DNA from: Abditibacteriota bacterium | GTDB lineage: Bacteria; Armatimonadota; UBA5829 | Direction: 5' to 3' | Assembly: GCA_017445025.1 (NCBI GenBank) | Contig: JAFSVJ010000009.1 | Location: forward strand, 1,536-65,535 | Length of the DNA: 64,000 nucleotides | In this document: positions 1 to 64,000 of the stretch, one piece after another | Numbering within the stretch: position 1 is the stretch's first letter | How the letters are laid out: each line of letters starts with the position of its first letter | Position numbers and translations under genes: made by a program | Notes under the pieces: generated by a model | What the model was told of the DNA's origin: nothing | Databases searched by the model: none | The model's input: the letters and a program-made list of their open reading frames with translations, nothing else

Positions 1-806
1 TTGTGAACTTTTTGAAGATTACCATTAAAAGAACCGTTGGAAAAAGATATGGTAATTTTACCTGTATCCATATCTTCATTTATGGTATATTTTAAGTTGG
101 CTCCACCTTTTATATGAATAATATTATCTCTAAAATTGGCATATATATTCATATTGTCCACGATAAAGTTCTTAACTTTATTGCCTATATTAAGTTTTAA
201 ATATAGGCTTGAACCGGATTGACGAATTGGTTTTGTGTTTGGCACAGGAGTGTTTAATTTAAACATTGAGCGAGCAGAGTCGAGTGTCACCTGACCGAAA
301 AGAATATCTGCCACATTCTTAGGGTCTCTGTTTAAAGCGAGAGCGTTTGGATTGTGAACAGAGCCTATCAAATCCACCACCAAGCAATTATTCCAATAGG
401 AATATTCGTATGTGCTGGCAAAGGCAAATTCCAAATTAACAAAACCGTTTTCACAAGTGGCTGAAATAATCTTGTTGTAAATGGTGACATTATTGTTTCT
501 TCTTATATAATCTACACCCAAAGCACCACATAGCTCTGCTATATCAATAAAAGGCATATCATATTGGTTGTAAATATTGATATTTTTTTTACTTTTTTCC
601 AAAAAAATCATATTTAGACCGGAGGCACGGAAATCCAAGTCCAACTTAGACAAAATATCTATAGACATAAGGATTTTGTTTCCCTTCTCCAGGCTCATGG
701 CAGGAGTTATGGGCTGAGTTAAGCCTATAAAGACTTTAAAATCATCAGCCTCTGCCACAGAAGATAAAAGCAAAAACGCTAAAATTAATAATATATATTT
801 TTTCAT
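1..806 (-). CDS. Partial CDS (C-terminus lies beyond the window start); secreted hypothetical protein with N-terminal signal peptide (MKKYILLILAFLLLSSVAEA)
   Basis: Minus-strand frame is open from the ATG at 806 to the window edge, read manually. Hydrophobic signal peptide present. No motif recognised. Confidence 0.5.
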   Translation of the reverse strand, partial: MKKYILLILAFLLLSSVAEADDFKVFIGLTQPITPAMSLEKGNKILMSIDILSKLDLDFRASGLNMIFLEKSKKNINIYNQYDMPFIDIAELCGALGVDYIRRNNNVTIYNKIISATCENGFVNLEFAFASTYEYSYWNNCLVVDLIGSVHNPNALALNRDPKNVADILFGQVTLDSARSMFKLNTPVPNTKPIRQSGSSLYLKLNIGNKVKNFIVDNMNIYANFRDNIIHIKGGANLKYTINEDMDTGKITISFSNGSFNGNLQKVH

Positions 807-812
807 ATAAAA

Positions 813-1829
813 TTACGATGATAAATCCGTCAACATATTACCTAAATTTTTAGAAATAACCTCCACTCCCGCAATGGATATGGCATAGTCCATTCGAGTG
901 GGTCCTATAATTCCTATGACTCCCGCAGGGATACCCCCCACCTTATAACAACAAGAAACCAAGGAATAATCCTTCATAAAAGGATTAAAGTTTTCAGACC
1001 CAATTTTAACGGTTATTTCTTCACTTGTATATTTGAAAACATCTGTAAGCAAATCTTTGTTTTCAAGAGCTGCGAGCATAGATTGAAGCTTGTTTAAATC
1101 CTTAAATTCCGGGTAATTTAATATTTTCCCCACACCTTCATAAGAATATTCTGTATTAAAATTAAATTTCTCCGAATATTCCTCTATAATACCTTTTATA
1201 GCTTTAATAATATCGTCATACACACAAGGAAGTGCCTTGTAGCTTTGAATGTAGTCCACTTCCCTGTCAAGAAATATACTGTATAAATAATTAATGGCAT
1301 TTTCAAAGGAATAGATTTTGTCTTTAAAATTAAAATCTATTATTTTGTGAATGATATATCCGTTGGAAAAAGCCAAAACAAAGAGCTTTTTGTTTGAAAA
1401 ACAATCAGACACTGCAATATATTTTAATTTGGAATTATTAATTTTTGGGTATGAAGCCACAGCCACAAAACCTGTAATGTCAGAAAGCATTTGGCAACCG
1501 CTTTTTATAAGTGCCTCAATTTCCGCTTTGCTTTTAAGAGCTTTAGAAACTATATTTAAGATATTTTTGTCTAAATTTATCTTATCAAGCAAATTATCCA
1601 CATAAAATCTATACCCCAAATCAGTGGGAATTCTGCCTCCGGACTTATGAGGTTGCAAAAGAAAACCTAATGATGCCAGCTCATTCATTTCAGAACGAAT
1701 GGTGGCACTTCTAACATCAAAGTTATAAAAAGACACAAGCCTTTGACTTGCCACAGGCTCGCAAGTTGATACATAATCCGTTATAAGTGCCTTTAATATT
1801 GACTGTTTTCGTTTATCTAAAATATCCAT
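813..1829 (-). CDS. hrcA: Heat-inducible transcription repressor HrcA
   Basis: N-terminus LDKRKQSILKALITDYVSTCEPVASQRLV...SATIRSEMNELASLGFLLQPHKSGGRIPTDLGYRFYVD is the classic HrcA wHTH plus PTD(x)GYR block. True start is probably the internal MDIL Met at 1829, giving about 338 aa. The 32 aa upstream in the ORF track run through repeat DNA. Confidence 0.85.
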   Translation of the reverse strand: MDILDKRKQSILKALITDYVSTCEPVASQRLVSFYNFDVRSATIRSEMNELASLGFLLQPHKSGGRIPTDLGYRFYVDNLLDKINLDKNILNIVSKALKSKAEIEALIKSGCQMLSDITGFVAVASYPKINNSKLKYIAVSDCFSNKKLFVLAFSNGYIIHKIIDFNFKDKIYSFENAINYLYSIFLDREVDYIQSYKALPCVYDDIIKAIKGIIEEYSEKFNFNTEYSYEGVGKILNYPEFKDLNKLQSMLAALENKDLLTDVFKYTSEEITVKIGSENFNPFMKDYSLVSCCYKVGGIPAGVIGIIGPTRMDYAISIAGVEVISKNLGNMLTDLSS

Positions 1830-1859
1830 AAAACCAAATCCCAAAAAGTCTTGACGACT

Positions 1860-1985
1860 TTCCGGGTTGAATTGCGGCAATCTCGGGGTCCCCAAAAAGC
1901 CCTGCGAATAGCGAAAACAACCCAAGGGCTCCCGAAAAGTTGAAGCATCTGCGAAAACTTTTTGGGAATGGGTTTTAGGGGTGAA
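1860..1985. repeat. Copy of the mosaic GC-rich intergenic repeat family (modules gccgcaattcaacc / gggctcccgaaaagtt / cgaaaactttttgggaatgggttttaggg)
   Basis: Near-identical segments recur at 61420-61560, and partly at 36860 and 57395. See findings. Confidence 0.7.
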
Positions 1986-2039
1986 ATTTAAGATTTTTGA
2001 CTAGACCCTTGGAATTTCACAAAATAAAAATAAGATACC

Positions 2040-2060
2040 ACATATATTATACCACAAAAC
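2040..2060 (-). promoter_or_regulatory. Putative sigma70 extended -10 promoter (TGTGGTATAAT on the minus strand) upstream of hrcA
   Basis: The reverse complement of atattatacca is tggtataat. The same tttgtggtataat motif recurs at 9786 (minus), 15371 (plus) and, degenerate, at about 42330. Confidence 0.4.
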
Positions 2061-2074
2061 AGAATCTAAAAACA

Positions 2075-2100
2075 AAAAAAAGACCTATGTAGGTCTTTTA
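2075..2100 (-). terminator. Rho-independent terminator (bidirectional A-tract/stem/T-tract) after the 2121-4952 gene
   Basis: aaaaaaa-agacctatgtaggtct-ttt: a 7-bp perfect stem with flanking A and T runs. Confidence 0.6.
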
Positions 2101-2120
2101 TACAATAATCCATAAAATAA

Positions 2121-4952
2121 TCATGACAGTTTCCAATTAATCTTTAAAAAGTAGGTTTCACTTTCCCGTCTGTCTTTTGTGACAGCCCAAACAGCAATTT
2201 TACTGTCTTCCAAAATAAGGTTTACTCTTGTGGGATTGTCAAACTCATAAACCCAAAAGCCATCCTTATACTCAAAGAGACAATCCATTCCCCATATAGG
2301 ACAATTGTAAACTCCCTCAAGTTCTTCATAAGGCACATTAACTTTACATTTTATTATATTTTTCTCATTGGGATAGATAATATTATCATCATTAATTATG
2401 GCCTCGGTAATCTTTATGGAAGTGTCTAAAACAGGTGCGTTGTAATTTCCTGTTTCTCTGTCATAACCATAGAAAGCCATAGGAATGTTTTCATATTGAA
2501 GATACAACTCTCCGGCGGTAGTTTGTATTTCATTTATTTCATTCCACTTAACCTTATCTGTAATATCGGCAAAATAAACAAGTTTTATATTACAAAGAAA
2601 AGTCTCGAGTGTTAAAGCAACATCCTCTCCGTTTAAGGTTATTTTTGGCATCTCTCCTTCAATAAAAACACATAGCCACAGCCTGTCGGGACGATACCAC
2701 ATAATGTTTGATAAGATGTGATTTTTGCTGCAATGATTAAGTTTATCACCAACCTTTATAATTTCATCGGTTATATTATAACTATCAATTATCTTCTTTA
2801 TCTCACCTGAGGCAAAAAACGAACCTTTCCCCGCCTTTGTGGGAATATAAGTAGGTAATTTGGGTCTCTCTCTCCTTTCATCCTCTATAAGCCTGTCCGC
2901 AAGTTCCAAAACCATAACAGAATATTCGGGAACAATAAGATCAATTTTATCATTATAAGAGGCTTCTTTAACGGGAAATCTTTCGGGATAGATATTGTTT
3001 ATACAAACTTCTCCTCCCGTAAACCCTACTCGCTCATTAAGAACAAAACTAAAATTAAGGGGTTTATAACCTGAATTAACAAGAAAGATAAAACCTTTGT
3101 TATCTATAAGTTTGGAATATCCTTCTACTCCCACACCCACATGTTCCCCAAAAGGAATAGTATTTTTGCTATACTCCCAATTCTCTCTTTGCCAATTAAC
3201 CCAATATTTATAAAAATCTAAAACTTCTTTATCTAAATACCTTGGTACAATAGGCAAAGTTAAGGAACCGCCGCAAGCTATAACAGATAAGAGAGCATAT
3301 TTATATCCGCAATAGTCAAAAAGTTTATCGCAATCAGGCTCGTTAAACCAACCGCAATCCTGTGTCATATGGAAGGTTAAACCATGGTTGAGAGTTTGGT
3401 GCATAAATCTAAAGTAATAATTCCAATTAGATTGAAATCTCATATCAGAGGCAGTTTGCCTGTCAGCTGACATATCCTCAAAGAGAGGTATATCACAAAC
3501 TATATGGGCTTCCCAATAGCCTTCATGTTGATCTATGTATTTATATCCCCACAAGCCATATCTCTTGTTTCCGTAAAAACCGATTATGTATAAATCGGGA
3601 AATTCTCTTTTAAGCTCTGCCATTATTCTTAAATGATTGCGAAAGCCTTTATACTCTCCTTTACCTTTGAGATGACCGTGATTTTCACTAAAACAATACA
3701 TACAGTCACCGGGACCCGGGTCCCAATTCCAAAGTTTTAAGTTATACTTTCTGATAGTATTTTTTTGAACTTCAATATACCAATGCAAGAATTCTTTTGA
3801 GCCTATACAGTTTTCACGGCTTATATCTCCAAAAACATCTATTTTTTTCCATTTTGGGTTATCTGTATAATTTGAGTGAGGGTCATTGCAACCCTTAACA
3901 TTTACACTGGCACCCATATAGATTCCTATGTCAAGACCTTTGTTTTTGGCATAATCATATATCTCTTCCGCAAGAGTGTTTTCAGGAAAAAGCTCCCAGT
4001 AGGAATTCAAATCTTCATTAGGTATTTTATTTTCACATAAGGGGTTAAAAATTATGAGTTCTATACCTAATTTGACACAATTATCTATATGTTTGAAATA
4101 TCTCTCTTTTATATCTTCACCGGGATTATAAGGAAGATTGGAAAAATTATCGTAAGAGATAAATTTAAAGGGCTTTTTATCTGTTTCAAAATAGGTTTTT
4201 GTATATTCGTTAAATTCATAAGTTTCGGAAAAATATAGGGGTATGCCCTCACTTGGATTTCTGAAACGGGTGTAGTATCTGTCCCCTACTTTTTGAGTGG
4301 CATATTTGATTTGCTGAACTACTTTTTCTCCCCAAAGCTCATATAATCCTATAAAGTTAATATCACAATCAAATTCTTCTTTTGGTTCAAGGATTAAGTT
4401 AGGTTCAAACTCCACTCTGTTGCCGGATAGGTAAAAATATGGATTTTCAAAACCAAAGAACAAGCCTTTCTTCCCCTCTCGTGCGAAGACAGCCCCGGAA
4501 CCATACAAAAAAGTCCTATACAAAAAAGCTTCATCATAAGAATCAATACTCATACCAATCTTATAAAGTTCTGTTTTTTCAAAAAACTTTAAAGATAATC
4601 GTCTTTTAATGAAATTTTTTCCACAGAGCAAATACTCTAATTTAAAGACTGCCTTTTCACTCATATAGATATAATAATTATCTTTCTTTTGAACAGATAA
4701 TTTTGACAAATCATATATTCCTTTATTTGTTTCAATATAGATATTATCAGAGTGAAAGTCTATATCAATTTTGTTATTATCTAATTTAGTAATAAAACCA
4801 TGCTCATTTAACAAATAATCCATAGTAATACCTTTTTTTAATGCAAAATGCTGTCCCCCTAAGCCGAATTCAAAAAAAGTCAAATGTTCATCAACCTGAA
4901 ACAAGACGAACTCACCATCCTTAAACCACAAATTGCAAAAATGACCTGCCAC
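2121..4952 (-). CDS. Large cytoplasmic hypothetical protein, possibly a glycoside-hydrolase-like enzyme; start uncertain (a GTG at 4952 lacks an RBS; alternative Met at about 4823)
   Basis: A 943-aa open frame. No signal peptide. Aromatic-rich Asp/Glu-containing blocks (WNWDPGPGDCMYCF, GIYMGASVNV) suggest a TIM-barrel sugar hydrolase. No family motif was confidently recognised. Confidence 0.45.
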   Translation of the reverse strand: MAGHFCNLWFKDGEFVLFQVDEHLTFFEFGLGGQHFALKKGITMDYLLNEHGFITKLDNNKIDIDFHSDNIYIETNKGIYDLSKLSVQKKDNYYIYMSEKAVFKLEYLLCGKNFIKRRLSLKFFEKTELYKIGMSIDSYDEAFLYRTFLYGSGAVFAREGKKGLFFGFENPYFYLSGNRVEFEPNLILEPKEEFDCDINFIGLYELWGEKVVQQIKYATQKVGDRYYTRFRNPSEGIPLYFSETYEFNEYTKTYFETDKKPFKFISYDNFSNLPYNPGEDIKERYFKHIDNCVKLGIELIIFNPLCENKIPNEDLNSYWELFPENTLAEEIYDYAKNKGLDIGIYMGASVNVKGCNDPHSNYTDNPKWKKIDVFGDISRENCIGSKEFLHWYIEVQKNTIRKYNLKLWNWDPGPGDCMYCFSENHGHLKGKGEYKGFRNHLRIMAELKREFPDLYIIGFYGNKRYGLWGYKYIDQHEGYWEAHIVCDIPLFEDMSADRQTASDMRFQSNWNYYFRFMHQTLNHGLTFHMTQDCGWFNEPDCDKLFDYCGYKYALLSVIACGGSLTLPIVPRYLDKEVLDFYKYWVNWQRENWEYSKNTIPFGEHVGVGVEGYSKLIDNKGFIFLVNSGYKPLNFSFVLNERVGFTGGEVCINNIYPERFPVKEASYNDKIDLIVPEYSVMVLELADRLIEDERRERPKLPTYIPTKAGKGSFFASGEIKKIIDSYNITDEIIKVGDKLNHCSKNHILSNIMWYRPDRLWLCVFIEGEMPKITLNGEDVALTLETFLCNIKLVYFADITDKVKWNEINEIQTTAGELYLQYENIPMAFYGYDRETGNYNAPVLDTSIKITEAIINDDNIIYPNEKNIIKCKVNVPYEELEGVYNCPIWGMDCLFEYKDGFWVYEFDNPTRVNLILEDSKIAVWAVTKDRRESETYFLKINWKLS

Positions 4953-4954
4953 TG

Positions 4955-5285
4955 TTTTTTTAAGGAGGGGGGACCGTCGAACTCAAGGGTTCCCGGAAAA
5001 CCCCGCTTGCGAAATTTTTTGGGATTTGAGAAGCCGGTAGGTGGTCAGGAGTAAAATTTGCATAGAATTGCAAATTTATGATAGAAGCCTACTAATACAA
5101 ACCAACAACCCAAGTTAATAGATTTACCCTCTTTGAACTGAATTTGCAACCGCAAATTCCTTTCAAGGAAGGGGGACCGTCGAAGCCGGTGGGTGGTCAG
5201 GAGTAAAATTTGCAAAACTGCAAATTTTACGATAGAAGCCTAATAATTAAAGCCAACAACCCAAGTATAATAGCCCCCCCTATCA
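4955..5285. repeat. Two tandem copies of the mosaic intergenic repeat (core ggtggtcaggagtaaaatttgcaaaactgcaaattttacgatagaagcct)
   Basis: The core, with a perfect 12-bp inverted repeat gtaaaatttgca-aaac-tgcaaattttac, occurs at 5043-5092 and 5193-5242. Reverse-orientation copies are at 36720-36775 and 57115-57170, and a same-orientation copy at 61571-61620. Confidence 0.8.
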
Positions 5286-5286
5286 T

Positions 5287-7503
5287 TTATTCCACTATAA
5301 ATATCTTTGTTTCAAGAGGAGCAAGTTCTGTCTTGGCCTTTATGGCTTTCCCCTTTGCTGTTTCCGCTTTTTGAGGATAAATCTCACTTATTGTATATGA
5401 AGATTTTTCCTTTAAATACAAATCCGAAGGTGTGGCTTCAAAATCAACTTTTATACTGTCATTTATCTGTATATTGGTCAAGCAAACCATAGTTTTTCCT
5501 TTGTAGTTAAAAGAACAAGTTCTCACAACGGGGAAATCATAATCTCCCAATATACCAAAGTTTTGCAAAAATATTTTATCTTTGGGAACAGAGCTTGTTA
5601 TAGTGACATTTCTAACCATTTCACCAAAGTTAAAGTATTCCTTTCCTGCCCATCGTGCTTCTGCCACACCTTTTACATATTTTCCAAAATAGGGATAAGC
5701 GTGAACCTCATCTCCCGTTCCGAAACCCCAGCCCGGTTGCCAACCTTTGGTTAATACTATAGCTGTTTTATTTATAGCGGGAAGAGCCTCTTGTCTTGTA
5801 AACTCCTCACCATAATAATAGTTTCCGAAACTTGCCACATATCCTGAATATATAACAGTATTTACTGGGCTGTCAGCCAAACTGTCATTTAATTCATTAC
5901 ATCTGAGCCAAGCATCAAAAGGATAAGCCTCTGCGGAAGATTCCGTTGTGATTACAATGGGTTCCCCCTTTATTTCATTTAATTTTTCTCTTATTTCTTG
6001 TATTAATTTGTAATATGTGTCAGCCCAATGAGAACCACCACCCACAGGGTGATTGTGATCTTTGTTAAAACAGGTGAAAGCGGGCACACAACCCACTTGA
6101 TCCATATACAAAGCGTCAATGTTTTCCTCTTTCATTATATTTTGAACTTCTTCAAGATAAGCATCATAATAAGGGGAAGTTGGGCAACATGTGACATTAT
6201 TGGCACCTTCAGCTTGAAACTCGGAAATTCTGGGTTTTTCGTCAGGACCGAAGGAAAGCAAAATGTCCCCATATTTTTTGTATGTGGGAGCTTGGTTTAT
6301 ATCTACAAGGTGAGTGTTTGTGTAAGGCATAACCTTAATATCTTTGGCTTGAAAATCCATAATATCCTGTTTATATCTGTCTTGTGCGGGAAGCCAATTG
6401 GGATAGTGAGTATCAAAGAGATATTGAGACCAGTGATATGTATGAACAGCCACAGGAACACCCAAAAACTCTTTGGTTTTTATAACATTGGCTTTGGTTT
6501 CATCCGTAAGTCCGTGTTGAGTAAGCCACATAGGACAATCTTTAAACCACTGTGGCAGGTCTGCTCTGTCTTCAATTTTACCTTGAGAGAAGGGAGCAAA
6601 GTTAGATTTAATTCCCCAAGCTCTGAATTTCTTGGCAACATCAAACCAGTCACCCTTTAATGTGGCAAAATTAAAGTTATAGGATTGAACATATTCCTTA
6701 CCACCCACACCCATATAATCGGGGTTAAGAGTAATATAGAAATTCATATTATCAGGCTTTGGGGTTTTGAAAGAAAAGATTTTATGCTCTGCCTTAACAT
6801 CTTCGGGAGACATATAAAGTGATGTGCCACCTTTGGTGACGGAGGTTAATTGGTTGGAACACACAACACCGGGATATTCCAAATCCATATTGGTATCGAA
6901 ACCGTCAGAGAAATTACCACCGTATTGAGGAAGCAAAACATTATTTCCCTTTGCCACATCAATATTTGTTATGTTAGGGAAAATAATTTGCCAAACCCCA
7001 TAATCTTGGTTGGAAGATATACCTATGTTCCAATAAGAATTGTTTTCCGCCAAGGCACAATAAACTGTCACGTCAAAACCTGAGTTCATCCCGTAGATTT
7101 TTACATTTTCCCATACCATTTTAAGAGCGTCGGGAGTGCGACTTTTTGCGTCTTTAAACTTTTGTTCGGATAAAGGCTTTGAGGAATCAATCTTACCATC
7201 GGCAACAAGTGGGGTGACGGTAAGTTTTTCCGCATCTCTCGGACCTAAAAACATGGAATCAGCGGTAAATTGGTTTGAAGGTTTACAAATAAATGACCAA
7301 AGATTGTTGTTTTCGTCAGTATCTGTAATAAAATTTACTCTTGTGCCGTTGTCGGCAATTTTGGATATGGTGGCATTATAATCATCAGAGATGAAAATGC
7401 CAACGGTTATATCTTTGTTTTTAATAATATAATCTTTTGATTGAGCATTACAACCCATGGTTCCTATTACAATAATAATCAATAAAAGATATAATTTTTT
7501 CAT
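5287..7503 (-). CDS. Secreted lipoprotein, putative glycan-active hydrolase
   Basis: Signal peptide with lipobox-like ...VIGTMGC|NAQ. A 738-aa frame with an RBS-free but clean start. Asp/aromatic-rich core (YHWSQYLFDTHYPNWLP, ALYMDQVGCVP). Family not recognised. Confidence 0.5.
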   Translation of the reverse strand: MKKLYLLLIIIVIGTMGCNAQSKDYIIKNKDITVGIFISDDYNATISKIADNGTRVNFITDTDENNNLWSFICKPSNQFTADSMFLGPRDAEKLTVTPLVADGKIDSSKPLSEQKFKDAKSRTPDALKMVWENVKIYGMNSGFDVTVYCALAENNSYWNIGISSNQDYGVWQIIFPNITNIDVAKGNNVLLPQYGGNFSDGFDTNMDLEYPGVVCSNQLTSVTKGGTSLYMSPEDVKAEHKIFSFKTPKPDNMNFYITLNPDYMGVGGKEYVQSYNFNFATLKGDWFDVAKKFRAWGIKSNFAPFSQGKIEDRADLPQWFKDCPMWLTQHGLTDETKANVIKTKEFLGVPVAVHTYHWSQYLFDTHYPNWLPAQDRYKQDIMDFQAKDIKVMPYTNTHLVDINQAPTYKKYGDILLSFGPDEKPRISEFQAEGANNVTCCPTSPYYDAYLEEVQNIMKEENIDALYMDQVGCVPAFTCFNKDHNHPVGGGSHWADTYYKLIQEIREKLNEIKGEPIVITTESSAEAYPFDAWLRCNELNDSLADSPVNTVIYSGYVASFGNYYYGEEFTRQEALPAINKTAIVLTKGWQPGWGFGTGDEVHAYPYFGKYVKGVAEARWAGKEYFNFGEMVRNVTITSSVPKDKIFLQNFGILGDYDFPVVRTCSFNYKGKTMVCLTNIQINDSIKVDFEATPSDLYLKEKSSYTISEIYPQKAETAKGKAIKAKTELAPLETKIFIVE

Positions 7504-7554
7504 ATTATTGCTTCTCCTTTTTATGATTTTTTTGTTTTCTGCCTAATTTGTCAG

Positions 7555-7640
7555 CCTCCCCCCCCCGAGCCCCCCTCCCTTATGACTGCATTTTGTCCCC
7601 CTAAGCCGATAGGCTTGGGGGGTGGATTTTTGCATAGCAA
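7555..7640. repeat. Partial copy (reverse orientation) of the repeat-family module gtccccctaagc...gcttggggggtgg
   Basis: Its reverse complement matches 57228-57258 (ccaccccccaagctgtcgcttagggggacag). This is a GC-rich imperfect palindrome in AT-rich DNA. Confidence 0.6.
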
Positions 7641-7711
7641 AAAGACGGGGGAATGGACATCTAAATGCAAATTTATGCATTCACTCGCTTTGCGATATAA
7701 AAGCATAAATA

Positions 7712-8815
7712 CTAATCAATTTCTGAATGTATATACGGTATCAAAAATTCTGCCCACATTTCACCGTGTTTTTTAATTCCTTTCAAGCTTAAGTGGATTC
7801 CTTTTCCCTCAAAGTCTCTGTATTCTTCTTGAAGAGTATCAGTATCGGGACCTTCAAAAGCTATTTTATTATCCCATATTCTTTGGAAAGCGGCTCTGAC
7901 TTTTTCGTCCCCTCTCATGTGTGGTCCATGATAAGAAACCTTTGCCACAAACCAAGGTATATACCAACCGGCGTCTTTTCGTGAGCTTTCAATAATGTTT
8001 ACGGTTAAATTATAGAAGAAATCAGTTTCGTTTCCCACATTGGATTCCCCTTGATGCCATATAACACATCTAAAACCCTTGTTTCCGAATTGATAAACCC
8101 TTTTCATAAAATAGCTATACATATCCGTTTGCCCATTTAATTTATCTTGCACAGGCATCCACTTTCCTTCGGCATTTAGAGCAAGTTTATGTCTGGTCAA
8201 TTCTAAACCGGCTCCCGGTTGCCAACGTTCCGCTTCACTTCCCCCCCAAGGGGTTGGAGCAAAACCAATGGGAACATGAAATTCTTTGTATAAAGCATCA
8301 CCCAATGCAGGATAAAAGGAACCTCCTATGCTTCCATCTTGAATGCCAATTTGAGGATCATCTCCGTATTTCCAAATAACACCGTCAGTAGAAGAAACCA
8401 TTCCACTTTCCTGTTTAGAAACTTCAGAGCTGGCATTAGAAGCGTTGGACTGACCGGCACTTATAATAACTTCTCCCACACCAACACAATCGATTTCTTT
8501 AAAACCGTCATTTCCGTATCGGAGTTGAAGGCGATACCAACCTCCCGCGGGGGTTTCAATATCTGCTTTAAAAGCACCGTATTTGTCCGGCTTTATAGTT
8601 TTCTCTATTATAATTTCTTTGTCTTGATAGTTTTTACCTATAATTTTGCAGTTAATTTTATCGGAAGATGTCTTTCCGCTTACCAAAATATAACCAACAC
8701 TCTTGGTCTGTCTTTGAAAAACTTGATAATTTGTAGGCGAGTAAAGAGTCATATCTTGAGCAAACAAACCTATCGAACAGAACATTAATACCAATCCCAA
8801 AAGTATTATTTTCAT
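7712..8815 (-). CDS. Secreted SGNH-type carbohydrate esterase, sialate O-acetylesterase-like (DUF303 family)
   Basis: Signal peptide MKIILLGLVLMFCSIGLFA. The GQSNASN and WHQGESN blocks correspond to the GQSNM and QGESD hallmarks of the DUF303/SASA esterase family. Confidence 0.6.
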   Translation of the reverse strand: MKIILLGLVLMFCSIGLFAQDMTLYSPTNYQVFQRQTKSVGYILVSGKTSSDKINCKIIGKNYQDKEIIIEKTIKPDKYGAFKADIETPAGGWYRLQLRYGNDGFKEIDCVGVGEVIISAGQSNASNASSEVSKQESGMVSSTDGVIWKYGDDPQIGIQDGSIGGSFYPALGDALYKEFHVPIGFAPTPWGGSEAERWQPGAGLELTRHKLALNAEGKWMPVQDKLNGQTDMYSYFMKRVYQFGNKGFRCVIWHQGESNVGNETDFFYNLTVNIIESSRKDAGWYIPWFVAKVSYHGPHMRGDEKVRAAFQRIWDNKIAFEGPDTDTLQEEYRDFEGKGIHLSLKGIKKHGEMWAEFLIPYIHSEID

Positions 8816-8916
8816 ATCAGTTCCTTTTTAATATTAAAAAATGGTGCAATTGCACCATTATACTAAATCTATAAATATTCCAAACCACCGAGGTGGTTTG
8901 GAATTTACATATTTAA

Positions 8917-9663
8917 TTATCTCTTGATAGGCCACATGTTAATGGGAGTTGTTGTTGCTTCAGGCTTCATAGCCTTTGCGTGACCGTCAGCGAATGTCCA
9001 GTTGTCCATACCGTTGTGGTATCCCTTCATAGCTTTACAAGCGGGGTCGTTAAGCTCACTTCTTTGGTTACCAAAGGCAAGTAAGTATGTTTGGTAAGGA
9101 TTAATTGGTGGGAAGCAGGTGTCACCGTAAGCTATGTAGTTAAGAGTTCCCCAACCGTATCTCCATGTTTCAGCAACAAGAATTGTTTCGGCAGGATTGG
9201 CAATTTCTGCGTTAGTAATAACAGCTTCGGAAGTATCTCCGTCAAGGATGAATTGACACATACCGGACTCTCTGAAAATGTATACGTTACCACAATAAGA
9301 GTTTCTTCCGATGTGACCGTTCTGTTGCATCCAAGCAGCGAAACCATCGTCAGAGGGACATTTGAAAATTGTGGAGTGGCTCCATGTTCCTGCTTGACCC
9401 TTGTTACCTGCGTAAGGTAAAACCTTAATGGCCCAACCGTTGTATCCGCTACCGTTGGATGGGGGATAGGTTTCGTCATAGTCGTCTACGTAGAGCATAG
9501 TTGCCGTTCCGATTTGTTTCATATTGGACAGACAGTTAGCAGCTCTTGCTTTCTCTCTTGCTTGGGCAAATACGGGGAATAGAATTGCAGCAAGAATGGC
9601 AATTATAGCAATAACTACCAACAATTCTATAAGGGTAAATCCTTTTTTGAACATTGTGTTCAC
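8917..9663 (-). CDS. DUF1559-type protein with prepilin-type N-terminal cleavage/methylation domain (H-X9-DG family)
   Basis: N-terminus [29 protein letters not shown] is a type IV pilin-like signal. The C-terminal FADGHAKAM block matches the DUF1559 H-X9-DG signature. This family is typical of Planctomycetes, Verrucomicrobia and Lentisphaerae. Confidence 0.8.
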
Positions 9664-9783
9664 CTCATTTTAATTTATTAATTTATTTAAACGGTTTTAA
9701 GCACCGGTTAAACCAAATTTATTATAAGTATAACAGTATACTAATCAAAATCAAAAAATATAAGAGTTTTACTCTTTACAACT

Positions 9784-9800
9784 ATATTATACCACAAACA
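9784..9800 (-). promoter_or_regulatory. Putative extended -10 promoter (tttgtggtataat on the minus strand) for the DUF1559 gene
   Basis: Same motif as upstream of hrcA, oriented toward 8917-9663. Confidence 0.35.
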
Positions 9801-9924
9801 ACAAAAAAAGTCAAGAGTAAAAAGCCCTTTTTTTTTTAAAATAATAAATTTTTTGTTTTTTTGGTTTGAGAAGAAAATCCTAATGAGGATAGGCTCTATA
9901 GCCTGCCATAAATATTAAAGGCAA

Positions 9925-9952
9925 CTAACAAAAGTGGGGCAAAGCCCCACAT
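9925..9952 (-). terminator. Rho-independent terminator downstream of the lacI-family/amidase operon
   Basis: Minus-strand stem gtgggg-ctttg-ccccac followed by ttttgtt. Confidence 0.45.
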
Positions 9953-9972
9953 TCTAATTTCTCAAAAGCCAC

Positions 9973-10989
9973 TCATTGTTTTAAGTCCGGGAGAGTGCTT
10001 TCTCTCAAAACGATTTCCCCCTTTATTTGTTCATGGACCGGAGAAAAGACTTTTCCGTCAATCAAATTCAAAAGGATTTCCATTCCTCTTTTGGCTATAA
10101 GTTTTCCCGGTTGAGTCACGGAAGATAAGGTGGGAATAGTAAAATCACACATAATTGTATTATCATAACCCATTATTTCCACATCTTCCGGTATTCTGTA
10201 ACCCAATGAATTTAAACACCTCATCACTAACAAGGTATAAGCGTCAAACTGACCTAAAATTATCTCCGGTTTTTCTCTGTCCATATATTTTTTCAAAGCC
10301 ACCGGATCAATTTTACTTGAACGATAGCTGGCCTGATAGGACATTTCCTTTAAGCCATTATCTCTGATACAATCTTGATATCCCTTTAATCTTTCTCTTT
10401 GAGAAGGGTCCCAATCGGTGGCCCCCCAATGGACAAAACCTATTCTCTTTCTTCCGTGGTCAATCATATATTTAATTGTATCATAAACATTGTTATAGTT
10501 ATCAGTCGCTATAACATTTAATTCCGGAACGGGAATGTTTTGTTCAAGGACCACAAGAGGTTTTTTTCGACTAAACTCTACAAGATTTGAATAGATCTTT
10601 TCTTTTCGTTCTACAAAAGGGGTAACTATTAATCCGTCAACATATCTTTTCTTCATTATTTCAAGACATCTGTCTTCCTTTTCTGCCGACAGGTTAGACT
10701 CTCCCAAACAGACCACATACCCGGCATCCATAGCTATCTCTTCAACTTCACCTATAATATCCATAAATATACCGCCTAAATTAGGCACAACAACACCTAA
10801 ATTATAGGTTCTCCCCGTAACGAAGGTTTGAGCAATATAAGAAGGCTCATATCCCATTTCATTGGCAATTTTCTTTACTCGCTCTCTGGTTTGAGGAGAA
10901 ATATTACCGAAATTATTTAATGCTCTTTGGACTGTACCCACGGAAACATCCGCAGCCTTAGCTATATCTCTTATGGTCACTCTTTTCAT
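9973..10989 (-). CDS. LacI-family transcriptional regulator
   Basis: N-terminal HTH MKRVTIRDIAKAADVSVGTVQRALNN...TRERVKKIANEMGYEPS is the canonical LacI DNA-binding domain. It is followed by a periplasmic-binding-fold sugar domain. Confidence 0.9.
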   Translation of the reverse strand: MKRVTIRDIAKAADVSVGTVQRALNNFGNISPQTRERVKKIANEMGYEPSYIAQTFVTGRTYNLGVVVPNLGGIFMDIIGEVEEIAMDAGYVVCLGESNLSAEKEDRCLEIMKKRYVDGLIVTPFVERKEKIYSNLVEFSRKKPLVVLEQNIPVPELNVIATDNYNNVYDTIKYMIDHGRKRIGFVHWGATDWDPSQRERLKGYQDCIRDNGLKEMSYQASYRSSKIDPVALKKYMDREKPEIILGQFDAYTLLVMRCLNSLGYRIPEDVEIMGYDNTIMCDFTIPTLSSVTQPGKLIAKRGMEILLNLIDGKVFSPVHEQIKGEIVLRESTLPDLKQ

Positions 10990-10992
10990 CTT

Positions 10993-12471
10993 TTACTCTT
11001 TACTCAAAGGTTCAGCTTTTAAATATGTCTTTATACCATTCAAAATACCCTTTCCGAGAATTTCCTTAAACTCAGGAGTTTGAACATATTCTCTGTCAAT
11101 ATAGTGATTTATAAATCCTGTTTCAATTAAAGTGCAAGGCACTCTCTCCTTGCTTGCGGAACGCAAAACTCCATAACCTGATTTATACATAACCGTATCG
11201 CTTTTAATTCCCTTATCGGGAATAGTTATAAAAGGAACAATGCAGTCGTGTATGCAAGTGGCAATATATTTTGACCCGGTTAGATTCTTATGATAATAAT
11301 CTTCAAAACCTGTAGCTCTGTCCTCCCCTTCTGTGGAATTACAATGGACACTTATAAAAAAGTCACAATTGTTGTCTATTGACATTTGACCTCTCTCCGC
11401 TAAGGAAGGATTGCCCTCTAAATCTCTGGTCAAAATAACTTTTATTCCCTCTTCTTCTAAGATGGATTTCACAACCAAACACATATCATAATTTACATAT
11501 TTTTCATAAATATTATGACGACCGACACCAAATTCTTTACCACCATGGCCCGGATCCAAAACTATGGATATTTCATTTAATGATTTCCCCTCTGTTTTAA
11601 GAGGGCTTATTCTGATAATCATATCATTGTTTTCCGTCTTACTTGTGGCATCCATAATTTTATCAAGAAGACAGGTGATTTCTCTTTCCCCCACATCAAG
11701 TTTCAAATGTCCCGCAGATTTTTTACCCATAATTCTGCTTAAAACTTTTCCGTTTTTTAATTTTATTTTCAAAAGCCCTGTGCAAACATTAACATCTATA
11801 TCCGCCTCGGAAAGAGCACCTTCTTTTAAGACTATTACATAGTCATTGCCGGATTTACGAAAGTCCACTGCTTCTATATTTGAAAATGTTGTAATACCAC
11901 TTTCCGTCAGATTAATTTCCGCATTGGAAGTATTTAGATAAACAGGAGTTGTTTTATTGATTTTATTAAATGTGTTAAAATAAAAGATCAATTTATTATT
12001 CTCATTTTTAACTTCTATATTTTTCACACCGGGAGGCAAATTTATTGGAGCATAGGAATAAGTTATATCACTACCTTTAACACTGACAACAAAAGCTCTT
12101 TTGGAGCTTTGGCATATTATATCTGTTTTAAACAGGCATCCCAAAAAAAATGTATCACCTTTTATAAATGAATGAGTTATGGCATTATTAATTTCAAAAT
12201 ATTTTCCCTTTATTTTATAATGGGTACCCATTCTGCCTATTACTTGTTCAAGATCGTAAAGACCTGTATCTCCGTAAATATCTTCTTTGAAAATCTCTCT
12301 GTCCCCTACTTGGGCATAATCAAAAAAATCTTCCGATACGAGATATTTATTATCTCGAATAACTCTTTCATTGACTTTCAGATAATTTCCGTCTACACTT
12401 ATAAAATAATCGGAAGCAAATGAAACTATTGGCAAAAAAAACAAAATTATAACATAAAATATATTTTTCAT
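10993..12471 (-). CDS. N-acetylmuramoyl-L-alanine amidase (Amidase_3, AmiC/CwlC-like) with N-terminal signal peptide
   Basis: LDPGHGGKEFGV...FISVHCNS is the Amidase_3 zinc-binding signature. Start chosen at MKNIF (12471), which has a GAGGG RBS. The 5-codon upstream extension overlaps that RBS. The 4-bp gap to the lacI-family gene suggests co-transcription. Confidence 0.8.
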   Translation of the reverse strand: MKNIFYVIILFFLPIVSFASDYFISVDGNYLKVNERVIRDNKYLVSEDFFDYAQVGDREIFKEDIYGDTGLYDLEQVIGRMGTHYKIKGKYFEINNAITHSFIKGDTFFLGCLFKTDIICQSSKRAFVVSVKGSDITYSYAPINLPPGVKNIEVKNENNKLIFYFNTFNKINKTTPVYLNTSNAEINLTESGITTFSNIEAVDFRKSGNDYVIVLKEGALSEADIDVNVCTGLLKIKLKNGKVLSRIMGKKSAGHLKLDVGEREITCLLDKIMDATSKTENNDMIIRISPLKTEGKSLNEISIVLDPGHGGKEFGVGRHNIYEKYVNYDMCLVVKSILEEEGIKVILTRDLEGNPSLAERGQMSIDNNCDFFISVHCNSTEGEDRATGFEDYYHKNLTGSKYIATCIHDCIVPFITIPDKGIKSDTVMYKSGYGVLRSASKERVPCTLIETGFINHYIDREYVQTPEFKEILGKGILNGIKTYLKAEPLSKE

Positions 12472-12614
12472 AATCTTTACCCTCAATATTAATTATATCA
12501 CATTTTACCGATAATCTCAATTTATTTAATTATAAACCTAATTATAATTATTAAAAATTTTTTAAAATTTTACTTTAAATAAAATTATTATTTATATAAA
12601 TATGGTTTTAGGGC

Positions 12615-12643
12615 TTGACAAACTCGTAAAAATATGATATAAT
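12615..12643 (+). promoter_or_regulatory. Consensus sigma70 promoter TTGACA-17-TATAAT
   Basis: ttgaca (12615-12620), an exactly 17-nt spacer, then tataat (12638-12643). Confidence 0.7.
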
Positions 12644-12730
12644 ATAATTGTCATGAAAATAAATTTTTCAAAATTTAATAGAGATTATTATTGCTGGTAT
12701 TCTGTTTAAAGATTACCGCAATATTTTCAT

Positions 12731-12794
12731 ATCGCGGTGAAAACCGCGGTTTTTTTATAAAAAAAGACCGCATCAGTAGAATGCGGTCTTTTTT
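12731..12794 (+). terminator. Two tandem intrinsic-terminator hairpins in the 5' leader of the porin-like gene (candidate attenuator or small RNA 3' end)
   Basis: Hairpin 1: cgcggt-gaaa-accgcg plus T8 (12731-12755). Hairpin 2: gaccgcat-cagtaga-atgcggtc plus T8 (12764-12794). They lie between the consensus promoter and the RBS/ATG at 12838. Confidence 0.55.
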
Positions 12795-12837
12795 TTGAGA
12801 ATTTTGAAAGGTTAAAAACAAAACTAAGGAGACTTAC

Positions 12838-14115
12838 ATGAAGAAACTTCTATTCACCCTTCTTGTGCTTATAATGGGATTATCTCTCTTTGCACAAGAC
12901 GCAGAGGAAAAACAAGAACCCTTTAAATTTTGGGGTTCTGTTGACGTTGACGTTATCAAAGGTGATGAATTGTATTTCAGAAACCCGGATGAATTTAAAT
13001 TAATGGGAAACCTTGAATTAAACGGAAACTACAAAATTAACGATCAGTGGGAACTTAACGGAACAGTTGTTGTAGGTAACTACCTAAAATCATTGGAATC
13101 TACTCCTCTTGAAAACATTCACCACATTTACTCCCAACTCTACTACTTAAACGCAAAGTATAAAAATGAAAACTGGGGAGATGTAAGCATAGGTTCCTTC
13201 GGCTTTAAAGTAAATCCATATGTTTTACAAAGAGTAACCAATGATGATTACTTCTCAAACCCACTCACACAAAGCGGAAACTACCCCCTCTTAGGTGTTA
13301 ATTGGAAAAACACCATAAACAATTTTTCTTACAACCTTTGGGGTGGAAGATTGGGCAAAAACGGTTTTGACGATGCCAACTTATACCTATATTCTTACAA
13401 TTTAGGTCAATTAAAAGACACTTATGGTGTAGATTTGGGTTATGACTTTGGTCCTGTTCAAATTAACGCTTTATGGTCTCACTTTACCGGTGATGCTGAT
13501 GAACTCGTTGACCCGGGTGCCGATAAGACAAATGTCTACGGTGGTGGTGTTAAAGTTCCCATCAAAAGTATAGATTCCATGGTTGCCGGTAACTACTACG
13601 CAAGAAAAGCCGATAACATTGATAACACAAAGATGTGGGATCTCTACTTTACAAAGAATTTCGGTAAATTCTACACCAAATTGGGATATATTTATGTTGG
13701 TGAACACTACAACGCTCCCGGTGACTGGATGATGCACACAAGAAACGGTAGCGGTATCAAGGGATGGCAACTTTACTGGAACGGACCTATTGCGGGCAAA
13801 TTCTCCACATACGGTTATTTTCACAAAGGTAAAGACTTTAACGAACTCACTGAAGGTCCTCTCTTTAAATCAAAGTTAGGTTTGATTTATACTTTTGATG
13901 AAAACAATAATATTAACTTTAACTGGACATACAAACACAGAAAAGCAGACGCAGTTGACAGTCATGTAATAGATAACTACTGGTTTATTGGTTTCACTCA
14001 CATATTTGACGAACACATGAAAATCAGTTTAAACTATGAACTTAACAGATTCAACTATGATATAGACGACGGAACAAAAGACATGTTCTACACTCAATTC
14101 ACTTATTCATTCTAA
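12838..14115 (+). CDS. Putative outer-membrane beta-barrel (porin-like) protein
   Basis: Signal peptide MKKLLFTLLVLIMGLSLFA. The composition is rich in Gly, Tyr and Asn with alternating residues. The C-terminus ...QFTYSF ends in an aromatic residue (Phe), which is typical of outer-membrane beta-barrels. RBS aaggag. Confidence 0.55.
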   Translation: MKKLLFTLLVLIMGLSLFAQDAEEKQEPFKFWGSVDVDVIKGDELYFRNPDEFKLMGNLELNGNYKINDQWELNGTVVVGNYLKSLESTPLENIHHIYSQLYYLNAKYKNENWGDVSIGSFGFKVNPYVLQRVTNDDYFSNPLTQSGNYPLLGVNWKNTINNFSYNLWGGRLGKNGFDDANLYLYSYNLGQLKDTYGVDLGYDFGPVQINALWSHFTGDADELVDPGADKTNVYGGGVKVPIKSIDSMVAGNYYARKADNIDNTKMWDLYFTKNFGKFYTKLGYIYVGEHYNAPGDWMMHTRNGSGIKGWQLYWNGPIAGKFSTYGYFHKGKDFNELTEGPLFKSKLGLIYTFDENNNINFNWTYKHRKADAVDSHVIDNYWFIGFTHIFDEHMKISLNYELNRFNYDIDDGTKDMFYTQFTYSF

Positions 14116-14118
14116 AAG

Positions 14119-14140
14119 AAGCTCGGGAAACCGAGCTTTT
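14119..14140 (+). terminator. Rho-independent terminator aagctcgg-gaaa-ccgagctt+tttt; left copy of a 22-bp perfect direct repeat (candidate attL-side island boundary)
   Basis: An 8-bp stem with a GNRA loop, 3 bp after the porin stop. The identical 22-mer recurs at 34824-34845. Confidence 0.6.
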
Positions 14141-14220
14141 ACTATTGATTTAGAGTCTTTTTCTGTATTTAAACTTACCCTTAATTATTTGTCATAAACT
14201 ACAAATAAACTACAACTTTT

Positions 14221-15248
14221 TTATATAAATTGCAATTTATCTATTGCTGCAATTAAATCCATTTTTGGTAATCGAGTATATACATCAAGGGTTACATCTT
14301 TATACTTATGACCCATGATCTTTTTAATTGCTATAATATCTACTTTATTTTTAAGCATGTAATATGAAAAACTTTGCCTACAATTTTTAGGAACATGATC
14401 AAAAGAATGTTTTGAAAAGATTTGACGCAATTTTGATTCTGAGAAATTAAATACACCTTGTTTAACTTCTTCTGTTATTTTAAGAATATCTTTATGTATT
14501 GGAACTACTCTGTTAATTCCGGCTTCTGTTTTACTACCGGTTATTATATAACGTTCGTTTAAGTGAAATTCACTTATTTTTGATATTTCATTAAATCTTA
14601 TTCCCGTATATAAATAAAAAAGTTGTAATTTACAGGACAATTCATCTTTGTTTTTCCAAAGTTCTTGTATCTCACCAACTGTATAATTATTCTCCTCTTT
14701 TTTCGCTTGTGAAGATGAAGAAATTGCAATTGACGTTGCGTAATTTTTGGTAGCCCAGTCTTTATTTACAGCATATTCTGATAATTTCACCAACATTGTT
14801 CTAACTTTGCTTTGCATGGGGTATCCATATTTTAAAGTCTTAAATAAATTTACATAATCTTGGTGTTTAATATCACTCATAAGTTTGTTATGTAAAACAG
14901 CACAATCTTTAAAAGCTATTTTAGTATCCTTCTTCCAACTTTTGCTTTTATTTCCAAAAATGGTTATATAGTTAAACCATTGTTTGAATGCAACCTCAAA
15001 TGTAATTAGGACTAGATCATCAGGGTGTTCCTTTTTACAATTTTTTAAGGCTTCTTTTGCTTCTTCTTCTGTTTGGTAGTTTCCTAATGTTTTTTGAATT
15101 CTTTTAATTGTGCCATCTTCAGAAATATTATATGTTTGCGGTAATACTACTCTCCATTGCTTTTTTAATTCCGGACGGTTTATCTTGAAAATAGATTCTT
15201 CGCCTTTTTGTCTTCTTTTATATTCTATTTTTTTCTAAGTCTACCCAT
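14221..15248 (-). pseudogene. Tyrosine recombinase / phage-type integrase, interrupted by a frameshift in an A7 homopolymer (T7 on the plus strand at 15228-15234)
   Basis: The C-terminal catalytic region has TGIRFNEI (Arg) and IMGHKYKDVTLDVYTRL (His, Arg, Tyr). The open frame continues 107 codons upstream of the annotated Met with no ATG. The ATG at 15248 (MGRLRKK) is restored to frame by a +1 A in the A7 tract. Confidence 0.75.
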
Positions 15249-15638
15249 TCAAAATCCTCAAAATAATAATTTACTCCTATATATACCAATAAATTTACAT
15301 AAATTGACTTTTGTTAATATTTTATTATATTTTTCTTTAGATAATGGTATTTTAATTTGAAAAAACATTTTGTGGTATAATAAAGTTTTTTTGTATGCAG
15401 TTTAATCTTACTGTTTATGATTTTATTGTTTTCATAGGAAACCAAGGTAGAGAGATTTTTCTTTACCTTTTTTTATTTTTTAAGTTTTTTATGATTTTTA
15501 TTAAAATAAAATCAAAAAACGCTGATTTAATTGAAGATTTAGATATTTATATTAAGAATCTAAAAGAATAATTTAGTATAATTAAAGTTAAGTTTTCTTA
15601 TTTTTCAAAAAATAATATATATTTTTTGTTTTAAACAT

Positions 15639-15663
15639 AAAAAAAAGACCTGTTGAGAGGTCT
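15639..15663 (-). terminator. Rho-independent terminator downstream of the Panacea-pair operon
   Basis: Minus-strand stem agacct-ctcaac-aggtct followed by T7. Confidence 0.55.
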
Positions 15664-15701
15664 GCTTTAGTTATATTGTTTATATAATTTTAATATTCTA
15701 T

Positions 15702-15998
15702 TTAAGTCGTTATCATTAAGTTTGCCTTCATAGAGTTATAATCAGTAATCTCTGAAATATCAAATTCCATATAAGAATCAAGTTTGATAAAGGTTTCTTT
15801 TGGAAATGGTGGATAATACTGTTCTATAAGATAGTTACTTTCAAAATATAATCTGCTTTCCTTTCCTCTTAATGAAGAAGCATTTAATACTCCTATTTTT
15901 GAACCTGTCACTTTAACAATTAGATAAAATCTGTTATATTCCGGAAAAGTCCCATCCTTAAACCTAAGTTTTGTGAATATTGCCTGTCCTACTTCCAT
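15702..15998 (-). CDS. Small hypothetical protein; candidate toxin partner of the upstream Panacea-domain protein
   Basis: A 98-aa ORF whose start overlaps the stop of the Panacea gene by 1 nt (ATGA). No motif recognised. Confidence 0.45.
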   Translation of the reverse strand: MEVGQAIFTKLRFKDGTFPEYNRFYLIVKVTGSKIGVLNASSLRGKESRLYFESNYLIEQYYPPFPKETFIKLDSYMEFDISEITDYNSMKANLMITT

Positions 15999-16642
15999 TA
16001 GTATGCTTGCACTTCTCCGTCATCAAGGAATAAAGACATTGCCACTTCATCTGTAACTAAAGAAAGATCATATAGCTTGTCATAATCTTTGTCTGTTAAT
16101 GTGATTTCTTTTGGGTTGTAGTAAAATCTCACACCGTTAATGACTTCATAAACCTCTTCTTTATCCCTATTTTCGTAAGTAGAAATAACCTTATAGGTTT
16201 TATCTATTTCCTTTTTTATTAATTCTGTAGGGATAACAGCATCACCGGGATTGGTTTTGGATGATTTTTTATATGTGTCATTCCAAAAATTAAAGGTGTG
16301 ATTAAGTTCGGAAAGTTCCTTTGCAGAATAATGACTGAAAATTTCATTGGTAAGTTCTAATACTTTATCGGTTTCTTTAGAGAAGTTTGGCTTAAAGGCA
16401 AGACTGTCTTTCAAAAAAGTATTAAAATTATCTTTAAATTTGAGACGAACATCTCCTATTACACAACCTTGTTTAAAGGCAAATATATTGTCTTTGTATA
16501 AAGGAGAGTTGTATAGTGATAGGTTTATCAGATATGCAAACAGAAGCAGTTTCTGCAATTTCATATTACTGTCAAAGTTAGACTGTTGAATATCAAGATT
16601 GGTTTTAACAAAGAATTTAGCTAAATCGTAAACATTTTCCAT
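15998..16642 (-). CDS. Panacea-domain (DUF4065, SocA/GepA-like) putative antitoxin
   Basis: ...MKLQKLLLFAYLINLSL...AFKQGCVIGDV matches the KLQKLLYfa...AWeyGPV core of DUF4065. Start set at MENVYD (16642), which has a strong AAGGAGG RBS, rather than the ORF-track start at 16666. Confidence 0.55.
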   Translation of the reverse strand: MENVYDLAKFFVKTNLDIQQSNFDSNMKLQKLLLFAYLINLSLYNSPLYKDNIFAFKQGCVIGDVRLKFKDNFNTFLKDSLAFKPNFSKETDKVLELTNEIFSHYSAKELSELNHTFNFWNDTYKKSSKTNPGDAVIPTELIKKEIDKTYKVISTYENRDKEEVYEVINGVRFYYNPKEITLTDKDYDKLYDLSLVTDEVAMSLFLDDGEVQAY

Positions 16643-17012
16643 AATAAACCTCCTTTTACTAACCATACTATTATACTATATTTTATTTATTTTGTCAAAT
16701 ATTAAACCAGCAATAATATATACTTATATTTTGAACCCAAAGTTCCCAAAGTAAGAATTAATATGTGTTTTTTCTGATTTTTGAGATTTAGGGTCAAACT
16801 GTCAAAATTAATGAACAATTTTTAAAAACTATAAAAAAACTGTTTTTTTAGTGGATTTTTGTAGTAAAAATATAGTATAATATATTGAGAGATATTTAAA
16901 ACAGCTTTCTTTTACGCCTATTATTATTAATTTGAAAAAACACTTAAAATATTATATAATAATTATGTGTATCTAATTATAAATAATAGTATAATTTAGT
17001 TATAAAGTAAAA

Positions 17013-18887
17013 ATGACAGACGAGAAGCCTTTTGAGTTAAAATTGAATAATGACAAATATGTGACAATAGATGAACTAACAAAAATAGATTTAGCCGGAA
17101 CTAAGCCTATTGATTTTGTTATAGGTAATAATCCACCGGTTTCTGTTAAGTTTTGGCGTTTATTATTAAGTAAAACCGTAGATGAACTCATAAAACTATA
17201 TCCACATAAAGATATATTGCACTTTTCCTCTGCCAATACAAGAATGCTATTATTTTCTTATAACAAAGAGGATTTACACAGAGGTGAACTATTATCTAAT
17301 GGTTTGTTTTTGGAAACCTGTTTTAGCTCTAATAAAGTAGTTGAATTAATCAAAGCTTTTTTTGATTTCTTCGGGTATAAAGGTGAGTATTTATTAAATT
17401 ACAGACGGGAGAGAACTCCTTCTATACAAAGAAGAAATCAAAAATTAAATATTGTTGAAACAAGTAATGAACAAAATTTTAATAAAGAAAATATAAATAA
17501 TTCATTTGAATTATATGATAAAGAATTAATAGATATAGCTAATGTTATATTAGAAGAAAAGTTTTCTAATGCTTTTAGATTAAATTCAAATATTGCTAAA
17601 AATAAGTTTAGGAGGGCTTATTTTGATTTATTGGGTAAAGAGTTAATAGAAGAGTTTAATATAGATGATTTAATTAAGACTTTAGGAGTTGTTTTTGAAG
17701 ACAAAGTATATATAATATCATCAAAAGCAAAAGATATTTTAAGTGAATTAATTAATGAAGCAATAATAAATAATAATAATATAATTTATTATAAAGATTT
17801 TTATGATAAGAATAGTTCAATTCTTTCTTCTTTAAACATTTTCAATTATGAAATATTAAAAAAAGTAATTCAGTCATATTTTGAAAATCTATTTATTGAT
17901 ACTCATTTTTTTAAACCATTGGAAGATAATAATTTAGTTAATGATTTAGTTGAATGCTTTAAAGGGAAAGACATGTTGTCTATATATGAAATAAAGAATA
18001 AACTATTATATACTGATATTAATCACATTAAAAGAATGTTACAATTAGATAAGAATTTTGTATTTGCCAAAAGATATAATTATATGTATGTAGAAAACTT
18101 ATCTATTTCTACAGATGATGTTGAAGAAAGTAAGAAAATAATAGAAAAATCCTTTACTGACAAAGGAACAGCCAGTTTATCCGATATAGTTGTTAATAAT
18201 AGTATAAATTTAAACTATAATGCAACTGAAAATGCTTTACGAGAGGCAATATTCATTAAATGTTTATCTAATATGTGTGACAGAAACAGATCCATATTAT
18301 ATCCCAAGGGAAAAGATAAAATATCCGGTGCTTTATTAATGGAGGAATATTGTTTAAGTCATAATAAAGTCACTGTAGAAGAATTAGAAGAATATGAAAA
18401 CAAAATGACTGGTCATACTTATTTTTGGTTGATAAAAGCTATGAATAATATGATAAGAGTGGATCAAAAAACATTTGTTAGTTTTGATTTAATTGAATTC
18501 GATATTGAAAAAACTAATGAAGCTATTGGAAGATTTATATATGATAAGATAGTTCCCTTTAAGAAAATAGATAGTTTTATTGGGTTTCCTGAAGTGGAAG
18601 GATATATTTGGAATAAATATTTATTAGCTTCTTTTTGTTTACATGTAAGTAATAAATATAATTCTTGGCATAAATTTGCTAAGAATGATATTTTAGGTGG
18701 AATATATCCTAATACAATGGAGATAGATAGTTATAATGACTTTTTATATTATGTGGTATTAGAAAACAATATACCATTAACTAATGAATCTATTAATCTT
18801 TTTTTAAAAGATAATGGTTATATAAAGAAAAACATAAATACAGATTGGATAATATCTAAAATTAACGAATATAAGGAAGTAAATTAG
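17013..18887 (+). CDS. Uncharacterised 624-aa protein, first gene of the defence operon; translationally coupled to the downstream BrxP-like gene
   Basis: No recognisable motif and very N/K/I-rich. Its TAG stop overlaps the GTG start of the next gene (tagtg at 18885-18889). Confidence 0.5.
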   Translation: MTDEKPFELKLNNDKYVTIDELTKIDLAGTKPIDFVIGNNPPVSVKFWRLLLSKTVDELIKLYPHKDILHFSSANTRMLLFSYNKEDLHRGELLSNGLFLETCFSSNKVVELIKAFFDFFGYKGEYLLNYRRERTPSIQRRNQKLNIVETSNEQNFNKENINNSFELYDKELIDIANVILEEKFSNAFRLNSNIAKNKFRRAYFDLLGKELIEEFNIDDLIKTLGVVFEDKVYIISSKAKDILSELINEAIINNNNIIYYKDFYDKNSSILSSLNIFNYEILKKVIQSYFENLFIDTHFFKPLEDNNLVNDLVECFKGKDMLSIYEIKNKLLYTDINHIKRMLQLDKNFVFAKRYNYMYVENLSISTDDVEESKKIIEKSFTDKGTASLSDIVVNNSINLNYNATENALREAIFIKCLSNMCDRNRSILYPKGKDKISGALLMEEYCLSHNKVTVEELEEYENKMTGHTYFWLIKAMNNMIRVDQKTFVSFDLIEFDIEKTNEAIGRFIYDKIVPFKKIDSFIGFPEVEGYIWNKYLLASFCLHVSNKYNSWHKFAKNDILGGIYPNTMEIDSYNDFLYYVVLENNIPLTNESINLFLKDNGYIKKNINTDWIISKINEYKEVN

Positions 18888-21238
18888 TGGCACGGTATAT
18901 ATATGATTCTGAAACAGGTGGTATTCTGCTTCAGTATTTTGATGGAATAACATCTAACGAACCAAGACCTGTATATGCAACAGAGTTAAATATATTGGGA
19001 GTTGATGAATATTGGGATTATGAAAATCAAGATGATATCCCTTATATGTGGGCTGAGGCTAATCACTATTATTATAAAGGTATAAAAATATTTGACACTA
19101 AAGGTGGTAACCTTTATGAAAAGCCCAAAATTGAAATAATATATCAAAAAACTGAAAAAGAGAAGTTAACAGAAAATCCTGTTTTACCTTTTCATACTAA
19201 ATTAGATAAAATAAAAATCAAAGAAATGTGTGAGAAGAATAAGGAAGAATTAAATATATTAGAGCAATTAACTTGTAAAAAAATATATAATGAGTATTGC
19301 AAATATAAAGATAAACTTGATTGTTTTCATGTAGCTTTTAGTGGTGGTAAAGATAGTATTGTATTATTGGAACTTGTTAAAAAAGCTCTTCCTAAAAGCA
19401 GTTTTATTGTTTTATTTGGTGATACTCAAATGGAATTTCCGGATACTTATAAGATTATAGATATAGTAGAAGAGGGATGTAAAAAAGAGGGCATTGAATT
19501 TTATAGGGCCAAATCTCATCTAAAACCGGAAGAGAGTTGGAGATTATTTGGGCCTCCTTCAAGAGCATTAAGGTGGTGTTGTTCAGTTCATAAATCTGCT
19601 CCTCAGACTTTAAAATTAAGAGAAATATTAGGTAAAAAAGATTATATTGGAATGGATTTTGTAGGTGTTAGAGCTTTTGAAAGTTCAACCAGGGCTACCT
19701 ATGAAGAAGAGAATTTTGGAAAAAAACAAAAAGGCCAATATTCTTTTAATGCAATACTAAATTGGACTTCCGCCGATGTGTGGTTGTATATATATTCTAA
19801 TAATTTACCTATAAATGAAGCTTATAAAAAAGGCAATTCTCGTGCAGGATGTTTGTTTTGCCCAATGGGTGGTGGAAAAGGAGATTTTTTTCAGTATTAT
19901 TCATATTCTAAAGAAATGAATCCGTTAATATCAATAGTAAAAGACTTGTATATAAATGATACTGATAGTCAAGAAAAAATAAATTCTTATGTTTTTTCTG
20001 GTGGATGGAATGCTAGAAAAAATGGTAGGGATTTAACTATTTCTAAAAATAATTATAAAGAAGAAAAAATAGGACAAGACTTAATTATAACAATAAAGAA
20101 TCCTAGATCTGATTGGAGAGAATGGATTAAAATCTTAAGCAATTATAACTTAAATTATGATATTGTTAGTAATGATAATACTTTAAAAATAATTATTAAT
20201 GAAAATTCATTAGATAAAAATTTAGTTAAATATAGTAATAATTCTAAAGATTTATCTTTAAAAAGAGTATTTAAACAAGTATTTAAGAAAGCATCAAGTT
20301 GTGTGGGTTGTAAAGTATGTGAGGCTAATTGTCGTTATGGGCATATATCATTTAATGATGGTCTTAAAATTAATGGTTGTATACAATGTTATGAATGTCA
20401 AGATTTAGTAAATGGTTGTTTACTGTATAATTCTTTAATAATACCAACAGGAGATAAAAGAAAATTGAGTATTAATTCTTTTGCTAATCACGCACCTAAG
20501 CCAGAATGGATAAAAGATTTTGTCCAAAATTATAAAAATAATGTTGATTTTTGGTCTAATAATACATTAGGTCCTCAACAAATACCTAGATTTAAAAAGT
20601 TTGTTAAAAGTTGTGGCTTTTTAGATAATTCAAATAAACCAACAAAATTATTAAACTTATTATCAAATAAAAGATATAATTCAATTGATATTTGGGGTAT
20701 TGCTTATGCGAATTTTGCTTATAATACGCAAAGTCGATGGTATATAGAAAATATGGAAATAGATACCATTTACACTCGTGATAAAATCTCAGATATGCTT
20801 GTTGAAGAAGGATTAAGTAGAGATGATTCTACTTCAGTTATTAATGCATTTAAACGTTTTTGTGATATACCTTTTGGTGTTTATCTTAAATTTGGCAATG
20901 TTAAATTAAGTAATAAGACTATAAAGACATTGTCAAGAACAAAGACTTCTTTAGATAATAATAATAAGTTAGTTCTTTTATATTCTTTATATAAATATGC
21001 TGAAGAATGTGGTGATTATTATCAATTTAGCTTATCTACTTTAATGGATATGACTATAAAGTCTAAGGGTATAAGTCCTGTGAAAATATTTGGTTTTAGT
21101 CGTGATGAAATGGAAGTTATGCTTAGTGGATTGTCAAGCAAATACACAGATTTTATTGATTACACGCCTACTCATGGTTTAGAAAAGATAACCTTAATGG
21201 ATTATCATACTTCACAGGACGTTTTAGATTTATTTTAG
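18887..21238 (+). CDS. brxP: PAPS-reductase-domain protein, BrxP-like (DndC-like ATP pyrophosphatase fold plus Cys-rich C-terminal region)
   Basis: FHVAFSGGKDSIVLLEL is the PP-loop SGGKDS motif of the PAPS reductase/DndC family. Downstream cysteine clusters (CLFCPMGGGK; CVGCKVCEANC...CIQCYEC) follow. GTG start. Confidence 0.65.
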   Translation: MARYIYDSETGGILLQYFDGITSNEPRPVYATELNILGVDEYWDYENQDDIPYMWAEANHYYYKGIKIFDTKGGNLYEKPKIEIIYQKTEKEKLTENPVLPFHTKLDKIKIKEMCEKNKEELNILEQLTCKKIYNEYCKYKDKLDCFHVAFSGGKDSIVLLELVKKALPKSSFIVLFGDTQMEFPDTYKIIDIVEEGCKKEGIEFYRAKSHLKPEESWRLFGPPSRALRWCCSVHKSAPQTLKLREILGKKDYIGMDFVGVRAFESSTRATYEEENFGKKQKGQYSFNAILNWTSADVWLYIYSNNLPINEAYKKGNSRAGCLFCPMGGGKGDFFQYYSYSKEMNPLISIVKDLYINDTDSQEKINSYVFSGGWNARKNGRDLTISKNNYKEEKIGQDLIITIKNPRSDWREWIKILSNYNLNYDIVSNDNTLKIIINENSLDKNLVKYSNNSKDLSLKRVFKQVFKKASSCVGCKVCEANCRYGHISFNDGLKINGCIQCYECQDLVNGCLLYNSLIIPTGDKRKLSINSFANHAPKPEWIKDFVQNYKNNVDFWSNNTLGPQQIPRFKKFVKSCGFLDNSNKPTKLLNLLSNKRYNSIDIWGIAYANFAYNTQSRWYIENMEIDTIYTRDKISDMLVEEGLSRDDSTSVINAFKRFCDIPFGVYLKFGNVKLSNKTIKTLSRTKTSLDNNNKLVLLYSLYKYAEECGDYYQFSLSTLMDMTIKSKGISPVKIFGFSRDEMEVMLSGLSSKYTDFIDYTPTHGLEKITLMDYHTSQDVLDLF

Positions 21239-21249
21239 GAGTTTTCATA

Positions 21250-24200
21250 ATGAAGAAATATATAGATTACTTTGATATTGATCCTTCTTATTATCCGGAA
21301 ATTAATCCCGATTCAATTAAAGACCAAAAGTGGTATAGAACAACTCCACATAAAACTTTTATTGATGTTTTGAAACAAGTTGAAAGAACATTAAGTAGAG
21401 AAACAACAGAAGCTTGCAAAGGAATATGGATAGAAGGTTCATATGGAACAGGAAAGTCAAGAGTTATATGGACTATAGATAATATTTTGACTTGTTCTAA
21501 CGAGGAATTGAGTAAATACTTTAATAGCTATGCTCTTTTACAACAAGAAAAAGATTTACTTAATAAGATAAATGCTCTTAAATCCGGAAAAATACTAACT
21601 GTTTATAAATATAAATCCGGTGATATAGATAATATTAATAAGCTTATTATCAAAATATATGAAAGTGTTACCAAAGCATTAAAGAATAATAAATTTGATT
21701 ATATTGGAAAAGATACAATACGTGGAAAAATAGTTTCTTTTTTAGAAGAAGATGAAGAGAATAGGAACATCTTTGCTCAATTAATAAATAAACCAAAATA
21801 TAAGTCGTTAGGTAGTCTAAACGGAAAATCTGTTAGTGAGATTATCAAAATATTAAAAAATACTAATCAAAATGCTGAGGATTTAGTTAATGATATCATA
21901 AAGATATCAGATGATAATATTAATCTTTTTTCTTTAGATATGGATGATTTGAAATCATGGATATCAGAAGTGTTATCAGAGAATAAAGATAAAGGATTAA
22001 AAGCTATAGTATTATTATGGGATGAGTTTTCAGCATTTTTCAAGAAAAATAAAGATTCTCTTGATGTTTTTCAATCATTAGCTGAATTATCAAATAATGA
22101 TCCTTTCTATTTGATTATAGCAACTCATGAAAGTTCTTCTATAGTATCTCCGGAAGAAAAAGCTTCTTTTAAAGTTATTTCTGACAGATTTAATCATTTT
22201 AATATTAAAATGCCAAACTCAACTGCATTTGAATTGATTGCAGATGCAATGGATATAAAAAAAACTTCTAAATCTGAATATGAAATACTAACATCTGAAT
22301 TAAATGACAATATGAAAAAATCAAGGGAAGCTGTATGTAGGTTAAATGACAAGGATATAATTAGTGAAGAAACTATGAAAAGATTATGTCCTATTCATCC
22401 TATGACGGCTCTTTTATTAAAGCATATATCTACTTTTTTTGCGTCAAACCAAAGAAGTATGTTTAATTTTATTAAAGATAATGATAGTGATAAACTAAAA
22501 GCTTTTCAGTGGTTTATTAATAATTATTCTCCTGAAGATGGTCAACTTTTAGCCGTAGATTTTTTATGGGATTTCTTTTATAATTATGGAACAACTGATC
22601 ATAGTTCTTTTTCAGGCAGAGCAAATTTAGATATAATTATAGCTAATATTCTTGACACCTATCCAAGGGAAGAAAAAAAACTTAATAATGAGCAAAAAAG
22701 AGTCTTAAAAGCTGTTTTAATGATGCTTGCTATAAACAAAAGATTAAATAATAGTGTTGAATTATTAATTCCTAATGATAAAAATATTAAAATGGTATTT
22801 GAAGGAGATGATAATTTAGAAGATAAAGCTGTAAATATTGTTAAAAACTTTTTTGTAGATAATTTTAAAATACTTTATATTGATAAAGATGAAAATAATC
22901 AAGATGTTTATAAAGTTAATATGCCTGGTGAAGAACAAGAAATATTAAAGATAAAAGAAAGGTTACTTCAAGAAGTTAAAACAATTAATATATTAGAATC
23001 CGGTGAAAATTCTATACTTTCATCTATTTCTTTTCCTAATAAGATTAACATAAGATATAAATTTTATTATCTAACAGTTGATAATTTTACAAAAAAACTT
23101 AATAAAATTGCCGAAGAAGAAACTAAACTTTTTAAAGCTGTTTTATGTTTTGCCAGAAATAAAAATGAACAATTAATTATCAATAATAAAATAAAAGAAG
23201 CAATAAAAGATGATATATTTAAAGATATTGTTTTTGTAGATATGTCTAATAATTTATTAAGTGATGATAAATTTAACAATTTTATAGATTACAGTGCAAG
23301 AGAAGAATACTGGCGAGGAAAAGATGATAGTTTAGCTGATGAAAAGAAAAGAAACAAAGAAATGATTCTTGATGATTGGGCTAATGATATTAATAATGGA
23401 GAGTATAAAGTATCTAATGTTAAAAATGCATATGCTAAAGATTGTAATTCATTTGATAGTTTAAAAGAAGCATTAGTAGAAATAGTATTAAAGTATTATC
23501 CTTTGGTATTTGATAATTATAAAATTGCTGAACCTTTATTTAATTCTTCTGACTTTAATATTGGAATTTTGTGTGGGTTAGGAATATCTAATAAAAAAGG
23601 AGATAAATATTACAGCGTTTATCAAGAAAAAGATATTAGAATGATCTTAGGAAAACTTGTTGATGATGATAATTATTGGATTACAGATAAAAGCCATAAT
23701 ATATCTCAAATAAAGATAAAATTAGATGAATATATTCAAAATGAATTTGATAGAAATAATAAGGTTTCTATAGGTGATATATTTGATTTCTTAATGGGTC
23801 TTGGGTTTATATATAATAATTTATATGCATATTTGACCGGATTTTTATTAAAGGGTTATTCCTGCAGACCCTATCGTTATAGTATAGGTTTAGAAGGAGA
23901 AAATGGTGGTGAAATAGATCCTAATAAACTTGCTGAATTTGTTAGTGAATATATGAAATTTAAACAAACTGGTAAAAATGAACCAAAAATTAAATATATT
24001 CAAATAATGACAGATAATCAACGAGAATTTTTAAGTTTTATTAATTCTTCCTATGGTGTTGATAAAGATTTGTCTGTTGAACAAGCAGTAATTCACTTAA
24101 GAAATAAACTTTTGAGTATAGGTTATCCGTTATGGGTTTATAAAACAATTGATGAAAATGGATTAAGTGACTACATTGATAAGTTAAGTAATATAGTTAA

Positions 24201-25461
24201 TACAGATCGAAGTCAAAACGTTGCTGATTTAGTTGAACAATTTGGGAAACAATTAGTGAATAATACTAATTTAGCAATTAATTTAAAGGCATTACTTACA
24301 TTAGAGAAAGGTAAAGAAGCTATGGATACCTTTTTAGATACTTTTGAAGCAGGTTCTATAAAAACATTAGCTAAAGAAATTAGAGTAATTGATTATATTA
24401 AGGAAGTTCAAGAAACTATCAGTAAAGGTATAAAAGCATGGTTATGGAACGAAGAAGATGGTAAAAAAGAGTTAAGAAAATTAATTCTTGATTATAAGAT
24501 TATTGCTAAAAGTAATAATATTATTGATAGGACAAATTGTTTTTCTGATTGTATTGCTAAATGGAAAGAATTCTTTGAACATAATATTAAATTACCTTAT
24601 TCAATTGTTATGGTAGAATATAATGAATTATCTGATTTTTTTGATTGTATAAAAGAATCAATATCTTCTGCCATGAATATTATTAGTTATGAGAGTAGGC
24701 AAAAGTTTTTTGATGCAATATCTAATAATGAAAATACAATAATTAATATTAATGAAAGATGTAAAGAACTATTAAAAAATAAGTTTATAACATTTGTTAC
24801 TGATTTCTCTGATGATGATATAGAAAATTTATATATTAGTCTTTCTAATGATTCTTTTATAAAATCAGAATCAGAATTTTATCAAATTATTAAAAGAGAA
24901 GCTAATCTTATACAAAATCGTTTATTGAGAAACAAAATAGTATCCAAATGGAAAGAATTAACTAATACAGCATCTTCTAAAGAATGGTGTAATAAATACA
25001 GGTGTCCTATATTAATTATGATTGATGATGCTGAATTCAATGATGCTAAAGACCTATTTACTGTTTTGGATGAAAGTTTTAAATTTAATGATAGTATGTT
25101 ACAGAGAGTATTAGAGTTTATTGAAAAAAAACCTAAATTTATTTTTAAAATAAATAATAAAACAGAAATTGATAAAGTTTTTAGTAATAAAATGATTCGT
25201 GAATATCAAGTTATAATAGATGATGTAGAAGATCTAAAGAATAAACTATCTTCAATAGACTCAAATTATTATAATTGGTATGGCAATCAAGTTATAAATG
25301 ATGCTATTAGAGAGTTTGCTCAAGATAAATATCTTAATGGAGGCTTTGAAGAAATCAAAAATGATATTCAGGGAAAAACAGCAGATGAAGTTAAAAGCCT
25401 TTTATTAGATTTAATTTCAAATAATGTTGATGCAGGAATATTAGTAATAAAGAAAAGGTAG
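21250..25461 (+). CDS. brxC: Giant P-loop ATPase, BrxC/PglY-like
   Basis: 1403 aa with an N-terminal Walker A (GIWIEGSYGTGKSRV) near residue 60 and a long alpha-helical remainder. Size and architecture are typical of BrxC. RBS aggag. Confidence 0.6.
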   Translation: MKKYIDYFDIDPSYYPEINPDSIKDQKWYRTTPHKTFIDVLKQVERTLSRETTEACKGIWIEGSYGTGKSRVIWTIDNILTCSNEELSKYFNSYALLQQEKDLLNKINALKSGKILTVYKYKSGDIDNINKLIIKIYESVTKALKNNKFDYIGKDTIRGKIVSFLEEDEENRNIFAQLINKPKYKSLGSLNGKSVSEIIKILKNTNQNAEDLVNDIIKISDDNINLFSLDMDDLKSWISEVLSENKDKGLKAIVLLWDEFSAFFKKNKDSLDVFQSLAELSNNDPFYLIIATHESSSIVSPEEKASFKVISDRFNHFNIKMPNSTAFELIADAMDIKKTSKSEYEILTSELNDNMKKSREAVCRLNDKDIISEETMKRLCPIHPMTALLLKHISTFFASNQRSMFNFIKDNDSDKLKAFQWFINNYSPEDGQLLAVDFLWDFFYNYGTTDHSSFSGRANLDIIIANILDTYPREEKKLNNEQKRVLKAVLMMLAINKRLNNSVELLIPNDKNIKMVFEGDDNLEDKAVNIVKNFFVDNFKILYIDKDENNQDVYKVNMPGEEQEILKIKERLLQEVKTINILESGENSILSSISFPNKINIRYKFYYLTVDNFTKKLNKIAEEETKLFKAVLCFARNKNEQLIINNKIKEAIKDDIFKDIVFVDMSNNLLSDDKFNNFIDYSAREEYWRGKDDSLADEKKRNKEMILDDWANDINNGEYKVSNVKNAYAKDCNSFDSLKEALVEIVLKYYPLVFDNYKIAEPLFNSSDFNIGILCGLGISNKKGDKYYSVYQEKDIRMILGKLVDDDNYWITDKSHNISQIKIKLDEYIQNEFDRNNKVSIGDIFDFLMGLGFIYNNLYAYLTGFLLKGYSCRPYRYSIGLEGENGGEIDPNKLAEFVSEYMKFKQTGKNEPKIKYIQIMTDNQREFLSFINSSYGVDKDLSVEQAVIHLRNKLLSIGYPLWVYKTIDENGLSDYIDKLSNIVNTDRSQNVADLVEQFGKQLVNNTNLAINLKALLTLEKGKEAMDTFLDTFEAGSIKTLAKEIRVIDYIKEVQETISKGIKAWLWNEEDGKKELRKLILDYKIIAKSNNIIDRTNCFSDCIAKWKEFFEHNIKLPYSIVMVEYNELSDFFDCIKESISSAMNIISYESRQKFFDAISNNENTIININERCKELLKNKFITFVTDFSDDDIENLYISLSNDSFIKSESEFYQIIKREANLIQNRLLRNKIVSKWKELTNTASSKEWCNKYRCPILIMIDDAEFNDAKDLFTVLDESFKFNDSMLQRVLEFIEKKPKFIFKINNKTEIDKVFSNKMIREYQVIIDDVEDLKNKLSSIDSNYYNWYGNQVINDAIREFAQDKYLNGGFEEIKNDIQGKTADEVKSLLLDLISNNVDAGILVIKKR

Positions 25462-25465
25462 TATT

Positions 25466-27619
25466 ATGGAAGATTTTGAATCTGTTAAAATAAATATCGA
25501 TAATTATTTTTCTAGTAAAGAACCCTTCCCTTTCTTCCTTTCAATTAATGGGACTGAAGAATATAAAGAAGTATTAAACCAATATCCCGGTATACAAAAA
25601 ATATATATAAGTGATTATTGTAATGAAGATTCTTTTATTGATTCTGATAAATTAATTAATTATCTTTCTCAAAATAATAGTAAATGCTTATTATTGGGGT
25701 TGGGTGATTATATTAGTCTGTCTTATGATACTAATATTTTTGAAAGAATCAGTAATTTATGCATTAGTGGAAAACTATTAGTTTTGTGTAAAGGAATAAA
25801 AAACTTTATTAATAGTCAATCATCTATTGATGATAAATTTGATAACAGAAGGTATTATATAGTGAATTCCTCTTGTCATAATAATACTATTATTAAAGTT
25901 AAATTTGATATTGAGTATAATAATGCAATTTATGGTTTTAAACAATTACTTAAGAAAATGGAAAATTGTGACGATAGTAAATTTATAGTTAGAACTGAAT
26001 TGCATATAAAAAATGATTATGAGATAACTTCATATTATGATGCATTAAAGTATGAAAAAAAGATATCCAATATTACTGAAGATGTATTATCACAAGACCT
26101 ATGGAAAGAATTTTATAAGGATGAAAGACTTACCGATTATAAAATTAGCCATTGGAGGTTTTACTTAAAAGTATTATTGAACGGAACAAAGGATGAATAT
26201 TTATGTGAAGTTATTAAAAAATCCCCAAATTATGATACATATAAGCAGCAGATTTATAATTGTATTTTAGATATTGATTGTTCTGATAAAAGGTTTGATT
26301 TATTATATGAAAAAAGAAAAATATTGTTAAAAGACTTAAACAAGAATGCTCCAGAATTAGATGAATATTTGTTGAGAACGAAGGATAAGAGTAAAGATAG
26401 GGTTTATTATTTAACAGATAATACAGATAAAGAGAAATATGAAATTATTGAGGAAATATGTAAATTTAAAGAAATACCTAAAAATTTAATAAATATTTAT
26501 CCTGATTTAAATAAGTATCTTCAAAATTATAAATTTGAAACTACAGATAGTGAAATATATACAGAATATTTCAATCAATATAAAAAACAAAAACTTTTGA
26601 ATTATATTGAGCCAGAGTTTTTAAATAAAGTAATAGACTTAGCTAATAAAAGAATATACAATACACTTGAAACAAATTATTCTGTTATAGAAAAGTATAA
26701 AAATGGGAATAATTTTCTATATTGGATAGACGCTTTAGGAGTAGAATTTCTTGGTTATATTCAAAAAAAAGCTTATGATAAAGGATTAAATATAAATTTT
26801 ATAATTGCAAGGTGTATTTTACCTTCTCTGACTAGTTTAAATTCTTTTTTTTACAATGAATGGAAGGGAAAGAAAACTGCAAACAAAAATTTAGACAAAA
26901 ACAAGCATGAAGGTGATAATAGATTTAATTATTTAAATAAAAAGACTCCTATTCATTTAGTTGAAGAATTAAAAATAATATCAGAAGCGTTAGATTTTGC
27001 AAAAAGTGAATTAACACAGCATAATTTCGAAAAAGTAATTATTGCTTCAGATCATGGCTCTAGTCGATTGGCAGTAATTAATGAACAAGAGAATAAATGG
27101 GTAATGAAAACAAAAGGAGAACATTCTGGAAGATGTTGCCCTGTTGACGAATTATCTGAAAAACCTGAAGTTGCAACTAACGAAAATAATTATTATGTGT
27201 TGGCTAATTATGATAGATTTAAAGGTGGACGAAAAGCAAGTGTTGAAGTTCATGGTGGAGCTACACTTGAAGAGGTTTTGGTTCCTATTATTGAGATATC
27301 ATTATTGTCCGGTAATATAGATTTTCCGTTGGATTATGAACCGAAAATAATAAAGTGTGGACCAGAACATAAACCTGAAATAACATTATTTGTCCCCGTT
27401 AAGTCTAATAATGTAATACTTAGAATAAACAGTTATAATTACAATGCAACTCCAATTGATGATTCACACTATAAGGTTGTTTTAGATGATATAGTTAATA
27501 CCGGTGAGTATACAGCTGATGTTATTGTTGATAATAATATTAAAGGTTCAATAACATTTAAAACACAAAATATAATTGCTAGTTCAAATGATAGTGATTC
27601 TTTTTTTGAAGATTTTTAA
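25466..27619 (+). CDS. pglZ: PglZ-like alkaline-phosphatase-superfamily protein
   Basis: 717 aa. VIIASDHGSS and EVHGGATLEEVLVPII resemble the metal-ligand DHG and HGG motifs of the alkaline phosphatase/PglZ clan. Position directly after the BrxC-like gene fits BREX order. Confidence 0.5.
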   Translation: MEDFESVKINIDNYFSSKEPFPFFLSINGTEEYKEVLNQYPGIQKIYISDYCNEDSFIDSDKLINYLSQNNSKCLLLGLGDYISLSYDTNIFERISNLCISGKLLVLCKGIKNFINSQSSIDDKFDNRRYYIVNSSCHNNTIIKVKFDIEYNNAIYGFKQLLKKMENCDDSKFIVRTELHIKNDYEITSYYDALKYEKKISNITEDVLSQDLWKEFYKDERLTDYKISHWRFYLKVLLNGTKDEYLCEVIKKSPNYDTYKQQIYNCILDIDCSDKRFDLLYEKRKILLKDLNKNAPELDEYLLRTKDKSKDRVYYLTDNTDKEKYEIIEEICKFKEIPKNLINIYPDLNKYLQNYKFETTDSEIYTEYFNQYKKQKLLNYIEPEFLNKVIDLANKRIYNTLETNYSVIEKYKNGNNFLYWIDALGVEFLGYIQKKAYDKGLNINFIIARCILPSLTSLNSFFYNEWKGKKTANKNLDKNKHEGDNRFNYLNKKTPIHLVEELKIISEALDFAKSELTQHNFEKVIIASDHGSSRLAVINEQENKWVMKTKGEHSGRCCPVDELSEKPEVATNENNYYVLANYDRFKGGRKASVEVHGGATLEEVLVPIIEISLLSGNIDFPLDYEPKIIKCGPEHKPEITLFVPVKSNNVILRINSYNYNATPIDDSHYKVVLDDIVNTGEYTADVIVDNNIKGSITFKTQNIIASSNDSDSFFEDF

Positions 27620-27629
27620 GGATTAAAGT

Positions 27630-29093
27630 ATGATAGATAAGTTAAGAAAATATTTTGATGAAATGGTAGTATATAAAGATTTAAAGAATAGTAATTTCTT
27701 TTCTGCTTTGAGTTTACCTTCATTTACTCGTGATTGGCTATTAAAGCGATTTGAAAACAAAGAAGGTCAATTTGATATTGATAATTTAGCTGCATTTGTT
27801 AAGAAGAATATCCCAAAAAAAAATGATTGGACTGCAATTGAAAGTAGAATAGTTAAAGATTATGAAAGAGTAAAAATATTAGCTAAAATTTCTATTGATA
27901 TAGATATTAAAACAGGAGAAGTTTCTTTTTCTTTACCTGAATTTGGTTTGTCTTCTAAAAATACTATTATTGAAGATGATGTATATGATGAATTTAAAGA
28001 AGATTTAGTTAGCGGACATGAAGTTTGGGGTATGCTTGAATTAGGATATAGACAACCAAATGATACTGTTAAGCCTAAAATTCCTGGAAAAATAAAATTA
28101 ATTAAATTTAAAAACTTTTGTCCCTACAATATAAATGTAGATTATTATAAAAATGTTAGGTCTAAATTTACTATTGATGAATGGATAAATGTTCTTTTAG
28201 GAGCTATTGATTATAATGCAGATGGTTACAAAGATAATGAAGAAAAACTATCTATGCTTACAAGACTCTTACCATTCTGTGAAAAAAGATTAAATCTTAT
28301 AGAATTAGCTCCTAAAGGAACAGGTAAATCATATGTCTATGGTAGAATAAGTAGATTTGGTTGGCTTTCCAGTGGTGGTGTTATGAGCAGAGCTAAAATG
28401 TTCTATGACATTTCAAAAAGAGCAGAAGGTTTAGTTAGTGGAAATGATTTCATTACTCTTGATGAAGTGCAAACAATTTCTTTCACAGATATAGATGAAA
28501 TGAGAGCCGCATTAAAAGGTTATTTAGAGCAAGGTGTTTTTACTGTAGGTAATTATGAAGGATCAGCATCTTCGGGTGTCATTTTATGTGGTAATATATC
28601 CAAGAAAATAATGGATCAAGATGGAACAACTGATATGTTTAAAGAACTTCCAGATGTTTTCCACGAATCTGCTTTAATAGAACGTTTTCACGGGATAATT
28701 AGAGGTTGGAATATACCAAGAATGAATGATGATTTAAAAATATGTGGTTGGGCATTAAATTCTGAATACTTTTGTTCTATATTACACGAATTAAGAGAAG
28801 ATACAACATATCGAGTTGTTGTAGATAAGTTAATAGAGGTTCCTGAAGGGGCAGATACAAGAGATACTGAAGCTATTAAAAGAATTGTAACTGCTTACTT
28901 AAAACTTTTATTTCCGAATGTTAGACAGCCCGAAGATATTTCTCCTAGAGAATTTAAACAGTATTGTTTAAGACGTGCTAGAAATATGAGAGCCTTGATT
29001 AAATCTCAATTAGGAATTATTGATGAAGAATATAGAGGAAAAGATATTCCTAATTTAGTTGTTAATCCTCAATACTTAAATGATGATTTATAA
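27630..29093 (+). CDS. brxL: AAA-type ATPase, BrxL-like (Lon-related ATPase region; no protease Ser-Lys motif seen)
   Basis: 487 aa. Walker A LELAPKGTGKSYVY and Walker B FITLDEVQ. Position after the PglZ-like gene matches type 1 and type 4 BREX order. Confidence 0.45.
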   Translation: MIDKLRKYFDEMVVYKDLKNSNFFSALSLPSFTRDWLLKRFENKEGQFDIDNLAAFVKKNIPKKNDWTAIESRIVKDYERVKILAKISIDIDIKTGEVSFSLPEFGLSSKNTIIEDDVYDEFKEDLVSGHEVWGMLELGYRQPNDTVKPKIPGKIKLIKFKNFCPYNINVDYYKNVRSKFTIDEWINVLLGAIDYNADGYKDNEEKLSMLTRLLPFCEKRLNLIELAPKGTGKSYVYGRISRFGWLSSGGVMSRAKMFYDISKRAEGLVSGNDFITLDEVQTISFTDIDEMRAALKGYLEQGVFTVGNYEGSASSGVILCGNISKKIMDQDGTTDMFKELPDVFHESALIERFHGIIRGWNIPRMNDDLKICGWALNSEYFCSILHELREDTTYRVVVDKLIEVPEGADTRDTEAIKRIVTAYLKLLFPNVRQPEDISPREFKQYCLRRARNMRALIKSQLGIIDEEYRGKDIPNLVVNPQYLNDDL

Positions 29094-29106
29094 ATGGTAA
29101 TTAATA

Positions 29107-29307
29107 ATGAAAAAAGTTTACAATTGTTGTGCTTGTGGAAAAAGAAATTTAGAAAAAGATGAAATAGCGGTTTGTAAGAAAATGTTAGGTAGGAAAATAG
29201 AAAAGTTTTTCTGTTATGACTGTTTAGCAAATTATTTGGATTGTTCGGTTCAAGATATTTTAGATAAAATTGAAGAATTTAAAGCTCAAGGATGTAAACT
29301 GTTTTAA
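29107..29307 (+). CDS. Small zinc-ribbon protein
   Basis: 66 aa with CCACGK...C...CYDC Cys pairs. Lies between the BrxL-like and OLD-like genes in the same operon. Confidence 0.45.
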   Translation: MKKVYNCCACGKRNLEKDEIAVCKKMLGRKIEKFFCYDCLANYLDCSVQDILDKIEEFKAQGCKLF

Positions 29308-29322
29308 ATAACAACTAATAAT

Positions 29323-30945
29323 ATGATAGAAAAGATAAGAATTATTAATTTTAAAAAATTTAGAGACATTACTATAAATTTAAATGAAAATATTAACATT
29401 ATTGTTGGAAATAATGAAGAAGGTAAATCTACTATTTTGGAAGCTTTAAATTTAGCTCTTACAGGATTTTATCGAGGAAAGCCAATTAATAATGAATTAT
29501 CACAGTATTTGTTTAATAATGATGTTGTTATTGAATATCTTAAGTCATTACAAACAGAAAAAATAACAGATCTGCCATGTATTAAGATAGAAATATATTT
29601 TTCTACTGGAACAGCCCCTATTTTTGAAGGAAATAAAAATATAGATAATGAAGATAATGAAGGATTTACTTTTCATATAGGTTTTAATGAAGATTACAGA
29701 GAAGAATATGATTTTTATATTAGAAATAACCAAATAGACAATTTACCTATTGAATATTATGAAGTTTGGTGGGAAACTTTTGCTCGTGACAAAATCACTA
29801 CAAAAAAACTTCCTATTAAATCTTTTATGATTGATTCTTCAAATTATAAATATACAAATAGTTCCGATATTTATATATCAAGAATAGTTAATAACATTTT
29901 AGATAAAAAGGATATTCTATCTATTGCTCAATCACATAGACGTTTAAAATATAAATTCAGTGAAGAAGATTCCATAAAGAATATAAATTCTAAAATATCC
30001 AAAGATTTATTCATAAATGATGATATAATTAACTTAGGTGTAGAAGTAGATACTAAGAACGCTTGGCAAAATAGTTTGGTTGTTCAAGTTAATGATATTC
30101 CTTTTGAAAATATAGGAAAAGGAACGCAATGTATATTTAAGACAAAAATGTCATTACTAAAAAACAAAGATAATCAAAATTCTGTAATTTTAATTGAAGA
30201 GCCTGAAAATCATTTATCATATTCTAAATTAAATGAATTTATAAAAATTATTAAAGATATTAACATTGGCAAACAAATCATAATGACAACTCATAGTAGT
30301 TTTGTAGCCAATAAATTAGGATTAAACAATTTAATATTAATAAATGACAAAAATGTATTAAGAATAAGTAACGTTAAATCATTTGATTTCTTTAAGAAAA
30401 TTCCAGGATATGATACATTAAGATTTTTACTATCAAAGAGAGTAATTTTAGTAGAAGGGCCATCAGATGAATTAGTCGTTCAAAAAGCTTATATGATGCA
30501 TAATAATGGTAGAATACCTATTATGGATGGAATAGATGTTATTTCCGTAGGAACTGCTTTTTTAAGATATTTAGAATTAGCTATCAGACTAAATATTAAA
30601 GTGAGTGTTATGATTGATAATGACGGAAATATTAAAGCAATAGAAGAAAAATATAGTGATTATAAAGATAATAAGAATATAACTATATGCTATGATGAAG
30701 AAGTTAATGATAAAAAAGAATCATTAGGTGAAAGGTTTAATTATAATACATTAGAGCCTAATTTGTTGAAGGTTAATAGTATAGAAGTTTTTAATAAAAT
30801 ATTAAATATGTCCTTTATTACAGAAAAAGACTTATTACAATATATGAAGAATAATAAAACTGATGTTGCTTTAAAAATATTTGAAACAAAAGAAAACATT
30901 AATTTTCCTAATTATGTATTAAAGGCTATTAATAATGAAGAGTAA
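29323..30945 (+). CDS. OLD-family ATP-dependent nuclease (N-terminal ABC-type ATPase plus C-terminal Toprim), GajA-like
   Basis: Walker A IIVGNNEEGKSTILEAL. Walker B-like VILIEEPENHL. C-terminal Toprim ILVEGPSDELVVQ. Confidence 0.65.
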   Translation: MIEKIRIINFKKFRDITINLNENINIIVGNNEEGKSTILEALNLALTGFYRGKPINNELSQYLFNNDVVIEYLKSLQTEKITDLPCIKIEIYFSTGTAPIFEGNKNIDNEDNEGFTFHIGFNEDYREEYDFYIRNNQIDNLPIEYYEVWWETFARDKITTKKLPIKSFMIDSSNYKYTNSSDIYISRIVNNILDKKDILSIAQSHRRLKYKFSEEDSIKNINSKISKDLFINDDIINLGVEVDTKNAWQNSLVVQVNDIPFENIGKGTQCIFKTKMSLLKNKDNQNSVILIEEPENHLSYSKLNEFIKIIKDINIGKQIIMTTHSSFVANKLGLNNLILINDKNVLRISNVKSFDFFKKIPGYDTLRFLLSKRVILVEGPSDELVVQKAYMMHNNGRIPIMDGIDVISVGTAFLRYLELAIRLNIKVSVMIDNDGNIKAIEEKYSDYKDNKNITICYDEEVNDKKESLGERFNYNTLEPNLLKVNSIEVFNKILNMSFITEKDLLQYMKNNKTDVALKIFETKENINFPNYVLKAINNEE

Positions 30946-32032
30946 GCTAATAATGGCATGTGCCGGTTCCGGAAAAACTACTTATTTGATAGAACGAGCT
31001 TTAAAAATAAAGGACAAAAGCATATTAATTACTACATATACTAATTCTAATGAACAAGAGATAAAGAATAAATTTATAGATAGAATAGGTTATATCCCAA
31101 AAAATATAACTATCCAAACTTGGTTTTCATTCTTATTACAGCATTGGGTTAGACCTTATCAAAGTGTAATATATGATTGTGACATCAAAGGAATAGATAT
31201 TTCAGATAAAAAATCTACTAAATATGTAACAGAAAACAATGCTAAAGAATATTATTTTAATAGTAAAAATGAAATATATCGAGATAATCTCTCTAAATTT
31301 GCTTTTAAAGTAAATGAAAAAACTGAAGGAAAACTTATAGCCAGATTAGAAAAAATATATCAATATATTTTTATTGATGAAATTCAAGATTTGGCAGGAT
31401 ATGATTTAGATTTAATAAATGAAATAGTTAATTCTAGTATTTGGTTAATAATGGTTGGTGATAGAAGACAAACTGTTTATATTACACATTATGAAAAACG
31501 CAATGAAAAATATAGAGGAAAAATTGATGAATATGTGATAGATAAACTAACAAATAAAGTTTACATGGATGTAAAATCCTTATCTAATAGTTATAGATGT
31601 AATCAAAAAATATGCGATTTTGCTAATGATGTTTTTAAAGATTTGCAACCTATGAAATCGTCAAACAAACAAAAAACAGAACATGATGGTGTTTTTTTAG
31701 TTAGACCTTGTGATATAAATGATTATTTGATTAAGTTTAGTCCTGTTCAGCTACGATATAGCAAATCTATAAAGGTAAATATAAATTATAAAGCTTATAA
31801 TTTTGGTGAATCAAAAGGTTTAACTTTTGATAGAGTATTAATATATCTAACTAAAAATCAAACTGATTGGTTAAAAAATCATACTATAAAGTTAAAAGAG
31901 CCGGAAAAATTATATGTTGCTATTACAAGAGCTAAATATAGTGTTGCAATTGTATTTGATGAATTAGATAAATATCAACCAAAACATACAGAAGTGTATC
32001 CTTATAAAAGAGATTTATTTACACTTGATTAG
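30935..32032 (+). CDS. Compact UvrD/PcrA-like SF1 helicase, GajB-like
   Basis: Motif I ACAGSGKTT, Ia TYTNSNEQEI, II FIDEIQD, III MVGDRRQT, V GESKGLTFDRV, VI VAITRAKYSV. Overlaps the OLD-like gene by 11 nt. Confidence 0.6.
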   Translation: MKSKLIMACAGSGKTTYLIERALKIKDKSILITTYTNSNEQEIKNKFIDRIGYIPKNITIQTWFSFLLQHWVRPYQSVIYDCDIKGIDISDKKSTKYVTENNAKEYYFNSKNEIYRDNLSKFAFKVNEKTEGKLIARLEKIYQYIFIDEIQDLAGYDLDLINEIVNSSIWLIMVGDRRQTVYITHYEKRNEKYRGKIDEYVIDKLTNKVYMDVKSLSNSYRCNQKICDFANDVFKDLQPMKSSNKQKTEHDGVFLVRPCDINDYLIKFSPVQLRYSKSIKVNINYKAYNFGESKGLTFDRVLIYLTKNQTDWLKNHTIKLKEPEKLYVAITRAKYSVAIVFDELDKYQPKHTEVYPYKRDLFTLD

Positions 32033-32192
32033 TCTTTTACTAATTATTAATTTATAAAAGTGTATTTTTAATTGAGTACATTATGGCAAAAACGAATGAA
32101 TAAATATGTATATTTTTAAACCTTTAAATTAAATGGGTTAAAGATTTTATTCCAAAATGTATAATAATAATATTAAATGGAGAAATTTTAAG

Positions 32193-34730
32193 ATGAATAA
32201 GAAAGGTTTTAATTATGTTGAGTTATTGATAATACTTGCGATTATAGTAGTTGTATCTGCTGTTGTATATCCCGTTATTGGTGCAAATAGTAGGTTTGTT
32301 GAAGATGAAAGTGTAAGAGAAACTTGTATTGATAATGTTGCTAAAATAACTAAAGCACTTTTGATGTATATTGAAGATTGGGATAATACAACTCCGAGAT
32401 GTTACGGTCCCGGATCAGGTGCAACAATAGCTACCTTCGGTGCTAAATTAAACGACGGTCGTCCTAATGGTATAGGTTGTTTGTATGACTATGTGGCCGG
32501 TGAAGGTGCTTTTGATAGCTTTATAAATACAGGGAAAAACCCTGAAGTATTAAAATGTCCTAATGATGAAGTATGGAGTAATACAAATTGGTGTTGTTCT
32601 TACTTCTGTGGACCAAGTCCATATTGGTTTTGGGAAGGAGGAACAGACAATTGGGGTAAAGAAGGTGAATCCATATCAGAATATGAAAATCTTTCCACTT
32701 CTGCTGCTATAATTGAATCAAGACAATTTTTCTATTGGAGAAGTTGTGAAAAAAAAGGGCATAATTATACTACCCCTTGTGGATTTTTAGACGGACATGT
32801 AGAAGTATTTCCTGTTTTAACTCCGAAGCAGTTATATAGAGATCAAAATCAAGATTATGACTGGGAAATCACTGCCGGATGGGGCCCATGTGATGCTCAA
32901 GGTAATATTAGTTGGGGTGAAACAAGTGAATATTGGAATCCACAAATATATTATTATTTTTATTGGTCACATGATAATGATATTCAATGGGTACTATTAA
33001 ATGAAGAAAATATTACAATAGATCAAGGAAAAGCTTACACTGATCTATCTGTTTCTATTTTACCTGAAACTGCTTCTGATATTGATATTGAATTTACATG
33101 GTCTTCGAGTGATGAATCTGTTGCTACAGTAGATCAAAATGGTGTAATAAATGCTATAGGTGAGGGCAAAGCTATTATAACTGTTAAGGCTAAATATACA
33201 GATTATTATGGTAATTATAATAGAGAATTAACTGATGAATGTGAAGTGACAGTTATTCCACCGGAACCTACATCTATTACAATAGATAAAACAAGAATAA
33301 TGATTGTGGGTCAAACTTCTTCCATTACTGCTAATATTTTACCTGAAAATGCAAATCAAAGTGTTGTTTGGTCAACAAAAGATAAAAATATTGCTATTAT
33401 TTCAAACGGTAAAATTACGGCTGTAGGAGTGGGATCGGTTTATATCATAGCTTATACTTATGATAAAAAATTATATGCTAAATGCAAAGTAACGGTTCTT
33501 CCGGAACCCGAGTCTATAGTTCTTGATAAAACAAAAGAAACTGTTTGTATAGGAAAGACAATAGACTTAAACGCAACTGTTCTTCCTAAAAATACACTTC
33601 AAGATGTTGTATGGATATCTAAAGATAAATCTATTGCTACTGTATCAAACGGTAAAGTTAAAGGTGTAAAAGAAGGAATTGTTAAGATAAATGCATATAC
33701 TTATGATAAAAAGTTATATGCTTCCTGTAAGGTAACAGTTGTTCCTTATCCTGCGTCTATTACTCTTGACAAAAAAACAGAAACAGTATGTATTGGTAAA
33801 ACTGTAGACTTAAAGGCTACAATATTGCCTGCTAATGCGCCTCAAGATGTTGTATGGATATCTAAAGATAAATCTATTGCTACTGTATCAAACGGTAAAG
33901 TTAAAGGTGTAAAAGAAGGAACTGTTAAGATAAATGCATACACTTATGATAAAAAGTTATATGCTTCCAGTAAGGTGACAGTTGTTTCTTATCCTGAGTC
34001 TATTACTCTTGATAAAACTTCATCTTCTGTAGTTGTCGGAAAGAAAATAACATTGAAAGCAACTGTTTTACCTATCAATGCTCTTCAAACAGTTGTTTGG
34101 GTAAGTAAAGACAAATCTATTGCTACAGTATCAAACGGACAAGTTAAAGGTGTAAGTCCGGGGACTACTTATGTAAATGCATATATTTATGATAAAAAAC
34201 TTTATGCTAAATGTAAGGTGACAGTATATCCGGCACCTACGGAAGTGGTCTTGAATAAAACCTCTATGACCGTTTATGTTGGAAAGACAGGAACATTAAC
34301 AGCTTCTGTTTTGCCTGAGGGTGCTGTTCAAAGTGTCACCTTTGAATCCTCAGATACAAGCATAGCAACAGTTAATTCAAATGGTCTTGTTAAAGGATTA
34401 AAAGTAGGATCTACTACTGTCATAGTCAGAACAAAAGACAAATCCAAATACAAAAAGTGTAAAATAACCGTTAAGAATAAACCCGTCACGGGAGTATCAT
34501 TAAATAAGACATCTTTAACTTTGGCAGTGGGAAAGTCAACAACTCTGACTGCAACCATAAAACCTTCTGACGCAACCATTAAGACTGTCACTTGGACATC
34601 TTCAAACACCAAGGTTGCAAAGGTATCTTCTACCGGAAAGGTGACAGCTGTGGCCAAAGGCACCGCTACCATATCTGTCATAACAACTGACAGTTCTAAA
34701 AAAGCCACCTGTAAGGTGACAGTAAAGTAG
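32193..34730 (+). CDS. Prepilin-type N-terminal domain protein with about 8 tandem Big_2 (bacterial Ig-like) domains
   Basis: N-terminus MNKKGFNYVELLIILAIIVVV is a pilin-like cleavage/methylation motif. Repeated ...SSDESVATVDQNGVINAIGEGKAIITVKA...KVTV units. Start chosen at 32193 (RBS ggag). Confidence 0.7.
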   Translation: MNKKGFNYVELLIILAIIVVVSAVVYPVIGANSRFVEDESVRETCIDNVAKITKALLMYIEDWDNTTPRCYGPGSGATIATFGAKLNDGRPNGIGCLYDYVAGEGAFDSFINTGKNPEVLKCPNDEVWSNTNWCCSYFCGPSPYWFWEGGTDNWGKEGESISEYENLSTSAAIIESRQFFYWRSCEKKGHNYTTPCGFLDGHVEVFPVLTPKQLYRDQNQDYDWEITAGWGPCDAQGNISWGETSEYWNPQIYYYFYWSHDNDIQWVLLNEENITIDQGKAYTDLSVSILPETASDIDIEFTWSSSDESVATVDQNGVINAIGEGKAIITVKAKYTDYYGNYNRELTDECEVTVIPPEPTSITIDKTRIMIVGQTSSITANILPENANQSVVWSTKDKNIAIISNGKITAVGVGSVYIIAYTYDKKLYAKCKVTVLPEPESIVLDKTKETVCIGKTIDLNATVLPKNTLQDVVWISKDKSIATVSNGKVKGVKEGIVKINAYTYDKKLYASCKVTVVPYPASITLDKKTETVCIGKTVDLKATILPANAPQDVVWISKDKSIATVSNGKVKGVKEGTVKINAYTYDKKLYASSKVTVVSYPESITLDKTSSSVVVGKKITLKATVLPINALQTVVWVSKDKSIATVSNGQVKGVSPGTTYVNAYIYDKKLYAKCKVTVYPAPTEVVLNKTSMTVYVGKTGTLTASVLPEGAVQSVTFESSDTSIATVNSNGLVKGLKVGSTTVIVRTKDKSKYKKCKITVKNKPVTGVSLNKTSLTLAVGKSTTLTATIKPSDATIKTVTWTSSNTKVAKVSSTGKVTAVAKGTATISVITTDSSKKATCKVTVK
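33480..34230 (+). repeat. Intragenic tandem repeats, period of about 242 bp (Big_2 domain units), including 75-bp perfectly identical stretches
   Basis: gatgttgtatggatatctaaagataaatctattgctactgtatcaaacggtaaagttaaaggtgtaaaagaagga occurs identically at 33603-33677 and 33845-33919. Confidence 0.8.
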
Positions 34731-34744
34731 TGATTTATACAACA

Positions 34745-34790
34745 AAAAACCAAGCAAAATTGCTTAATTTTACTTGGTTTTATTCGTAAT
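34745..34790 (+). terminator. Rho-independent terminator (A-tract, stem aaccaag...cttggtt, T-tract)
   Basis: A 7-bp stem enclosing an internal caaaattg palindrome, then ttttatt. Confidence 0.5.
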
Positions 34791-34823
34791 AAACTACAAA
34801 TAGAATACAAATTGTGTTTAAAA

Positions 34824-34845
34824 AAGCTCGGGAAACCGAGCTTTT
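34824..34845 (+). terminator. Second copy of the aagctcgggaaaccgagctttt hairpin terminator (candidate attR-side island boundary)
   Basis: A 22/22 identity with 14119-14140 in the same orientation. Confidence 0.6.
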
Positions 34846-34873
34846 TTATTAACTTTATATTTTTCTGTAAATA

Positions 34874-34882
34874 TGGTATAAT
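34874..34882 (+). promoter_or_regulatory. Extended -10 promoter (TGgTATAAT) for nadA
   Basis: tggtataat lies 36 nt upstream of the nadA ATG. RBS ggggtaaaatt. Confidence 0.45.
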
Positions 34883-34917
34883 ATAAGTGTAAAAAAATAT
34901 TTTTTTGGGGTAAAATT

Positions 34918-35811
34918 ATGACAGAAAGAATCAAACAACTTGCCAAAGAGAAAAATGCTGTTATACTGGCTCACAACTACACTCCTCCGGAAATCCAAGA
35001 AATAGCCGATTATACAGGCGACAGTTTGGAGCTGTCCCGTATCGCCGCAAAAACCGAAGCAAACACCATTGTATTCTGTGGAGTTCACTTTATGGCTGAA
35101 ACCGCCAAAATTCTCTCCCCGGAAAAGACTGTCCTTATCCCGGATGAGAAAGCAGGCTGTCCCATGGCAGACACTATTACCCTTGAAAATTTACGTGATT
35201 TTAAAGCCAGATACCCGGGCCTTCCGGTAGTGGCTTATGTAAATACAACTGCAGAAATTAAATCCGAAGTTGATATATGTTGCACCTCAGGAAACGCCCT
35301 TAACTTGGTTTGTAAATTACCTTATGATAAAATGTTATTCGTTCCGGATAAAAACTTAGGTGCATATATACAAAAACTGGTTCCGGAAAAAGAACTTATC
35401 TGTTGGCAAGGGGGTTGTCCCGTTCACCAAAGAATCACAGATATAGATATTTCCAAATGCAAAAGAGAACACCCGGAAGCCTTGGTAGTGGCTCACCCGG
35501 AATGTGCTAAAGAAGTTTTGAATCTTGCAGATATAATTGCAAGCACCAGCGGTATGATTAGAGAGATTACAGCAAGTAAGGCAAAAGAATTTATCATCTG
35601 CACCGAAAGAGGTCTTATTCATCAATTCCAAAAAGCAAATCCGGATAAAATTTTCTATAACCCCTCTCCCATAAACATTTGTCCTAACATGAAAAAGAAT
35701 ACCATGGAAAAACTTCTCAACTGTCTTGAAACGGGAGAAGGTGAAATTATCCTCTCTGAAGATATTATCAAAAAAGCCAAAACTGCCATTGAACGAATGA
35801 TTGAGTATTAG
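34918..35811 (+). CDS. nadA: Quinolinate synthase A
   Basis: VILAHNYTPPEIQEIADYTGDSLELSR and ...CTSGNAL... are the NadA Fe-S enzyme signatures. 297 aa. Confidence 0.92.
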   Translation: MTERIKQLAKEKNAVILAHNYTPPEIQEIADYTGDSLELSRIAAKTEANTIVFCGVHFMAETAKILSPEKTVLIPDEKAGCPMADTITLENLRDFKARYPGLPVVAYVNTTAEIKSEVDICCTSGNALNLVCKLPYDKMLFVPDKNLGAYIQKLVPEKELICWQGGCPVHQRITDIDISKCKREHPEALVVAHPECAKEVLNLADIIASTSGMIREITASKAKEFIICTERGLIHQFQKANPDKIFYNPSPINICPNMKKNTMEKLLNCLETGEGEIILSEDIIKKAKTAIERMIEY

Positions 35812-35820
35812 GAGATAGAT

Positions 35821-36666
35821 ATGTTATATTTAGATCCAAAATATATTACCCAAAAAGTGACGGAAGCTCTTATGGAAGACGCTCCCTACGGAGACATTAC
35901 CACACAGTTTACCGTAGACCATGACGTTGTTGTGACCGGAAAGCTTTGGGCAAAAGCCCGGGGCATTCTCTCCGGTATAAATGTAGCTCGTGAAGCTTTT
36001 AGGTTATGTGACGAAAACATTATTTTCACTCCCCTTAAATCTGACGGTGAAGAGTTAAAATATGGTGACACCATAGCAACAGTAAAAGGTATGTCAAGCC
36101 CTATTCTCACAGCTGAGCGAATAGCTCTTAACTTTATGCAGAGAATGAGCGGAATTGCCACCATGACCAAAAAATATACGGATTTGACTTCTCACACCCA
36201 TGCCAAAATAGTGGACACAAGAAAAACCACTCCCCTTTTAAGAATGTTTGAAAAATATGCCGTCCGATGCGGTGGCGGTGTTAATCACAGAACCGGTCTC
36301 TCCGACGGAATTTTGATAAAAGATAACCACATTATAGCCGCCGGTGGAATTACAGAGGCTATCACCAGGGCAAGAAGTGAAGCAGCTCACACTCTTAAAA
36401 TTGAAGTGGAAATAAAATCTTTAGATCAATTAAGTGAAGCTTTAAATGCAAAAGCCGATATAATAATGTTGGATAATTTCTCTCTTGAAGATATGAGAGT
36501 GGCAGTTGAAAAAGTTAATGGCAAAGCTCTCCTTGAGGCCAGTGGCGGAATAAACGAAACCACAGTCAAGGAAATTGCGGAAACGGGAGTTGACATTATA
36601 TCTTCCGGTGCCTTAACTCACTCTGTAAAAGCTTTGGATATATCATTGGATCTTGACAAAGAATAA
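35821..36666 (+). CDS. nadC: Nicotinate-nucleotide pyrophosphorylase (quinolinate phosphoribosyltransferase)
   Basis: IVDTRKTTPLLR...IIMLDNFS...SGG conserved NadC blocks. Lies adjacent to nadA. Confidence 0.92.
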   Translation: MLYLDPKYITQKVTEALMEDAPYGDITTQFTVDHDVVVTGKLWAKARGILSGINVAREAFRLCDENIIFTPLKSDGEELKYGDTIATVKGMSSPILTAERIALNFMQRMSGIATMTKKYTDLTSHTHAKIVDTRKTTPLLRMFEKYAVRCGGGVNHRTGLSDGILIKDNHIIAAGGITEAITRARSEAAHTLKIEVEIKSLDQLSEALNAKADIIMLDNFSLEDMRVAVEKVNGKALLEASGGINETTVKEIAETGVDIISSGALTHSVKALDISLDLDKE

Positions 36667-36689
36667 ACTTGTTATTTCAAATATCACCC

Positions 36690-36900
36690 CCCTACGTCCG
36701 AGCGGGTGGCTAAAATTATTAGGCTTTTATCGTAAAATTTGCAGTTTTGCAAATTTTACTCCTGACCACCCACCGGCTTCGCCGGTCCCCCCCTCCTTGA
36801 AAGGAATTTGCTGTTGCAAATTCAGTTCAAAGAGGGTGAATCTAACAACTGAGGCCTTTTGCCGCAATTCAACCCCTTACGTAGTAGGGGGAGGAGTTGT
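36690..36900. repeat. Reverse-orientation copy of the mosaic intergenic repeat (core aggcttttatcgtaaaatttgcagttttgcaaattttactcctgaccaccc plus cccccctccttgaaaggaatttgctgttgcaaattcagttcaaagagggtg)
   Basis: Reverse-complement matches to 5100-5240. It generates the spurious ORF 36653-36928. Confidence 0.8.
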
Positions 36901-36924
36901 AGTAATTTATAATTTTCTAAACAC

Positions 36925-36954
36925 TTGACAAAAACACCAAAAATATGTTATAAT
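36925..36954 (+). promoter_or_regulatory. Sigma70 promoter TTGACA-18-TATAAT for tRNA-Ser
   Basis: ttgaca (36925-36930), tataat (36949-36954). tRNA 5' end at 36967. Confidence 0.6.
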
Positions 36955-36966
36955 ATATATTGCGGC

Positions 36967-37058
36967 GGAAGAGTGGCTGAGTGGACGAAAGCGGCTGCCT
37001 GCTAAGCAGTTGTACCTAAATACTGGTACCTCGGGTTCGAATCCCGACTCTTCCACCA
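36967..37058 (+). tRNA. tRNA-Ser (anticodon GCU), long variable arm, encoded CCA
   Basis: Acceptor stem ggaagag/ctcttcc, T-arm tcggg-ttcgaat-cccga. Anticodon loop cuGCUaa. A long variable arm fits class II tRNA-Ser. Ends ...cca followed by a T-run. Confidence 0.8.
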
Positions 37059-37088
37059 TTTTTTTTGATACGGATTGATTATATATAA

Positions 37089-38165
37089 ATGTTGAAAACA
37101 GTTAAAATTTTAATATATATACTTATGATAGGCATACTTTCTCTTCCTGTTTTTGCCTCTTCTCCCATTACAGGTGAAGAATATGTAAAAGCCCTAAGAG
37201 AATTAAAGCCTTCAAAAAGCATTCAATCTCTTCTTGAAGACCCACAATCCGGCTGTGGATATGTGGAAGTCAGAGGAAAGGTTATAAATATTTTTGAATT
37301 TGGCACGAATAGGTTTTTCACTCTCCACTTTGAAGGTGAAAACAACCCAATTGAATTTATTTATGTAAATTTTCCGGAAGGCACCGAAAAAGAAGATTTT
37401 GAAAACAAAAATATAGCCGCTATTTTAAAATGGGATATTTTGTCACTTAACCAAAATATCATCCAAACCATTGAATTAAATCAAGACCAACACTACGACA
37501 TAGAAAAGTGTGCTTTTCTTGAAGCTGTTGAAGAATACGAATCCCAACTCACTTCCAAAAAGCCAAAGAGCAAATCTATGATTCATCAGTTTGGAAAACC
37601 CGCAACCTTTGTTTTACCCGCAGAACTTGCCACTCCTGAGGAATTGGCTGAAAACAGCGAATATATGAGCTATAATATTCAATCCACCGGAAAGAATAAG
37701 ATTATAACCATTATAAAATCCGTTAACAAAGACATTTCCGACACATTGACAATGGCTTATGCAGACTTTATTTTAACATATTCTTCCGCTCATGGTGTAG
37801 ACCCCTTATTTGTCTGTGCAATTTTAACACAGGAATCAAAATTCAAAAACACTGCCACTTCATACAGAGGTGCACAGGGATTGGGACAACTTATGCCCTT
37901 CACAGCCAAAGGTTTGGGAGTTTTAAACGCCTACGACCCGCAACAAAACATTTACGGAACGACCAAATATTTAAAAAACGCCTCCGGTCAACTGTTTAAC
38001 AAATATCCCAAGGAATTAAATATTAATCAGTTAAAACTTTTGGCAGCCTCATACAATGCAGGCCCGGGTGCTGTTAAAAAATATGGAGGAGTTCCACCCT
38101 ACTCCGAAACTCAAAACTATGTAGTTAAAGTCTTGGGATATTACTATAAATATTTGAATATATAA
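37089..38165 (+). CDS. Secreted lytic transglycosylase (SLT domain)
   Basis: Signal peptide. CAILTQESKFKNTATSYRGAQGLGQLMPFTAKGLG matches the SLT catalytic ES...GLMQ...T motif. Confidence 0.8.
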   Translation: MLKTVKILIYILMIGILSLPVFASSPITGEEYVKALRELKPSKSIQSLLEDPQSGCGYVEVRGKVINIFEFGTNRFFTLHFEGENNPIEFIYVNFPEGTEKEDFENKNIAAILKWDILSLNQNIIQTIELNQDQHYDIEKCAFLEAVEEYESQLTSKKPKSKSMIHQFGKPATFVLPAELATPEELAENSEYMSYNIQSTGKNKIITIIKSVNKDISDTLTMAYADFILTYSSAHGVDPLFVCAILTQESKFKNTATSYRGAQGLGQLMPFTAKGLGVLNAYDPQQNIYGTTKYLKNASGQLFNKYPKELNINQLKLLAASYNAGPGAVKKYGGVPPYSETQNYVVKVLGYYYKYLNI

Positions 38166-38174
38166 ATAAAAAAA

Positions 38175-38197
38175 GGAGCCGAAAAGCTCCTTTTTTT
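38175..38197 (+). terminator. Rho-independent terminator
   Basis: ggagcc-gaaaa-gctcc plus T7. Confidence 0.6.
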
Positions 38198-38294
38198 AAT
38201 ACATATCACAAGGCCCCCCAAAGTAATACGGTCAAAATCTTTTTTAAAAGGGGAGATATTTGTGATTTGGAAAAATAATGCTATGCATTACTTT

Positions 38295-38834
38295 CTACAA
38301 TAAACTCTTAACACACTCTTCCACAAGGCTCATATCTGCTGTAGGTTCAAAACGTGCTACCACATTTCCTTCTCTATCTACAACAAACTTTGTAAAATTC
38401 CACTTGATTTTGTTGTTGTTTTCGTAATCCGGATCAATTTTCTTTATGTAATCTCTCATAAAGTCAGCCATTTCACCTTCACCAAAACCTTCAAAGCCCT
38501 TTTTACTCTTGAGGAAAGTATACAAAGGAAGTTCTCCCTCACCGTTTACATCTGATTTCTTCATTTGAGGAAAAGTTGTATTGTAATGAACGGTGCAAAA
38601 CTCATGAATTTCATCATCTGTGCCGGGAGCCTGTCCTCCGAACTGATTGCAAGGTATATCCAATATACATAATCCCTTGTCGTGATATTTTTTATACATC
38701 TCTTCAATGGGAGCATATTGAGGAGTAAAACCACAACCTGTGGCTGTATTTACTATCAAAATAACCTTGCCCTTACATTCTGACAAGTTAAAATCCTTGC
38801 CCTCTCTTGTCTTAATGGTGTAATCGTAGATCAT
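38295..38834 (-). CDS. Glutathione peroxidase family protein (Cys-type)
   Basis: VNTATGCGFT, CNQFGGQAP and KWNFTKFVVD are conserved GPx blocks. Confidence 0.88.
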   Translation of the reverse strand: MIYDYTIKTREGKDFNLSECKGKVILIVNTATGCGFTPQYAPIEEMYKKYHDKGLCILDIPCNQFGGQAPGTDDEIHEFCTVHYNTTFPQMKKSDVNGEGELPLYTFLKSKKGFEGFGEGEMADFMRDYIKKIDPDYENNNKIKWNFTKFVVDREGNVVARFEPTADMSLVEECVKSLL

Positions 38835-38844
38835 ATTTATCTCC

Positions 38845-39270
38845 TTAATATTTTATTTTTTCTATATTTATCAATTCCTTTTTAATGTTAAGCCCGGAGC
38901 TGTAACCACCAATAGAATTAAACCCAACAACTCTGTGACAGGGGACTATTATGGGAATGGGATTCTTACCGCAAGCATTTCCTACAGCTCTCACAGCTTT
39001 TGAATTTTTTTTTTCAGCCAACTGCTTGTAAGTCAAAGTCTTTCCGTAAGGAATATTCATCATTTCTTTCCAAACTGACATTTGAAAATCTGTTCCCTTT
39101 AAATATAAAGGCAAATCAAATTCAAACAGTTGCCCGGCTAAATAAGCTTCCAATTGACTGTATGCCTTCATTAGCAACATACTATAATATTTATAAGTAT
39201 TTTTCTCAAAATACAAATTTGTTATTTTATTATTCTGTTCCTCTATCAGAATATTGTCAACTGTCAGCAT
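38845..39270 (-). CDS. ogt: Methylated-DNA-protein-cysteine methyltransferase
   Basis: VWKEMMNIPYGKTLTYKQLA...IIVPCHRVVG contains the PCHRV active site. Confidence 0.85.
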   Translation of the reverse strand: MLTVDNILIEEQNNKITNLYFEKNTYKYYSMLLMKAYSQLEAYLAGQLFEFDLPLYLKGTDFQMSVWKEMMNIPYGKTLTYKQLAEKKNSKAVRAVGNACGKNPIPIIVPCHRVVGFNSIGGYSSGLNIKKELINIEKIKY

Positions 39271-39274
39271 AATT

Positions 39275-40111
39275 CTATTTTTTTAAAACTATTCTATATA
39301 TTTGCGGAAGAGCTTTAAATCTTATTCTAAAAACGCTGGTACCCAAACCATTAGAAATAACCGTCCAAAAGTTTTCTATTTTCTTATTAATAACTTTCCC
39401 CAACTTCTCTCCGTTCCACAGACCCAAATTAAAGAATTTATGCCTGTTCATGTGAGTATAAACCGTAAAAAAGGGGAGTTTCACCTGGCCCCCGTGAGTG
39501 TGTCCAGCCAACACAAGATTTACCTTATAATCCACAGCTTCCACTCCCATTGAAGGACAATGAGACAACAGAATTTTAAAAGAATTTTCATCTACACCCT
39601 TGAAAGCCTTGGGCAAATCTTCCAAAAAATTAATAGGGTCATCTACACCAATAACAGAAATATATTCACCTTCTCTTTCAATTCTTGTAGATTCATTTCG
39701 CAAAACCACATATCCGAAACCCTTATATATTTCACAAAGTTTTTCCGGGTTGTTGTGAATTTTATACTCTGTGTTTCCTAAAACAACATAAGTATCACCC
39801 TTTATTTTGGAATAAGACAGAAGGCGGGGAATGTTTCCCGTAGCTTTTTCATTGTAAGCCAAATCTCCCGTTATAACACAAATATCACACTCTTTAACTA
39901 AAGATAACTTTTCACTTAGACATTTCTCAAAACAGCCCCATTTGGAAGTGTGTATATCGGAAAGAAACAATATACTGAAACCTTCAAAAGCTTTTGGAAG
40001 ATTTTCAAATTTTAATTCCAAATTCTTAATCTCTATGCAATAAGGCTCAACAAACAACCACACCCCAAATATCAAACATAAAATAGCCAAAACACAAATA
40101 AATATTATCAT
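39275..40111 (-). CDS. Membrane-anchored metallophosphoesterase (calcineurin-like)
   Basis: N-terminal TM segment. Motifs SDIHTS, ITGDLAYN, GNTEY and AGHTHGGQ. Confidence 0.8.
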   Translation of the reverse strand: MIIFICVLAILCLIFGVWLFVEPYCIEIKNLELKFENLPKAFEGFSILFLSDIHTSKWGCFEKCLSEKLSLVKECDICVITGDLAYNEKATGNIPRLLSYSKIKGDTYVVLGNTEYKIHNNPEKLCEIYKGFGYVVLRNESTRIEREGEYISVIGVDDPINFLEDLPKAFKGVDENSFKILLSHCPSMGVEAVDYKVNLVLAGHTHGGQVKLPFFTVYTHMNRHKFFNLGLWNGEKLGKVINKKIENFWTVISNGLGTSVFRIRFKALPQIYRIVLKK

Positions 40112-40116
40112 AAATA

Positions 40117-42285
40117 TTACCTTTTAATGCTATAATCACAATCTTTATTTGTGCATTTTAATTCGTGAATAGCTTTGGTTTTTCTGTCCCCTAAGGGATA
40201 TCCGCATTTGGGACATTTCTTATCCGTAGGTTCATACCAAGTGGCAAACTTACAGTCCGGATAATTGGAACAACCGTAAAAAGTGCCTTTTTTGGCTCTT
40301 CTGATTCCTATAACACCGTCGCAGATAGGGCATTTTCCGTAATCTTTCTTTTTCTCTTGTTGAATATATTTACAATTAGGATAATTGGAACAACCTATAA
40401 ATGTTCCATATTTTCCGTTTTTCTCCACCAAGGGACTGCCACACTCGGGACAGGTTCCTTCCACCACTTTAGGCTTTGGCCTCTCATCATAAGAATAATT
40501 ACAATCGGGATAATTACTGCAAGATTTGAATTTACCGTATTTACCGTGACGCAGGAGCAAAGTTCCCCCACATTTTGGGCATTTTTCCGAAAGCTCCACA
40601 GGCTTTTCCATTTCCACCTCGGCGTTCTTTATCTCTTTACAAAAACCGGGATAAAAATCGGATAGCATTTTCTCTTTTGTCAAGTTTCCGTCTGCTATAT
40701 CGTCCAACTGTTCTTCCAAAATAGAGGTAAATTTTACATCCATAATGGATTTTACATACTCACTTAAACCTTCGCAGACTTCCATACCCAATTCCGTAGG
40801 ATGAAGTTTACCGTCGTTTTTATCCTTAACCACATATTTTCTCTGTTTAAGAGTTTTAGGATATGTGGAAATGGTAGAAGGTCTACCGATTTTTTCTTCG
40901 TCAAGCTTGGCAGCAAGAGATCTTTCGTCATAACGGGCCGGAGGCTTGGTCTGTTTCTTTTCACATTTTAGTTCTATAAGATTTAACTTATCTCCCACTG
41001 AAAGCTTTGGCAATTCCACTCTGTTATTTTCTCTTATAATCTTTGACGCACCGTCAAAAACAGTGACTGAACCGAGTGCCTTAAAATCACATTTGTTGGC
41101 ACCTATAATGGCTGTGGTCAAATTATATTTTTCCGGAGCCATCATTGCTCCCATAAACTGTTTCCAAATGGTAACATAAAGCTTCTTCTCATCCGGTGAC
41201 AGAGATTTTAGAGCTTCACTTGTGGGAGTTTTGTTAATATCTGTAGGCATTATAGCTACATGACCGTCTTGAACACCCTTTTCCTTTCCAGGTTGAATAT
41301 AAAAGGATGTATATTCACTGCCATAATTAGCTTCAATGAAAGCTTTGGCTTCCGCTAATTTATCCTCAGGCACACGAGTTGAGTCCGTTCTGTGATAGGT
41401 TATAAGGTTCTTATCCTTTAATTTTTGAGCTATTGACATGGTTTTATCCGGGTCCCAAGGCATAGCTTTTTGCATGGTGGTAGCCTTAAAAGGACGAATT
41501 TTAGAAGCGGTTTTTAGCTCAGTTTTAATATCTTTAATTATGTAATCAGCTCTGTTTAAGTCGGAATTTATACTGTTAAAAAGAGCTTCATCCTTTACAT
41601 CCCTTTCACCAAGTTTTTTACCATCAAAACCTACAAGCTTGGCATTAAAAACTTTTGAAGATACAACTTCTTGCAAATCAACGGAAATATCATAAAAATC
41701 TTCAGGAACAAAGTTCATTATTTCCTTTTCTCTTTCACAAACAAGCAAAAGAGCCACAGACTGAATTCGTCCTCCGCTTAAAGAATGAATACAGAATTTC
41801 TTTTGAATAAGAGGGCTTAAATCATATCCCACCAACTTGTCCAAAACAGCTCGTCCCACTTGGCTTTCAACCAAGTTTTCGTTTATCAAACCCGCATTAT
41901 CATAGGCAGCCTTAACAGTTTTGTAGGTATATTCATAACAAGGCATTCTCTTATATTTCTTTAAACCCAAAACTTCTTTTAAATGCCAAGCAATGGCCTC
42001 ACCCTCACGGTCCTGGTCCGTAACAAGGTAAACCATATCCGCTCCTTCAATATCTTTTTTTAGAATATTCACAGTTTTGGGATCTTTAATTACATAATCC
42101 GGAGCATAAGTATTTAAGTTAATTCCATAATCTTTTTCTTTCCTGTATGTATTTCCTTCTCTAATCTCTCTGATGTGTCCTTTACAAACAGAGGTCTTAT
42201 ATTCACCTTTCTTTAAAAATTTAGCCAAACAAGGAATAAGTTCATTGGCATCTGTTTGGGACTCTACTATAAAAACTTCTTTCAT
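40117..42285 (-). CDS. topA: DNA topoisomerase I
   Basis: N-terminal Toprim (FIVES...), LVTDQDREGEAIAWHL, and C-terminal tandem C4 zinc ribbons (CPKCGG...C..YPDC, repeated three times). Confidence 0.85.
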   Translation of the reverse strand: MKEVFIVESQTDANELIPCLAKFLKKGEYKTSVCKGHIREIREGNTYRKEKDYGINLNTYAPDYVIKDPKTVNILKKDIEGADMVYLVTDQDREGEAIAWHLKEVLGLKKYKRMPCYEYTYKTVKAAYDNAGLINENLVESQVGRAVLDKLVGYDLSPLIQKKFCIHSLSGGRIQSVALLLVCEREKEIMNFVPEDFYDISVDLQEVVSSKVFNAKLVGFDGKKLGERDVKDEALFNSINSDLNRADYIIKDIKTELKTASKIRPFKATTMQKAMPWDPDKTMSIAQKLKDKNLITYHRTDSTRVPEDKLAEAKAFIEANYGSEYTSFYIQPGKEKGVQDGHVAIMPTDINKTPTSEALKSLSPDEKKLYVTIWKQFMGAMMAPEKYNLTTAIIGANKCDFKALGSVTVFDGASKIIRENNRVELPKLSVGDKLNLIELKCEKKQTKPPARYDERSLAAKLDEEKIGRPSTISTYPKTLKQRKYVVKDKNDGKLHPTELGMEVCEGLSEYVKSIMDVKFTSILEEQLDDIADGNLTKEKMLSDFYPGFCKEIKNAEVEMEKPVELSEKCPKCGGTLLLRHGKYGKFKSCSNYPDCNYSYDERPKPKVVEGTCPECGSPLVEKNGKYGTFIGCSNYPNCKYIQQEKKKDYGKCPICDGVIGIRRAKKGTFYGCSNYPDCKFATWYEPTDKKCPKCGYPLGDRKTKAIHELKCTNKDCDYSIKR

Positions 42286-42446
42286 TCATATCCTCATAAT
42301 CTTAGAACATTTACACAAAACTTTTTAATCTTTTCTATTATTTATAATACCACAAAATCACCAATCTTGTCAAGAGTTATGATAAAAACATAATTGATTT
42401 TAACGCAAAAACCAATTAATCCAATATCTTATCTTTATAAAATCTA

Positions 42447-43013
42447 TCATCTGTATTCGCAATCTGCTAAATGGTCGTTTACAATTCCTATTGCTTGCAA
42501 AAAAGAATAAGTTATTACAGGTCCCACAAAACTAATTCCTCTCTTTTTCATATCTTTACAAAGCCTTTCGGACAAATCCGATTGTGTAGGAATCATCTCA
42601 GGTTTTCTCCATTTTCCGTCAATTTGTTTTCCGTCAGAAAAACCCCATAAATAGACATCAAAAGAACCAAATTCCTTTTGTATATCTTTCACAACCAAAG
42701 CATTGCTCCTAACACTGTATATTTTACTGCGATTTCGTATAAGAGATGTGTCAAAAAGCAATTCGTTAAGCTCCTCATCCGACATTTTTGCGCATAAATC
42801 TATATCAAATCCGTGAAAAGCCTTACGATAGGATTCCCTTTTATTAATTATAGTTTTCCAAGACAGGCCTACACTTGCTCCTTCAAGACACAACATTTCA
42901 AATTGATAATTGTCATTATGATTTATCTTACACCATTCAAGGTCATGATACTTCTCTAATAAAGGGTCACCCTCCGCCCAGTTGCGACAAATACTATCAC
43001 TCATTTTCTTCAT
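42447..43013 (-). CDS. tag: DNA-3-methyladenine glycosylase I
   Basis: YHDLEWCKI...FEMLCLEGASVGLSWKTIINKRESYRKAFHGFD corresponds to the Tag HhH/zinc signature. Confidence 0.88.
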   Translation of the reverse strand: MKKMSDSICRNWAEGDPLLEKYHDLEWCKINHNDNYQFEMLCLEGASVGLSWKTIINKRESYRKAFHGFDIDLCAKMSDEELNELLFDTSLIRNRSKIYSVRSNALVVKDIQKEFGSFDVYLWGFSDGKQIDGKWRKPEMIPTQSDLSERLCKDMKKRGISFVGPVITYSFLQAIGIVNDHLADCEYR

Positions 43014-43084
43014 TCTCTTTATAACTATATTCTATTTTTATTATACCATATAACAAATAAAATTACAAATATAAACTTTGCTTT

Positions 43085-43195
43085 CTGCTTTTGATAAAGG
43101 GAACGGTAAATGTGTCCCCTATTTCCGAAGGAAATGAGGGGTGGCATTTGCCGAAGCAAATGACGGGGGAAATAAGTGGTTTTCAAAGAAAATCA
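43085..43195. repeat. Partial copy of the mosaic repeat family (modules gggaacggtaaatgtg / gcaaatgacggggg); two GNRA-type hairpins
   Basis: Reverse complement of 57440-57480 (ggggaacggtaatgtgg). Shares gcaaa(a/t)gacgggggaa with 7640-7660. Confidence 0.55.
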
Positions 43196-43328
43196 CATTT
43201 TGTGTAGCAAAATAATTATTTATACAATTAAAGATAAGTCTATTTTTAATATTAATTATCTTTAAAGTTGCAAAAAATAAAAAAAATGTGTATAATAATA
43301 TTGTATATATTTGTCAAAAGGAGAGTAA

Positions 43329-44465
43329 TTGGCAATTATGAAAAAACTTTTAGCTGTCTTTATGCTGATATTAATTGCAAGTATTTGTCTTGCCTATACC
43401 ATCGGTTATGAAGATGTTTTGCAAATTAAGTCTGTTTCCGTTCCTGAAATCAACGGAGAGTATATAGTTTCTCCTGACGGTTTTATTTCTGTTCCTTATG
43501 CAGGACGTCTTCAAGTCTACGGAAAAACTGAAGCACAAGTTATAAAAGACCTACAAGATATGCTTTCAGACAGAATTAAATATCCGGAGGTATATGTAAA
43601 CCTAACCAAAACTACCCACGAAGTAGTATTTGTGACAGGTTTTATCAAAAATGCAGGATCTGTAGTTATTAATAACGATACAACTCTTGCCACCATTGTT
43701 GCGGAAAGAGGAGATATTCCTGTTGCCGACAAAACTTCCATTATAGGTAATATTTACATTTCCATAAAAAGCATTGACGGTGCAAAAAAGGAACTTCGTT
43801 ACGAAGACATTATGGATGTTGATTATACTCCTCGAAACGGAGATATAATTAACTTTGAAATTAAGGATAAAGTTAATGTAAATGTAGTAGGAAAAGTAAA
43901 CATTCCCGGAAAATATATCCTTTCTTTGGATAACAATTCAATTATGAGTGCCATAGTTTTAGCAGGTGGCTTTACCTCTGATGCAGATTACTCTCAAGTC
44001 ACTCTCTATAACGCTGACGGGAAAGGACAAACCATAGATCTTTCCGACTTTATTAACGGAACAGCGGATGTGACTTTGGCAAAAGTGACAGACAACTCAA
44101 CCATTGTAGTTCCCGAACTCATTTCCGGTGTGACTGTATTGGGATGGGTTAACAAACAAGGAAAACAAACCTATCGTCCCGACCAAACCATTTACCTTTC
44201 TGATGTAATAGCCGAAGCCGGTGGCGGAGTGCGAAACAAAGCAAGATTTAAAGAAGTATATGTTTTAAGAAATGTAAACGGTGAATTAACCAAAACCGCC
44301 TACAACTTCAACGATTACAAAAACAAGGGCGACATAACCGGCAACCCCATTATCAAAAACGGTGATGTAATTTATATGCCTTGCACACTTGAAATCGATT
44401 GGGCCACTGTTATTTCTTCACTCAGAGGTCTTATTGGCGTAGGCAAAGATATTGATAGTTTTTAA
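43329..44465 (+). CDS. Polysaccharide export protein (Wza/KpsD-like; Poly_export plus SLBB domains)
   Basis: Signal peptide, then SPDGFISVPYAGRLQVYGKTEAQVIKDLQD, the Poly_export motif. Repeated beta-grasp SLBB-like segments. Confidence 0.75.
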   Translation: MAIMKKLLAVFMLILIASICLAYTIGYEDVLQIKSVSVPEINGEYIVSPDGFISVPYAGRLQVYGKTEAQVIKDLQDMLSDRIKYPEVYVNLTKTTHEVVFVTGFIKNAGSVVINNDTTLATIVAERGDIPVADKTSIIGNIYISIKSIDGAKKELRYEDIMDVDYTPRNGDIINFEIKDKVNVNVVGKVNIPGKYILSLDNNSIMSAIVLAGGFTSDADYSQVTLYNADGKGQTIDLSDFINGTADVTLAKVTDNSTIVVPELISGVTVLGWVNKQGKQTYRPDQTIYLSDVIAEAGGGVRNKARFKEVYVLRNVNGELTKTAYNFNDYKNKGDITGNPIIKNGDVIYMPCTLEIDWATVISSLRGLIGVGKDIDSF

Positions 44466-44478
44466 GGAGAAGGATTAA

Positions 44479-46653
44479 ATGGCTGACGAATATAAGGATA
44501 CAAATTCTCCGGAAGTTATAAATAAAGAAGAAGAATTTTCTATTGAAGATTATCTGTTTATAATAAACAGAAGAAAATGGGTAGTTATAATTATATGTTT
44601 GGTTATTCTTGTTTTGGGAATGCTCTATACAAACAGCAAAACGAGAATATATGCTTCCGCATGTGAAATTTATACCAACCGAGATAAAAACCAAAACGTA
44701 TACGGTCAAGACCAACTTATGGCTATTGCAAATATAGCCAACATGTCTTCCAACTCCACAGAAATGATAACCAAGCTTATCTGTAACCCAGACAATATGG
44801 AAGAAGCTTTCAATTTGTTAAGCAACGAAAACAAACAAAATGGTTTTGACGGAAAAATGCCCACAACCGGAGTTGTGGTAAACGAAGTAGAAAAAGGTGG
44901 TAGAATCTTTAATGTTATAGTAAACTCAAAAGACCCAACAGCCTCTGCCAACCTTGCCAATAATCTTGCCCTGTTATACTTCGAAAAAGAAGCTAAAAAC
45001 TTTAACGATTATTCCAACATAGCTCAGGTTCAAATCAAAGAAGAAATTGATAAAATCTTGGTTCAAATCGATGAAGTACGAGACAAAATTGTTGGTTTAA
45101 AACAACAAACCGGAATATATTCTATTGATAATGATGTCAGAGCACAAGTTTCCAACAAATATAACATTGAAAACCAAATCAACCAAGCAGAAGTTGACCT
45201 TGCATCTCTTCAAAGTCAATATGACGAAGCTCTCCGAGCTTATAACAATACTCCCAAAAACCTTGTCACAGAATCACAACAATCAGTATCTTCCGTTAGA
45301 GATATTAACAAAAGACTTGACGAGTTAACCACAGAAAGAAATGAATTATTACTGAAATTTACTCCCAATTCAAGAGAAGTTAAAGATGTTGATGATAAAA
45401 TAGCCTTTGAAAAGAGTAAAATGCAAGACGCAGAAGCTGACAAAGGTTATGTAGAAAAAACTCACAGCATCACATATAACAGAGATCCCTTACAAAGATT
45501 ACAATCCAGAATGGATGATCTTAGAATCCAAATACAAGGTAAGAAAACAAGTATTGCAAGACTTAATGCATTGCTCGCAAAAACAAACCAAAATTTGAAG
45601 GTTGTTCCCGCAAACGAAAACGAACTTGCAAAAGTTATGGAACAATACCAACTCCTTAAAGATAACTTGGCTCTGTTGCAGTCCAACTACTACAGACTTG
45701 TATTTAACTCTCAAAGTGATTACAACATAGGTAGAATTATTTCAAAAGCTATTCCCCACTCCACTCCCGTATCTCCAAACCTTCCAAAGTCTTTTGTTAT
45801 ATATCTTATAGCCGGTTTAATCTTAGGTGGTTTTGCCGCTCTCTTAACTGATAACCTTGATAATATTGTCTACGACGACAGCAGTATGAAGAAAATTACC
45901 ACCTTGCCCTGTCTGTCAAAAATACCTCTCATTAACACAAACTCCACAGACAGACTTCAAATCGGTAAGTTAACAGGTCACTCCAACTTCTTGGAAGCTT
46001 TCAGAATTTTCAGAAACAACATCATGCTTACTGAAATTATGTCAGAAACCCAAGGTATTGATAAGAACAAATCCTTCGCTATAACCGGTCCTGACGTAAA
46101 ACAAGGAAAGTCCACCACAGCCGCCAACTTAGCCATCGCCATGGCTCTTGACGGAAACGAAGTTCTGTTGGTCGACGCTGACTTGCGTAAGCCTAACGTT
46201 GCTAAATTCTTTAATGTTCCTAACGATGTTGGATATACAACTCTTGTTAAAGGAACCACAACTTTGGAAGAAGCTATCAAGCCTTCCGGTGTTGAACACT
46301 TAGACCTTTTGACATCCGGTCCTCTTCCTCCAAACCCCACTGAGTTCCTTAACTCCGAAGAGAACAGAAATATGGTAACAAAATTACAAAACGCCTATGA
46401 TATTGTAATATTTGATACATCCCCCTGTTCCTTCATTTCCGATGCCCAGATTGTTACCACTTTCGTTGATGCTGTAGTTTTGGTTATAACAGTTAAGACT
46501 ACAAGAATACCTATTGTTAAAACCGCCATTGAACAGCTTAACTTGGTTAAGGCTCCGATTATCGGCTATGTATTGAACAAAGTTCAAAGCAACCAGAAGC
46601 GTAGAGGCTACTACTACAACTATTACTACTATGCTTCCGACGATAAAGAATAA
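44479..46653 (+). CDS. Polysaccharide co-polymerase / BY-tyrosine kinase (Wzc/EpsB-like)
   Basis: N-terminal TM plus coiled-coil. Walker A ITGPDVKQGKSTTAANLA, Walker A' VLLVDADLRKP. C-terminal Tyr cluster RRGYYYNYYYYA. Confidence 0.85.
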   Translation: MADEYKDTNSPEVINKEEEFSIEDYLFIINRRKWVVIIICLVILVLGMLYTNSKTRIYASACEIYTNRDKNQNVYGQDQLMAIANIANMSSNSTEMITKLICNPDNMEEAFNLLSNENKQNGFDGKMPTTGVVVNEVEKGGRIFNVIVNSKDPTASANLANNLALLYFEKEAKNFNDYSNIAQVQIKEEIDKILVQIDEVRDKIVGLKQQTGIYSIDNDVRAQVSNKYNIENQINQAEVDLASLQSQYDEALRAYNNTPKNLVTESQQSVSSVRDINKRLDELTTERNELLLKFTPNSREVKDVDDKIAFEKSKMQDAEADKGYVEKTHSITYNRDPLQRLQSRMDDLRIQIQGKKTSIARLNALLAKTNQNLKVVPANENELAKVMEQYQLLKDNLALLQSNYYRLVFNSQSDYNIGRIISKAIPHSTPVSPNLPKSFVIYLIAGLILGGFAALLTDNLDNIVYDDSSMKKITTLPCLSKIPLINTNSTDRLQIGKLTGHSNFLEAFRIFRNNIMLTEIMSETQGIDKNKSFAITGPDVKQGKSTTAANLAIAMALDGNEVLLVDADLRKPNVAKFFNVPNDVGYTTLVKGTTTLEEAIKPSGVEHLDLLTSGPLPPNPTEFLNSEENRNMVTKLQNAYDIVIFDTSPCSFISDAQIVTTFVDAVVLVITVKTTRIPIVKTAIEQLNLVKAPIIGYVLNKVQSNQKRRGYYYNYYYYASDDKE

Positions 46654-46662
46654 AAAAACCTT

Positions 46663-46688
46663 GACGGCTTTTACAGCCGTCATTTTTT
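46663..46688 (+). terminator. Hairpin plus T-run between the kinase and phosphatase genes (partial terminator or attenuator)
   Basis: gacggct-tttac-agccgtc followed by attttttaa. Confidence 0.4.
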
Positions 46689-46696
46689 AAGAAACT

Positions 46697-47485
46697 ATGA
46701 TTGACATACACTCCCACGTATTATTTGACGTTGACGACGGATGTTTTCACATTGAAACATCCATAGAAACAATAAAAGAAGAGGCCCAAGGAGGGGTGAC
46801 TGATATAATTTGCACTCCCCACGTTGATTCAGAAGATGTAGACATAGAAAAGCATCGTAATCATTTTAATCAGTTAAAAGAGAGATTAAAGGAAGAGAAT
46901 ATAAATGTCAACATTCACACAGGTGCCGAGATAGGTCCTAATTTTAATCCCTCTATATTATGGAACAGAGGAATAAACCTATCTGTAGACGGTCTTAACA
47001 AATACGCTCTTATAGGTCCATTTTTTACAGATAAATACTATGAAACATCTTTTCAAACTGTTTTATACGACCTGCAAATGCTTAAGATCATACCCATCAT
47101 TGCCCACCCGGAGAGAATGAGCTATTTCCAAGACAATCCGGAGCTGCTTACGAACTTCTTAAACCAAGGTTGTCTTTTGCAGGTGAATGCTCAAAGCCTT
47201 TTAGGACTTTATGATGAAAAATGTGAAACATTTTCCAACAGACTTTTAGAACTTAATTATATTAGTTTTGTTGCTTCAGATAAACACAGAAAATACGGGT
47301 TTTCCTTAATGGAAAAGGCATATAACCACATAAAAGAAAATTATGGTGAAGCCTTAGCCAACAAACTTTGTTATGAAAACCCCAAAAAGATCCTTGACAG
47401 TGTTCCTATGGTCAATTATGATTACAAAACCTGGACAGAACCTCCAAAACCAAAAAAATCTTTTTGGTCATTTCTAAAAAAATAA
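46697..47485 (+). CDS. PHP-family protein-tyrosine phosphatase (CpsB/YwqE-like)
   Basis: MIDIHSHVLFDVDDG and ...TPHV... are the HxH...DDG signature of CpsB-type Mn-dependent tyrosine phosphatases. Confidence 0.85.
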   Translation: MIDIHSHVLFDVDDGCFHIETSIETIKEEAQGGVTDIICTPHVDSEDVDIEKHRNHFNQLKERLKEENINVNIHTGAEIGPNFNPSILWNRGINLSVDGLNKYALIGPFFTDKYYETSFQTVLYDLQMLKIIPIIAHPERMSYFQDNPELLTNFLNQGCLLQVNAQSLLGLYDEKCETFSNRLLELNYISFVASDKHRKYGFSLMEKAYNHIKENYGEALANKLCYENPKKILDSVPMVNYDYKTWTEPPKPKKSFWSFLKK

Positions 47486-47513
47486 AATTATTTTCAATTT
47501 TTGGTTTTTAAAA

Positions 47514-47542
47514 TTGCATTTTTAACAAAAATGTAGTATAAT
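47514..47542 (+). promoter_or_regulatory. Sigma70 promoter TTGCAT-17-TATAAT for the infC-rpmI-rplT operon
   Basis: ttgcat (47514-47519), a 17-nt spacer, tataat (47537-47542). Confidence 0.6.
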
Positions 47543-47667
47543 ATATAGTGTGTGTAACTATTTTGCATTGCTATTAGCCCCCGCTTTGAGCAATAATATA
47601 TATTATTATTCCCCTTTTAATATATGTTTTAGCAATTAGTTATATAATATAAATTAATTTATACGGA

Positions 47668-48198
47668 GTGTCCATACTGAAAGAGAAACAACTTTTTATC
47701 AACGAACGCATTAGAGCCAAAGAAGTTCGTTTAATCGGTGTTGATTCAGAGCAACTTGGTATTGTTTCTATTCAGGAAGCCCTAAAGTATGCTTCTAACG
47801 TGGGGCTTGACTTAATAGAAGTCTCTCCTCAAGCCAATCCTCCGGTTTGTAAAGTCATGGATTATGGCAAATACAAATACGAGCAAGGCAAAAGGGAAAG
47901 AGATGCTGCCAAAAAGCAAAAACAAGTTGAAATCAAAACCATTAGAATGCGTCCCGCTACCGACGATCACGACTTTAACTTCAAAACCAACAATGCCATT
48001 AAGTTTTTAAAACAGGGCAACAAAGTTAAAGTTCAAATTATGTTCAAAAGTAGGGAAATTACTCACCCCGAAATTGCCAAACAGAATATGGATAAAATAG
48101 CTGCCAAAATAGCTAATGAAGGTTGTGGAAAAGTGGAGAAAGGCCCCATTATTGAGGGTAAATCCATGAATATGATGTTGGCACCTGTAGAAAATTAG
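47668..48198 (+). CDS. infC: Translation initiation factor IF-3 (start codon uncertain)
   Basis: INERIRAKEVRLIGVDSEQLGIV...LIEVSPQANPPVCKVMDYGKYKYE is the canonical IF-3 N- and C-terminal domain pair. Confidence 0.9.
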   Translation: MSILKEKQLFINERIRAKEVRLIGVDSEQLGIVSIQEALKYASNVGLDLIEVSPQANPPVCKVMDYGKYKYEQGKRERDAAKKQKQVEIKTIRMRPATDDHDFNFKTNNAIKFLKQGNKVKVQIMFKSREITHPEIAKQNMDKIAAKIANEGCGKVEKGPIIEGKSMNMMLAPVEN

Positions 48199-48218
48199 TT
48201 TTTTACCGGAGGAAAACA

Positions 48219-48419
48219 TTGCCTAAACTAAAAACATGTAAAACTGCTGCCAAAAGATTTTCTAAATCCGGCACAGGTAAAATCATGAGAAACACAACCG
48301 GTATGAACCACCTTAAAATGAAAAAAACCAAGAGTGCATTAAGAAGATTAACTTTGAAAGGCACAGTATCAAAAGGTTTTGCTAAGGTAATCAAGAAACA
48401 AGTACCGGGTCTTAACTAA
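48219..48419 (+). CDS. rpmI: 50S ribosomal protein L35
   Basis: MPKLKTCKTAAKRFSKSGTGKIMR... Confidence 0.93.
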   Translation: MPKLKTCKTAAKRFSKSGTGKIMRNTTGMNHLKMKKTKSALRRLTLKGTVSKGFAKVIKKQVPGLN

Positions 48420-48487
48420 TTACACCCACCGCAAAGAGTCTATAGGATTTCGATGCTGGTAAATCTAAGGAAAAAGAGGTAAACTAT

Positions 48488-48841
48488 ATGCCACGCGTTA
48501 AGCGAGGAATGATGACCCATAAACGTCATCACAAAATTATCAAATTAGCTTCCGGATACTGGGGCGGAAAACACAGATTATTCAAGACAGCTAAAGAAGC
48601 TGTTATGAAGAGTGGAAACTACGCTTTCAGAGACCGAAGAAACAAAAAGAGAGAATTTAGAAAATTGTGGATTGCAAGAATCAACATTGCTTGCAGAATG
48701 AACGGTCTTCAATACTCTAAATTTATCAGCGGATTAAAGAAAATCAACTGCGAATTGGACAGAAAGTCCTTAGCTAACTTAGCTGTTAACGACCCTTCAG
48801 TCTTCGCAACTATAGTTGAAAAAGCAAAAGCCGCATTATAA
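48488..48841 (+). CDS. rplT: 50S ribosomal protein L20
   Basis: [51 protein letters not shown]... Confidence 0.93.
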
Positions 48842-48880
48842 CAAAAATACTATTAACTAAATTATTATATACAGACAACA

Positions 48881-48912
48881 AAAACCCTATGGTAAATTCC
48901 ATAGGGTTTTTT
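48881..48912. terminator. Bidirectional rho-independent terminator between rplT (+) and the VanW-like gene (-)
   Basis: aaaa-ccctatgg-taaatt-ccataggg-tttttt. Confidence 0.65.
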
Positions 48913-48936
48913 AATTATAATACTTTATAGATTTTC

Positions 48937-50361
48937 TTACAACTCTATCGCTGTGTCCGGAGCGGTAGCAGCTGAAGTAGGCTTAGGTTGGGTTGGTTTT
49001 GGCTTCGGCTGTGCCTTAGGCTCTACATTAACCTCTACTTTGTTATCACCGTCAGCTGCGGCTCTCGTGGTTCCTTTCTTCTGTTGTGTGGTTTTCTTTT
49101 CCGTAGTTGACTTTGGTTTTGGTCTTTGGTAAACACTTGTGGCAGAATAGTTGGCGGTCTTATTTCCGTTTCCGTCCACCACATATCTTGTTATCTTGGC
49201 ATAATATCCACCATTACCCACAGAACCGGCAACGGAGCAACTTTTCTTATCCGCAGAATTTCCCCAAATCTCCACATTTAACTTTCCTCTGTAAGCATTG
49301 GCAAATATAACAACAGGATTCTTACTATTGTTTTTAAATTGAAAGTCGGAACTGCCGTAAGATACCATGGCATCTCGTCCTAAGGGAACATATACAACCT
49401 TTAAAGAGTGACATCGCCTTTGAACTATTTCCATATTTGAGAGAAGGGCAGCATTAAAGACTGTTGAGGAAACCTGGCATATTCCACCTCCTAAACCTTC
49501 CACTTCCTGTCCATCTTGGAAAATAATAGCATTTTTAAATCCGTTTTGAGGAGTTCGAGGGCCCACAACTTTGTTAAAAGCAAAAACTTCTCCGGGCATT
49601 ATAATATGGGCATTGATTTTTCTGCAGGCAACGGAGAGGTTAGAACTTCTGTTTACCTTTCCTGTATTATAATTGGTATCATAGGAGCCTAAACGAGTAT
49701 CTATTTTCTTAAGGCTTTCCGTAGTTATTTTAGGCAAAGCTTCTTTGGTAGGAATGGTTACCTCGGTATATTTGTTGTTAAGTGCCTCAAGTATAAGCTC
49801 ATTTGCCACAGCTTTGTCTATGGTGACACCTGACTCAGAGGGAACTAAAAATATCTTTCCGTTATCTCTGTATAAAGAAGCGTTTTTTGCTTTTGTGCCT
49901 AATTTGGATTGAAGATTTGTAATATAATCAAGGATAATCTCATCGTTTCTGATTTCGTCAACAGTAATATTGTAAACACCCACACCGTTAATGGCTAAAA
50001 TGTCTTTAATGGGGTTTCCGGAACGACCATAACTGTAAGCCTTGTCAATGGCCCCTTCCACGTCATAGCTGTAACCCAATTCCTTATATGTGGGAGTATA
50101 GATTTTACTGCCAATTTTAACAGAGAGTTTTCTGTTTAAAAGGTTGTTAATATGGTCTTTTACAATAGCTTCGGTTTCGGTTTTAGACAATCCTCCGATA
50201 TCAGTGTTATCTATTTTAACACTTTTAACGATTTTTTCAGATTGCTGAAATCCGGAGCCGTCTTTGTAAGCATTTAAACACAGACCGGCTGAAACTCCCA
50301 GTGCCAGAATAAAAACTCCGAGAATTATTAAAAATACTTTCATGATTATATTCTTTTCCAT
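48937..50361 (-). CDS. VanW-family protein with N-terminal TM anchor and Pro/Thr/Lys-rich C-terminal tail
   Basis: GLGGGICQVSSTVFNAALLS matches the VanW GGGVCQVSTTLYNA motif. Confidence 0.75.
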   Translation of the reverse strand: MEKNIIMKVFLIILGVFILALGVSAGLCLNAYKDGSGFQQSEKIVKSVKIDNTDIGGLSKTETEAIVKDHINNLLNRKLSVKIGSKIYTPTYKELGYSYDVEGAIDKAYSYGRSGNPIKDILAINGVGVYNITVDEIRNDEIILDYITNLQSKLGTKAKNASLYRDNGKIFLVPSESGVTIDKAVANELILEALNNKYTEVTIPTKEALPKITTESLKKIDTRLGSYDTNYNTGKVNRSSNLSVACRKINAHIIMPGEVFAFNKVVGPRTPQNGFKNAIIFQDGQEVEGLGGGICQVSSTVFNAALLSNMEIVQRRCHSLKVVYVPLGRDAMVSYGSSDFQFKNNSKNPVVIFANAYRGKLNVEIWGNSADKKSCSVAGSVGNGGYYAKITRYVVDGNGNKTANYSATSVYQRPKPKSTTEKKTTQQKKGTTRAAADGDNKVEVNVEPKAQPKPKPTQPKPTSAATAPDTAIEL

Positions 50362-50384
50362 TTTAAAATCTTATTCAAACAAAT

Positions 50385-51803
50385 CTACACTTTGTGCCAG
50401 AGAGTCCCCTCTCTTGTATCCTCAAGGACAATTCCTTTCTCAAGAAGCTCCTGTCTTATCTCGTCAGCTCTCTTGAAATCCTTATTCTTTCTGGCAACTT
50501 TACGCTCATCTATCAGTTTTTGAACTTCATCTTCAAGACTTGCGGAACTTTCAGCAATTTCCTTAAATCCCAAGCCAAAAACCTCATCAAATTTGTAAAG
50601 TTCCTCTAAAATATTATATTCCTTAGTCTCTTGAGCCTTCTTTATCATTTCATTCATAACAGCCATAGCCACAGGCATATTCAAATCGTCAGAAATGGCG
50701 TCTTCAAACTTTTGGACATATTCAGCGACCCAAGATGGCTTCTCTCCCCCTATTTGGACCGCTCTTGATATAAAATCCCTTATGTTTTCGTAGGCATTCT
50801 TGGCAGCGGTCAAACTCTTGTTGGTAAAGGTGAGTTTACTTCTATAATGACTGGATACACACATCATTCTGTAATGAACAGGCAAAAATCCGTTGTCTAT
50901 AATAGTTTGAAGTCTTAAGAAATTACCTTCAGACTTACTCATCTTAACCTCTTCATCACTATCATCTTTTCCCACTACCAAAAAGGCACCATGGAGCCAA
51001 TATCTTACAAACTTTTTACCTGTGTAGCACTCGCTTTGAGCTATTTCGTTAGGGTGGTGAACCCAAATATGGTCTTCTCCACCTGTGTGAATATCAAAGG
51101 TTTCACCCAAATATTTAATACTCATGGCGGAACATTCAATATGCCAACCGGGAAAACCCTCTCCCCAAGGAGATGGCCATTTCATAATATGATTGGCAAA
51201 TCTTCCCTTTGCTTTAAACCAGATAGAAAAATCCTGAGGATGTTTCTTTTGAGGGTCCTCATTTACTTCGTCACGAGCGCCTACCACTTTATCGTCTAAT
51301 TTCTGACCTGAAAGCTGAGTGTAGGTAGGGAATTTGGTTATATCAAAATAAATAGCTTGATCTGTTTCATAAGCAAAACCATCCGCAAGAAGCTTTGCCA
51401 CCATCTTTTGCATATCTTCTATATGTTCCGTAGCTCTACATTTCACAGTTGGTAGGATTATATTTAATTTCTCTAAATCTTCAAAGAAAATCTTTTCATA
51501 ATGTCTTGCTATTTCATAGGGATCTATACCGGAGGATGCGGAAGCTTTTTGGAGCTTATCCTCTCCTTCATCATCGTCTCCCGTTAAATGTCCCACATCT
51601 GTCACGTTCATTACATGCTTAACATTATAACCAAAATAGGTCAAAACTCTCTTTAAAACATCTGCAAATATATATGAACGAAGATTACCTATATGAGCAT
51701 AATTATATACAGTGGGACCACAGCTGTAAATACCCACAAAATCTTTATTAAAAGGGGTAAATTCTTCTTTTTTCTTAGTTAACGTATTATAAAATTGTAT
51801 CAT
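50385..51803 (-). CDS. cysS: Cysteine-tRNA ligase
   Basis: [19 protein letters not shown] (HIGN) and KMSKSEGN (KMSKS) class I motifs. Confidence 0.93.
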
Positions 51804-51882
51804 TTTTCATCCTTATTAATCCTATATCTAAACCTTCTTCACCCGGCCTTAACAAAGGCAACAGGGTTGTCTGCTTCCTGAT

Positions 51883-52515
51883 TTATTTCTCTAAATTATT
51901 TACTTTTTCTTCCAACTCTCTCACTTTATTACACAATAATTTGATAATATCTTCTTCCGGGTCTACGCCACAAGCTTGGGAAAGTCTGTCTGCTTCCACT
52001 TCTTCTTTCTTTTCTTTCTCAACCACTCTTCCGGGAACACCTACAACCACACTGTCCGAAGGAACATCCTTTAAAACCACAGAATTGGCACCTATACGAA
52101 CATTATCCCCTATGATAATGTTTCCTAAGACTTTGGCACCTGCTCCCACTACAACATTGTTTCCTAAAGTAGGATGTCGCTTGGTTTTAGAGAGGTTTAC
52201 ACCTCCTAAGGTGACATTGTGGTAAAGCAAACAGTTGTCCCCTATTTCTGCAGTTTCACCTATAACCACACCCATTCCGTGATCTATAAAGAAACCTTTC
52301 CCTATTTTTGCCCCGGGATGTATCTCAATTCCCGTGCAAAATCTGGCACATTGGCTAATCCACCTTGCCAAGGTAATACACTTGCATTTCCAAAGCTTAT
52401 GAGCTATTCTATACCAAAAAACCGCATGAATTGAAGGGTATAAACCAACCTCAAAAATACTCTTGGCGGCTGGATCATTTTTAAATACTACATTTATATC
52501 ATCTTTAAAAGACAT
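51883..52515 (-). CDS. cysE: Serine O-acetyltransferase
   Basis: Hexapeptide left-handed beta-helix [44 protein letters not shown]. Neighbours cysS. Confidence 0.85.
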
Positions 52516-52545
52516 ATCAAATCCATTATTATAATTTTAAGGAAA

Positions 52546-53256
52546 TTACCTCAAAAGTTTTTCAAATTCCTCGCACACTTTTATATAATCTTCGGAAGTG
52601 TCCACCCCTAAGGGCTTTTCCTTAACTTCCAACATCTTTATCTCATATCCGTTTTCCAAAACTCGAAGTTGTTCTAAGGACTCACACTTTTCATATGGAG
52701 TTTTAGTCATTGCACCATACTTTAAGAGAAATTCCTTTGTATATCCGTAAACTCCTATATGTCCATAAAAAGAGCCTTCAAGAGGATTTCTCTCAAAAGG
52801 TAATTTTGCCCTTGAAAAATAAAGAGCATTGTTATTCTTGTCGCAAATGACTTTTACCAAATTGGGATTTTCAGCATCCTTAGGAGAGATTTTCACCATA
52901 AGAGATGCCATAGGAGCCTCATCAAGCGCATCTTCCAATCTATTTATACAATCTATATTAATTAAAGGCTCATCTCCTTGAATGTTGATAACCTTATCCG
53001 TATCTATATTTTGGACCGCTTCAATAATCCTGTCTGTTCCGCAAACATGGTCCTTTCTTGTCATTATAACCTTTCCGCCAAAGCCTTCCACTACTTCATA
53101 TATTTCCTCATCACAAGTGGCAACATATACATCCAAACCTGATTTTAAAGCATTTTCATAAACTCTCTCTATCATAGGCTTTCCGCATATATCAAGGAGA
53201 GCCTTTCGAGGAAGTCTGGTAGAACCCAATCGAATAGGTATTACAATAATTGACAT
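52546..53256 (-). CDS. kdsB: 3-deoxy-manno-octulosonate cytidylyltransferase (CMP-Kdo synthetase)
   Basis: IVIPIRLGSTRLPRKALLDICGKPMIERVYENA corresponds to the KdsB N-terminal motif. Confidence 0.8.
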   Translation of the reverse strand: MSIIVIPIRLGSTRLPRKALLDICGKPMIERVYENALKSGLDVYVATCDEEIYEVVEGFGGKVIMTRKDHVCGTDRIIEAVQNIDTDKVINIQGDEPLINIDCINRLEDALDEAPMASLMVKISPKDAENPNLVKVICDKNNNALYFSRAKLPFERNPLEGSFYGHIGVYGYTKEFLLKYGAMTKTPYEKCESLEQLRVLENGYEIKMLEVKEKPLGVDTSEDYIKVCEEFEKLLR

Positions 53257-53258
53257 TT

Positions 53259-54335
53259 TTATTTAACCTTAATATAACTGTTTACCGGGACGGATTTCAC
53301 ATAACCATTTATTTCCATCATCATAAGAGTTGAAGTGATGTCCTTCATATCCATTCCGGATTTTTCTACAAGAGTATCAACGCTTATAGGATCAAACTCC
53401 AAAAGCTCGTAAAGAGTCATTTCCTTTTCGCTAAGCAAAAGATTTAAAGTGTTCTCTTCCGGAGTCAGAGGCAAATTTAATTCCAAAAGAATATCTTCCG
53501 CATCCTCCACCATCAAAGCACCGTCTTTTATGAGTTTTAGACAACCGGAAGACTTTTTCTCCGTAATGTTTCCCGGAATCGCATAGACACCTCGTCCCTG
53601 TTCTAAAGCACAATTAGCAGTAATGAGAGAACCGCTGTGAATAGGAGCTTGACAGACCAAAACTCCGTCACTCAAGCCGGAAATTAATCTGTTGCGGACA
53701 GGAAATCTAAAGGGTTGAGGTTGAGAACCTAAAGGAGCCTCACTGATTATGGCACCACCTTTTGAAATAATCTCATCATAAAGAGTTGCATTGGATGCGG
53801 GATAAGGCACATCTATCCCGCTACCCAAAACTGCCACAGTCTTACCTCCACAGTCAAGGGTAGTTCTATGGGCCACAGAGTCTATACCATAGGCACCACC
53901 GCTTACTATAACCAGTCCGTGACGAACTAAGCCCCGAGTCACCAATTCGCAGGCGGTTTTTCCGTAAAGGGTACAATTTCTGCTCCCCACCACTCCTATG
54001 AAAATATCGTCATCGGAAGGTATAGTGCCTCGAACATAAAGGATAACGGGAGGGTCATATATTTGGGTCAGCCTTTTGGGATAATTATCGTCCCAAAAAG
54101 ATATGAGATTAATACCAAGCTCTTCACACTTTGCCATATCGGAAGAGAGATCCGCATTTTTGTAAAAGTCAAAAGCTTGCGTTTCTTTGGTATTAAATTG
54201 AAAAGCGATTAAATCATTTTTATTTAAAGAAAAAAACTCTTCTGCCGAACCAAGATTTGAGCATATTGCCTGTTTTGCCTTAGGATTTAGCTCTATTCTG
54301 GCTATACGCAAAAGAGTTAATAAATTATCTTTCAT
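53259..54335 (-). CDS. dprA: DNA processing protein DprA/Smf
   Basis: GVVGSRNCTLYGKTACELVTRGL...VSGGAYGIDSVAHR...VLGSGID Rossmann-like DprA core. Confidence 0.88.
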   Translation of the reverse strand: MKDNLLTLLRIARIELNPKAKQAICSNLGSAEEFFSLNKNDLIAFQFNTKETQAFDFYKNADLSSDMAKCEELGINLISFWDDNYPKRLTQIYDPPVILYVRGTIPSDDDIFIGVVGSRNCTLYGKTACELVTRGLVRHGLVIVSGGAYGIDSVAHRTTLDCGGKTVAVLGSGIDVPYPASNATLYDEIISKGGAIISEAPLGSQPQPFRFPVRNRLISGLSDGVLVCQAPIHSGSLITANCALEQGRGVYAIPGNITEKKSSGCLKLIKDGALMVEDAEDILLELNLPLTPEENTLNLLLSEKEMTLYELLEFDPISVDTLVEKSGMDMKDITSTLMMMEINGYVKSVPVNSYIKVK

Positions 54336-54339
54336 ATAT

Positions 54340-56813
54340 TTACCATACAGGAGGTGCAGGTGGCTTTATTTCCTCATCACCTATATCATTATAAGGATTG
54401 CTTTTCTTTCTTTGCTTTGGAGTATCTTCCTTTATGATAACGTCCGGGTCGTAATCAACTATGTGATACTCACCGTTTTCGTCGTAATAACTCCCTCGCT
54501 TATCGGCAGGCATACCTTGGAAATCCTTATCTCCCGAATTATTGTTATCTTTATTGTTATTATTTAATTCAGATGAGGAATTGTTGTCACCTTGGGCATC
54601 GGAAAGGTCACCTACATTATTTTTTTTTTATCTCCTTGATTAACTCCTACAACTCCACCGGTTTTACCGGTAGAAGAAGCAACATTTGTGCCGGCTGAAC
54701 CCTCTTTAGAACCGGAAGAAGCTGACTTATCTAAAATTGAAACTACCCCGTTAATAAAATCAATGGGATCTATTTCAAGGAGTTTTCCTGTTTTAACATC
54801 AAAATAGGAACTGCCTGGAGCTTGTTCTTCCTTGTAAGCCACGGAAGCGTCTATCTTAAAGGACCACTTCTTGGTTAACACATTTCCTGCGTAGTCTTCA
54901 AGAGTAAACACACATTTCATATCGCCGTCAGGGAAGGGGTTAACGGTGGCTCCGTCCTTTTCGCCTCTAATATAACCATAGAAAGATTGGTTTACAGGGT
55001 CATAAATGAGATAAGGTATATATTCTTTTCCTTTTGCGTCTGTGGCAACTAAATTAGCTGTTCTAAATTTAATACCACTTCCTTTATCAAATACAAATAC
55101 CTTCACAAGAATGTCACCTACAGCGGAAACTGTCTTGTTTGTATCGTTAGAACCGGGGGCAAATTCAAAGGTGTAAGGCACTTGATTGTCCACTGTTATA
55201 AATGAGCGAACTCTGTAGTGTCCATCGTTGGTAATGTAGCCTAAGTAGCCGTTTCCGTAGAAAGGTTTAGACATAATCTCGCTGGGAACAAATTCTCTTG
55301 AAGGGTCGTTATAGAACTTATCAAGGTCTACATCATACATATCACCATTTTGAGTTAAAACATTAACATAGGTAATAGGTTTGGTTGTTCCGGTCATTCC
55401 CATTCCACCGGGGTTCATACCACCCGGGTTCATGGGATTCATACCACCACCGGGTCCCATACCGGGTCCCATTCCTGGGCCCATTCCGGGTCCCATACCG
55501 GGTCCCATACCACCGGGAGGAAAAGGTACTTGGGCAATTAACTTTTCGCCTTCAAAGGTTATGGATGATGAAAGGTAACTGTCCAAACTTTCGGTTCTTC
55601 TTCCAACAAAACCGGGACCGCCACCGAAGCCTCCGCCTCCGAAGCCGCCACGGCCACCTCTGCCACCTCTGCCACCTACAGCACCGCCGCCCATACCACC
55701 GGTGCCTCCACCGGTCATAACTTGTTGCTTAACGGTTATATCGTTGGTTGCAAGACCCGGAACTGATGTGGTAACACCACCGGCAGTATACATACCGGAT
55801 TCAAATTGCCATACAAGGTCCATGGTGCCTAAATCGTAGGTGGAAATGAGGCCTTCACCATCTTGGATAATTATGTTGTCATCACTTATGGCAACAAAAT
55901 TGCTAACCACATTGGGAGTTCTGAAAGGCTCGCCTTCTACAGTTAACTTGTTGTCAAGTTTTAGTTTGTAAATATTGGTATCAATACAAGCCACATAGAT
56001 GTTCTTTCCGTTAGTAATGGCTGATGTGGCTATAGGTGAAAACTTCTTTCTTGTAATTTCTTTTCCCGTTGAGAGCTTGTAAAGAATAACATGCTCCCCT
56101 GAGGTGAGAATGATATAGTCATCAAATATAACGGGACTGAAACCTTGAGATGTGGCGGGAATTGAGAGAGAATATTTTTGCTTTTCGGGCTTTGTAAGGT
56201 CGTGACAGATCAATTTGTTATCATAAGCGGTCACTACCAAATAATTGTCTTTGATGAGCAAGTTATTTTTGGCGGAAGAGCTTTTGTAAACAATGGGATT
56301 AGCTACTTCTTCACCTGTGGCAGGGTTAATTCTGTGAACTTTTTTGTCATCAAGAGCAATATACATAACACCATCATGAACCTTAAATATGGGGTTAAGA
56401 GTCTGCTCAATGTTCTTTCTCCACAGAATTTTACCGGTTAACTCGTCAAGACAGAAAAGAGTTTTGAGAGTGGTAAAGTAAACGTTACCATTATAACTGA
56501 TAGCTGTGGAAGTAATGCTTTCGTCAATGGCCTTGTCCTTTGGGTATTTCCAAAGTTCCATACCGGACTTATCGTAAGCATAGATTCTGTCAGCAGCCAC
56601 GAGAACGGCAACTTTATCCGTAATGATAGACTGAACATCACTGGAATGAATGAGCTCTACTTTTACGTCAAAAGCTTTCATAAAGGGCTTTGACAGGTCT
56701 TCATTATAGTAATAAGTTCCTGCATTATTTCCGCCTGAAAGGAAACCATCAGAATATGCAAAAGCACAGGTAACACAAACAAGCACCAAAATCAACAAAA
56801 ATTTGATTCTCAT
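54340..56813 (-). pseudogene. Secreted BamB-like (PQQ beta-propeller) protein with long Gly/Arg-rich and PGMG-repeat low-complexity linker; C-terminal region out of frame because of a T10 homopolymer (54620-54629)
   Basis: Signal peptide MRIKFLLILVLVCVTCAFA. The annotated frame stops at 54612 (..GDKKKIM*). The +1 frame continues stop-free for 96 codons to 54340, 5 bp before dprA. Confidence 0.6.
55425..55510 (-). repeat. 15-bp tandem repeat (ggtcccataccgggt-like, about 5 units) encoding (PGMG)n
   Basis: cccataccgggtcccattcctgggcccattccgggtcccataccgggtcccatacc lies within the Gly-rich protein gene. Confidence 0.75.
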
Positions 56814-57084
56814 ATAATATCCTCCAAAAAGAAGCTGACTTACACTTATACACTTATATTATAACACATTTAAAGATTTTTTACAATTTTAAATGCTATA
56901 AAAATATATATTTTATAAACTTTTTTAAAAAAAAGAGATTTTTGAGATATTTATGATTTATTTATCAAAAAAATGTATATCTTAAAAATCGGAAAAGAAA
57001 AAAGCACTCAAAGAGTGCTTTATATATGAGGTGTTCATCTCAAAATTTGTTAAACTGTTGCAGTGCATAAAGGGAGAGGGAGGC

Positions 57085-57480
57085 TGATATACTTGAGTAG
57101 CTCTGTTAAATTATTACGTTTCTATCGTAAAATTCACAGTTTTGCAAATTTTACTCCTGACCACCCACCACAATCCAAATCCCTAGAAGTCTTATATCCA
57201 TCCCCCCGTCATCTCTCCGAGATGCCACCCCCCAAGCTGTCGCTTAGGGGGACAGACTTTTTGGGGTCTAGTCAAAAATCTTTAATGGTAAAGATTTTTG
57301 CCGTCGGTCACCGAAAAATCATAGATTTTCCGGCTCTTGCTAAAAACGACAAGCAGTTGTCGTTTTTACAAAAAAGCGATGCTTTTTTGCCGCAATTCAA
57401 CCTTGGATATGGCTATCGCCTTGTGGTCCCCTTCCACATTACCGTTCCCCGTGGATTAGGGGACAATTACATCTCAAAGA
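57085..57480. repeat. Large reverse-orientation copy of the mosaic intergenic repeat
   Basis: Contains the core ...cgtaaaattcacagttttgcaaattttactcctgaccacccacc, the ccaccccccaagctgtcgcttagggggacag module, gccgcaattcaacc, and ccgttccccgtggattaggggac. Generates the spurious ORF 57063-57485. Confidence 0.8.
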
Positions 57481-59890
57481 GATAGAAATCTAAGGAGTCG
57501 ACTTTTATTTTATCATATTCTTTTCCTGTGAGAAGATCTTTAGCTGTTTTTGGGAAGGATATGTCAATGGGTTTTCTGTCATAATTCATAACATAGAAAT
57601 AAGTTTTTCCGTCAAAGGAATAGCTTCGGCTCTCAAGTCCCCATTTGTTAAATCTTATTTCACTCTTGCAACCATATTTATCAATACTGTTCTTTAAACT
57701 TCCAAAAAGGCTCTTACCGGTGGCTGAGGTTTTAAACTTAACCACATTGACATCTTTTAAAGCTTCCATAGCTTCTTTTGAAACATCAGCATCATCCATT
57801 ATGGCGATAAATTTATATTCTTTGGCTTTACCTTTCTCTATCATTTTGTTTGTGATAAAGTCGAAGTTAACGCCTGTAAAGTCGGCGGCTGTGTAGAGTT
57901 TTTGCATTTCACTTCCGCCGTAGAATATGGCAAATTCTCCTTTTTGTTTAGCAAAAGGAACTACCTTATCCGCAACTCTGTTTACATCCATATGAGCCTT
58001 GGCGGCGGCATAAACTGCCATAGGTTGAGCGCTGAAAGGATTGGCTGTATTTTCTATATCTCTGCCCCACACCCAAATAGCGTTAAGATCTTTACCTCTG
58101 ACAAAGTTGTTCCACATAACAAATTCCATCTTCTTTTTAGAGAAGTTGGGTTTTCCGAAAGGAATAACGTGGTATTCGCCATCTTGGATAATCTTATTTG
58201 GGTCAAAGGAGCGATAGCTGTCAAGATTGATACATTGTTGCCATAAATTATATGCAAACTCTCCGTCGTCATCGGTCCAGTGGTTGACTTGATCCATTCC
58301 GTTGGCGGAAAGTATCTCGGATATATTCTCTCTGTCACCACCTAAAACTTCACCAAATCCTATAACTTTTGTGAAAATTATATGGTCTTTGTCATATTTT
58401 TCCACTTCTGCTCTATACCATTTCAAAAACTCTTCCGTATTATATTTTGTAAATTTTGACTCGGCAGTCCAAGGATCCTTTGGGTGCTCTCCCATAACCT
58501 TAACAAAGCTTTCATAGGAAAAGTCCGGTAGCATGTCATACCAAAATTCGTTTATAAGGTCATAACCTATAAAATTCGGAAAGTCTTTAATGGCGGGGAC
58601 TAAAGTTGCTATATAATCTGCCATATATTCTCTAAATCCCTCTGACTGAACATTAAAAGGCATAAACACATTAGCTATTCTTCTTGCGGAATTTCTGTCC
58701 ATATCGGGATACTTTTCAAAAGCTTCACCACCTGCATAGTGTGGAGAAAGCAAAATCGTCACAGCCAAATTGTTCTCTCTTAAGGCTTCAAAATTAGCTT
58801 TTGTGCCTCTGATTGCCTCAGGCTCTTTATATGCGTAAGTGGGGAATTCGGGAGCGTAATAGTTAAACCCTAAATCTCTCATTATCTTGAAATCATTGGG
58901 GCCGCCCCAACCGTTATAACCCGTCAGAAATACAGGTCTAAGGCCGTCATAGCAAACTCCGTCTATTATTTTAATGTTATTCATGTTAGGGGAAACATAT
59001 TCAACATAATTCTTTAGATCTTGCTCTATGGCATCCAATCTTGCGATATTCTCATCGGCAATTTTTATTAAATCTTCAAGTTGTGTATATGCTCTGTTAA
59101 GATGACCTTCTTGCTCTTCGGATTTATTATAACCTAAGAAAAGGTCAATACAGGTCAAAGCTGAAAGTTCATATTTACAAGTCAAGCCTTTTGCTATTTG
59201 AGCGTCTAACTTTTCCTTTAATATATCTCTCTTTTTTTCCGCAGTCTCTCTTAAAGCACTGATCTCTTCATGAGTTTTTTGAGGGAAATACTGCCCTTCA
59301 CTATATACAAAATTAATGGGACCTATATAGGCAGAATATTTTCCGCCGTTAACCCATTCGGCAGCACCTTCCTGAGTTCCTATAAAAATGCTTTTAACAT
59401 CTTCAATACCCTTAGCACCATAAGCAAAAGGAGTCATTTCCTTAGGTTTTAAAGAAATACCGTTCCATTGACAGTCATTTATATTAAAATATGGAAAAGA
59501 TACTACTCTGTTTCCTTTGGAATCCTCAATACCTATATACATTTTAAACTGCCTTAAAACTCCCGGGTGCACATCCTTGTGAGCGTTTGGATAAAATTGA
59601 AAATAAATCTGCTCGGGAAGGGGCATATTTATATTATTCTTTACCAAACCCACAACAGAATTTCTGTATTTATCAATGGTAAATTCCCATAAAAGAGAAT
59701 GTTTCGAATAATATGTAAAGTCACTAACGGATAACTTTCCCTTGGAAATGTAGGTCCAGTCCGCAACCTTAGAGCAGTCGTCTATGGTGACAATATCTCT
59801 ACCGCTCATAGGATCTGTGTTGTAGTTTACGTTTTGAGCAAATAATCCTCCGCAAATGAGAATTAATGCTAAAATAAACATTACTTTCAT
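57467..59890 (-). CDS. Secreted protein, paralogue of 61658->64000; putative TIM-barrel glycoside hydrolase
   Basis: Signal peptide MKVMFILALILICGGLFA. Shares N- and C-terminal blocks with the downstream paralogue (…DLLTGKEYDKIKVDSLDFYLFEM vs …DLLTGETYTKITLKPLDFYIMKY). Family not recognised. Confidence 0.5.
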   Translation of the reverse strand: MKVMFILALILICGGLFAQNVNYNTDPMSGRDIVTIDDCSKVADWTYISKGKLSVSDFTYYSKHSLLWEFTIDKYRNSVVGLVKNNINMPLPEQIYFQFYPNAHKDVHPGVLRQFKMYIGIEDSKGNRVVSFPYFNINDCQWNGISLKPKEMTPFAYGAKGIEDVKSIFIGTQEGAAEWVNGGKYSAYIGPINFVYSEGQYFPQKTHEEISALRETAEKKRDILKEKLDAQIAKGLTCKYELSALTCIDLFLGYNKSEEQEGHLNRAYTQLEDLIKIADENIARLDAIEQDLKNYVEYVSPNMNNIKIIDGVCYDGLRPVFLTGYNGWGGPNDFKIMRDLGFNYYAPEFPTYAYKEPEAIRGTKANFEALRENNLAVTILLSPHYAGGEAFEKYPDMDRNSARRIANVFMPFNVQSEGFREYMADYIATLVPAIKDFPNFIGYDLINEFWYDMLPDFSYESFVKVMGEHPKDPWTAESKFTKYNTEEFLKWYRAEVEKYDKDHIIFTKVIGFGEVLGGDRENISEILSANGMDQVNHWTDDDGEFAYNLWQQCINLDSYRSFDPNKIIQDGEYHVIPFGKPNFSKKKMEFVMWNNFVRGKDLNAIWVWGRDIENTANPFSAQPMAVYAAAKAHMDVNRVADKVVPFAKQKGEFAIFYGGSEMQKLYTAADFTGVNFDFITNKMIEKGKAKEYKFIAIMDDADVSKEAMEALKDVNVVKFKTSATGKSLFGSLKNSIDKYGCKSEIRFNKWGLESRSYSFDGKTYFYVMNYDRKPIDISFPKTAKDLLTGKEYDKIKVDSLDFYLFEM

Positions 59891-59907
59891 TTTAAATCTC
59901 CTATAAT

Positions 59908-61239
59908 TTATTCCTTTGTAATGGTCTCATGCCTTATTTTTTTGGTTTTGGCATATTTTTCCCCATATGATCCTTTTACAACTTTTAAAACTATCTTAGA
60001 ACCGTAAAAAGCTTTATCCCCTATTTCTGTAACAGACTCGGGAATAACAACAGTCTTTAAATGTTTGGCACTTCTAAAAGCACTTCTGCCCACTCTTTCC
60101 AAACCTTCGGGAATTGTATAACTGCTATCCTCTCTTCCGGAAGGATAAAACATTAGAACAGATCCGCCATTATGGACGGCTTTTTCATCTTTCTTAAATA
60201 ATACTCCGTCAATATCTATATATCTGACAGAAACTGAAAATATATCATAATTATCTATGCCTTTAAATAATACTGCTTCTCTCTCAGCTCCGCCTATACG
60301 CTCTAATTTAATCTCTTCCGCAGCAAAATCTTGTGGAAAAATCCCTTCACCCTGCAATGGGGCATCACCCGGAATTGACATATTAAATTCTTCATTTGCG
60401 GGGACATTTTCCGGCTCACCTATTCTTTGCAAATCATAGGTATAATACCCCCCTTTATAAGCATCATAAAAAGTTATTTCACCGTCTTCATATTGAGTTT
60501 GCAAGAAATAGCTCGGTTTCCCGGTATAATTATCCACAACAAAAGCTAAGGGAGGAATCTCTCCGGGAACTCTTTCATATATATAAGAAATCTTATTGTT
60601 TTTGTTTTGGTTATCGTAATTTTCACCGCAAACATGATAAGCTTTTATATTGGGATTGTCCAAAAAGGCATCTTCGTCAATATATTTAACATTTGGATCG
60701 ATTTTTACATACTCCAATTTTTGGTTTTCAGCCACACTCCCCGGATCAAAGGTAACAAAGGGACCTGCCCAAAAATCTGTTATGTTCTTTTTTTTGAAAG
60801 CATTTCTTTGAATATTACCGTTTGGATTGGCACAAATTCTCTTATATTTACCTAAATTTTTATCTTCGGTTAAATTTGTAATCCAATTACCTTCTATAAC
60901 AAAGTTGTCTTCAAAAAGAACATCTTCCTTAGGCAATATGTTTTTATCTTTATCCATAAAGTAATGTATATTATCATAAAAAGGATTTACCAAACAGGAA
61001 TTTGCCAAACTCTCCTTTAATCTGTCTGAGCTGAATTGAGAAAGTATTCTATATTTCTTTTCCGCCTCTTCTTTTGTCAGATTATCATTTATCTCCTTTT
61101 CTTTTTGGTTAAACAAATTAATATCATATCCGCAATCCCTAAACAAATCGATTGTATCAAGCTCTGAAATTGTTGCATATAAACAAAGTGATAATCCCGT
61201 TAATATTAAAGCAAAAATCAATAAACAAAACTTTTTCAT
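59908..61239 (-). CDS. Secreted protein with C-terminal BspA-type leucine-rich repeats (LRR_5-like)
   Basis: Start at MKKFCLLIFALILTGLSLCLYA (RBS aggtg). C-terminal IPEGLERVGRSAFRSAKHLKTVVIPESVTEIGDKAFYGS repeats. Confidence 0.55.
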   Translation of the reverse strand: MKKFCLLIFALILTGLSLCLYATISELDTIDLFRDCGYDINLFNQKEKEINDNLTKEEAEKKYRILSQFSSDRLKESLANSCLVNPFYDNIHYFMDKDKNILPKEDVLFEDNFVIEGNWITNLTEDKNLGKYKRICANPNGNIQRNAFKKKNITDFWAGPFVTFDPGSVAENQKLEYVKIDPNVKYIDEDAFLDNPNIKAYHVCGENYDNQNKNNKISYIYERVPGEIPPLAFVVDNYTGKPSYFLQTQYEDGEITFYDAYKGGYYTYDLQRIGEPENVPANEEFNMSIPGDAPLQGEGIFPQDFAAEEIKLERIGGAEREAVLFKGIDNYDIFSVSVRYIDIDGVLFKKDEKAVHNGGSVLMFYPSGREDSSYTIPEGLERVGRSAFRSAKHLKTVVIPESVTEIGDKAFYGSKIVLKVVKGSYGEKYAKTKKIRHETITKE

Positions 61240-61374
61240 TATAACACCTATTTCATTCCAAATCCCAAAAAGTCTCGACAACTTTTCGGGAACCCTCAGA
61301 AAATAATACCTATTATATTATATCACTTTTTATTACAAAAAAACAATTTCAAAAAAACATATACACAAACCCAC

Positions 61375-61650
61375 GCGTGAAAATATTCACCCTCTTTCTC
61401 ATCCCAAAAAGTTGAGCTTGCGAAACGACCCAAGGGCTCCCGAAAAGTTTCGCACGGCCCCCCCACGGGAAAATCAAAGATTTTCCTCGTAGCCCCCCTA
61501 AAGGGGGTTCATTGATAAAAAAGCGAAAACTTTTTGGGAATGGGTTTTAGGGATTTGGATTGCGGTGGGTGGTCAGGAGTAAAGTTTGCTAAACTGCAAA
61601 TTTTACGATAGAAGCCTACTAACTTAAACCAACAATCCGGAATTGTGAGG
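61375..61650. repeat. Copy of the mosaic intergenic repeat (same orientation as 4955-5285)
   Basis: gggctcccgaaaagtt..., cgaaaactttttgggaatgggttttaggg, and ggtgggtggtcaggagtaaagtttgctaaactgcaaattttacgatagaagcct. Confidence 0.8.
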
Positions 61651-61657
61651 GGTGACA

Positions 61658-64000
61658 TTAATATTTCATTATATAAAAATCTAAAGGTTTTAAAGTAATT
61701 TTGGTATAGGTTTCTCCTGTAAGTAAATCCGTAGACTTTCCGGGCAAAACCACAGATATATCTTCCTTATTATAATTACTTAAATAAAAAACTGTTTCTT
61801 TATCCTTTTTATAACTGCGACAATCAAGCCCAAATTTTCCCGGTGCAACCAAAGGAGAGACTGAATACTTTTTCTTTGCGGCTGCAATATCATTCCAATA
61901 TTTTTTCATATCCTGTCCCTTTTTCAACATAACCAACGGGATACCCTTGTTTGCTATAGCTTTTAGAGTTTCCTTAGAAACCTTTGCGTCTTCCAAAATA
62001 CCAATAAATTTATACTTTGGCAAATTCTTCTCTATGGTTTTCTCTGTGACAAAATCAAAGTTGGCATCGGAAAAAGTCACAGCCTTATACAAATCCCACA
62101 CATTAGTTCCACCATAGAAAATACCAAAATCCCGGGGAGCTTTTGCGAAGGGCACCACATATTCAGCCACTCTGTTTACATCCATATTTGCCACACCAAG
62201 GGCGTGCATACCCCAAGGCTGACAGTGGAACATATTGGCATAATCTTCCACATCCGTGCCCCAACCCCAAACACAGGACACATCCTTTCCTCTCACAACA
62301 CAGTTCCAAATAGTCCATTTTACAAACTCTTCGGAGCAGTCTGCACCGTCAGCTTCTACCATATTGAGGTGAAATTCACCTTCGGTTATTATCTTATCCT
62401 TTGCAAAGGAATTGCTCTTGTCCAGCTCCATTCCTTCCATAAAGAAATCGGCTGCAAAATCCCCCGTTGTGTCCTTTGGCAGTGAATATGACCAGAAGGA
62501 ATTTCCTGTCAATTCCTCGGACATTTCTTCTCTTGTATAACCGTGAGTTTCCAAGCCGGGACAACACTTAGTCCAAATAGGCCTTGTATCGTCTAATTTC
62601 AAGATCTCGTCTCGGAAAAATTTCACAAACTCCATCATATTAAATTCATTATACTTAACCAATCTATCCTGTGGGGTCATATAATCTTGGTTATCTCTTT
62701 GATACTTTTCATAAGTAAAATCAGGGAAAGGATAGGAGAAAAGTTCGTTTTCCAAATCGTAGCCCAAGCAACATGGGTTATCTTTAAGGAAAGGAACCAC
62801 ATTCTCCACGTGGTGCTTCACAAGTTTTTTTATACTGTCGCTTGCCACGTTATACATGGAAATATACTGACCTTTTCGGAAACCAAAGGGGTCTAAATCC
62901 TTCATTTCCTCATACTGCTCCCCGGAAATATAGTGAGGTGAAAATAAAACCTGGAAAGCCATATTGTTATCTTTTAGGAAATTACTCTTGTTTACGAAAT
63001 AGGCTCTCTCGTTCAAATCGTCCGTATTCACCATAGGTATCTCAAAGGCTGTCACATTATATCCGTAGTCCTTTTGAATTAGAAAATGAGGATCGTAAAC
63101 CCAACCCACCATTCCGTTTAAGAAAAGGGGATAGTCTACCGTCTCTCCGTTTATTTCCTTGGGGGCGTAAATCTCACCATCTACGATTTTCATTTTGGAC
63201 AGGTCGCTTTCCACATAATCTATTCGGCTCTCCGGGTTAGCCTCAATTTGGGATAACTCTTTATCTGTCTTGTTTGCCAGTTCTTCAAGGTAATTTAAAA
63301 TTTTGTCTGCCCGAAAAAGCCAATTCTTGTCCGCTTCTTTTTTGGCTTCTTCCAAAAATTGGTCAATAATTCTTATGGCGGCAAGTTGATATCTGCAAGG
63401 ATAACCTTTATCTGAAAGAGTTTTGTGCTTTGCTGTCAAATCATCACAAAAGCCTCGCAAATCACCTATCTTTGCATTTATTTGCTCGAGAGTGGAGTGC
63501 TTATAATAGGTGCCTAAGGGATAGGTGAAAGCTATATCGTCAAAATATATAGGTTTTTCGCCATTCTCCCCCAAAGCGGGAACAAAAAAGGAGATTTTGG
63601 AAATGTCTTCAATTTTAGGAGCGTCTATGGCAAAGGGGAGAATATCCTCCACCTTGATTTTCACATCGTTCCATTGCATAGGTTTTACATCTTTAAGATA
63701 AACAAGACCAAAATTACCTTTCATATCTTCAAAACCTACGATAAATGCAGATTGATGATAAAATGACACGGAAGGGAAAACCCGAAACTGCACATATTCA
63801 GGCATGGGAAGAGAAATATTATCTTTAACTATACCCACAGCCTGGTTTCTCGTTCCGTCCAAAACCGGAGTCCATTTGAGTTTATCTTTAAACAGTTGGT
63901 CCTTGGAAACCTCAAGCTTATTGTTGCCTAAGAAAGTCCAACCCTCTGTGCTGTTTGAAGTTGCTACCACCACCAAATCACAGTCAACTCTGTTTGATGC
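61658..64000 (-). CDS. Partial CDS (N-terminus beyond window end); paralogue of the 57467-59890 secreted protein
   Basis: The frame stays open to the window edge upstream of the ORF-track start. Paralogous blocks as above. Confidence 0.5.
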   Translation of the reverse strand, partial: ASNRVDCDLVVVATSNSTEGWTFLGNNKLEVSKDQLFKDKLKWTPVLDGTRNQAVGIVKDNISLPMPEYVQFRVFPSVSFYHQSAFIVGFEDMKGNFGLVYLKDVKPMQWNDVKIKVEDILPFAIDAPKIEDISKISFFVPALGENGEKPIYFDDIAFTYPLGTYYKHSTLEQINAKIGDLRGFCDDLTAKHKTLSDKGYPCRYQLAAIRIIDQFLEEAKKEADKNWLFRADKILNYLEELANKTDKELSQIEANPESRIDYVESDLSKMKIVDGEIYAPKEINGETVDYPLFLNGMVGWVYDPHFLIQKDYGYNVTAFEIPMVNTDDLNERAYFVNKSNFLKDNNMAFQVLFSPHYISGEQYEEMKDLDPFGFRKGQYISMYNVASDSIKKLVKHHVENVVPFLKDNPCCLGYDLENELFSYPFPDFTYEKYQRDNQDYMTPQDRLVKYNEFNMMEFVKFFRDEILKLDDTRPIWTKCCPGLETHGYTREEMSEELTGNSFWSYSLPKDTTGDFAADFFMEGMELDKSNSFAKDKIITEGEFHLNMVEADGADCSEEFVKWTIWNCVVRGKDVSCVWGWGTDVEDYANMFHCQPWGMHALGVANMDVNRVAEYVVPFAKAPRDFGIFYGGTNVWDLYKAVTFSDANFDFVTEKTIEKNLPKYKFIGILEDAKVSKETLKAIANKGIPLVMLKKGQDMKKYWNDIAAAKKKYSVSPLVAPGKFGLDCRSYKKDKETVFYLSNYNKEDISVVLPGKSTDLLTGETYTKITLKPLDFYIMKY

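Follow-up and report, generated by a model that had tools for sequence, protein, structure and literature searches.

Type 4 BREX makes phosphorothioate (PT) DNA, a function shown in 2026 with brxP and brxC of B. salyersiae (PMC12914056). Together, brxP, mcrA and brxC reproduce the native PT pattern and dinucleotide proportions in B. thetaiotaomicron, and an interspecies brxC swap did not restore PT (PMC12914056). A survey that includes BrxP loci of 457 taxa notes a small zinc-finger protein for type 4 and reports a cysteine desulfurase in 56% of surveyed taxa as a proposed sixth component that is not strictly defining; in 1,242 taxa it finds OLD-ABC/Toprim modules next to BREX or a related system, for which a back-up effector layer is proposed (PMC12839542). 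In view of these two papers, the first-pass annotation of the DNA analysed here was outdated in calling type 4 the least characterised BREX. What has been demonstrated for type 4 is confined to the modification half (BrxP and BrxC), as distinct from the steps by which BREX discriminates self from foreign DNA and blocks phage replication.

Gene content and layout of the locus

Eight genes are tightly packed in one orientation at 17013-32032 (+) of the window, the whole 64-kb stretch of DNA that was analysed (Table 1). From the first gene, here called gene 1, to gajB, the ORF list gives intergenic gaps of -1, 11, 4, 10, 13, 15 and -11 nt, in agreement with the close or overlapping co-oriented genes of the first-pass annotation. 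Every motif named at that stage was found in the translations, and the profiles PF01507, TIGR02688, type 4 PglZ, OLD/AAA_15 plus Toprim, and UvrD all matched. No terminator-like site was found on the + strand at 18686-32607.

Table 1. Features of the defence locus and its surroundings, in window coordinates
Feature	Position	Strand	Basis
Left direct repeat, attL-like	14185..14229	.	Repeat families D6, D11 and pairwise alignment; GC drop begins here
Tyrosine integrase remnant, 219 aa, C-terminal catalytic part only	14221..14880	-	Pfam, PHROG
Sigma-70-like promoter, best match 5' of gene 1	16932..16960	+	TTGAAA-17-TATAAT; consensus match only
Gene 1, unnamed BREX-4-linked protein, 624 aa	17013..18887	+	Family adjacency to brxP, models
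brxP, 783 aa, GTG start, PAPS-reductase PP-loop, 4Fe-4S Cys cluster, C-terminal DUF4007/BrxA-like region	18887..21238	+	Profiles, motifs
brxC/pglY ATPase, 1403 aa, SspC-like	21250..25461	+	PDLC02485, SspC models, Walker A
pglZ, type 4 form, 717 aa	25466..27619	+	NF033445, DUF7864/DUF7863/DUF7862, motifs
brxL, short form, 487 aa, N-terminal domain and ATPase, without Lon protease domain	27630..29093	+	Profiles
Zinc ribbon, 66 aa, four Cys (C7, C10, C36, C39), end ...KIEEFKAQGCKLF	29107..29307	+	Homologues 3' of brxL
gajA-like, OLD-family ABC ATPase and Toprim nuclease, short form, 540 aa	29323..30945	+	Profiles, motifs
gajB-like, minimal SF1 UvrD-like helicase, 365 aa, 11-nt overlap with gajA	30935..32032	+	Profiles, motifs
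Right direct repeat, attR-like	34780..34824	.	Repeat search and pairwise alignment

The type 4 core and its gene order, recognised in the first-pass annotation, are confirmed by profile matches to BrxP, BrxC, PglZ and BrxL, whose genes are contiguous and co-oriented in the order P-C-Z-L with gaps of 11, 4 and 10 nt. BrxP matches PF01507 (3.5e-31), PDLC02510 over residues 1-782 (4e-227) and PDLC02511 at residues 532-756, and carries SGGKDS at residue 152 and CxxCxxCxxxC at 472. BrxC matches PDLC02485 over its full length (4e-202) and SspC models (5e-21), with a Walker A motif (GSYGTGKS) at residue 63; it has no match in Pfam or NCBIfam, so its assignment rests on the PADLOC models. PglZ scores 394 bits against NF033445 (BREX_PglZ_4; cut-off 140), also matches DUF7864, DUF7863 and DUF7862, and has DHG at 529 and HGG at 596. 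BrxL matches PF13337 (1e-109), PF20442 (1.7e-30) and TIGR02688 (395 bits; cut-off 329).

The locus shares with described type 4 systems all four defining genes, in canonical order and with full-length profile matches, as well as a BrxP of PAPS-reductase, Fe-S cysteine cluster and DUF4007-like architecture. PglX methyltransferase is likewise missing, the DndC/SspD-like PAPS-reductase BrxP standing in its place; a Pfam profile search found no methyltransferase domain among the eight proteins. The zinc-ribbon gene matches the small zinc-finger protein of type 4 in PMC12839542. By gene content the locus is a type 4, PT-type BREX, with PT synthesis and phage restriction as predictions. It differs in having a conserved first gene that goes unnamed in the text of PMC12914056 and PMC12839542, and in lacking the cysteine desulfurase that six of nine close lineages have. 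Since tblastn with the desulfurase of a related locus (L003) found none anywhere in the 64-kb window, a housekeeping enzyme would have to supply the sulfur for this BREX-4 copy. The usual layout of the clade is gene 1-brxP-brxC-pglZ-brxL-zinc ribbon-(cysteine desulfurase), of which the first six are present here.

Gene 1 and its family

Comparison of loci strongly supports gene 1 as a widespread, conserved and unnamed BREX-4 partner, encoded directly ahead of brxP in every checkable related locus. Gene 1 has no match in Pfam, NCBIfam, PADLOC or PHROGs, and tblastn against plasmids gave none. A word-indexed homologue search with gene 1 or with a four-sequence alignment returned only the query itself, because AT-rich, low-complexity words swamp the candidates; the exhaustive search needed instead recovered at least 1,078 clusters/representatives at E<=1e-3. 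Conservation covers residues ~170-610, and the N-termini vary.

In all three loci selected by BrxP, the ORF directly 5' of brxP is a gene 1 homologue (E 1e-34, 2e-26 and 6e-20). Conversely, in all 78 metagenomic loci that were selected by gene 1 and have downstream sequence, the gene 1 homologue is followed by brxP, at a stop-to-start gap with a median of 4 nt (range -1 to 34; n=79). A sample selected by BrxL (18 loci, nine lineages), made up of close relatives only (BrxL 72-80% identical), places a gene 1 homologue 5' of brxP in 16/16 loci with room for it and in 9/9 lineages. This conserved adjacency strongly supports the first-pass view of gene 1 as a candidate component of BREX. The accompanying suggestion of translational coupling to brxP holds in part: the TAGTG overlap of the gene 1 stop and the brxP GTG start is real, with a Shine-Dalgarno-like AAGGAAG 8 nt upstream, but it is not peculiar to this locus, since a gap of ~4 nt is the family norm.

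Within the same loci, gene 1 homologues are 27-36% identical to their window counterpart, compared with 48-59% for BrxP and 74-77% for BrxL; by this measure gene 1 evolves faster than any other component compared. One archaeal BREX-4 locus has neither gene 1 nor the zinc ribbon, which shows that type 4 loci do not all carry these two genes. Equating gene 1 with the "unknown Bs02795" of the B. salyersiae operon was rejected: according to that paper's methods, HMPREF1532_02796 lies downstream of brxL, which is not the position of gene 1.

The predicted structure divides gene 1 into an N-terminal alpha/beta head (residues ~15-131; nt 17055-17405), followed by a linker, and a body (residues ~170-624; nt 17520-18884) in which about six winged helices stand in tandem before a terminal helical bundle. 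The head tentatively resembles a SeqA-C/SLED-like fold. Its likeness to the SeqA C-terminal domain (residues ~50-181) and Scml2 SLED is a lead at fold level only, with 8-11% sequence identity, and Foldseek did not return this match. Other members of the family carry HARE-HTH, McrB-N, sigma-70 region 4, alpha-CTD or ankyrin-repeat heads, in proteins of 500-1,400 aa with multiple tandem domains and repeated heads. The family profile matched nothing among PDB sequences.

The zinc ribbon, the Gabija-like pair and the island

The first-pass annotation assigned the zinc ribbon to an OLD/UvrD tail, a grouping that comparison does not bear out, because relatives without Gabija still carry the gene directly 3' of brxL. 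Homologues (46-60% identity) occupy that position in L001, L003 and 17 of the 18 BrxL-centred loci; by lineage, the zinc ribbon follows brxL in 8/9, usually with a cysteine desulfurase next. The 66-aa ORF has no match in Pfam, NCBIfam, PADLOC or PHROGs, and a permissive Pfam scan produced only noise (DUF2197, E 2.4; NirdL-like HTH, E 0.17). On its conserved position, the zinc ribbon is a BREX-4 accessory gene separate from Gabija.

The Gabija-like character of the two genes that follow, also proposed in the first-pass annotation, is established by full-length matches to the PADLOC GajA and GajB models and by motifs. GajA matches PDLC00102 over its full length (4e-193), AAA_15 (1.6e-20) and OLD-like_TOPRIM (1.2e-11), and contains GNNEEGKS at 29, ILIEEPENH at 289, the Toprim motif VEGPSDE at 378 and DND at 432. 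GajB matches PDLC00148 (1e-126) and UvrD-helicase (1.7e-15) and retains motifs I, II, III and VI (AGSGKT at 11, FIDEIQD at 148, GDRRQ, VAITRAK). As in Gabija, which is also classed as a class-2 OLD nuclease with a UvrD/PcrA-like helicase partner, a gene for an OLD ABC-ATPase with Toprim overlaps the SF1 helicase gene that comes after it, and both proteins retain intact catalytic motifs. The window pair differs in being a short form, compared with ~578 aa for GajA and ~494 aa for GajB of B. cereus VD045, and in its position within the operon of a different system, where no promoter belonging to the pair could be recognised. A phmmer search of PDB sequences at E<=10 listed PtuA, Rad50, OLD (6p74), AriA and PcrA and no GajA or GajB chain; membership in Gabija is thus sensu lato, via PADLOC subfamily models.

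According to the GC profile and direct repeats, the whole block lies inside a low-GC island of ~20.6 kb (14185-34824). A GC-rich hairpin at 14117-14140, just before the left repeat, is duplicated at 34822-34845 at the right repeat. The integrase remnant matches Phage_integrase over residues 163-204 (3.7e-8) and a PHROG integrase (5e-18), and an Rfam scan of 12000-38000 returned tRNA-Ser only. Judged by its GC profile, repeats and integrase remnant, 14185-34824 is an integrative, mobile island carrying both defence systems.

Sharing an operon, the two systems might also share a function, with Gabija serving BREX-4 as a recruited back-up or abortive effector that uses the BREX promoter and is triggered by BREX inhibition. 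Consistent with such a hybrid, which the first-pass annotation had raised, gajA starts 15 nt after the zinc-ribbon gene, with nothing promoter-like or terminator-like evident between them; GC is equally low in the BREX and Gabija parts, and locus L105 has a second, unrelated Gabija near BREX-4. The OLD-ABC/Toprim modules beside BREX in PMC12839542, with their proposed back-up role, point the same way. However, the L105 pair is a different, long-form OLD/UvrD pair set off by 1.1 kb beyond the desulfurase, in a separate unit that adjoins a resolvase. The window-type gajAB was found in 0/18 BrxL-centred BREX-4 loci, so that of the gene 1 and OLD/UvrD additions to be surveyed in homologous loci, only gene 1 is kept beside the core, and Gabija as a conserved BREX-4 tail was rejected. 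Moreover, the same short pair stands alone on ~1,700 plasmids (1,730 matching plasmid records); stand-alone pairs with 47-52% identity occur on the inspected Bacillus methanolicus and Rhizobium plasmids, with no BREX genes in the inspected contexts. Defence systems share islands as a rule without coupling being implied, and a Gabija neighbour is an ordinary feature of such islands. A hybrid thus lacks comparative support and seems quite unlikely. Because gajAB stands alone on plasmids and is absent after brxL in relatives, the pair, which fills the slot normally taken by the desulfurase, is most likely an autonomous neighbour module and not a BREX-4 component, although transcription from the BREX promoter probably extends into it.

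Possible roles of gene 1

The reading we prefer, with a probability of roughly 0.6, is that BREX-4 and an autonomous Gabija-like pair share one island and that gene 1 is a non-enzymatic DNA-binding subunit. What suggests DNA binding is the predicted fold, and winged helices can serve in protein-protein contacts as well. The body of gene 1 would dock on DNA, on the BrxP-BrxC machinery co-translated with it, or on both, and the head would supply recognition of a DNA state, a sequence or a phage factor. We infer a physical partnership with BrxP and a sensor role, through which gene 1 would act in discrimination or restriction, outside the sulfur chemistry. By extrapolation from the brxP, mcrA and brxC reconstitution of the B. 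salyersiae system (PMC12914056), gene 1 may be dispensable for PT. BrxA, DUF4007 and SspB are likewise non-enzymatic HTH/winged-helix proteins encoded in or fused to modification machinery, but they have three HTH modules, compared with the roughly six winged helices and interchangeable heads of gene 1. Furthermore, a DUF4007-like region is already present in the BrxP of this locus, apart from gene 1. That gene 1 is a paralogue of this region was rejected, since an hhalign comparison between the gene 1 and BrxP/DUF4007 families reached a best probability of 0.8%.

Being first in the operon and built of winged helices, gene 1 might instead act chiefly in transcriptional control of the brx operon, as a large functional counterpart of BrxR; BrxR, too, is encoded where brx operons begin and has a winged helix. 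The sigma-70 region 4 or alpha-CTD modules of some relatives would fit such a role. BrxR is, however, a wHTH-WYL-WCX protein, whereas a Pfam profile search of gene 1 found no WYL, WCX or other ligand-sensing domain. In L004 and L005 a separate WYL-WCX BrxR-like gene lies directly 5' of the gene 1 homologue, so the role of regulator is already filled there; on both counts, gene 1 as BrxR itself was rejected. The size of the family proteins, their tandem domains and repeated heads, and the ~4-nt coupling to brxP are more readily explained by a stoichiometric subunit than by a repressor, and a regulator is improbable. Alternatively, gene 1 could be a target-recognition subunit that directs PT placement by BrxP-BrxC. 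Its variable heads of DNA-binding type, the fastest evolution among the components, translational coupling to the modifying enzyme BrxP and the failed interspecies brxC swap (PMC12914056) are in keeping with this. Yet brxP, mcrA and brxC alone gave native dinucleotide proportions in B. thetaiotaomicron (PMC12914056), BrxP already has its own BrxA-like DNA-binding region, and sequence recognition does not easily account for family members with ankyrin heads. A specificity subunit is therefore very improbable.

Within the preferred reading of gene 1 as a DNA-binding subunit, a large family without models, adjacency to brxP, fast evolution and swappable heads mark gene 1 as an obvious candidate for the half of type 4 that handles recognition or restriction. 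A bolder proposal, which we consider unlikely, is that gene 1 is an undescribed seventh component, near-obligatory in the main bacterial clade of PT-forming BREX: a modular reader protein whose interchangeable heads (SeqA-like, McrB-N, HARE-HTH and others) sense the modification state or the origin of DNA, and which hands unmodified invader DNA to BrxC-PglZ-BrxL. If so, gene 1 would be the self/non-self sensor missing from BREX models. At present PADLOC, DefenseFinder and PGAP leave both gene 1 and the zinc ribbon unlabelled in BREX-4 loci. The BREX-4 clade to which this locus belongs comes mainly from gut and anaerobe metagenomes.

The BREX-4 operon and its first gene

The ORF list of the window reproduces the eight co-oriented genes that the first-pass annotation placed at 17013-32032, with intergenic gaps of -1, 11, 4, 10, 13, 15 and -11 nt, and all the protein motifs it cited are found in the block. 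GC content is 24-27% in the block versus 33-42% in the flanks. Profile matches confirm the proposed BrxP-BrxC-PglZ-BrxL core. The PADLOC BrxP model covers BrxP from end to end (4e-227), and the protein also has a PF01507 domain and a ferredoxin-like Cys cluster; its C-terminal third, the DUF4007 region, matches a second PADLOC BrxP model. BrxC matches PADLOC BrxC (4e-202) and SspC models (~1e-20), PglZ scores 394 bits against a cut-off of 140 with the BREX-4-specific NCBIfam model, and BrxL scores 395 bits against a cut-off of 329 with TIGR02688. No methyltransferase was found among the operon's encoded proteins. These matches identify the block as a bona fide type-4 BREX locus. Work published in 2026 demonstrated that type-4 BREX introduces phosphorothioates (PTs) and that brxP and brxC suffice for the modification (PMC12914056).

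The gene 1 product has the same sequence as NCBI protein IJS60_00955 and has no match in Pfam, NCBIfam, PADLOC or PHROGs; none of these libraries holds a model for its family. As previously described, its stop overlaps the GTG start of brxP (TAGTG), and an AAGGAAG motif lies 8 nt upstream. The ORF immediately 5' of brxP is homologous to gene 1 in all three complete loci selected by BrxP (E = 1e-34, 2e-26 and 6e-20). Clustered at 50% identity, the family counts 1,078 representatives in an exhaustive search at E<=1e-3, of which 888 remain at E<=1e-10; their lengths run from about 380 to 1,582 aa, and residues ~170-610 are the conserved part. Scanning metagenome contigs with a profile of the family gave 80 loci, which fall into 41 clusters at 90% identity and 16 at 50%. 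The suggestion that gene 1 is a candidate BREX component is borne out, since brxP comes next on the same strand in 78/78 of these loci having downstream sequence, and gene 1 lies upstream of brxP in 16/16 BrxL-selected loci with room. Across 79 loci, the gene 1 stop and the brxP start are separated by -1 to 34 nt, with 4 nt as the median. Gene 1 is thus an obligatory neighbor of brxP across a large clade, where the two are probably translationally coupled. It is also the fastest-evolving BREX-4 component, sharing 27-36% identity with the window copy versus 74-77% for BrxL from the same loci.

An archaeal BREX-4 locus on plasmid pNP174 of Methanosphaera sp. ISO3-F5 has neither gene 1 nor the Zn-ribbon gene, indicating that these two genes mark a large bacterial clade rather than all of type 4. 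Its BrxC is shorter (1,186 aa), an HTH and ImmA/IrrE pair precedes the locus, and a DUF262 gene follows.

BREX-4, Gabija and their co-location were already known, and the Zn-ribbon was noted for type 4 BREX in 2026 (PMC12839542); the interest of the locus rests on gene 1 alone. Its family is apparently new: keyword searches of the text of PMC12914056 and PMC12839542 and of available supplements found no gene 1-like component.

Architecture and possible role of gene 1

The modules that make up gene 1 are of nucleic-acid-binding type: the body is constant, and the heads can be exchanged. Longer relatives carry N-terminal HARE-HTH, sigma-70 region 4, alpha-CTD, McrB-N, PcrA Tudor or ankyrin-repeat heads, from which the head of the window protein (residues ~15-131) differs. 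Of 150 representatives, 50 have the window-type head, with between one and five copies each; among the locus proteins it is present in 43/80.

Gene 1 would bind DNA and/or the BrxP-BrxC complex and act as the recognition component for discrimination or restriction. It would take no part in sulfur insertion: in a heterologous host, brxP, mcrA and brxC together yield the native PT pattern (PMC12914056), a basis that would hold provided that the B. salyersiae system of that study has a gene 1 homologue. Set beside that reconstitution, a role as PT specificity subunit is very doubtful. A role as transcriptional regulator is slightly less improbable, though still unlikely. Several alternative heads, in family members P0010, P0041, P0085 and L077 and in others from A3, are modules familiar from the transcription apparatus or its partners, namely sigma-70 region 4, alpha-CTD (in some cases duplicated), RNA polymerase delta HARE-HTH and PcrA/UvrD Tudor; DNA-binding domains may have been re-used here by coincidence, or these heads may point to a connection with RNA polymerase.

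Two other identities were considered. Profile comparison detects no relation between gene 1 and the DUF4007 region of BrxP (hhalign probability 0.8%), and the identification of gene 1 as BrxR is ruled out by WYL-WCX genes just 5' of gene 1 homologues in loci L004 and L005. In L005 a mobile element has apparently broken up the BREX-4 locus: at 7640-11943 a 969-aa ORF continues the brxP frame into a tyrosine-integrase domain, and an IstB-like ATPase follows where brxC would be.

The Zn-ribbon gene and the Gabija-like pair

The first-pass annotation had grouped the Zn-ribbon with the OLD/UvrD pair. A small homologous ORF lies directly 3' of brxL in BrxP-selected loci L001 and L003, followed in L003 by an Aminotran_5 cysteine desulfurase; the homologues share the pattern CxxC...CxxC...[ED]ILDK[IV]EEFKxxGCxLF. 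A BrxL-centred survey (18 loci, 9 BrxL clusters), verified by tblastn and unbiased as to flanking genes, argues against the grouping: the Zn-ribbon directly follows brxL in 17/18 loci (8/9 lineages; the exception has an IS insertion at the site), and window-type gajA/gajB occurs in 0/18 loci (0/9 lineages). The Zn-ribbon is a BREX-4 gene outside the Gabija-like tail. A cysteine desulfurase follows it in 14/17 loci (6/9 lineages; one locus ends before the position). The linkage is tighter for the Zn-ribbon than for the desulfurase, because loci L102 and L104, from two lineages, have the former and lack the latter. Because tblastn finds no desulfurase in the 64-kb window, PT synthesis here would require a housekeeping enzyme, which is possible according to the literature (including PMC12914056). 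The dispensable B. salyersiae gene deleted as 'unknown' in that study is 'Bs02795' in its results and Bs02796 in its methods, where brxL is HMPREF1532_02795; the methods numbering places it downstream of brxL, the position of the Zn-ribbon in the window and not that of gene 1.

The proposed resemblance of the tail to Gabija holds. The 540-aa and 365-aa proteins match PADLOC GajA (4e-193) and GajB (1e-126) end to end and carry the motifs of an OLD-type ATPase, a Toprim domain and an SF1 helicase. They belong to a divergent short-form subfamily; phmmer searches with them recovered no solved GajA or GajB, even at E<=10. The pair matches 1,730 plasmid records, 1,667 of which cover at least 80% of the query. 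The contexts inspected were Bacillus methanolicus pBM69 and one Rhizobium plasmid; in both, the two overlapping genes stand alone, and no BREX is nearby. The tail is most likely an autonomous Gabija-like pair occupying the desulfurase slot. Co-transcription with the BREX operon is plausible, given that gajA starts 15 nt downstream of the Zn-ribbon gene and that the stretch from gene 1 to 32607 shows no terminator-like site. Functional dependence between the pair and BREX-4 is not supported, and the idea of a hybrid BREX/Gabija-like system, which is unlikely, finds no backing in the survey or in the solitary plasmid copies.

Locus L105 (13883-18933) has a complete gene1-brxPCZL-Zn-ribbon-desulfurase arrangement, then an OLD/UvrD pair (574 and 584 aa) 1.1 kb past the desulfurase, then a serine recombinase (resolvase). 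Unlike the window pair, this is a long form in a separate unit, and it is a second, independent case of Gabija landing beside BREX-4. Together the two loci indicate that BREX-4 and Gabija co-locate repeatedly, as separate units. OLD/Toprim modules adjoining BREX have been catalogued in 1,242 taxa (PMC12839542). The 3' end of the BREX-4 operon looks like a hotspot of defence-gene insertion. Past the desulfurase, L088/L089 (12834-19180) encode a 380-aa UvrD-like helicase, GIY-YIG, Mrr, HNH, methyltransferase and Fic, and L096-L098 (12830-14592) a 175-aa ORF and a DndB-domain protein.

The island and its neighboring genes

The low-GC block, bracketed by direct repeats, is predicted to be an integrative island of ~20.6 kb carrying both defence systems; directly beside the left repeat is an integrase gene that has been truncated. 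Also inside the island are the SocA/Panacea gene and its partner, probably a PanA-type toxin-antitoxin pair, which are transcribed divergently from the BREX operon.

Features of the island and its surroundings
Feature	Coordinates	Details
Direct repeats	14185-14229 and 34780-34824	80% identical over 45 nt; bracket the low-GC block
Duplicated GC-rich terminator hairpin	14117-14140 and 34822-34845	96% identical; at both block ends
SocA/Panacea-domain protein, 222 aa	15702-16666, minus strand (with partner ORF)	PF13274 1.4e-8; phrog_1281 1e-32
Partner ORF, 98 aa	within 15702-16666	1-base overlap with SocA/Panacea gene; phrog_13386 1.3e-18
Big_2 surface protein, 857 aa	32157-34730	seven Big_2 domains; inside island, downstream of Gabija; intermediate GC
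243-nt tandem repeats	33288-34316	encode the Big_2 domains
ORF, 425 aa	12838-14115	just outside left island boundary

Neither Pfam nor PHROGs gives a match for the 425-aa ORF; the hairpin that forms its terminator has its second copy at the island's right end.

Follow-up and report, generated by a model that had tools for sequence, protein, structure and literature searches.

The question raised by the locus described here is how a reading frame that is closed just behind a homopolymeric tract can be followed, in another frame, by a long open continuation that leads directly into the next gene. In the current work, "the window" designates the whole stretch of DNA analyzed (64,000 nucleotides), in which a T10 tract on the + strand at positions 54620-54629, corresponding to A10 on the coding (-) strand, cuts short a gene for a secreted BamB-like propeller protein located upstream of dprA.

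Reading frames and protein architecture at the A10 tract

The zero-frame open reading frame (54612..56813, - strand) specifies a protein of 733 aa, here regarded as the short isoform, which comprises a signal peptide, a propeller, linkers and an all-beta domain and has the C-terminus ...GVNQGDKKKIM. The coding-strand context of the tract (54620..54629, - strand) is ...GGA GAT AAA AAA AAA ATA ATG TAG, where the run holds in-frame A_AAA_AAA heptamers and the TAG stop (54612-54614, - strand) is located two codons past A10; reading of the tract and its frames confirmed the truncation at GDKKKIM that had been reported for this position. Upstream of the gene lies a promoter-like site (TTGTAA-17-TATAAT with TG; 56858..56886, - strand), which represents a consensus match only.

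The -1 frame, equivalent to the presence of one extra A, opens inside A10 and runs open to a TAA at 54340-54342. The TAA that closes this frame upstream overlaps the first bases of the tract (GA-TAA-AAA), and therefore the tail frame can be entered only within the run. The tail ORF (54340..54627, - strand) encodes 93 residues after KKK followed by TAA, is predicted to be disordered, and consists of an Asn/Asp-rich linker and two conserved motifs: DYDPDVI (54436..54456, - strand; family pattern DY[DN]x[DE][VI][VI]) and the extreme C-terminus PPAPPVW with its TAA (54340..54363, - strand; family pattern PPxPPx[W/F/Y]-COOH). As the original prediction held, one extra A joins this continuation to the main ORF (96 codons when KKK is counted, 93 residues beyond it); the predicted A11 product has 824 aa, in which the junction peptide NNVGDLSDAQGDNNSSSELNNNNK directly follows ...GDKKK. 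Transcripts with A9 or A12 are predicted to stop immediately, as KKK-stop and KKKK-stop, respectively. The tail stop is separated by 4 nt (ATAT) from the ATG (54335) of dprA (53259..54335, - strand), which has no Shine-Dalgarno (SD)-like sequence upstream, and the join restores the tight packing with dprA for which a distance of 5 bp, essentially the right figure, had been given.

Chance is not expected to produce an open stretch as long as the tail. Mononucleotide shuffling of the tail DNA left the frame open in only 85 of 100,000 cases, and the probability of 96 open codons ranges from 3.5e-4 to 1.7e-6 when calculated from how often stops occur in the off-frames of 25 window genes (0.08 and 0.13 per codon), relative to which the earlier estimate of 0.002 is conservative if anything. 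Among the window genes, no open stretch of 96 codons was encountered at 12,939 positions of either off-frame (≈26,000 in total).

The order of domains in the protein is signal peptide, propeller, Gly/Met/Arg-rich disordered linker, all-beta domain, Ser/Gly/Asn linker and tail. The signal peptide has an SPase-I-type site (N-termini ending FAY/S, FAA/S or VYA/S), and the orthologues share no conserved lipobox. The propeller is an 8-bladed PQQ/BamB-like beta-propeller (Pfam PQQ_2, 48.6 bits against a cut-off of 27.6), and the AF2 model of the orthologue P0006, confident at residues 46-340, gave BamB as its top Foldseek matches (E ≈1e-15, TM(target) 0.6-0.7, ≈15% identity). The DYAGN-containing part of the all-beta C-terminal domain recurs in giant repeat proteins. 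The 8-bladed PQQ-type fold is common to BamB and the protein studied here, whereas BamB is a single-domain protein of ≈390 aa with a lipobox Cys and the present protein, without lipobox and with 733-824 aa, has twice the length and adds Gly-rich linkers, the all-beta domain and the tail. The resemblance to BamB is thus one of fold only.

Ancestry of the tail and conservation of the break

Homologues with a continuous tail were obtained from a profile search (HMMER) of 1.8 billion representatives, which was used instead of a protein search with an alignment of the C-terminal domain, as the latter returned no matches though members are present in the database. P0006 (796 aa) encodes the tail in one continuous ORF (...GGYIPADYNPEVVVVV...LPPTPPSW), has a linker without A-run, and shares the gene order priA-gene-dprA-kdsB-cysE-cysS-vanW; more distant homologues likewise possess a continuous ORF (P0007, ...GPPPNPPFAN; P0009, ...GFPPFPPF; P0026, ...GFPPNPPFAF). 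Since these four proteins encode the tail in one continuous ORF, it is an ancestral part of the protein, which agrees with the original view of the continuation as belonging to it. The distance tree has the form (((window, L005),(L003, L004)), P0006) with P0007 and P0009 outside, a topology that makes the interruption derived and confines it to one clade. When the window tail was compared with P0006 by BLASTP, the similarity of the tails escaped detection (E = 4.5), so that homology of the tail rests on position, two short motifs and synteny, without a significant pairwise score.

Behind the run the tail is conserved as DYNxD[VI][VI] ... PPxPPxW-stop, and throughout the clade both motifs, DY[DN]x[DE][VI][VI] and then PPxPPx[W/Y]-stop, occur in the same order. 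The first of these occurs at all orthologous loci, invariably within the tail frame, and background matches are almost absent; a six-frame scan of all fetched DNA found the motif pair only at these tails. For the tail frame, dN/dS amounts to 0.24-0.49 in comparisons of strains and to 0.14 for L003 against L004, indicating that the tail is under purifying selection. Considering that the tail has been kept open and conserved over divergence to ≈45-50% amino acid identity, it must be translated; as it is out of frame, or located behind a TGA, in the members of this clade, recoding would be needed there.

The 733-aa protein was also found on two further metagenome contigs (ERZ28653721 and ERZ28019071), with the same A10 and tail and a single-base difference to the window over 5.3-5.6 kb. 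Relatives in the databases are a handful, all metagenomic, each located directly upstream of dprA-kdsB-cysE; profile scans of genome and metagenome contigs with the family alignment returned distant PQQ propeller proteins only and no orthologues, NCBIfam yielded no matches specific to the lineage, and the lineage that carries the gene is rare. In a second species (L003) the protein has 712 aa and ends in GAC GAA AAA AAA AAG TAG, with A10 at the position homologous to that of the window and a -1 frame of 73 codons to PPQPPVW-stop, 4 nt before dprA. All six protein variants of this species, the 712-aa protein included, end in GDEKKK-stop or GDEKKN-stop, ends that require A10; the DNA was read for L003, L035 and L036, and the A10 of the remaining variants is implied by their protein ends. 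In L035 and L036 (≈95% nucleotide identity to L003) the run is exactly A10, and of the 89-97 substitutions over the gene between L003, L035 and L036 one (G-to-T) lies directly 3' of the run. The third species (L004, 671 aa, 70% amino acid identity to L003) has its A10 within GAA AAA AAA AAG GTG AAT TAA, ≈45 codons further upstream than the run of the window and L003 and directly after the folded C-terminal domain, with a -1 frame of 108 codons to PPPPPGW-stop just before dprA.

An exact A10 is thus found outside the window at L001, L002, L003, L035, L036 and L004, and at the assembly level the tract is exactly A10, calling for the same -1 shift, in all ten sequences from three species. No tract-length variant was observed among the ten assemblies of three species, all of which are short-read metagenome consensus sequences that hide minority tract lengths, and the predicted A8, A9, A11 and A12 products of these genes are absent from a collection of ≈15 billion proteins. 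In every lineage the tail frame remains open until it ends 3-4 nt before dprA.

In L005 (683 aa) there is no A-run; an in-frame TGA occurs at about the position of the L004 run and is followed by 139 in-frame codons ending in PPYPPFY-stop, just before dprA. This TGA was seen on one contig, and a plain nonsense mutation is possible. An in-frame stop with a conserved in-frame extension, the arrangement expected of stop codon readthrough, was encountered only in L005; in the window the extension is in the -1 frame. TGA is rarely used as a stop in the window genes (3 of 40). A role of TGA as sense codon in L005 was rejected, given that TGG encodes Trp on this contig and only one in-frame TGA is present, as was selenocysteine at this codon, for which there is no evidence and whose site is a low-complexity linker. 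The break between body and tail therefore takes the form of A10 at one position (window, L003), A10 ≈45 codons upstream (L004), or TGA (L005), and has been kept or re-made within the clade while the tail was preserved.

The tail is predicted to be disordered (pLDDT ≈25 in the AlphaFold model of the continuous orthologue P0006, there being no structure for the tail) and combines an acidic stretch with a following polyproline segment that ends in an aromatic residue; it may act as a docking motif of the short linear type. A sorting signal of the sortase or PEP-CTERM type was also considered and rejected, as no transmembrane segment follows the tail motif.

Proposed slippage at the tract and the alternatives to it

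The original prediction offered a sequencing error or a phase-variable tract and did not include programmed recoding as an option. It had taken orthologues that end at the same KKK, followed by a non-coding spacer before dprA, as speaking against a joined protein; the KKK ends were indeed seen, whereas the supposed spacer proved to hold a coding tail that is conserved in the -1 frame, and the combination of KKK ends and such a tail is the signature of programmed recoding. We infer that A10 is probably a conserved, programmed site of RNA-level slippage, from which a major short and a minor long isoform would be produced. Standard decoding would yield the major product, the 733-aa secreted BamB-like propeller protein with its stop two codons past the run, and a minority of expression events would gain one extra A-equivalent, most likely when RNA polymerase slips on the 10-bp rA:dT hybrid to generate A11 transcripts, or, as an alternative or added route, through a -1 ribosomal slip on A_AAA_AAA (A_AAA_AAG in relatives). 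Slipped translation would add the 93 residues of the ancestral disordered acidic tail ending in PPxPPxW-COOH, to give the 824-aa long isoform. As the tail stop is located 4 nt before the SD-less dprA, only ribosomes in the tail frame would be handed to dprA by translational coupling.

The transcriptional and the ribosomal route at A10 lead to the same protein, and the sequence features of both are present. A run of at least ≈9, a conserved and selected shifted-frame ORF and an arrangement that is conserved in orthologues correspond to what is expected of transcriptional slippage, and a -1 slippery heptamer occurs as A_AAA_AAA in the window, as A_AAA_AAG in L003, L036 and L004, and as A_AAA_AAT in L035. 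RNA folds downstream of the run were no better than those of shuffled sequences (z = -0.35, -0.82, -1.04) and are not conserved, local folds up- or downstream of the run differ between loci with none being consistent, and no Rfam element was found at the run. No SD-like stimulator was found ≈10 nt upstream; a GGAG located 2-3 nt upstream in the window and L003 represents Gly-Asp codons and is missing in L004. The lack of a conserved RNA structure fits slippage driven by the length of the run, the reasoning that was applied to C. rodentium tssM1, and because run-length-driven slippage of the polymerase needs no stimulatory signals, transcriptional slippage is favoured, with a possible contribution of ribosomal slippage or of sliding on poly-A (PMC4363877).

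L003-type loci carry an 8-bp hairpin (GUUUCCGG...CCGGAGAC) whose end is located 1 nt 5' of the run and which is present neither in the window nor in L004; it recalls, as a note only, the nascent-RNA hairpin of Roseiflexus IS630 that stimulates slippage (PMC5009743).

Concerning the level of slippage, A/T runs of 9 slip efficiently in bacteria (PMC1088944; PMC5009743), and AT-rich genomes may suppress slippage at such runs (Baranov et al., PMC1088944). Two other runs in the window bear on this point, namely an A10 located in frame within an ogt-like gene (39005-39014) and the A9 of brxL (27815-27823), as a high rate of A10 slippage would be costly in these genes, so that slippage is either modest in this organism or tolerated. 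The window also holds an intergenic T10 (9828-9837). The long form could be very rare.

A homopolymer inside the ORF of a surface protein is the classical substrate of phase variation, and the second option of the original prediction was a tract of this kind; replication slippage would then switch the DNA from A10, without the tail, to A11 or A8, with the tail, and back, which would produce heritably different subpopulations. The 10-nt tract, in the ORF of a secreted and possibly surface-exposed protein, has a length on which the product depends; it must mutate at some rate, and minority alleles would not appear in a consensus assembly. Tracts that undergo phase variation usually vary in length from strain to strain, however, whereas the ten independent sequences from three species all have A10 despite 5% to >25% nucleotide divergence around the tract, and no A8, A9, A11 or A12 protein occurs in the 15-billion-sequence collection. 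Slippage on such runs is, moreover, typically orders of magnitude more frequent at the RNA than at the DNA level. We consider DNA-level switching possible but unlikely.

It may further be asked whether the site is mainly regulatory, throttling dprA and the downstream kdsB and cysE by allowing only frameshifted ribosomes to reach dprA, with the long protein as a by-product. In all six lineages the ATG of dprA follows the tail stop at a distance of 3-4 nt and lacks an SD sequence, owing to the C-rich Pro codons upstream, no terminator-like site lies between the BamB-like gene and dprA on the (-) strand, and in Shigella the next gene downstream is strongly affected by slippage in spa13 and mxiE (PMC5009743). 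However, a clear SD sequence precedes just 17 of 40 window genes, so SD-less initiation is common, and mere spacing or coupling would need neither the conserved tail motifs nor a dN/dS below 1. As the main purpose of the site this is improbable; the regulatory reading is nevertheless compatible with slippage as the best explanation, and translation of the tail may, as a hypothesis drawn from the gene arrangement, also deliver ribosomes to dprA.

A tail that is never joined to the large protein, being either a separate small gene (57 aa, ATG at 54513) or an untranslated relic next to an incidental A10, is less probable again. Gene callers do report an ORF of 57 aa in the window and of 53 aa in L003 and L036, and the upstream GG codons resemble weak SD sequences, yet for L004 and L005 they report none, and the frame is open from the recoding site in all lineages, ≈20 to >80 codons upstream of any candidate start. 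In P0006, P0007 and P0009, moreover, the tail is the C-terminus of a secreted protein, whereas a free peptide would be cytoplasmic and without signal peptide, and a relic would have accumulated stops over divergence to ≈50% amino acid identity.

A sequencing or assembly error masking a true A11 and a continuous ORF, the other option of the original prediction, is effectively excluded even though homopolymers are error-prone on some platforms, given that the identical A10 is shared by three assemblies of the strain, two of which come from MEGAHIT-style or other pipelines, by six strains of the second species and by the third species, always one base short and never long, and that an in-frame A10 elsewhere in the window was read correctly.

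Related recoding systems and implications

The closest analogue of the proposed RNA-level slippage is tssM1 of Citrobacter rodentium (and tssM of Yersinia pseudotuberculosis), where A11 before a stop gives rise to transcripts with 10-15 A's and ≈20% full-length protein, both isoforms being needed (PMC4256274). In either case a long A run (A11 there, A10 here) is located just before a premature stop in the 3' part of a gene for an envelope protein, and one non-templated A restores the frame and adds an ancestral C-terminal part, producing a short major and a long minor form with no SD or RNA structure nearby, as is proposed for the present gene. Slippage at tssM1 was demonstrated by ESI-MS of cDNA and by reporters, whereas at the present gene it is predicted; the proteins are different, the added part is a disordered tail of 93 aa here and a folded domain there, and the site described here is conserved across species at 45-50% amino acid identity.

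The dnaX gene, which produces tau and gamma by -1 programmed ribosomal frameshifting at A_AAA_AAG in E. coli and by transcriptional slippage at A9 in Thermus thermophilus (PMC1088944; PMC5009743), similarly specifies two C-terminal length variants per gene, with different lineages reaching the same outcome by different recoding routes, and A_AAA_AAG is present in frame in L003 and L004. In dnaX, however, the recoded product is the shorter one, and the upstream SD and downstream hairpin of the E. coli gene are both not conserved here. Slippage in Shigella mxiE and spa13 (PMC5009743, PMC1088944) also lengthens the product at its C-terminus and has an influence on the next gene downstream, but concerns T/A9 runs in T3SS regulators or components of an unrelated family, with experimental support. 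Poly(A) frameshifts of the endosymbionts Buchnera and Blochmannia (cited in PMC5009743 and PMC3017870) are likewise kept over evolution with the downstream frame under selection, and are interpreted as tolerated decay at many sites in reduced genomes that is rescued by polymerase infidelity, in contrast to the single site in the 64-kb window of a free-living-type genome found here, at which the break has been kept or re-made.

If slippage takes place as proposed, the 733-aa protein and the "hypothetical 57-aa ORF" would be one gene with two products, and automated annotation would be wrong in every assembly. The locus would add a well-conserved chromosomal (non-IS, non-phage) poly-A case to tssM, mxiE, spa13 and Thermus dnaX, with the unusual pattern that different sites, and in one lineage a stop codon, served to keep or re-make the same break, which argues for selection on the ratio of short to long protein. 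For the curation of metagenomes, an A10 frameshift that recurs in orthologues should be treated as recoding and not be "corrected".

More tentatively, and as a proposal that may well prove too strong, the clade, made up of uncultured Gram-negative bacteria, could possess a two-isoform system in which the break is deliberately kept in three ways (A10, a second-site A10, and a leaky UGA) and sets a small tail-bearing fraction of the protein, the same fraction of ribosomes being passed on to the competence gene dprA. If such a system exists, the family would represent a natural case in which recoding sites turn over while selection acts on isoform stoichiometry, similar to dnaX but involving an envelope protein.

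The stop codon of the tail and the start of dprA

In every lineage, only 3-4 nt separate the stop codon of the conserved C-terminal tail from the start codon of dprA (window, 54333-54345; L003, a strain of a related species with the A10 run, 5061-5067; L004, a third A10-bearing species, 3131-3137; L005, a lineage without the A-run, 2488-2494; L037, another orthologous locus, 12389-12397), and none carries a Shine-Dalgarno-like sequence before this start codon. This combination of spacing and missing SD-like sequence suggests that dprA may be translationally coupled to the tail. In L037 the called dprA start (12434) has probably been placed 13 codons too far downstream: translation from the ATG at 12395 yields the conserved N-terminus MDSNNLKLLRISR.

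Hairpins adjacent to the proposed recoding sites of relatives

In L005, in which an in-frame TGA precedes the tail codons, a perfect 8-bp hairpin (GGAACUGG-UUCUAACU-CCAGUUCC) starts 9 nt past the TGA (TGA and hairpin, 2066-2110), and the 121-nt region folds better than its shuffles (z = -2.5). This hairpin could be a stimulator of readthrough, or could alternatively be a by-product of repetitive Gly/Ser/Asn codons. All three strains of the related species (L003, 4801-4828; L035, 8483-8510; L036, 3592-3619) have a different 8-bp hairpin (GTTTCCGG / CCGGAGAC), which stops 1 nt short of the A10 on its 5' side; the window and L004 lack it at the corresponding position.

The Gly-rich linker and a defence island

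The BamB-like protein contains a low-complexity Gly/Met/Arg/Pro-rich linker (55389-55718, minus strand; GGRGGRGGRGG... and five GMGP repeats), which is unusual for secreted bacterial proteins, has a local GC content of 53-57% versus 33% window-wide, and swamps word-based protein searches.

Elsewhere, a plus-strand defence island (18887-32032) comprises BREX, with strong PADLOC matches to BrxP (18887-21238), BrxC/PglY (21250-25461), PglZ (25466-27619) and BrxL (27630-29093), directly followed by Gabija (GajA, 29323-30945; GajB, 30935-32032). The large ORFs on either side (17013-18887 and 32157-34730) gave no matches.

Other long A runs in the window

A GC-rich hairpin (GTGGGGCTTTGCCCCAC, then TTTT), the probable terminator of ORF 9973..10989, precedes an intergenic T10 (9828-9837; A10 on the minus strand) situated upstream of ORF 8917..9663; when tract lengths are checked in reads, this T10 is useful as a control. 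A second A10 (39005-39014) is read in frame (GCT GAA AAA AAA AAT TCA) within an ogt/MGMT-like gene (ORF 38845..39270, minus strand), as is an A9 in brxL (27815-27823). Given these two in-frame runs, this genome tolerates long A runs in ordinary genes, which bears on the possible efficiency of the slippage proposed to join the main ORF to the tail.
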